Assembly (NCBI GenBank): GCA_008632985.1
Contig: QPGO01000401.1
Location: forward strand, 1-32,310
Length of the DNA stretch: 32,310 bases
Direction of reading: 5' to 3'
DNA from: Psammoneis japonica
Taxonomy: Eukaryota
Shown here: one piece after another, positions 1-32,310 of the stretch
How the letters are laid out: the number at the start of each line of letters is the position of its first letter
Numbering within the stretch: position 1 is the stretch's first letter
Position numbers and translations under genes: made by a program
The notes under the pieces: generated by a model
What the model was told of the DNA's origin: nothing
Seen by the model: only the letters and a program-made list of their open reading frames with translations
The model's database searches: none

Positions 1-440
1 TGCTCCACCACCGTGCACAACACTACCGCATAAGCCGAATGGATTCCATACTGTGAGTTGAGACGTTCTGTAATTCCAGATCGCGGCATTTGAAAAATCT
101 TTCTAAGCACAACGCCGCCTTGCTGTCGACACCATTTCTCCAATGCTTCGCTGTGCTTTTCCCAAAATTCCTTGTACGTCTTCATTTCCTTTTTCATCTT
201 GTATCGCAGCCGAACGCGATCACCCCACACCTGATCACGCATATCCGGTGGCCACGGGCTCTGTTGCAGGGCTGACACTTCGGCTTGAGCCGCGTCGGTT
301 TCAAAGTCCGAAATCGAATTGATAAGACCCGTAATGCCGTCTGGATACAAATGTGGAAAGCCACAGCAGGCGCAAGATCCACCACTCACATACTCAAACA
401 TGGTCTTGTCCACCACCCAGTTGTCCTGAAAACGAGGCAT
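1..440 (-). CDS. Hypothetical protein, 5' part; runs off the left edge
   Basis: ATG at 440 opens a stop-free frame to base 1 (MPRFQDNWVVDKTMFEYVSGGSCACCGFPHLYPDG...YAVVLCTVVE). Tyr, CpG and TpA content are normal. It is absent from the ORF track because no stop lies in the window. Confidence 0.75.
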   Translation of the reverse strand, partial: MPRFQDNWVVDKTMFEYVSGGSCACCGFPHLYPDGITGLINSISDFETDAAQAEVSALQQSPWPPDMRDQVWGDRVRLRYKMKKEMKTYKEFWEKHSEALEKWCRQQGGVVLRKIFQMPRSGITERLNSQYGIHSAYAVVLCTVVE

Positions 441-554
441 GTTGTACAACAGTGCTTGACTTTCCTTCTTTTTTATGAACAGTGCACCTGCTACCACAAT
501 CAGAAAAAATTGCCAGTTACGATTAGGTAGTAGTACGAGTGCTGCGTGGGTGAA

Positions 555-1758
555 CGGTGAATTGTGCTCAGCACCCATTTCAACCACACCTGACCCCTCA
601 TCTATCATGAGCTTGTTGATGCCGAACAACAACAGAACAGGCTAACAGAATGCCAAACGTTTGTTTCTCGTCACATCATTTACTTTGTAGCAGCAACAAC
701 AACAGTAAATGGGTGTGGCAGAGGAGGCAGAAGAAGGAGGCTTGTCATTGAGGCCGAGTCGATTCCAAACTGCAAGAAAGGGCAGAGGCGCCGATGTGTG
801 GGGTGGTGGTGAAGAAGCATCTCCAAAAGCGGGTTCACACAAGAGACCCCAGCAGAGGCCAAGCAACAGGGAGACAGTGGCAACAGTGACATGGAAGATG
901 ATGTGGCCAATGACCCCATGCTGATGCCCACTCATGGATGCTGTGAGAGAGCCAGGTTGGCGCAGCAGAGGTCTCTCACTGTGTGTGAGACCATGGTCAT
1001 CATGCCCACATGGGTGCTGTGAGAGCCAGGTTGGCACAGGTCTTGCTGGGTGAAGACAACAAAGGCAACTGAGTGCATGCAGTGGGTGAGTCACCACACG
1101 CTAAGATGGCCTCACAATGACAGTTTTCCAGCTCCAAAACCTGCTTCCTCACATTTGGGGCAGGAAACAGAGTTCGGAAAAGTTGACAACCCCAGCCAGA
1201 AGAGCCCACTCACAACCTGCCAAGCAGAGTTTTAGAGCTCTGGCTCAAAGCAACACAAGTGCCACTCTCTGATGACAGGCATGACTCCTGTGCTGGTTGA
1301 TGCAGGTGGCAGCAAGCAAGCGACTGGTGATTGGCCTTTCTGGCCACTGCGCAGGTTGGGACAAAAGTTGGAGAACAAGGAGCAAGATTTGGGGGACATC
1401 TTCAGAAGTGAGACTGTAAAAGAAAGTCACATGGAATTTGTGCTAAAACAGTCTGTCAATCATTGCAATTGGGGCATTTGGGAAAATGCTGGAAAGATCC
1501 TGCGTGTTTTCTTGTGTGCACAAATTGCACTGGGAAAACCCCCAAGTGCACTGACAATCAGACCGCCTTTGACAATCTCACTTCCAAAGATGCCCCCCAG
1601 ATTGGAGCTTCAGAGGCAGCAGGCAAGGAGTTGGCAAAAGAAGTGGCATTTTGTCCCAAGAAAGCCAGCGCGAGAATTTGGTTGTTGGTGTGCTGTGATG
1701 AAGCTGGAGATGTCCAAGGAGCATCTCCAAAAAATGCTCCCTCTTTTTCTTTCAGCTG
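555..1758. repeat. Dispersed repeat family A, copy 1
   Basis: Colinear similarity with 4173-5102 (cggtga.ttgtgctcagcacccatttcaac ... tttcagctgt), with indels. Contains the internal sub-repeat gctgtgagagccaggttgg. Confidence 0.85.
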
Positions 1759-2145
1759 TGGTGGCTTGCTGACCTTCTTCAGGAAAAGCCCAGGCAGACT
1801 TTGGCATGGGGAGTTTCTTGCTCTTTCCCAAGTGTGATGTTGAACCATCTGGCATGGATGGCATGGGCATCAGAGTTTTGAAAAACATGCTTGCTTGACA
1901 ACTTGATTGCCCCAGCTTCCTTGACTTGGGTCCAATGCCGTGGCTCCATCCAACGTCATTTGGATGGCTGGGAATGCCAGCATCCACATGCAAAAACAAA
2001 GTCCGCATGATTGTTTCGCAAACAGTTTGATCAAGACTTTTGTCTGCTCTGCCATGAGTGTTGTCAAAGCAAAAGACTTGCTTGTTGAAGAAGAATGCAG
2101 ACAATGCCGAAATGTTGCCTGCTTGCTTGAGGCAACATCCAGAAC

Positions 2146-3291
2146 TCAGAACTGCCTGCGCATTCTGAACACATCAGCCATTCCAACGCATGCAATGGGC
2201 TTCTTAGATTCAACATGAACCCCCAGTTTTTCTACCCCATTCGAGTCTCGCAACTTCACAGCACCAGCACTGACAGCGGGAAGAACAGGATGGACCATGC
2301 AAAAGCATGTCTGCAATTTTTGCTGCAGGAAGGAAACCCCAACTTCGACTCTAGACTGTTGCAAGTTCACAGGATCAACAACCAGGAGGAATGTGAGCTT
2401 GTCAAGAGGAGGCAAAATTGTTCCGAGTCCACGTCGATGGTGATGCACTGAGCTGTTGGGAAAGGCATCCACCCCATGAAATGCTGCAATTCCATGGCAT
2501 TTGTCATGGTGATCCTTGACAAACAAAAGGGTGCCGCTGTTGCCAGGCTCGCCAAGGTCAAGGAGGAACTTCACAATGCCACCAGGATGCCCGTCAGTGT
2601 GCACACAGGCTGAACCATTGCGGCTCGAAACGGCAGCACCGAGACCACGTCCGACAACTCGAGATTGTCGGCTCTCTCTTGGCTTCTGTGGTGAAAGGGG
2701 CGTGTGTTCTTGAATGTCTTCATTGGTGGGGGGCGAAGAAGAGACTTCAATCACAACAATGTCCTTTTCTGCTGGGAGTGGATTTTTAAACTCTGCATCA
2801 TGTGGATTCACCAAGTGCACCCCGACAACACCCAATTGGAGAATCGATTCCGGAAGTTTGATGAGTGCACAATGTTTGTCCGTTGGTGAATTTGTCGACA
2901 CCAACAGAGCGCATTGAGCAGCGCCAACGATGGTGTTCTTTGCTCCACCAAAATGGTCAAACCATGTGTGCGTTGTTTGTTTGTTGGGGTCATGCAAGTT
3001 GTGATTGTCGGCGCCAATCACGGGAACTTCACAAATTAGATTCAATGACAGAGGATCAGCAGCAAGCTGCAGATCCGTCACTGCCGCTTCGATTTGGTTG
3101 ACGGACTCAACCATCCATTGTTCAAACCATGTCAATGGCTTGTTGTGTGGAATTGTCGGCATGTTCATTGCTGTGGCAGCCAGCTGCCGTTGATGAAGAC
3201 TGCAGAAAAGAGTGATGCAGGGATCATAGAAACTTGAGGTTTTGAGGTTCTCAGAAGAGAGGCAGTGTGCGTTCTTGTACAAGAGATTCAA
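2146..3291 (-). pseudogene. Trypsin-fold (PA clan) serine-protease-like gene, mutated
   Basis: 381-codon ORF with ordered motifs IVGAAQCAL (AAHC-like, His replaced), KDIVVIEV (Asp) and GEPGNSGTLL (nucleophile Ser). No Tyr after the probable start MNMPT (~3168). Confidence 0.5.
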
Positions 3292-3549
3292 GCTGGTTAT
3301 GGAGCAAATGACTCCACGCTACAGTGTCGTGCATTGACAGAGCTGCCTTGAAGGCTTTGTTGGACAACGTCGTGGCAATGATCAGAGCGTGATGAAAGAT
3401 GGAAATTGCAACACGGCCATGCGGCGTTCTCTTCAAGTCTTGAGTCTGTGCAAGACTGTGACCTGTGAAATGCACTTGTCAGTTTTCGCACGCAAGTTCG
3501 CTTCATGGCGATTTTGTGCATCTGCACCACGTAATTTACAGCGACATGC

Positions 3550-3730
3550 ATCTTGCTGCTTTCCGACTCTCGCCTGTGACCTCCGTCCGACAAAAACACG
3601 GTGAAGCACGGGAATGCATCTGACAATGGCGGTGCCAATCATCATTGATTCTGCCATTTTTCACCATTCTCCCATGTTTCAGTGAGCTCTTGATGGCAAT
3701 GAAAGAGGGCTTTGGTGCTTGCATTGTTTC
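3550..3730. repeat. Dispersed repeat family B, copy 1
   Basis: Matches 5196-5368 (ggaatgcatctgacaatggcgg ... ctttggtgcttgcattgtttc). Confidence 0.8.
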
Positions 3731-4172
3731 TGTTGGCACCACCCATCTGCCAAGGGGGGCATCCGCTGTTTGCTGCAAAGACTTTGAACAATGGCGTCAA
3801 TGGCTGAACTGATCAAACTCAGAGGAAACCCACAAATTCAGACATGATCCAGTGTGGAATGAGATGATTCTTTCATGCTTTCAAACAATTCAAGGATTGA
3901 CTGGAGACAATGTGAAGGAAATCAACAAATGTTGTGCAAGACTGTGTGCAGAGGCCTCTGGCGCAACACTGGACCAAAAAGGAAAGTGCCATCCCAGCAA
4001 GCAGCGCAACCTGTGCTGTTGCCACCAATCTTGACAGGAATGCTCTCAATGATGGCATTTTCAAGAAGATGCCAGAGAGAAAACACTCAAAATCTCTTGC
4101 ACAGCCACCCCGTAAACCCACACGCCGGGTGGACATGGCAGTCAGATTGCCGGTGTCATTTTTCAAGTTGAT

Positions 4173-5102
4173 CGGTGAGTTGTGCTCAGCACCCATTTCA
4201 ACTGCACATCATGAGCTTGTTGATGCTGAACAACAACAGAGCAGGCCAACAGAATGCCAAACGTTTGTTTCTCATCACATCATTCACTTTGCAGCAACAA
4301 CAGCAATTGGGTGTGGCAGAGGAGGCAGAAGGAGGAGGCTTGTCATTGAGGCCAAGTCTTCCAAGCTGCATGGGATCGCGGCTAAAAGAAGCATTTCCAA
4401 AAGCGTTGCACAAGAGGCCCCAGAAGAGGTCAAGGAACAGGGAGACAGTGGCAACAGTGACACAGAAGATGATGTGGCCAATGACGACCATGATGATGCC
4501 CACTCATGGATGCTGTGAGAGCCAGGTTGGTGCAGGTCTTCTTGCTGGGGTGAGACCATGATGATGCCCAAATGGGTGCTGTGAGAGCCAGGTTGGCACA
4601 GGTCTTGCTGAGTGAAGACAACAAAGACTGCTGAGTGCCTGCAGTTGGTGAGTCACCACATGCCAAGATGGCCTGACAATGACAGTTTCCCAGCTCCAAA
4701 AACTCACTTGTGGCAGGAGCCAGAATTCAGAAAAGTTGACAACCCCAGCCATTGAGGTGCCCGCTCACCTGCCAAGCAGAGTTTGAGAGCTCTTTTTCAA
4801 AGCAACAGAAATGCCACTCTCTGTTGACAGACACAGCTTCTGTGCTGGTCATTGCAGGCAGTGACAAGCAAGTGACTGGTGATTGGCATTTCTGGCTGCT
4901 GCATGCAGGTTGGAACATAAAGTTGGAGAACAAGGAAGCAAGATTGGAGCTTCAAAGGCACCAGCAGGCAAAGAGTTTGCAAAAGAAGTGGCACCTTGTT
5001 CCCAGAAAGCCAGCTTGGGAATTTGGTTGTTGGTGTGTTGTGAAGAAGCCAGGGATGTCCAAGGGGCATTTCCAAAACAAATGCACCCTTTTTTTCAGCT
5101 GT
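4173..5102. repeat. Dispersed repeat family A, copy 2 (more mutated at its 5' end)
   Basis: Alignment by eye to 555-1758. Confidence 0.85.
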
Positions 5103-5195
5103 CAGTTTTCACACACAAAATGTGCTGCCTCCATTTGCGTTGTTGCAATTTTGCAGTGCCAGCATCATGTGCAGCAGAAATTTGCAGCATTGAGT

Positions 5196-5368
5196 CTTGC
5201 TGCTTTTGAACTGCCGCCTCCAACATCCAACAAAAACATGGCAAAGCACAGGAATGCATCTGACAATGGCGGCACCAATTGTCATTGATTTTGCCACTTT
5301 CATCACTCTCTCATGTTTCAGTGAGCTCCCAATGGCAATGAGACAGAGCTTTGGTGCTTGCATTGTTT
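5196..5368. repeat. Dispersed repeat family B, copy 2
   Basis: Alignment by eye to 3550-3730. Confidence 0.8.
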
Positions 5369-7621
5369 CCTTTGGCTGCACTTTCACTCACATTTTTTTC
5401 TCTGTCTGCACCATTTTGACATTCCAGCAGGCATGTCACACAGTGTGTTTGCTTTTGTAGAGTGCCGTTGCAGCTCAAGTTGTCTTTCATCAACCAAAGC
5501 TCATGAAAGTGGTTCAAACATTGAACATTTGATGGTGTTGCAGTGTGGACATTCAAGGTGATGGGAGGGTCACAAATGGCTTGCACTCAAGAGAAATTGA
5601 GCTCACAACATTTGTCTCTCTCATGAGTTGGATTTTGAACCAGGTGTTGCAGCCCATTGAGTGAAATGTTGCATGACAGACATGCCAGAAGGCAGAGTTG
5701 AATGTGAGCAATGAAGAGATTGAATTTGTGGTGCACAGAAGGGCAACATCAACTTCTGTCTGTTGGCAAAGGGAGTGACTTGAATGGAGTGACTTGCTCT
5801 CAACTTGTGCCAATGCTGGCACAAAGCAAAGAAGAGAGCAGAAGCTTGGACACAATTTCAAAGGAACTGCATGTGAGAATGAAGGCAGCATTGTTGAATG
5901 ATCAACCAGAATGCTCGCCATTGACAGATGAATGACATCCACTCAGCCATTGCTGTGCTTCATCCTGCAACTCCTTGTTGTCAAACAAAGTGTTGGCTTG
6001 GGCAAAGCGCCGGGCATTCTAAATGACTGAGTTGATTGTTCAAGCAATGAGACAGCTGCAGCAAATCGACAAGATGCCAGTGTCAACAAATTGGCTTTTG
6101 ATGGCTGCACACCTTTCCAAGAAAAGCACAAGCATGGCAGCACAGCACCTGTTCCAACAAGAAGTGCTGTTGGCACTGATGCTTGCTGTGGCATGCCTGG
6201 CTCAACAGATGACCAATCCTCCACCAGCAGCAAAAAAGATGTCAAAGCAAATGGGGGCTGGGTGCCATGATGTGAAAGCCAATTGCAAGAAGGCTGGTGA
6301 CCAGGAGAGTGGGAGTCAATCATTTGAACTTTGGAAAAGGAAGAAACAGAGTGACCACATCATCAAGTTCTGCCAACACTCAAAAGAAGGACTCAGAGTT
6401 GGTGCTGAGTCAAACAGGGGTTGCAAAGTTGAGGATCTGGCAACAGGGACATTTTTTATTCACCCAGCTAGAGTGTGGAGCAGCGCAACTCTTGAGAGTC
6501 AATGCAATGCACCCAAACAACCAGGCATCTGCAAGATGTGTTTGCCCGTGCACCAAGGGCCCGTCTGAGCATGTTTCTGTGTGGATTTTCCAAAAACTGG
6601 GCCAGAAGAGCCCATGAGTGAGCTGAACAAAGCACTGGCCAACAATCCAGTCATGTGGGAAAAAGCAAAAAAGAACTGCCCTTGTGGTTGTGTGTTAGAG
6701 TTTTTTGACTTTGTTTTGTGGCAAGGAAGCATCAGTTGGTGGAGAGCCAAGCCACAGTTTTGAGTGCCACAAGCAAACAAAAGATGCTTCTTGTGTTGCT
6801 TGGAACTGACCAAATGACTTGCTGTGTTTGGACAGCATCATTTCAGCTTCAGCATTTGTGTGGGTTCTGCATGCCACAACAGCAACTTGTTGAGGCTCAA
6901 AACCTGTCCAAGTGCTGTTGTGAAACTTTGGCATGCTTGTTCAACTTGATTTGTTGTGGTTCAATCAGTTGCAAGCACAAAACTTTTGTGCACATTCCAT
7001 GAGAACTTTCCCGACATCTGCCATGACACATGCTTTTTGCAAGTTGTTGAAACAATGACAACACACAACAGCTCAAAACTTCAAGCTTTTGCAAAAACTT
7101 GTTGCCCCATCATGACTGATCTCCTCACCTTGTCCGCAAAACAAACATGGCATCCACAAGAGCACTGGAACAAATTGCCCACGTGCATCCCTGGCACATC
7201 ATCTGTCTGCATTCTCTGACAGTCCATGAGGTGACTGGGTGTGCAAAGTGTGTGTGCATTGGCTGACACACAGACTCATGACAGAGAGCAAAATGACACC
7301 GCAGACTGCGCAGGTGGAGTGAGCAGGAAAGTTAAAACAGACAGTTTTGACCACAGGCACCAGTGCAAAAAAATCTGCATGAAGAAACAAAACATCTGTA
7401 AAGATGAAGAAGATCTTGAAAACATTGAACTCTGCAAAAATCCTCCAAGCAAGTCAAAAATGCTGTTTCAACCATGGCACATTTTTGACACGGCAACCAC
7501 ACCTTGCAGAGATCCAATTGTTGAGGCATCAACTTTGTTGAACAAACAATGCACAGTTGTGTTCACATTTTTAGCTGTTTGTTTGTTTTTGGTGCTGTGG
7601 AGGTTGCTTTGTCATTGACAA

Positions 7622-9137
7622 AATGATGGCATGCAACAAATTTTCAACTTGTCCAAACCCTTGTTGGGGACAAAATGATGATCTGGGGATGCCGTTGCAT
7701 TGCAAATCATTCACACACTGCAGAGCATTGTGATCACTGTAGACATTGTGTCTTCTTGACATCAGTTTGCTCCTGAAGTCAGTCACAAGAATGCAATGAG
7801 ACGGCAAACATCACACCATTTTATGAACATTTCAGTGACCCAACAAATGAAGGGTCATTTTCACTTTGAAAGGCTCTGCTGTTTGACAAACATTTAGCCT
7901 CATGGCTTGCCAGCAATGATTGCACATTTCAATCATCACACATTGTGATGAAGCCACTGAAATGGATGTTTGAACACCACAGTGTTCACAAGGAGGCTCA
8001 TCATTGAGTCTTCCAAGCTGCATCATCAATCAATCCATGCGCTCACACCTGTTGCACCCTTTCCACTCTCTTTGTCATCCAGCCACCAACCAGCAGTCCA
8101 ATGGCACAATGTCCAGTTGGTGCAGTCCAGCTGCAAGGCAACCGATGCTTGGTTGAACAGAATCACCAACACTGCACCCAATGCTTGATCCAACAAAAAA
8201 AATCACCAACACTGCACCCCCAACACATGATGCATGATGCCAATGCTGTCTCCAGCTCTGTTTCTTCCCTGCTGAAAAACCAACCCCACAGCCAACATTG
8301 GAGCCAATCTTAACTTGCAATGGAGAGTGCAGCCAGACATTGCAGATGTGCTGGTGCATTGTTCAGGTGTGCATCACGACCATTGTCATGATGGCATCAT
8401 GCAAGAAATTTTCAACTTGTCCAAACCCTTGTTGGGGACAAAATGATGATCTGTTGATGCCGTTGCATTGCAAATCATTCACACACTGCAGAGCATTGTG
8501 ATCACTGTGGACATTGTGTCTTCTTGACATCAGCTCACTCCCAAAGTCAGTCACAATGCAATGACGGCAAACATCACACCATTTTGTGAACACCTCAGTG
8601 ACCCAAATGAAGGGTCATTTTTACTTTGAAAGGCTCTGCTGTTTGACAAACATTTGGCCTTGTGGCTTGCCAGCAATGGCTGCACATTTCACTCATCACA
8701 CTTTGTGATGACGTCACTGAAATTGACATTTGAGCACCATCATCATGTTCACAAGGAGGCTCATCATTGAGTCTTCCAAGCTGCATCATCAATCAATCCA
8801 TGCACTCACACACCTGTTGCACCCTTTCCACTCTCTTTGTCATCCAGCCACCAACCAGCGGTCCAATGACACAATGTCCAGTTGGTGCGGTCCAACCGCA
8901 AGGCAACCAATGCTTGATCCAACAGAATTGCCAACACTGCAACCAATGCTTGATCCAACAAAATCACCAACACTGCACCCCAACACATGATGCATGATGC
9001 CAATGCTGTCTCTAGCTCTGTTTCTCCCCAGCTGAAAAATCAATTGGAGCCCATCTTGACCAGCAATGGAGAGTGCGACCAGACATTGCAGACTGCACTG
9101 GTGCATTGTTCAGGTGTGCATCATGACCGTTGTCATG
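7622..9137. repeat. Tandem duplication of a ~770-bp unit, including a decayed PT-repeat coding stretch
   Basis: aaattttcaacttgtccaaacccttgttggggacaaaatgatgatctg recurs at ~7637 and ~8406, and the units are colinear. The + strand reads QPMLDPTELPTLQPMLDPTKSPTLHP. Confidence 0.85.
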
Positions 9138-11453
9138 AGACAGACCTTCTTGGCATCATGTCTTCATGCTCTGACACATGTGCTCCTGCAGGCTGAAAGA
9201 CAAAAGAGCAATGCCGGATGAATGTTGGACTGAGGGATGCTGGAGGGATGCTGAACAATGCTCTCTGGCTTGTTGCTGGACATCACCTGGTTGACTCATC
9301 TTTCTGCTGTCAGCTTTGAAATGTCTTGGGTTTGGATGCAACCACCATGTGGTTGAACAGTGTTGCTGACTTTGAAATGAGGCAACACACTTGAGGGAGT
9401 TTGTGTGTTGGATTTTTGACACTCAAGCCTCTTTCAGTGCATTCCCACCCAAGATGCTGATGGCTGATGATGGGGTGGGTGCTGCCTCTCAGCATGACCT
9501 GACCAATCCACTGCACTGCTGTTTCAGAGTGGCCTTGGTGCTCAACAAGGCAGGGCACAGTGCTGCACTTTTTCAAGATGCAGCCTGGCAAGACTCATGG
9601 CTGGCTTGACAAATGTGATGGGTCAGCTGCCCCATGTGCAGAGCATGGTGCAAAGCCAGGGGTGGTTGACTCTCATTGCCTTCAGAGGAGACAACAAGGA
9701 AAACTGCCATGTGCAGCTCACATGAAAGGACAAGTCAGTTGGTGGTGCCAGGACTGGCAATTGTGACATCATCAAGCATGCTGATGTCAAAACAATCTGG
9801 TCCTTTCTTGCCCTCCTCCAGGGTTGGATCAACAGGAATGCAGATGGTTTGTTGAGTGGAGCAAGTGCACATGTGCAGCACTTGCACATTTGTGCAACAC
9901 CTCAAGGAAAAACAGTGTAAAGAAAAAGGCTGAGACATGGTCCTGGTGAGGAATGTGGGTGGCACAAATGGAAGGGCTCATCAAGAATGGCATCATGATG
10001 GATTTGTTGAGTGCTGGCCTCATCCCTTGGATCCCAAAAGTTGTCTGCTTGCACTGCTGCTGTCATCTCATTGGAGCTGTGGCTGTGCTTCCACACAACA
10101 TTGCCAGATGGGTGGCACATGGTCATGCTGCTGGAAGCAGGGCAGAAGCTCTCATTGAGCACCAAAGCAAAAAACTGCAAGAAGGCATCTGCTCTTGCTC
10201 TGCAAACCATCATGCACTCAGGTCAAAGCTGTGCATGTGCACCTTCAAGATGCTGCAGACAGAAGGTGATGCCACCTGAGGCTGCACATGACCCACTGTG
10301 AGATGAGCCAAAGAGCCTTGAGGATGAAGTGGGCCAGGGCAAGGTTGCCATTGAAAGTGCCACATTGCTCCTTTGGCTTTGATGACACAGGACAGTCAAG
10401 TTGTCTGGAAAATGACCTGCGCCATTCTCACAACTTGAGCTCATGAATTGTTGAAGGAGCAGCACCAAAGGCTGCCAGCATGGAAAAGATCAAGAAGGCT
10501 TTGTGGAGGTCTCAGGCAGGCAGTTGAAACCCAGATGAGAAAGTGGGCATGGTCATTGCCAAAGTGCTCACCTCCCAGCTGGGCATGGATTGGTTGTTCC
10601 TGCCCACCACATTTGTCATTTAAAGCCACACCCAACTCCCATTGTGACACACCAGTGCACACCTCCTGCTGGCAGGAGCTGCTTCACTCACTCCCTGCTT
10701 TTCATTTGCATGTGCATTGACTTGCTGCAGGGGGCAAGCTGACATGAAAAATGTGTCACGAAAAGTTGGGCTCTTGCACCACATGACTGTGGAAGAAAAG
10801 AGCTGGGTGTCATGGGTCTTGGGCAGATTTGCCATTTGGTCATCCAGCCCTGCAAAACTGTCATGACTGAGCTGGATCCCAGACAGAGTTTGCTCACCTT
10901 GAGGTCATTGAACAGCCCAGGAGATTTGCTGAAGAACCCACTTGATTCTGGACTGGCAGTGTGGACTTGGGGGGCACTTGAAACAACATTTTTTGAGATG
11001 GAAGGAGAAGGACAAGTCAAATGGAAAAGTTCAATGGAAAAGAAAAAGGAATTGGCCACACAACCTGTGGAAGAAACAACGCAAGAATGATTAAAGTCAA
11101 TGTTCAATGCACAGTGGAAACAATTGCTTTCGCCCCCCTTGCTTTCCCCAGCAGACGTGACGCAGGTTGCGTGTGCAATCAGCACGGCCATGCTGTCATT
11201 GTCGATGAAGGAAATGCAGAAAGGCTGTTTGGTGCCCCAGGTGCCAAAGTTCTGAAATTGATCAAGTCGTTGGATGAAAATGGTTTAAAAATGCCAGGTT
11301 CGGGAGTTGGGCAAAACACAATCTAGAGCTGGTCGCACCGGCGCAGGCTTTCAAGCTTTTCGCCACTCATGCTTGTCATCAGGACTCACTTAATTATGCA
11401 CATGAAAAAGATAACACCTCCATTGAAACAGAAAATTCTCACAGCAGAGTCCT

Positions 11454-12465
11454 CTAGATCTTGCCACTGATTGTCAATTCCTCGACATGCGTCTTGACGT
11501 CGGCGGGAACATCGTTCCCATGCAACTGCAAAAGAATTTTTTGGACTGATTGAAGAGAGATGTTGAATTCCAGCATGCTCAAGAATGGCACTGAGATGAA
11601 TTTGATCCAGTTCGGGCATGTCATCAATTGCTCAACCCCGTGCTCATGTGCCCTTGCCTCTGCATTGGTTGTGAGGCACACAATTTCAGCTGCCACCCAA
11701 CAGTTACATTCCGGTGGATCGCACAGTGGCGGCAAAATAACTTCCAAATCACCAACAACAAGGTTGTGTCTCCCCATGAGATCAAAGAGAGGTTCTAGAA
11801 TCTCTTTGAAAGAAGTGAATGGCGGATGCAACAGATCGGGCAGGAACAGATGATGTGTCGTTTTCATGTCCACCTCCCTGTTGCGGAAGGGTGACAGCAA
11901 GTCCTCCACAAACTCCTTTGGGGATCCGCTGTGATGACTGTGTTCTGCTGCGTGCACAAAAACCTGAAACAGGCGATGGCATGCAGGACGCTCAGCCGCA
12001 AGCTCGGCAAACGCGCGCATCCATGGTCTAGCCCCTTTCTTGAGTTTACAATCGCCACATCCACGTCTGTAGAACCAACAGTTGGCACTGGCAGAAAGCT
12101 CTTTTGAAACAAGGAGGACCTCCTCCGCCGATCATCCAGCTGCACACAACCAATCATGTGGAACTTTGACTTGAACCTCACACATGTCCTGGTTTGTAGC
12201 AGACGCAACAGCACGTGCCAGCTTCTTTGCGGAGTCGACGTCCATTGATTCCACGAGCCTCCCCCCTGTGAGCGATGGCAACAATTCTTCAATCCTTGAA
12301 GTGGGAATCGACTTTAGCAGATCGACATCTTCCATCGATGCAACATGGTTTTTGCACAGGCTCACGATTTCCGGGACCCGGTCCTCCAGAAGCAAAAAGT
12401 CTGCTGTGCGCAGCAGCGCCACTGCCTCATCCATGTCTGATGCAACAAGCCTTGAGCGGACAAAT
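11454..12465 (-). pseudogene. BTB/POZ-like gene, 3' part (split by the copia insertion)
   Basis: In frame with the 5' part once the element and one TSD are removed (...LVEEKS|FVRSRLVASDMDEAVALLRTADFLLLEDRV). One internal TGA at 12132-12134 (plausibly CGA->TGA), after which the same frame continues to the stop at 11454. Confidence 0.7.
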
Positions 12466-12470
12466 GACTT

Positions 12471-12746
12471 TGACAGAAATTGAAGGCAAATGGCAAGAAT
12501 TCAAACAATGACTCCTTGCTGCTGTCTAAACAGCAGATGAGTCTCCGCTCAGAGACCGTCACAGGAGCCGAAAGACGTGTAAGTCGGTATAATCGGGCTA
12601 CTGTCATTATTCTTGTGAGCCTTGTGGCTCGAAAGCAAACTACATCGCGTGCGAACGCGCGGAACTAAAGCACACAAAACTGTGTGCGGTAAACTAAACA
12701 GCGCGCGATACTTCGCGCGCATCCAAATCCTGTTCAAATCCTGTCA
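12471..12746 (-). repeat. 3' LTR
   Basis: tgacagaaat...cctgtca, direct repeat of 19297-19572 with 12 substitutions by manual alignment. Confidence 0.97.
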
Positions 12747-12752
12747 CTCCCC
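12747..12752 (-). other. Polypurine tract
   Basis: GGGGAG on the minus strand, immediately before the 3' LTR. Confidence 0.7.
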
Positions 12753-15700
12753 AGTTTGCTTGAGGAGCCACAGAAACAGATTCGACTTCGGATGGGATGA
12801 AGTTCCAGAACATGAGGGGCGGAGAAGGTCCCAGATTTGGGAGCAACCCCAATGCTTGCTGAGAATGTCAGCAGGATTGCGGGAGCCCTCGATGAAGTGG
12901 AACTCAAGGTAACCAGAGGCAATTGCCTCACGCACACGGTGGAACGACAGTGCGGTGTGTCGCTTGTGTAACTTGGAGTGCGGGATGGTGGCACTGTCTA
13001 CAACCGACTTGTTGTCACCGAACATGTAACTGACATTACGGATCGGGACGCCAAGGCAGCGCAGGGTGATGCGCAGGTCGATAATCTGCTCGACACAATT
13101 CCTTGCGGCAACAAATTCAGATCCGTAGGTTGCAGTCTCCACGGTGGCTTGTTTCTTGGAGAACCAATCAGCCGGGAATTTGTTGAGGAAGTGGAGCATT
13201 CCCATGACAGAGCGTCCGGTGAGCATGCAATGGTGCAAGTTTGCATCGACGTAGTGGGTGGCAGTGACGAACTTGCCAAGGGGCGGTGGAGCGTCCTTCG
13301 GGATCATCTCTTCTGCTTCACCAAACACGGAATGCATCCATTCATAGGCCGGAGCAGGGAGATCCGAACAGTCGGGCTCTTCCGTACGAACGCGGAGAGC
13401 ACCGTGTCGCATCTTGGAGAGGCACCCACAGACGCGTTTGGCACGATCCAAGTGGCCTTGACGGGGCGCAGCTCGGAAGCTAGAGAGTGACATGACAGCC
13501 GTGGCAATGTCAATTCGACCAAGGGACACTGCCCATTGGAGTGAACCAACAAGAGACTGGAACTTGTGAATGCCATCGGGTCCCAGTAGTTCGGAAGTGT
13601 CCAGTTTGGGGTGGTCACCCTTCTCTAGAGGTGACAGGGCGTTGGTGGCAGGTTTCTCCCCAAACAATCGGGCGTAGCTGTCGACCATGCGCTCGATGTA
13701 CTTGCGCGGAGACAGGCACAAGGTTCCGTCGGGGTCCCGGGAAAAGTCGCAACCCAGATGGAACTCAATGGGTCCCGTACCCTTGAGCTTGAACTTGTGC
13801 TTTTCCGTGAGAGTTCGAGAAAGATTGAGGGTCCTTCATGGCAATGGCGAGGTCATCCACATAAACGCCAATGTATTCATAGTGGTCGCCGTTCCTGCGC
13901 ATCCAAATGTCGGGTTCGGCGCGGCAGGGGAAGAAGCCTTCAGCTCGCAGGCAGTCGGCGAAGCGCTCGTGCCAGCGGAGACCGGAGCTGCGAAGTCCAT
14001 ACAGTGCCTTGTGGATGACAAGGATGTGTCCTCGAGTTTGCCAAATTCGGGTCCAGCTACAATGTAAAGCTTCTCCTTGGTGGTGGCTTCAAGGTAGGCA
14101 TTGCCAATGTCGGTGGCCCATGTCTCCAGCTCGTTGAGTTCGGCCAGGAAAATCATCAGCCGAAGGCCACGGAGGGAGACTACTCCGGAGTAAACACTGT
14201 CGATGGGTACATCCGTGAGGTGCCCGTCGGCTACGAGTCGTGCCTTGTGGCGACCGTCGTGTTTCACGTCGACACCAGGTGCACTCGGATCTTCTTGTGT
14301 CCCGCAGGAGGAGTGGAAGACTTGAAGGGCCCGCAGTCATGGAAGACTTCGTATTCGTCGAGTTGGTCCATCTCGAGATTAGTTGCGTCTCCCCACTTGC
14401 GGTTGCCGTTGCGTTCGTCTAGTGACATGGCGTGTTTGTAGTTCCGGGGAACTTCGCACCCGTACTTGTAGCGAGGTGCAGTGCGGAAGGAGCGAAGCTT
14501 GGCTTGGTTGGCCATGCGAAATAGCTTCTTTTGGCGCCTCGCGATAGTGCGGAACCGCTTCCAGCCATCCGTGTCGAGGAGTCCGTTCTCTCGTGCATAG
14601 ATGGCACAGGTGACGGGGTCGTCCTTGGCGATGATGGCAAGAGGCTCGGACGTGATCTCCCCACTTTCCCATTCAAGCATGATGTTGTAGCTTGAGCCTT
14701 TCCAGGTTGGGTCGTGAGGCTTCAGAGGTCCTTCGTGTGATACGATGCGTCGAAATTTCCAAATGGTGGTGTCTTCGTCTTCTTGCTCAATGTGATTCAT
14801 GATGTCATTGTAAGCAAGGACTTCCTCGTATTCGTCATTGTTGACAGAGCAGACGAACTTAGTGAGCTCGGGATTGCCGTTCACTTTCCATTCGTGGTCT
14901 TCGACGGCCTTGACGATGCGAGCTCTGTGGCGTTGTCCATCCTCTTGTGGCTGCATGAGGAAGGTACGTCCAATGATGTCTTGCGGATCGAAAACTGGCA
15001 TCTTGGGTGTCCTGATCTCCCCATCAGGAGAATCGACGGGGTTGTCGTCATGGCGAGATTTGATGATGGGTTCAGGTGGCTCCCCATCAGGAGGATCAAG
15101 ACGCAGGTTTCGAACGGCAGGATCGGGGGTAGCGGAGCGAACGTTGGACCGGTGGAGGATCTTTTGAGTCTCGTCAGATAGGATCTTGAAGGTCATCTGG
15201 TGGCCGACGTGCTCAGCAATGCCAACAAAGCGTCCACGCAACTCACGGGATTCGGACGGCCAATCGGAGTCATCGAGGTGGAAGTACACTGGTTCCCACC
15301 AGTGAAAGCGAAGCAAGTGGGCTGATGTCCGGGGTGGATCCAGTGAGAGTCTCGAGGGGCGTGCGCCAGTGGAGATGTGGGGACGCTGTGTGGTTGAGTG
15401 TGAAGCACACGTGCATGAGCGCCAGGAGCCATGTGTGGGCGGGCGAACCAAAACGGTCCATGACAGTGTTCGCCATGCGCTTCACGGTCTGGTGTCGACG
15501 TTCGGCAAAGTTTTGGTGTTGCTGGTGAGGCTCACTTTGCCAGCTGGAGATGAAGAGGGCGCGCAGGATCCCGAGCACTTTGTTGCTGATCTCAACTTGA
15601 GCACGGTCGCTAATGAGTTTGGATGGTGCACCACGTTCACGGATCTGATCCTCGAGTGTGTTGACAAACTCTTTGTCCGTCTCAGTGCCGTAGACGTCAG

Positions 15701-18358
15701 TGACGGTAGACTCGGTGCCAACAAACAGTTGGGCGCTGGTGCAACCAGAGTCGACGGCCGGGGTGTCGGCACAAACGGTGTCAGTGGCGACAGGCTCGTT
15801 GCGGCGGTGCACATTAAGGGCGGGGTTGGGTGATTTGCAGGCCTTGCGAAGGTGTGTACCGGCGGGCATGCGGGCGCACTGCGTGGTGCAGTCAAAAGTA
15901 CGACGGACCGCATCGGCAGGTAGGAAGCCAAAGCAAGGCCGAAGAGACTCGAAGGGGGGGTCCTTGGGCTGTACAGTGCGCTCCGGAGGTGGAACGTCAT
16001 CGCCCTTGGGGTCAATCGCATGCAGATGACACTCGTAGAACACGTCGTCGTTCGGAATGAGGTGATCATCGAGGGCGGACGCGTGATCGGCAGACAAGGA
16101 AGCGGACAAGATGGTCTCGTTGACAACGACACGGTGACGGCAGTTGCCGCATTCGTCAAATGGGTTGGCAGTGGGATCGTCCTGCAGGTCAGAGATCGCG
16201 TCGCACCACTGGTCGTCGTCAGTGACAGAGTGATCGAGGACGGAAGGGTCCCATGTGTCATCACCGGTGAGGATGACATGGGGCAGGGTGTCCCATTCGG
16301 CGTCAGTGTAAGGGCGCATGGCAACATAAGGCAGGCCAGCCTTGATGTCAATGGGGATGACACAGCCATCAGGAGTGGCAATACGTTGCAAGCCATTGGG
16401 CACCTTGACAGAGCGATCGTTGACATCCTGTTTGTGCCATTCGAGCTGGCCGCAGGAATGGATGGTCTTGCCCTTTCCCATGCATGCGCACTGATGGAGG
16501 ATGGCGATGACGGGACCACGCTGGGTCTCAATGACGGCACCAGCGGTGACAATGGGGATGTCCACCAATTGATGATCGTCAATGCCCTGAACGTCGACTT
16601 GGCGAGAGGTGCGTGCGATGACGCGAACGTCGTCGCCAGCAATGCCGCCGTTGGCCCCACGATCGACCAGAGCGCCAGTGCGTGTGGAGTGATGAGCAGA
16701 GGCAGAGTAAATGACATTGTGGTTGTTAACACGGCGGCAAGTGCGGCCGTTAAGTTCCATGTTATCTGCAGAAGCTGGCGGGGTAGAGGAAGCGGCGGAT
16801 GGCCCCGGTCGACTGGCATTGGGGGCTTGGTTAGGAGACAACAGACGTTGCAGATCACCGGGTGGCAGTGGCTTGCGCTTGGTGAGGTGCGCCAGGATGG
16901 GATTATCCGAAGTGGCGTCCACATGTGCAGCGGAGTCACCATGGTCAGCAGGAGTCGTGTTGGACAAGTTGACATCACCGTCACTCCCAAGGTGTTGGTC
17001 GTGAAGGTTGGCCGTAACAGACTCATGGCAGTTGCTGGCTCGCGGGTTGCGGGGAGGCGGACGAGAGTGCTCAAGGATGATCGCCTTGGAGGAATCGGGC
17101 AACGAATCCCAGAGCCGTTGGTGGTCGGGAGGGAGACGTCTCCATTGGACACCGGTGAGGCTGGGACCACGGGTGTGGGCAGCATTGGCTTGAAGGACGT
17201 CAACGTCACTGTCAATGTCGCAGAACACATCGTCGGACGGTTCCTCGGAGTAGACGTCGTGGGCGCACGTGGCACGTCGGGGAGCTCGAGGTGTCGTCTT
17301 GGGTTGAAACGTGCTGTCGCACTGAGCTGCCGCGGAGAGGAGCAAGCCACAGCATTGATCGCATGTGAGGCTCTTGCCACTCTGCGTACGATGCTGATCA
17401 GCTTGGTTCTTGACAGCACGGAGTTCCTCGACAGGGTGCACGGCATTCTCGAGCATGACGCGCTTCTGTCCTTCAGAGAAGTGGTCGCTGGCGGGGATGA
17501 GTGCCTCGCACTTGCGCAACTGATCTTGCCAATGAAGGATGAACCCGTGGGTCGGACCTTTCCAAGTGCCATCACCAAGACGTGCGGTGGTGAGGTGCGT
17601 GAGCAGGGTGGAGGACTCGATGGATGCACGGGTGGAGGCAAGCGCGCATTCAGACAAGGAGCGGCAGACGGTCTGTGCGTCAGAGACCCCACATTTTCGC
17701 GAATGAGAGCCTTGCCCTTGTCGGTGAGAAGGATGCGTTCGAAGACGGCGAACATGTGCTTTTGCTGTTCAGCAAAGAGCAGTTTGTCTTCGGGGCTGGT
17801 CGGTTTGTACGACGAGTCTAGAATGCACTCGACGTCTTGGGCACGGGCTTGTGCCACAAGTGAGGTGTGCCAAGTGTGCCACTGCTTGTCGGATTTGAGA
17901 GCCGTGAAAGCGGTGGGATCACGCTTGATGCCTCGCTTGAAGTCTCGCACCGGGTCGCGTGCCTTGGTCGGGTTGGTGACATGTGGAGGTGCAAGGGGTG
18001 AGCTGCCGATGGACACAGAGGACATGCAGTCCGGGCTGAGGCGGCAGGCAAGGAACTCGTCATGCGTGAACAAAGAGGAGTCGTTGGCAACGTCAAGACC
18101 TTTGTGTGCTTTGACAATGTACAGACTAGCCAGTGCTGCTAACATGTTCTTATAACCACGAGGCAAAGGGATTACATCAGTGCCGTTGTCGTACACAAGC
18201 GAGTCGATTTGGGACGGTATGAACGTGAATGGTTCCTGATGCGAGTCCGTGCCGTCTTGGGCCAAAGCCAAACGAAGAGGACTCCCAGCACCTTGGGCAA
18301 GCACGGTTCCAACAACGTGCTCGAAACCATCGATTTGTTGCTGACGAGTGAGAACCAT
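12747..18358 (-). pseudogene. Gag-Pol polyprotein of the copia element (frameshifted; many Tyr->Cys/His)
   Basis: Gag DFKRGIKRD...QARAQDV; protease LVDRGANGG (~16650); integrase VATDT..D / LISDRAQVE / QNFAERR (~15490-15800); RT KARLVADGH, TDIGNAYLEA, GVYVDDL (~13850); RNase H YVDAN, TYGSEFVAA, GDNKSV, NPADILSKHWG. Single-base frameshifts near 17680, 15310, 14270, 14030, 13820 and 12820. Confidence 0.93.
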
Positions 18359-19279
18359 GGCAGACAAAAGTGGTGTCAGGACAATCAATTCTGATTGGGA
18401 AGCGAAGGTGGACTTGAAACTCGGGTGAGAATGGACTTGACTTGAAATGGACTTGACTTGAAATCTTGAACCATCTTAAAATCAGAAGTCGCCGGGCTTT
18501 GCTATCCCGTTCGTTGTCAAGTGCTAAACTTCCTATCCGGTCCGTAGAGTTGTGCCGGCACGTCCGAACCCGCAGCTGGTGGCGCTTTGGGTTGCTTGCG
18601 AGCGGAGTGGCGGGTTGTAAACCCCTGCAGGTAAGCTGACTAGAGGTGGACAAGACCCCCGAACCGTTCTCATTTTATGTCGGTTGGATTTCCCGATCAG
18701 GCTGGCCAGTTGACGCAGGCGTTAGGCGCTGTGGACGAACGAACAAACGCGGGAAAAACACCCTCGCCCCAACGCAGGCTGCAATCACGGCTACTTGCTC
18801 TCACAGTCGTCCTCGTGGACCTAGTGGAACTGTAGAGCACCAGCAGTCCGGGGTAGATCAGGTACAATGGACTCGGTGTGCTTGTAGAGTGGCAGCAAAA
18901 CCGTAATCCGAAGAGTGGGTGCAAGTTCTTGGCCGTGAAGACATGTGTGTGCATGTGTCTTCAGCGACGAAGGTCCTTGAATATGTAGGGTTCTTGACCG
19001 TTAACCGATGAATGGGGTGTGTCAAGGGATGAGGATCAAGGATAGACTTGGACATGACCGTTGAATGTATGTCTTCAGCGATCGAAGGTAGCACAATCAA
19101 TCCAGATGTTCAGCGGTAAGGAGACTTGACGGTGACGTTAAATTCCTGCCGATGCCTGGCATTGAACGCGCGTAGACTTGCCGATGTATGTAGAACATAT
19201 ACGGAGGTCCACGCAGAATTGAAATAGCGTCGTCGGTAAATCAACGACGACGATGGCGGTTGCTCAATGGGTTGACAAT

Positions 19280-19296
19280 GAGCAAGACTGTTAATC
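19280..19296 (-). other. Primer-binding site, probably complementary to the anticodon arm of tRNA-Asn
   Basis: The minus strand after the 5' LTR reads GATTAACAGTCTTGCTC. Its complement GA-CTGTTAA-TC is a GTT anticodon loop. There is no TGG (CCA complement). Confidence 0.55.
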
Positions 19297-19572
19297 TGAC
19301 AGAAATTGAAGGCAAATGGCAAGAATTCAAACAACAACTCCTTACTGCTGTCTAAATAGCAGATGAGTCTCCGCTCAGAGACCGTTGCAGGAGCCGAAAG
19401 ACGTGTAAGTCGGTGTGATCGGGCTACTGTTATCATTCTTGTGAGCCTTGTGGCTCGAAAGCAAACTACATCGCGCGCGAACGCGCGGAACTAAAGCACA
19501 CAAAACTGTGTGCGGTAAACTAAACAGCGCGCGACACTTCGCGCGCATCCAAATCCTGTTCAAATCCTGTCA
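19297..19572 (-). repeat. 5' LTR
   Basis: Direct repeat of 12471-12746, followed by the TSD GACTT. Confidence 0.97.
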
Positions 19573-19937
19573 GACTTCTCTTCCACAAGAGACAGCAGCA
19601 CATTAAAAGCGTCAATGCTGCATCCTTGGGGCAGCATGATGTGGCTGCGGTCAGCGCAGTTGTCTCTGTCTCCAATGTTGGTTGAGATCTTGCGGTCGAG
19701 AAAAGGAATCCTCTGGCACACTTCATGGCTCACTGCAAATTTCCGTCTTTCACCACTTGAATCTTCGACCTTGAAGGCATGGAAGGTGTCGTCTCCACGA
19801 AATCGCTTCTGAGGCGACTGAGCCACACCTTCGCTGCCATCCATAGACCGTTTCTGAGGTGCTGGTGGTTCTCCCCGCTTTGGAGGTGCTGTGCCTTGGG
19901 ACTGGCGACCCTGACTGCTCATTCTGGATTCTTTCAA
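19573..19937 (-). pseudogene. BTB/POZ-like gene, 5' part
   Basis: MKESRM...KFAVSHEVCQRIPFLDRKISTNIGDR...IMLPQGCSIDAFNVLLSLV, a BTB/SKP1-like pattern. It joins 12465 in frame. Confidence 0.7.
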
Positions 19938-20039
19938 GGCGCGGCTAAAAGACGAAGGTTAAGCGTCTTTGCGACAATGCAGTGAACCTCTTGTTTGTGC
20001 CTTTCTTCACACAATCTTACAACTTACAACGCCAACATT

Positions 20040-20522
20040 TAAGCACCGGCTAAATGCGCTCGTCGAAACCCGGTTTTGTGCTCATTCATGCGCTGAAACT
20101 GGCTACGTGCATTCTGTGTAGAAACAGCACTGATGGGTGACGTCACAGCCTCCCTCCAACCCTGCGCGCACTGTCTGCGCGCTGCCGCGAGCTTCACAAT
20201 CGTGACTGAGATCCCACGCGACATTCTTGAGATCTGCATGTTTGAACGACTGAACAGCAAGCACTGTCACTTGCTTGAGCAGGTGATAGCTGTAAATGCA
20301 TGCAACAGTGAGTTTTATGATATGACTGTCACTTCTTGTCTCTAGAGAGGGCTAATTACTTCTGTTGCAGTTGCAAGCTCATCACGAGTACGTTGCAACG
20401 TTTAGGTGTGACGCCACGTAGAATCCTGGTATGTTTCTACGCAGTAGCGCATTTTTGCGCATTTGGCGCAAAATGAGACCCAAAAACTCAAAAATGCGCA
20501 CTGCGCATTTAGCCGGTCCTTA
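20040..20522. mobile_element. Non-autonomous hAT-type element (MITE-like, 483 bp)
   Basis: 20-bp TIRs taagcaccggctaaatgcgc / gcgcatttagccggtcctta (19/20 match), 8-bp TSD CCAACATT (20032-20039 and 20523-20530), subterminal gcgcattt/aaatgcgc motifs, no transposase. Confidence 0.88.
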
Positions 20523-20888
20523 CCAACATTCCTTGCGCTTCGACAGAGTGCTGAAGTTGAAATTGCCCCCTGCGCGGCGCGACTTGGCTTCAATTTCTCT
20601 CACGCGCGCACAGGCGCGAGCATGCGTTGAATTTTTAATTCTAATTAATCCAGTACTGAAGAAGTAGAAAAGGAGACTTATGTTTATGGATGATTACGGT
20701 ATCTATCAATATCGTGCAATTAATTTTTATTGCCTGACTATTGCCCTCGCAAAATCGCTCCCACAATCTCCATCAGTACAAAGAATCTCTGAAATCATCA
20801 CCATGCATCAGATGCGACATCACACATCACGCTTCAATCACTTTGAACTTCTCTCATAAACTCCAAAGGAACGAAAGGCAACAACACG

Positions 20889-22796
20889 ATGGCGTTGCAA
20901 GCTCGACATTGTAGCAGGGATTTCGCTAGTGCATCGGATTATTTAGACGATGATTGGGTTAATCTGAATAACACACGCTTTCTTGGTGGAGAAACTAGAA
21001 GTACGAGAAGTCGCCAAGCTCGAGATGATTCCGCTGACGACATTCTGTTTGGAACCACAAGCGCATCAATGAGCACCGTTGAGAGCATAGAAGACACGAC
21101 ATCGCCAGCGATTGTATCAGATGATGAAGATAGTGGGTGGGTGGACGAGCTTTATCAGAGAAACGGCTCCACCCGACGTCCTACACGGCACCGTGCTTCT
21201 TCAGAGACCAATTCAACCGGCGCCAGAAGCGTCTCTCCCATAGCAGAGCATCAAGAGCAAGAGGGAATCGTGCTTGGAACGAGCGTCACTATCTTTGGAA
21301 GCAGCAAGCACTCTGGAAAGATTGGCACCTTTGTCAAATTTACAGAGAAGAGAGTTTGTGTGCAACTCGATGTCGGATCGCGGTACTTTGCGTTCAAGAA
21401 TGTACGAACCGCAGACGGTCAAGCTGTTGTGCCACCTCAAGACCGCATGGCACGTATGACAACAGTGGTTGGTCATGAGAACAACTCGGTTGCTACGAAT
21501 GATTCAAGACCTCCCGTCCAAGCCAGGGTCAGGATTGTTGGTGCCACCCATCGAAACAAGACCGGTATTGTAATTAAGAACACCGAACATCGGGTCTGCG
21601 TTCAATTGGAACCAGAAATGATTCAACGATACTTTGCTCCGAAAAATGTGCAAGTACTTGCCACTCCAAGCAATGAAGAATCTACTCGTGAACATACTGG
21701 AAATACGAGCACAATTCGAGCTGCTGTGCCACCTCATGACCGCATCGCGCGTACTACAACTGCTGCTGCTCAAGACGAGAGTAACTCGGCTGCTACGAAT
21801 GATTCACGACCTCCTGTCCAAGCTAGGGTCAGGATTGTTGGTGTCACCCATCGAAACAAGACCGGTGTTGTAATTAAGAACACCGAACACCGGGTCTGTG
21901 TTCAATTGGAACCAGAAATGATTCAGCGATACTTTGCTCCGAAAAATGTACAAATACTGGCCCCTCCAAGTAGTGAAGAATCTACTCGTGAAGATACTGG
22001 AAATATGAGCACAAGCAGTCGTCGGTCCTCGTCTCCAAGCACCACCGCTCCTCAGCCTCATGCAAGGCGCTCCACTTTGTCAACGACGTTGGCACCAAGA
22101 ATCACCATCTCCTCCCGCCAACCTCGGAGTGTTTTATCATCAAACCAGAACCATCACTTTCAGCTAGAGCCTACTAGTAGGCGCCCTGTTGTCATCACCA
22201 ACGAGACAAGGACGAGGAATCGTCCGTCCTCGTCGACAAGCAGTGCCACTCCTCCAGTGGCGGTCATAGAAGAAGCACAGACAAGCCGATCAATCCGTCC
22301 ATTGACTGCTTCTGCAACAAGAACCACCCCTCCTTCAATCGACGCGCCGAGGGTTCCCTCGTCAAGCCCAAACAATCGTTTTGATGCGGGACCTCCTGCG
22401 CAACGAAGGCAACAGTCATTTAGAAGAATTCCTGTCACCATGAGCGCCGAGAGAGTTTCGCCACCCACGTTTGCCCAGTCAAACTTGACCCGCGATATTC
22501 TTGCTGCACAAGGTGGCTTTTCTACTTTTCAACAACATGCGTTCATGGCACGCTCTCAAGACCGCGCTCGCATTGTGGCGGATCGCGAGAGACGCATCCA
22601 AGAACTTCCCGTAGCAGTCATTGATGATCCAACGAAGTTGCCACACAATCATCGGTCGTGTGCCGTTTGTCTCTGCACCTATAGCGCTGGAGATGAGCGA
22701 CGAATGTTGCCGTGTTTTCATGGCTTTCATCGTTCCTCTGTCGACCAATGGTTGCGAAGAAGCACGCAATGCCCCACTTGCCGGCAACACATTTAG
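20889..22796 (+). CDS. RING-H2 zinc-finger protein (putative E3 ligase) with KOW/SH3-like repeats
   Basis: 635-aa intronless ORF ending in CAVC...LPCFHGFHRSSVDQWL...CPTCR. Three V.I.G..H..K.G..(I/V)K.TE.RVCVQL units. Dinucleotide content is normal. Confidence 0.85.
   Translation: MALQARHCSRDFASASDYLDDDWVNLNNTRFLGGETRSTRSRQARDDSADDILFGTTSASMSTVESIEDTTSPAIVSDDEDSGWVDELYQRNGSTRRPTRHRASSETNSTGARSVSPIAEHQEQEGIVLGTSVTIFGSSKHSGKIGTFVKFTEKRVCVQLDVGSRYFAFKNVRTADGQAVVPPQDRMARMTTVVGHENNSVATNDSRPPVQARVRIVGATHRNKTGIVIKNTEHRVCVQLEPEMIQRYFAPKNVQVLATPSNEESTREHTGNTSTIRAAVPPHDRIARTTTAAAQDESNSAATNDSRPPVQARVRIVGVTHRNKTGVVIKNTEHRVCVQLEPEMIQRYFAPKNVQILAPPSSEESTREDTGNMSTSSRRSSSPSTTAPQPHARRSTLSTTLAPRITISSRQPRSVLSSNQNHHFQLEPTSRRPVVITNETRTRNRPSSSTSSATPPVAVIEEAQTSRSIRPLTASATRTTPPSIDAPRVPSSSPNNRFDAGPPAQRRQQSFRRIPVTMSAERVSPPTFAQSNLTRDILAAQGGFSTFQQHAFMARSQDRARIVADRERRIQELPVAVIDDPTKLPHNHRSCAVCLCTYSAGDERRMLPCFHGFHRSSVDQWLRRSTQCPTCRQHI
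21423..22015 (+). repeat. In-frame ~300-bp intragenic tandem duplication
   Basis: gattca.gacctcc.gtccaagc at 21501 and 21801; the encoded ~100-aa unit is duplicated. Confidence 0.9.
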
Positions 22797-23352
22797 GTTA
22801 CTATACAGAAAAAGTCAGGGCTGCAAGAGGAGTTGGCGGATGTTCTTTTCCAAATATAGTTTCTCCCTTGTTGGCATCGAGTGTCCTCGGTCCTCTCCAC
22901 AAAGCCTTTCTCGCAGTTGACTCCTGCTCTTGTTTCCTTCTTTTCGGTTTCTTCTAAAGAGCGCAATTTTGCGCACGGAAAAACGAACAAGATAGAGCTA
23001 AGTCACATGAATTACCATTAAGCAGTGCATAATCATGTGAAAGGCAGTGAACTTGTCGCTCTAGACTCTACAATACTCTATGGTGGCTTAGAAGTAAGTG
23101 TCCCGGGATGATCCCATGTCTGGGGGGTCGCGTCCGTCAGTTGACCGTACGACTCTTCTGTCCTTCGTACGAGAGGTGTCATGCCCCTCGTCCCTCTGAA
23201 AAAAAAACGAGAAACGAAAACGGCCGCAACAGGCAATGACGAACGCACATTCTTGCACATTGGGTGTTTCTCTATCTCGACTCTCTGTGTCTCTCTCTCC
23301 CTCTGCTTGAAACCCGTTCATCTTACGCTATTCTGATTCTGCTTAGGCTGCG

Positions 23353-24667
23353 ATGAAGCGTAGTCTAAGACGCTGTCTCTGTGTGACTGTTGTTGCAGCC
23401 GGATTGTTGTTGGTGCCAACCTTGGCATTTTCCTCGACTCGTGTCAACTTGCAGCAAAAACAACGCTTGGCTTCACCACATCATGTTGTGCGGAGGGCCA
23501 AACAAAAGAGTTCTTTTTGTATTCAAAAGGCGTCGGCTGTTTCCATGGAACCATCATCAGCCGAGAATCGCAGCATGAACGGTCTGATTGGCAAGCTCAA
23601 GTCAACTATTGTCAAGGTACGCATAGTAAGCGAGAACATGCGCACATCGTCGTGTAAGAATCTAATCTGATACTCACGGCATGCGGATCGTTCTTTATTT
23701 ATAATCAGGTTGGGATGATTGCTTTTATTGCCGGAATGTGTGTTTCACTTCCAATCACGTTGTTTCCCATTGAAGCTTTGCACCGCTTTAGATTGATCTC
23801 CAGGTTGCAACGAGAACGACTTAGTCTTAGAATGGGAACGTTTTGCGCTCGTTGGATGTTACGATTGTTTCCCTTTGTAAGATTGGATGTAAAGACAACG
23901 TCCTCGAAAGACCTTGAGCAACCAAGTGTATGGGTGTGCAATCATCAATCCATGTTGGATGTGTTCATCATGTTGGCGGCAGACAAAAAGATGAGAGGCA
24001 AAAACAAACGGCCCATTAAGATTGTTTATGTAAGAAAAACACGAATCATTGGTCCATATCACTGCAATACATTCTCCGATTGATGCGGGTATTCTCACAT
24101 TTGTTGGTATTGCTTCTTTCAAACACAGTGGAAGGGACTGGAAGACAATCCCATTACAAACCTATTATTCACGCAGTGCGGTTTCATTTCAGTTGATATG
24201 GCTCCCAACAAGCCGGGAGAAGAAAATAAGTACGATCGAAAGTCCTTCAAGGCACTGTTGCAATCGACAAAGCAAGCCTTTGAGGAGGGTTTCGATGTTG
24301 GTTTGCTACCGGAAGGCCAGCCCAATCCGACGCCGGAAAGGGACTCTTGCCGGTCTTTTCGGGAGCCTTTACGCTTGCCAAAATGAGTCGTCGACCCATT
24401 CAGCTCATGGCGCTGTGGGGAGCAAATCATGTATGGCATCCTCATGATGGACTCAAGGAGGCGAAGCCTACCGGACGACACGTCAAGGTTCGAGTGTACG
24501 GGAGCAGGGCGTTTGAGACGAGCCAAGAATTTGTAGAAACATTCTCTACCGTTGTAGGGTACTTTGGAAAGACTGGGTATGATTTGCCACGTTGGAAACA
24601 ATGGATGGATGGGACGGAATGGAAGAAAAGGAATCTGAAAACAGACGTTGCCGCTTCAGATGAGTGA
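23353..24667 (+). CDS. 1-acyl-sn-glycerol-3-phosphate acyltransferase (PlsC/LPAAT family), probably plastid-targeted; 3 exons
   Basis: Exons 23353-23616, 23709-24029 and 24129-24667 with GT-AG introns in phase. NHQSMLD (HX4D) and LPEG motifs; signal peptide ending LAF. One frameshift at ~24337 in an A/G run. Confidence 0.88.
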
Positions 24668-24840
24668 AACGCAGTTGTCAGGAAAGAGAGAGAGAGAGAT
24701 GCGTTCCGGTAATGATTCTGGAACAAGATATCTGCGAGCTAGAGACTATTCATACCGCGCTAGTAAATGGCAACAATTGTGTCTGTAAGTTGCGAAGGAC
24801 ATTCACAGTTTTCATAAAAAAAAAGCACGTCATACTTTTG

Positions 24841-25808
24841 CTATGATACAAACTTCTTTCCGTATTCAAATGCAATGAAACCTATTGCACTTGGAATAAA
24901 TGCTAGTATGGTTGGTCGAAGAGCTGGACCTGCCACAGCGAGTCGCCTCGTGCGCTTCCCATTTGTTCTGTATGGTTCAGACAGCCCAAGTAGCTGCTCG
25001 GTGTAGTGACTGGCGACATGCTGTGCTTGACCTGCCAACCCACCGGCAATCCCAAAGCTCACAAGATACTCTCCACCGTAAAAATGTTCCACAGTGTCAT
25101 GTTCCAACAAGACACGCTTCATGCCCTCATAAGTCCCAAACAACAGTGAATGTGCGACGGCATGGTGAGCCGTCATGTTTGGCAGTGATCGCAGCATGTT
25201 CTTTTTGGATCCTTTTACTTCTATCGCGGTCGAAGCTACTCCATGGACTACTCCAGCTAAACCACCGGCAGTAAAGTGAGACCCCAACGACGCTCGTGCA
25301 AACTCGTCTTCCTGGTCAAGTTCAACTTGTATCCGCCCATTATCGTCCTCCACCTCCACCTGACGTTTTGTCGCAGTTGTTTCCAATGGAGCTAATTTGT
25401 ATATGATATATCCATAAGTTTCAAAGACTGCAGCTCCCAGCAACGTATTCTTCAAGAGCGCTATAAAAATGGTGAAGTAAGAAATTGATTACCAGGTAGA
25501 AGATCAAACGCAAAAAAATCTCGCTTACATGTCGCAAAGGCCGCCACCCGTTTAGACAAACTGACTGTTGTTCCCTCTGTTGTTTCTAAAGCCGTTTGAA
25601 ACCAATCGAGACCTGTCGAAAGACGATCCGAGACTCGCGCTACTTGCCGCACTGGCAAACGTCGTTTGAAAATGGCTCGTCGAGGCAAAGATCCAATGGG
25701 AATGCGAGCAATGGATCGTCCTACACTCCGAGCCAATCCGCGTACAAATCCGGCAGCTTCGGCAGATGCATTGTGCCTACTTTCATCGTCACTACTACTT
25801 GAGCTCAT
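24841..25808 (-). CDS. Mitochondrial carrier (SLC25)-like protein; 2 exons
   Basis: Exons 25808-25529 and 25460-24841 (intron gtaag...tag), in frame. Repeated AGGLAG helices and F.TYE / FIAFE motifs. The canonical PxD/E motif is not evident. Confidence 0.65.
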
Positions 25809-26099
25809 GAAATACTCTCTCTAGGGCCCTCTAGCTACATGAGAAACAACCCCAGTCGCATCAATGTTAGATGTCAACACCGGCAGCTGTGGCATGTGGC
25901 ACGCATTGGCGTTGTGGCGAGTTCAGAGTTGCTGCTGGCTGCTGATGATGTGCGGATGCATTTTCCAGTTTAGGCTAATGGACTAGCCAAAATTGTGGGA
26001 CGACGCGACGCACGACAACGACTCTTCTTTGAAAGAGCCATGCAAAGAACAAGTGCGGCAGTGTGGTGTTTCATTGGCGGGAATGTCTGGCACAGAAAA

Positions 26100-29000
26100 C
26101 TGACAAGGTCTGATGTTTGAATGTGCGGAGCTTTTGATTCTCTCGTTTCTGTGGCGGGAGGTGCTCTCAGTGCCACGCTCCACATGCCGATTTCTTTGTG
26201 GCCGGGGATGGGGGAGCATCGCCTGAAACGAAGGAGGAAGGCACGTCATCTTCATCTGATGCACCTCATTTTTGTGTCATCTGGACAGAGGGCACTGTCA
26301 TCTGATGCACCTCATTTTTGTGTCATCTGGACAGAGGGCACTGATGTGTTGTGTTGCCTTGGCACCATTGGTGGTGGCGCTACGTTCTGCCTCAAAAGGG
26401 GTGCCAAGTGCAAGGTCAAGAAGCATGAGGAGCCCAAGAAGGATCTCTCTCACTGCGCCAACGGCATGGCAGCTATCCTCGAGTCACCAGACACGGGGCT
26501 CTGTCAACCCATTTTAGATGGACATTTCACATTGGCCAATGCACTGGTCAAGTGGGAAGCTGCCTCTGACACTTTGGCTGGATGTGGTGCCAGAAATTCC
26601 TGGCAATGGGAAAGTCCCAGTGCCCTGCTGAGGACAAGTGCAGAGCATCTCTCAAGCAGCACAAGGAAGCTGTGGGGTTGAAGGCCCCCACAAGGTCCAA
26701 GGCAGCCTCTGACATCTACAAGTTTGCTGGGGCTTTGTTTGATTGGCACCCCCCCTGCCTTTGGGTTGTCACTGCTGCTCCCGCCTAGTTCTTGGTGGCC
26801 AGCAAGCCCCCATCAGCATTGGCCCGGGTGGCTCAGTCTGCAAAAATGAATTTGGTGGAGACGGGCAAAGTTGTGGTGGAAACATGCAAGAAGGGTTGCT
26901 CCCAGTTCCAAGTCTCAGATGCTCAGATTGACATGCTCAGTTGCAGGCTGGACCAGCTCGATGCTTCTTTGGATGTCCCCCCTCCTGAATTTGACCAGCG
27001 GCTGGAAGCACCCACCATTTGGGGTGCCTTGGCCAACTTGTCAGTGGTGAGCTCCAGCCCCAGTGTGGGAGGCCATGATTTCACCATTGGGTTGACCTGA
27101 GTGGAGAATGATCTGCATGACAGGTCTGACAGGCTGGCTGCTGCTGTGCAGCTGAGCATTCAAGAAATGCAGAACTGGGTGTCAGTGGATTTGCAGCTAA
27201 AGTGGACCTTGATTCCCTGAGGTCAGGTGTGCTGTGGGCATGCAATCAGCTCACAAACAGAGTGCAGCCACAAACAGAGTGCAGCATCTTGAAAACCAAT
27301 TGTCATCTGGGCTGGCCACAGCTTTTGGGAATTTAAGTGCTGGCACCTCCATTGAACAATGCTTGCTTGTCCTTGATCAACGCATTGGTGGTGAAGTTCT
27401 CAGGTGTGGGCATCTCATCGTTTTTGGAGTGCCAAGCATGGATGGTTTGCCACTTCTCTTCCTGAGCCTGTGGTGGGTGCCTCACTGATGCAAACTTGTT
27501 GTTGGAATGCATCATGGGCACCGGTGCTGAGGAGGATGCATGAACGCTGGCAAGCTTCCAGCAGCACAGCATGCCTCGGATTTTAGACTCAGGATTGGCT
27601 GAGGCAGCTCAGTCCCCTGGCCTCTACCCTTCTTTCTTGGACAAAGTCCCGACATGTGACCATTGGTTGATGGGCACCACTTGAACCAAGCACCACATTT
27701 CAAACAAGATTGGAGTTGTTGAGACTGACATCCCAAATGACATCAACCATCAGAGAATCCCGGCGGGGTCTTTTGAAAGCCAAGTGGTTTGTGACGGCTT
27801 TTCAAAGTCTGTGGCTTTCATCTGGGCCTTGTTGATCCAGTGTGTGGATGAAATTTGCAACTCCCTTGCAAAGTTGAGCAAGTTTTTCTGACAAGCTGGC
27901 ATGGTTGTTGACTGCAAGGTTGGTCCACCAGATGTTTGAGGACATTGGAAAGGTGTGGTCTGGTGTGTCTTCACATCCATGGCTGGCACAGATCTGGATG
28001 CAGTGTGCAGCCAGATTCTCTGGGCAGTCTTTCAGGTCCAAGAGATGTGATGGCCAAACACACAGTGCATGGATTCAAGGACCACCTTTCTGTGGCATCT
28101 GAATGCACCAAGTTCTTGGTGACCAACTCTGGCTTCAAAGTGGTGATGGTGCTCCAAGCCATGGCATTCACTCTCATGGGACAAGGCCAAGAACATGGAC
28201 ACCAAGGCCAAATCAGACCAAGCTTGGGCCAAACAGCTCATCAAGAGGTCAACAAGTTGAAGACTGAGCCAAAGGAGGTGAGTCATTGGCTGGAGGCATT
28301 GGAATCCAAGAAGTGAAGCCAGGATGGGCCGGAGGCTGATGCAGATGGAACAGGCTCTCCAGAGCCTGGGCTCAAGACATGCAATGCAAGGTTGCAAGAA
28401 CTTTTCTTTTCAAGGCTCCCCCCCATTTGGTTGTTGGCTCTCAGAGCTGCTGAGTGGCCACGGGTTGTTTTGTGTTGTGATTGTCCTGACACACTTCCAG
28501 TTGGGTGGATGTTGTTGTGCAGCTGTTTGAGAGTCAACCAGGCTCTTCCCTCCAACTCATCCCGCACTCAGGGATGGCTCAAGCATTGGAATTGGTCAAC
28601 CTGGTCCTTGTGTCTGGAGCCCCTGGTGTCTCAGAGACAACATCTTGTGTCAATCACACCTGCCCCCATGTGCATGATCCTTGTTGGGCCCATTTTGCAT
28701 CAGAGTCTGAAAGGGTTGCAACATTTGTCCCATGCCTCGGTGACTCATTCAGGAGTTGGGGGCACGACTTCCTTCCATGCTTCCTTGTTTTGTCTGTGCT
28801 CTCCAATGCCACCAGTGGATTCAGGGCACTGAAAATGAGATCCAGTGGCTGGCAGAAAAACTTCAAAAAGTCCAAAGGCATGGTTGTGTCAAGCCCGCAC
28901 CTGTCGTCAGCCTCACAGATTGTTTTTGGGTCTCCAAGGCTGTTTGACTTGTCCCGAGGGAGGATGGAAAGCCAGAAGAGGTTGTTGAAGACATCCGCAT

Positions 29001-29125
29001 GGCATGTGATGGCACTTCTTTGGGTTTGAATGTGATGCGCTGTGGGCCCCTTCCTTTTTCCTGCCCACTGTGATGTCGGTGTTGGGGTGCATGATGGCAC
29101 GCACATTCTCTGTGGATCTTGACTG
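26100..29125 (+). mobile_element. Decayed tyrosine-recombinase (DIRS/Ngaro-like) retrotransposon: ORF1 and start of RT
   Basis: ORF1-like motifs CLGTIGGGATFCLK...CKVKKH, APTIWGAL and FKDHLSVASECTKFLVTNSGF. The RT N-terminus at ~28850-29125 reads KLQKVQRHGCV...SLTDCFWV.K...DIRMACDGT.LGLN..LWAP.F.LPTV.SVLG...DLD. Family assignment is by motif recall; ends are approximate. Confidence 0.65.
26252..26343 (+). repeat. Perfect 46-bp tandem duplication
   Basis: tcatctgatgcacctcatttttgtgtcatctggacagagggcactg x2. Confidence 0.95.
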
Positions 29126-30235
29126 CCCCGGGGCAATCCCTGCAACACTGGCCTGCAGTGGGTTAACAAGGAGTGTCATTCAAGTCTCTCCCACCTTCCA
29201 GATTGGTGGCAAACACATCCAAAAAGAAGCAAGAGAAGCACTTGGTGGCAGAAAGGTTGACACATTGCTTGGAAAGGGCAGAGACAGGCACGTGTGGCAC
29301 AGCACCCTTGTTGGCAGTCGACCACATGTTGTTGCCTTTCAAGAGAGGGGGAAACTTGTCTTTTGATCTGTTGGCAACCAAAAAAGCTCCTGCATTTGTG
29401 AAAGACATGCATGTAGAGTCATTTGTGTCAGTTTGGTGGGTTTCCAGGAGTGGCTTGGCTTGGCTTGTCTTTTGTTTGTTGGCAGGGTGACATCTGTTTG
29501 ATGGCAAAAAAGGGTCCATGACACACGTGCTGCAATGGCCAGTTTTGGGGAAAAGGAGACCAGTTTTACCTGAAACAATGCACCACTGTCGTCTTTAGCA
29601 TGGCACATGCAATGTGGACCAGCTTTGTGCGTTGTGGGAACATTTTCCCAGTCATGTTCTACATGGTGACACCATGGTAGTTGGTCTCTTCCGTGATGCG
29701 TCCCAGTGGCTGGTGGTGGAAGATTGTCGCGTGTTCTGTCGTGTGAAGATTTTTGCTAAAAAATTCGACAAGATTGGCCACCGGGGCAGATTGCGCCGGA
29801 CCGGGATCCCTTGCACTGCTCGGATGGAGCTCGCGACTGGCGTCACTTTGCTCGTGCAATCTCTTGTGGTGATCTGATTCCAGGGACAGACAATTGGCAG
29901 GGATGGGAGGACTTCACCAGTGCAGTTGGTCCCTTTCCATTCCCAAGCTGGAACGGCATGGCCAGAGGGAGGGAGAGGTGGGAGTGCTTTTTAGACTGTC
30001 CACTCGGCTTGCTGCCAAAGCTCTTTGGAAGAATGAGCAACAGCAGCTTGCTTCCAAATGCCAACTTAGACGNCATTCAATGGTGGTGACGCGGGGGGTG
30101 ACTTCCAGGTGCGTCATCAACGGGCAATGAGGTCATCTCCCCTTGTCGGTCTTTACGAGGAGGCCAGTGCGCTACAAATTTTAACAGCGTGGTTGGGTGT
30201 GGAATGTTGCAAAAGCGAAAGAGCAAACGACAACG

Positions 30236-31305
30236 ATGAGCAGCCCTCAGTCACCAGAAAGCGCACCGAGGTGAGCTTAAGGATCATGAAGACAAGGACG
30301 AATTGGTGACGAAAGAAGAGAAGAAACAGGATGCTGAAGATGAAACAAACTCGGCAGCCATTGACACGACCGCTGCAGGCAAGATCTGGTCTCCACAGCG
30401 AGCTTCTCGTGTTGGTCTAAAGGTCAGGAGTCTCCAGGATGGGAACTTGCGCGGTGGAGACTTTGCACTGAACAACGATGGGAGTGCCTGCAAATGCCAT
30501 CAGTTTTCTGTTTGAGAAGGACGGTGAAGCATGCGGTCTCACCGCGGGCCGTCTAGCGGACGTTGGCAACAACTTGGAGATTTTTGCTGAAAGCCAAGCG
30601 GACGAGGAGGGCAACTGTTCAACAATTGACATTGGCCAGGCAGCATCTGAGGACATTCAAACGGATTCTCTGATCTTCCAGATTCATCCTCCTCATGTTT
30701 TGCAACGGGTGGACCTCCTCATGGTTTCCCCCAAGTCTGGGCTTTCCACGATTCTGCCCGAGCGTGATGCGAACCCCACTCCCCCACAAGAAGGCACTGA
30801 AGTTGTTGTTTGTGGCGCAAATCGCTGTGGAGCAAACGGGGTTGTGGTGATTGGAAGCAGCGAATTTGAAGGAAAAATCTCTAAGAAAGGCGATGTCGGA
30901 AAGGCCGACTCTGGGGAATCTGTCTCTTGTGGCAGCACACGCCTGACAGATGGCGGGGATTGTGGCGCGCTCTACTTGGTTGCCACTTCAGGATCTCCCA
31001 TTGCCATGCACCACTGTTTGCAGAACCCAAAGGATTAAGGAGGGAAGGACACCGATAAAACAAAGGGCTGCATTTCATTTGGGATCCCGCTTGCAAAAAT
31101 CTCATCGAAGCACGCGCTTCTCGGGGGGCGTTTAAAAGGGGAAGCAGAGGAACAGCAACTGCATTCACCGCCCGCAGCAACCGGGAAACAGACTCGAAAC
31201 ATGGCCATTTTCAAGACGAAACCATCGACCAAAATGCCAATGATGAAGGGCACAATCCAACACCCACGACAGAGTCCCAACATCGCGAAATTCAAAACCC
31301 GTTGA
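30236..31305 (+). pseudogene. Trypsin-fold protease-like gene with a GDCG (Cys) nucleophile motif
   Basis: ATG at 30236; frameshifts at ~30270 and ~30480. Motifs GLTAGR (TAGH-like), TDSLIF, TDGGDCGALY and PIAMHH. After the TAA at 31036 the same frame continues through SFGIPLAKI to a TGA at 31305. Confidence 0.55.
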
Positions 31306-31614
31306 ATCTTCATTGATCGTAATGGCAAACGAGTGTGAACTGTTGTGGTTGTGGTTGCGAAGCAAGAAAGCAGGAGAGAAGAAGATGCTAGGAGGAAGGC
31401 GGGTGGTGTTTGGAGGACATTCTCTGACTTGATCGCGGCAGTGATGTCGTGTTCACTGCATGTCACGTCACTTCGGGTTTGGCCCGTTCGTTCTGTCTTC
31501 TCTTCTTCTTTAGTTGACAAAAGCCTCCGACACAGGCAGAGACTGAGAGCGAGTGGCATCATAGACAAGATGATCATTGTGTCTCATTTTTATGTTTTCC
31601 TCAAACACATGCCT

Positions 31615-31872
31615 TCCGTCTGACTCTCCAGAGGGCAAACCCGCGGACCGGCTGTGTCAGATGCAGAGGGTCAAGTGTTGCCAACGCGGGAGCTCAACTC
31701 ACTCTTGTGCCTTGTTTTGTGCAATTTGTTTGATGACCATCCTTCCTCATTTGTTGCTGCAGACATTTCATCACACTCTGACATCAAAGACAAGCGCAAC
31801 GTGAGCTGGTCATTTCGGCAGGGTTCTGACTCTAGAGCCATTGCTCAGAAGGTCTCCCAAGATGACATTGAC
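31615..31872 (+). mobile_element. Tyrosine recombinase C-terminal fragment (DIRS/Ngaro-like)
   Basis: GPAVSDAEGQVL...NVSWSFRQGSDSRAIAQKVSQDDID, which restores to RSFRRG by two CpG reversions. Truncated before the catalytic Tyr. Confidence 0.6.
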
Positions 31873-32310
31873 AAACAAGATGAGGCAACACTGTGCCAAC
31901 ATTTCTTTGCTCTTTTCTTCTTTCCTTTGACACACCAAGGAGATGTGAGTTGAGTTGCTTGTGCTCCTGGGTGTTTTTCAACTCCCAAGCTCATTGCATC
32001 AGGTGGCCACTGCCCGGGAGTTCTCATCAGGAGGGTTTGTGCTCACCTCTGCCAGTTAGACTGTGGGAGTCAACCAACTGAGGGCCAGGATTGACCTGTG
32101 ATGGTTTGTTCAGGTTGATGCCTGTGCCCAATGCCAAGGGAAGCATCTGCCTGGCACTGTCAACAATTCTGAGTTCAAGACCAGGCCACTGAGAGGCTCT
32201 GACATTGCGCAGTGCCAAATGAACCTCCCACTGGTCTTGCTCCAGAAGTGCCCTGAGCAACACTTGTCTGGTCCCTTTTCTTTCCATGCCCCCCGTGCCA
32301 CACACAGGAC

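Follow-up and report, generated by a model that had tools for sequence, protein, structure and literature searches.

Probable TpA-specific transition hypermutation in domains without genes and in a copia element of Psammoneis japonica

The window analyzed here, a 32,310-nucleotide stretch of Psammoneis japonica DNA (contig QPGO01000401.1 of assembly GCA_008632985.1), contains domains without genes in which the TpA dinucleotide is nearly absent and TpG and CpA are enriched. Taken together, the data are probably best explained by a regionally confined, TpA-specific transition hypermutation of chromosomal DNA, of the same kind as a process first described in 2026 in an unrelated alga, Bigelowiella natans.

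Extent, spectrum and context of TpA loss

The original prediction described near-absence of TpA at roughly 1–11.4 kb, with about 40 counted by eye, and the full count agrees: TpA-depleted domain 1 (751–11250; TpA 3.3/kb, CpG 13/kb, TG+CA 228/kb) retains 35 TpA, against 705 predicted from base composition and 364 predicted at the gene-zone density of the window itself (Poisson P = 3e-109). The observed/expected ratio (o/e) of TpA is 0.01–0.10 in all 1-kb bins from 1001 to 11000, and over the whole window 37 of 64 bins of 500 bp lie below 0.2. A second depleted block that had escaped the earlier description, domain 2, occupies 26001–29500 (TpA 3.1/kb, CpG 14.9/kb) and is followed at 29501–32310 by a low-TpA zone with CpG closer to normal (TpA 8.9/kb, CpG 39.9/kb). 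The gene zones (1–750 and 19573–26000) were rightly described as normal, with TpA o/e of 0.4–0.6 and CpG o/e of about 1, and the part at 1–750 serves jointly with 20250–26000 as an internal control. Depletion is confined to domains without genes, as proposed, and sets in abruptly, with boundaries at about 750 and at about 26000, the left edge of domain 2. The host genes in the window have no close database match.

The scarcity of CpG claimed for the same stretch is real in terms of density (13/kb in 751–11250 versus 55.5/kb in genes, with the greatest loss at 4–11 kb), but it is less widespread than TpA loss: CpG is about normal at 2–4 kb, 26.0–26.25 kb and 30–31.5 kb, where TpA has already been lost.

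The dinucleotide balance indicates what replaced the missing steps. Between genes and 751–11250 the YpR total is unchanged (245.2/kb and 244.3/kb, respectively), while TA falls by 31.4/kb, CG falls by 42.5/kb and TG+CA rises by 73.1/kb; the remaining 12 dinucleotides shift far less (o/e within 0.19). Given this balance and the small shifts elsewhere, the composition is explained by transitions at TA and CG alone. The two products are equal in the depleted zone (TG 113.3/kb, CA 114.7/kb), in line with the strand symmetry originally proposed, and ApA does not change (o/e 1.17 versus 1.18 in genes). Compared with a 3.3-kb non-coding control, the depleted zone has 9/kb less TC+GA and 23/kb more CC+GG (112/kb versus 89/kb). 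A duplicate of 551–1389, located at 4169–4945 on the plus strand and entirely within the depleted domain, carries CA or TG at positions where its gene-proximal twin retains TpA. The direction is thus TA to TG or CA, as predicted, by transitions only and on either strand about equally, a conclusion on which the YpR balance agrees with the conserved tyrosine columns and the polarized DNA sites presented below. The ratio of products to surviving substrate in 751–11250 (228/3.3) corresponds to an equilibrium rate ratio of about 69.

The rate is governed by flanking bases, RTAY being the fastest context and YTAR the slowest. TpA survival relative to genes is lowest for ATAT (0), ATAC (0), GTAC (0.03), ATAG (0.04) and ATAA (0.08), and higher for GTAA (0.10), CTAC (0.10), CTAG (0.16), CTAA (0.24) and TTAA (0.33), with YTAR over-represented among surviving TpA (P = 3e-5). 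Only 1 of 22 surviving TpA in the pooled flanks of the copia element described below, and 1 of 25 at 29501–32310, lies in a fast context. A single-strand 5′-TAY rule, expected of an ADAT/TadA-like enzyme, predicted the product correctly at eight half-favourable sites and incorrectly at another eight (hand tally).

The designation of the process as repeat-targeted is not supported, since the oldest depleted DNA is for the most part found at single-copy depth. Summed word depth in run X1 is 49–101 over 6004–11339 versus 59 over the flanking gene, and this stretch, in which no repeat or transposable-element homology was detected, is single-copy-like in X1, although repeats of great age may have drifted apart to less than 80% likeness. 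Searches of 751–11250 for Pfam, copia and R/Y-pattern homology gave no match, and homology searches of 751–11250 and 26001–32310, about 17 kb beyond the copia element, returned no match.

A copia insertion and the timing of TpA loss

A degenerate Ty1/copia element spans 12471–19572 on the minus strand. It consists of a 3′ LTR (12471–12746), an interior with gag, protease, integrase, RT and RNase H (12747–19296) and a 5′ LTR (19297–19572), and is bounded by copies of the target-site duplication GACTT at 12466–12470 and 19573–19577. Direct LTRs of 276 bp with TG...CA ends, the 5-bp duplication, integrase upstream of RT and RVT_2 domain matches together identify it as Ty1/copia; in LTR length, termini, duplication and RVT_2 the element resembles the diatom CoDi-like group, and its polyprotein is 50–66% identical to those of named diatoms and metagenome contigs. 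It differs from this group in being a dead copy, with frameshifts and with Tyr replaced by Cys or His in 13 of the 23 columns where Tyr is conserved. An X2 contig covers 11449–12465, and an X2 contig that joins 12465 directly to 19573 represents the empty site.

The flanks of the insertion are themselves affected. The left one (11251–12470), which contains an ORF at 11457–12131 on the minus strand, is partially depleted (TpA 11.5/kb, CpG 41/kb), and in the right one (19573–20250) TpA counts form a gradient of 3, 3, 6 and then 13 per 250 bp. Depletion appears to reach about 0.5–0.7 kb into unique DNA to the right of the element.

The two LTRs differ at 12 positions, all of them transitions within YpR steps: seven are TA versus TG/CA, two sites are TG versus CA, and one is a CpG change. 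Eleven of the 12 differences fall at ancestral TpA sites, so that 11 of 32 TpA site-copies have changed while 20 of 21 CpG sites are intact in both LTRs; counted per nucleotide, 11/64 have changed in TpA sites versus 1/488 elsewhere (odds ratio 101, P = 2e-10). The LTR-specific TpA changes run in both directions, that is, on both strands, and the seven TpA retained in both copies are CTAA (three), GTAA (two) and CTAC (two). Since the pair diverged almost only at TpA, the process acts on chromosomal DNA after integration, which upholds the proposed action on DNA. As measured within the window, the rate at TpA is about 70–100 times that of other sites. Ordinary CpG decay is a separate second layer, much slower than TpA loss.

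Eight copia motifs with replaced tyrosines had originally been cited, in connection with the strongly depleted zone, for the direction of change. The relatives carry Tyr at the quoted positions rather than Cys or His, an outcome that, by a check set beforehand, leaves the claim in place. The motifs, however, lie at 12837–16496 on the minus strand, outside 1–11.4 kb, in an element with normal CpG (o/e 0.94) whose TpA is no more than moderately depleted (o/e 0.29).

Tyr is present in at least 60% of 40 relatives in 12 columns, and at these the window has three Tyr, seven Cys and two His; other residue classes with at least six columns are retained in at least two thirds of them, mostly in more than 80%, with the exception of Lys (3/6). 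A profile made without the window yielded 23 Tyr columns, occupied in the window by Tyr (6), Cys (8), His (5) or other residues (4), and the 13/23 with Cys or His compare with 66/1461 pooled over 75 related loci (Fisher P = 8e-12). DNA-level polarization gives the same direction: the window has TG or CA at 13 of 38 sites where at least 60% of nine relatives carry TA (pooled controls 18/306, P = 2e-6), and has gained TA at none of 139 conserved TG/CA sites (controls 88/1246, P = 1e-4).

Surviving TpA of the copia interior show a near-normal context mix, 27/78 being in a fast context versus 93/248 in genes, and the 5′ region (18501–19296) retains 40 TpA/kb; part of the interior Tyr loss may therefore predate this insertion or obey other rules. 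The element shows weak clustering of strand outcomes along its length (8 runs versus 12.5 expected, one-sided P = 0.046).

Similar signatures exist elsewhere. Among 77 related loci, the metagenome contig L031 has TpA o/e of 0.02 and, in 14 Tyr columns, no Tyr, two Cys and six His; the locus L008 has TpA o/e of 0.27, and the remaining 75 range from 0.44 to 0.89. Several of the 77 combine CpG o/e below 0.3 with normal TpA. A database protein from another assembly, P0007, 52% identical to the window copy, has one Tyr, ten Cys and three His in 17 Tyr columns, and P0061 and P0119 show a comparable pattern. P0007 has the same Cys/His outcome as the window at five of six columns, which could reflect inheritance instead of independent hits.

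Known systems and competing explanations

The process had been supposed undescribed; however, TpA-only A:T>G:C hypermutation of integrated viral DNA has been reported from mutation-accumulation lines of Bigelowiella natans (Mettrop et al., bioRxiv 10.64898/2026.01.13.699255, April 2026). According to this preprint, two viral insertions acquired 231 de novo mutations, of which 230 were A>G or T>C and all of these 230 fell on TpA, at a rate about 1000 times background, and an ADAT2/ADAT3-like DNA adenine deaminase, with an ADAT2-like candidate, is proposed but unproven. The window shares with that account A:T>G:C transitions only, at TpA only, giving TpG or CpA by strand; regional confinement at a rate orders of magnitude above background (here measured within the window only); long-term clusters of TpA depletion with CpA+TpG enrichment; and single-copy DNA as a possible target. 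It differs in target, which is a giant-virus or virophage insertion there and an LTR retrotransposon, its flanks and DNA without a homology match here; in extent (Rho 0.45 in the NCLDV region of Bigelowiella versus near-complete depletion, o/e 0.01–0.05); in lineage, the copia element of the window having named diatom relatives; and in the kind of record, de novo events there and sequence comparison alone here. The words diatom, CpG, flanking and retrotransposon do not occur in the available preprint text, and the flank rule, LTR timing and separation from CpG decay come from the window.

Fungal RIP likewise introduces dinucleotide-context transitions across silent or mobile DNA and spares genes, but its changes are C:G>T:A, chiefly in CpA, and give rise to TpA, the opposite of the direction found here, where A:T>G:C destroys TpA; it also needs duplication, whereas most old depleted DNA is at single-copy-like depth. 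Diatoms do possess DNMT4 enzymes related to RID, of function not known according to the part of the source available (PMC9998398). Deamination of 5mC acts in methylated repeats on a self-complementary YpR step, which it turns into TpG/CpA; it is present here as the second layer and is common in the related loci, but it cannot alter TpA, and the LTRs changed at TpA with nearly all their CpG intact. The original exclusion of both 5mC decay and RIP as causes of the depletion is supported. APOBEC3 and ADAR are likewise deaminases that hypermutate mobile elements and favour certain neighbouring bases, but they edit cDNA or RNA before integration and on one strand, whereas the changes here are post-integrational, affect both strands and include non-retroelement DNA. 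ADAR-type hyperediting fixed by retrotransposition was considered specifically and rejected on the LTR-specific TpA changes in both directions and the affected unique flanks.

Among the alternatives to in-place adenine deamination, a modified thymine, like the adenine deaminase one of the candidates originally suggested, deserves some, if limited, credence. A TET/JBP-type dioxygenase would act on silenced DNA and oxidize the T of TpA to 5hmU or 5fU, which would mispair with G or be misrepaired, giving T>C (A>G on the other strand). Site-level flank dependence and apparently random strand choice fit recognition of a duplex step equally well, and a weaker TpC>CpC side reaction could account for the raised CC+GG, although the TpC signal is unbalanced, TC+GA falling much less than CC+GG rises. 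Against this reading, the main pairing partner of 5hmU is A. In its favour, 5hmU is made by a TET/JBP enzyme in dinoflagellates, where it is repeat-enriched, silences transposable elements and substitutes for T with a preference for TA and TC, as far as the available parts of the sources state (PMC11572971, PMC6723414). We found no match linking 5hmU to diatoms as a genomic feature in the literature as partially available, and the preprint text available prefers adenine deamination for Bigelowiella (bioRxiv 10.64898/2026.01.13.699255). Editing of copia RNA or cDNA before integration by an ADAR/ADAT-like enzyme, with a separate cause for the other DNA, is improbable as the source of the Tyr>Cys/His changes, even though interior Tyr loss (17/23 columns) exceeds LTR TpA loss, surviving interior TpA show no context shift, P0007 shares outcomes with the window and strands are weakly clustered. 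The LTRs, identical at integration, later diverged almost only at TpA and on both strands, and unique flanks and more than 10 kb without detected retroelement homology, mostly at single-copy depth, share the signature with equal TG and CA products. ADAR tolerates a 5′ A, and ApA is untouched; ADAR is also reported to prefer a 5′ U (available part of bioRxiv 10.64898/2026.01.13.699255).

That the depleted blocks mutated not at all, being foreign DNA or sequence under selection that always avoided TA and CG, is a very remote prospect: the lack of homology matches in 751–11250 and 26001–32310 would fit, but the exact YpR balance, the duplicate with CA or TG where its outside twin keeps TA, LTR divergence concentrated at TpA, the TpA gradient into the copia flanks, rewritten conserved Tyr codons and o/e values of 0.01–0.05, lower than in all related loci except L031, speak against it. 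Hardly any weight can be given to a sequencing, base-calling or assembly artefact from modified DNA. The one run in which the stretch occurs, of unrecorded library type, may come from the source sample; X1 contigs (word depth 56–62) nevertheless agree across the depleted zone, matching 8983–11472 with 11 differences and 5817–7667 with 10, an agreement only partly independent because X1 may be the source sample of the window. A strand-specific miscall would yield mixed calls and not clean TG or CA, the signature recurs in a metagenome contig and in proteins of other assemblies, and its Bigelowiella counterpart was obtained with Illumina data, as stated in the available preprint text (bioRxiv 10.64898/2026.01.13.699255). 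Error-prone patch repair by a pol-eta-like polymerase, one of the mechanisms originally suggested, is no more credible than an artefact would be and is disfavoured: TpA belongs to the WA motifs of its WA>WG signature, but ApA is unchanged, the 12 LTR changes include no transversion, and the conserved YpR total implies few transversions in the old zone too.

Proposed process and its significance

In this reading, TpA-specific hypermutation in place turns the TpA step of gene-free, putatively silent domains into TpG or CpA, with both strands about equally affected and some 70–100 times faster than other sites change, until TpA is almost extinct. The copia retrotransposon was struck after integrating, about 0.5 kb of flanking unique DNA appears to have been reached as well, older neighbouring DNA is saturated, and slower CpG decay is superimposed. 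The window itself shows the spectrum and direction of change, its timing after integration, its confinement to domains and the context rule. By analogy, the chemical step would most likely be an enzymatic deamination in which adenine of either TpA strand becomes hypoxanthine and is then read as G, and the deaminase may be guided by chromatin state. We speculate that the process could serve in defence.

So interpreted, the window is a further case of the Bigelowiella-type process in another lineage, with a copia element whose named relatives are from diatoms. To the description of this process it contributes dating by LTRs, an example of near-saturation, a rule of sequence context, a distinction from CpG decay and environmental contigs with a matching signature.

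Extent and direction of the TpA loss

Between 751 and 11250 the window contains 35 TpA dinucleotides, against 705 expected from base composition and 364 expected from the density of its own gene zones (Poisson P = 3e-109), confirming the scarcity reported in the original prediction. The observed-to-expected ratio (o/e) of TpA is 0.01–0.10 in all 1-kb bins from 1001 to 11000 and lies below 0.2 in 37/64 bins of 500 bp. A second TpA-poor block, absent from the original list, occupies 26001–29500 (3.1 TpA/kb), and beyond 29500 TpA is still low up to the window end. At 250-bp resolution the borders of the depletion are sharp, at ~750 and ~26000. The gene zones (1–750 and 19573–26000) have TpA o/e of 0.4–0.6 and CpG o/e of about 1. 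CpG, also described originally as low, is indeed scarce in depleted DNA and normal in the genes, but its loss covers a smaller area than that of TpA: CpG is near normal at 2–4 kb, 26.0–26.25 kb and 30–31.5 kb, although TpA is already lost there. The assembly has one N at 30073.

Four lines of evidence concur on the direction TA to TG/CA, as originally proposed. Since transitions preserve the purine/pyrimidine pattern, the total of YpR steps should stay constant; it amounts to 244.3/kb where TpA is depleted and to 245.2/kb in genes, with TA lower by 31.4/kb, CG lower by 42.5/kb and TG+CA higher by 73.1/kb. The remaining twelve dinucleotides shift much less (o/e within 0.19). The second line comes from the polyprotein of the copia element. 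At the 12 columns occupied by Tyr in at least 60% of the 40 aligned relatives, the window encodes Tyr three times, Cys seven times and His twice; residue classes with at least six columns are kept in at least two-thirds of them, most in over 80%, with the exception of Lys (3/6). With a profile made without the window sequence, 23 Tyr columns fall in the window (6 Tyr, 8 Cys, 5 His, 4 other), so that Cys or His stands at 13/23, compared with 66/1461 pooled from 75 related metagenome loci (P = 8e-12). The possibility, raised originally, that relatives themselves carry Cys or His at these positions does not hold, as they mostly carry Tyr.

The third line is polarisation at the DNA level against nine relatives of 64–71% nucleotide identity, with each relative taken as focal sequence in turn to provide controls. 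Where most of the nine have TA (38 sites), the window has TG/CA at 13, compared with 18/306 in controls (P = 2e-6); conversely, TA is gained at conserved TG/CA sites in 0/139 cases in the window and 88/1246 in controls (P = 1e-4). Finally, the duplicate at 4169–4945, within the depleted zone, has CA/TG at every place where its twin at 551–1389 retains TA. A tandem duplication of ~760 bp inside the depleted zone (7623–8391 and 8388–9138; 88% identity by BLAST, 92.5% over the ungapped columns of a global alignment) differs by 13 transversions and 43 transitions, 26 of the latter in shared YpR steps.

Compared with a 3.3-kb non-coding, TpA-normal control, CC+GG is raised in 751–11250 and 26001–29500 (112/kb vs 89/kb), and TC+GA is lower in the depleted zones by only 9/kb. 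A second, weaker mutational process or the original sequence itself may account for the raised CC+GG. TpC>CpC was rejected as a second signature: the composition does not balance against this control, and the old duplicates are saturated and uninformative.

Contigs of two sequencing runs, X1 and X2, were compared with the window. X1, a public run, contains 76% of sampled words from 801–10800, and its contigs (word depth 56–62) match 8983–11472 with 11 differences and 5817–7667 with 10. X1 may be the source sample of the assembly, so this match is not a fully independent confirmation. Such clean agreement at this depth is unlike the outcome expected from strand-specific miscalling of modified bases, and the same TpA signature is found in unrelated assemblies and in Illumina data of another alga. 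A search for RNA data sets with sequence from 801–10800 listed none, a result with no bearing on expression.

The copia element and the timing of mutation

A Ty1/copia element occupies 12471–19572, with 276-bp LTRs, TG...CA ends, a 5-bp target-site duplication (GACTT) and RVT_2 matches; frameshifts interrupt its polyprotein. The eight peptide motifs placed in the most depleted zone by the original prediction in fact lie at 12837–16496 on the minus strand, within this element, which is moderately TpA-poor (o/e 0.29) and normal in CpG (o/e 0.94). The nearest database proteins are 65–66% identical to the polyprotein, and the named relatives are diatom proteins of Nitzschia inconspicua and Phaeodactylum tricornutum; a scan of viral contigs for a copia relative found none.

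Summed X1 word depth over the copia region is 70,000–120,000, over 1000-fold that of the flanks; this is not a copy number and is taken only to mean that the family is highly repeated. On the element fall 14,937 X1 contigs, with 636 variable places. Other family copies differ from the window copy by single-base indels at 12815, 14031, 15317 and 17683, with one base missing at 15317 in nearly all read depth; some frameshifts are therefore private to the window copy or rare in the family. Substitution totals from window letter to read letter (X1: A>G 161, T>C 128, C>T 110, G>A 117, transversions 9–19 each; X2: C>T 25, G>A 26, A>G 16, T>C 9) are not divisible by context and are not counted as evidence.

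The LTR pair provides a clock, since its two copies started out identical at insertion. They now differ at 12 positions, all of them transitions and all in YpR steps, with zero changes outside such steps. Seven differences are TA in one copy and TG/CA in the other; two sites have TG in one copy and CA in the other (four changes), best explained by an ancestral TA that mutated at a different base in each LTR; one is a CpG change. Changed nucleotides make up 11/64 in ancestral TpA sites vs 1/488 elsewhere (odds ratio 101, P = 2e-10), and the old zone, which is close to equilibrium, yields an independent rate estimate of about 69, from (TG+CA)/TA = 228/3.3. As the LTRs diverged after integration, RNA or cDNA editing is excluded as the source of these changes: the TpA process acts on chromosomal DNA, post-integration, in agreement with the DNA-level action originally inferred. 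With 20/21 CpG sites intact in both LTRs and 11/64 TpA nucleotides changed, it is also far faster than CpG decay in the element.

Flanking bases, strand choice and neighbouring DNA

The probability of TpA loss depends on the flanking bases. Survival of NTAN tetramers, measured in depleted DNA with the genes as reference, is 0 for ATAT and ATAC, 0.03 for GTAC, 0.04 for ATAG, 0.08 for ATAA, 0.10 for both GTAA and CTAC, 0.16 for CTAG, 0.24 for CTAA and 0.33 for TTAA, and survivors are enriched for YTAR (P = 3e-5). The young LTR data follow the same rule: the seven TpA retained in both copies are CTAA (three), GTAA (two) and CTAC (two), and the changed ones are ATAC, GTAT, TTAT (two), ATAG, ATAA and TTAC. 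Within the copia interior, 27/78 surviving TpA are in fast context, a near-normal mix, and 18501–19296 retains 40 TpA/kb. A protein from another assembly, P0007, 52% identical to the window copia, has the same Cys/His outcome at 5/6 columns, so some changes in the interior may be shared by descent and not have arisen at this site.

In the old zone TG (113.3/kb) matches CA (114.7/kb) in frequency, and both strands are therefore hit alike. A single-strand 5′-TAY rule for product choice was rejected, since a hand tally at sites with one favourable flank gave 8 right and 8 wrong. An exploratory analysis of the strand order of outcomes along the element (23 events, 8 runs vs 12.5 expected, one-sided P = 0.046) indicates weak clustering; for the old zones, clustering of TG/CA runs gives z = -0.78 and +0.6, on a par with genes (-1.2).

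The process appears to reach into the unique flanks of the copia element, where 1/22 surviving TpA are in fast context vs 93/248 in genes; to the right of the element TpA climbs in a gradient of 3, 3, 6 and 13 per 250 bp. An X2 contig links 12465 straight to 19573, and thus an allele or strain without the insertion exists, which differs from the window flanks by about 3% (34/1022 and 11/427 letters). Mutation had originally been described as repeat-targeted. The data do not show repeat dependence: X1 summed word depth is 49–101 over 6004–11339 vs 59 over the flanking gene, so the old depleted DNA is mostly single-copy (at likeness of at least 80%).

Searches on the origin of this DNA gave little. 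Among 219 stop-to-stop ORFs of at least 70 aa, Pfam recovered only RVT_2 in copia and the host RING and acyltransferase domains, and a relaxed Pfam search of 8 ORFs returned nothing useful. Tblastn with 63 long copia polyproteins gave no match outside 12.4–19.6 kb, and transition-blind purine/pyrimidine BLAST against copia and 77 related metagenome loci no signal over a reversed-sequence null. The longest open frame of the depleted zone, 2149–3318 (-), spans 390 aa; with TAA and TAG stops erased, long frames are unsurprising in this zone. A weak lead from a language-model search, to a chymotrypsin/3C-like protease, was abandoned: it scored 0.94 but with only 103/256 shared features, Pfam gave no support, a PDB sequence search was empty and an AlphaFold model was too poor to use (mean pLDDT 34.9). 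The host ORF at 20847–22793 (+) is intact (649 aa stop to stop) and encodes a C-terminal RING-H2 finger and an internal direct repeat (21419–21714 and 21716–22014, 88% identical); the 635-aa protein has no relatives beyond the RING finger in the protein database. The best database match of the host acyltransferase exon is a transcript (64% identity).

Precedent, mechanism and meaning

TpA o/e is 0.44–0.89 in 75/77 related metagenome copia loci. The two outliers are L031, with TpA o/e of 0.02 over its entire 2447 bp and, among 14 Tyr columns, 0 Tyr, 2 Cys, 6 His and 6 other (P = 6e-8), and L008, with TpA o/e of 0.27 and an internal boundary. L031 belongs to a copia family different from that of the window's element. 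Nine loci (L010, L018, L020, L025, L029, L043, L044, L058 and L064) have CpG o/e of 0.13–0.25 with normal TpA; thus, CpG decay is common in copia and TpA loss rare (2/77). Among ~260 database proteins scored, P0007 (1 Tyr, 10 Cys and 3 His of 17), P0061 and P0119 show the Tyr>Cys/His pattern.

Although the process was originally presented as undescribed, TpA hypermutation has been reported by Mettrop et al. (14 April 2026; bioRxiv 10.64898/2026.01.13.699255) in mutation-accumulation lines of Bigelowiella natans, and our literature search found no further report. According to this preprint, 231/302 nuclear single-nucleotide mutations fall within two viral insertions: the NCLDV one is silent, single-copy and 186 kb long, and the other is a virophage of 25 kb; 230/231 are A>G or T>C, every one at TpA, at a rate about 1000x background and limited to some lines. 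Its main text nowhere uses the terms diatom, CpG, flanking or retrotransposon. The process in the window is best described as hypermutation from TpA to TpG/CpA, confined to domains and of the Bigelowiella kind, in a different, probably diatom, lineage. The host acyltransferase exon and RING protein make B. natans itself an unlikely source of the window, as proteins of that species should be present in the databases searched. New here are its post-integration timing, near-saturated end state, flanking-base rule, separation from CpG decay, spread into flanks and environmental counterparts.

Adenine deamination is the leading candidate for the chemical step, and an ADAT2-like DNA adenine deaminase has been proposed for Bigelowiella (bioRxiv 10.64898/2026.01.13.699255). 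The main rival is a modified thymine as the mutagenic base, for which dinoflagellate 5hmU offers a parallel: made by a TET/JBP enzyme, it is described as a silencing mark on repeats with a preference for TA and TC (PMC11572971, PMC6723414). Error-prone repair by pol-eta, another original candidate, would leave a WA>WG signature and is disfavoured because ApA is unaffected (o/e 1.17 vs 1.18) and transversions are absent from the LTR pair. Diatoms are also reported to possess DNMT4 enzymes related to fungal RID, of unknown function (PMC9998398).

Jointly, these observations allow a broader reading, which we put forward as speculative and rather doubtful: an old, widespread genome-defence system of SAR algae (Rhizaria and stramenopiles), chromatin-guided and not repeat-guided, that spreads a few hundred bases into host DNA, can erase TpA completely together with Tyr codons and TAA/TAG stops, and recognises the duplex by an RTAY > YTAR rule, the strand being chosen at random. 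Such a rule is not what an ADAT/TadA-like enzyme working on single strands predicts, so the enzyme might on this reading be a novel adenine deaminase of double-stranded DNA or an activity that modifies thymine. Should the main interpretation hold, an A:T>G:C defence at TpA, opposite to RIP and 5mC decay, would be no oddity of one chlorarachniophyte: another major algal lineage and populations in the environment would share it. The LTR pair supplies a natural clock for post-integration action on chromosomal DNA, lacking in the first report, and the window adds an end state of almost total TpA extinction, a clear split from CpG methylation decay and collateral mutation in insertion flanks. The graded flank rule is a constraint that any candidate enzyme must reproduce. 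Since Tyr codons and two of three stop codons are lost, such DNA acquires long spurious ORFs and its TE or viral homology is hidden from annotation; a simple genome screen would compare TpA o/e with TG+CA o/e at constant YpR.
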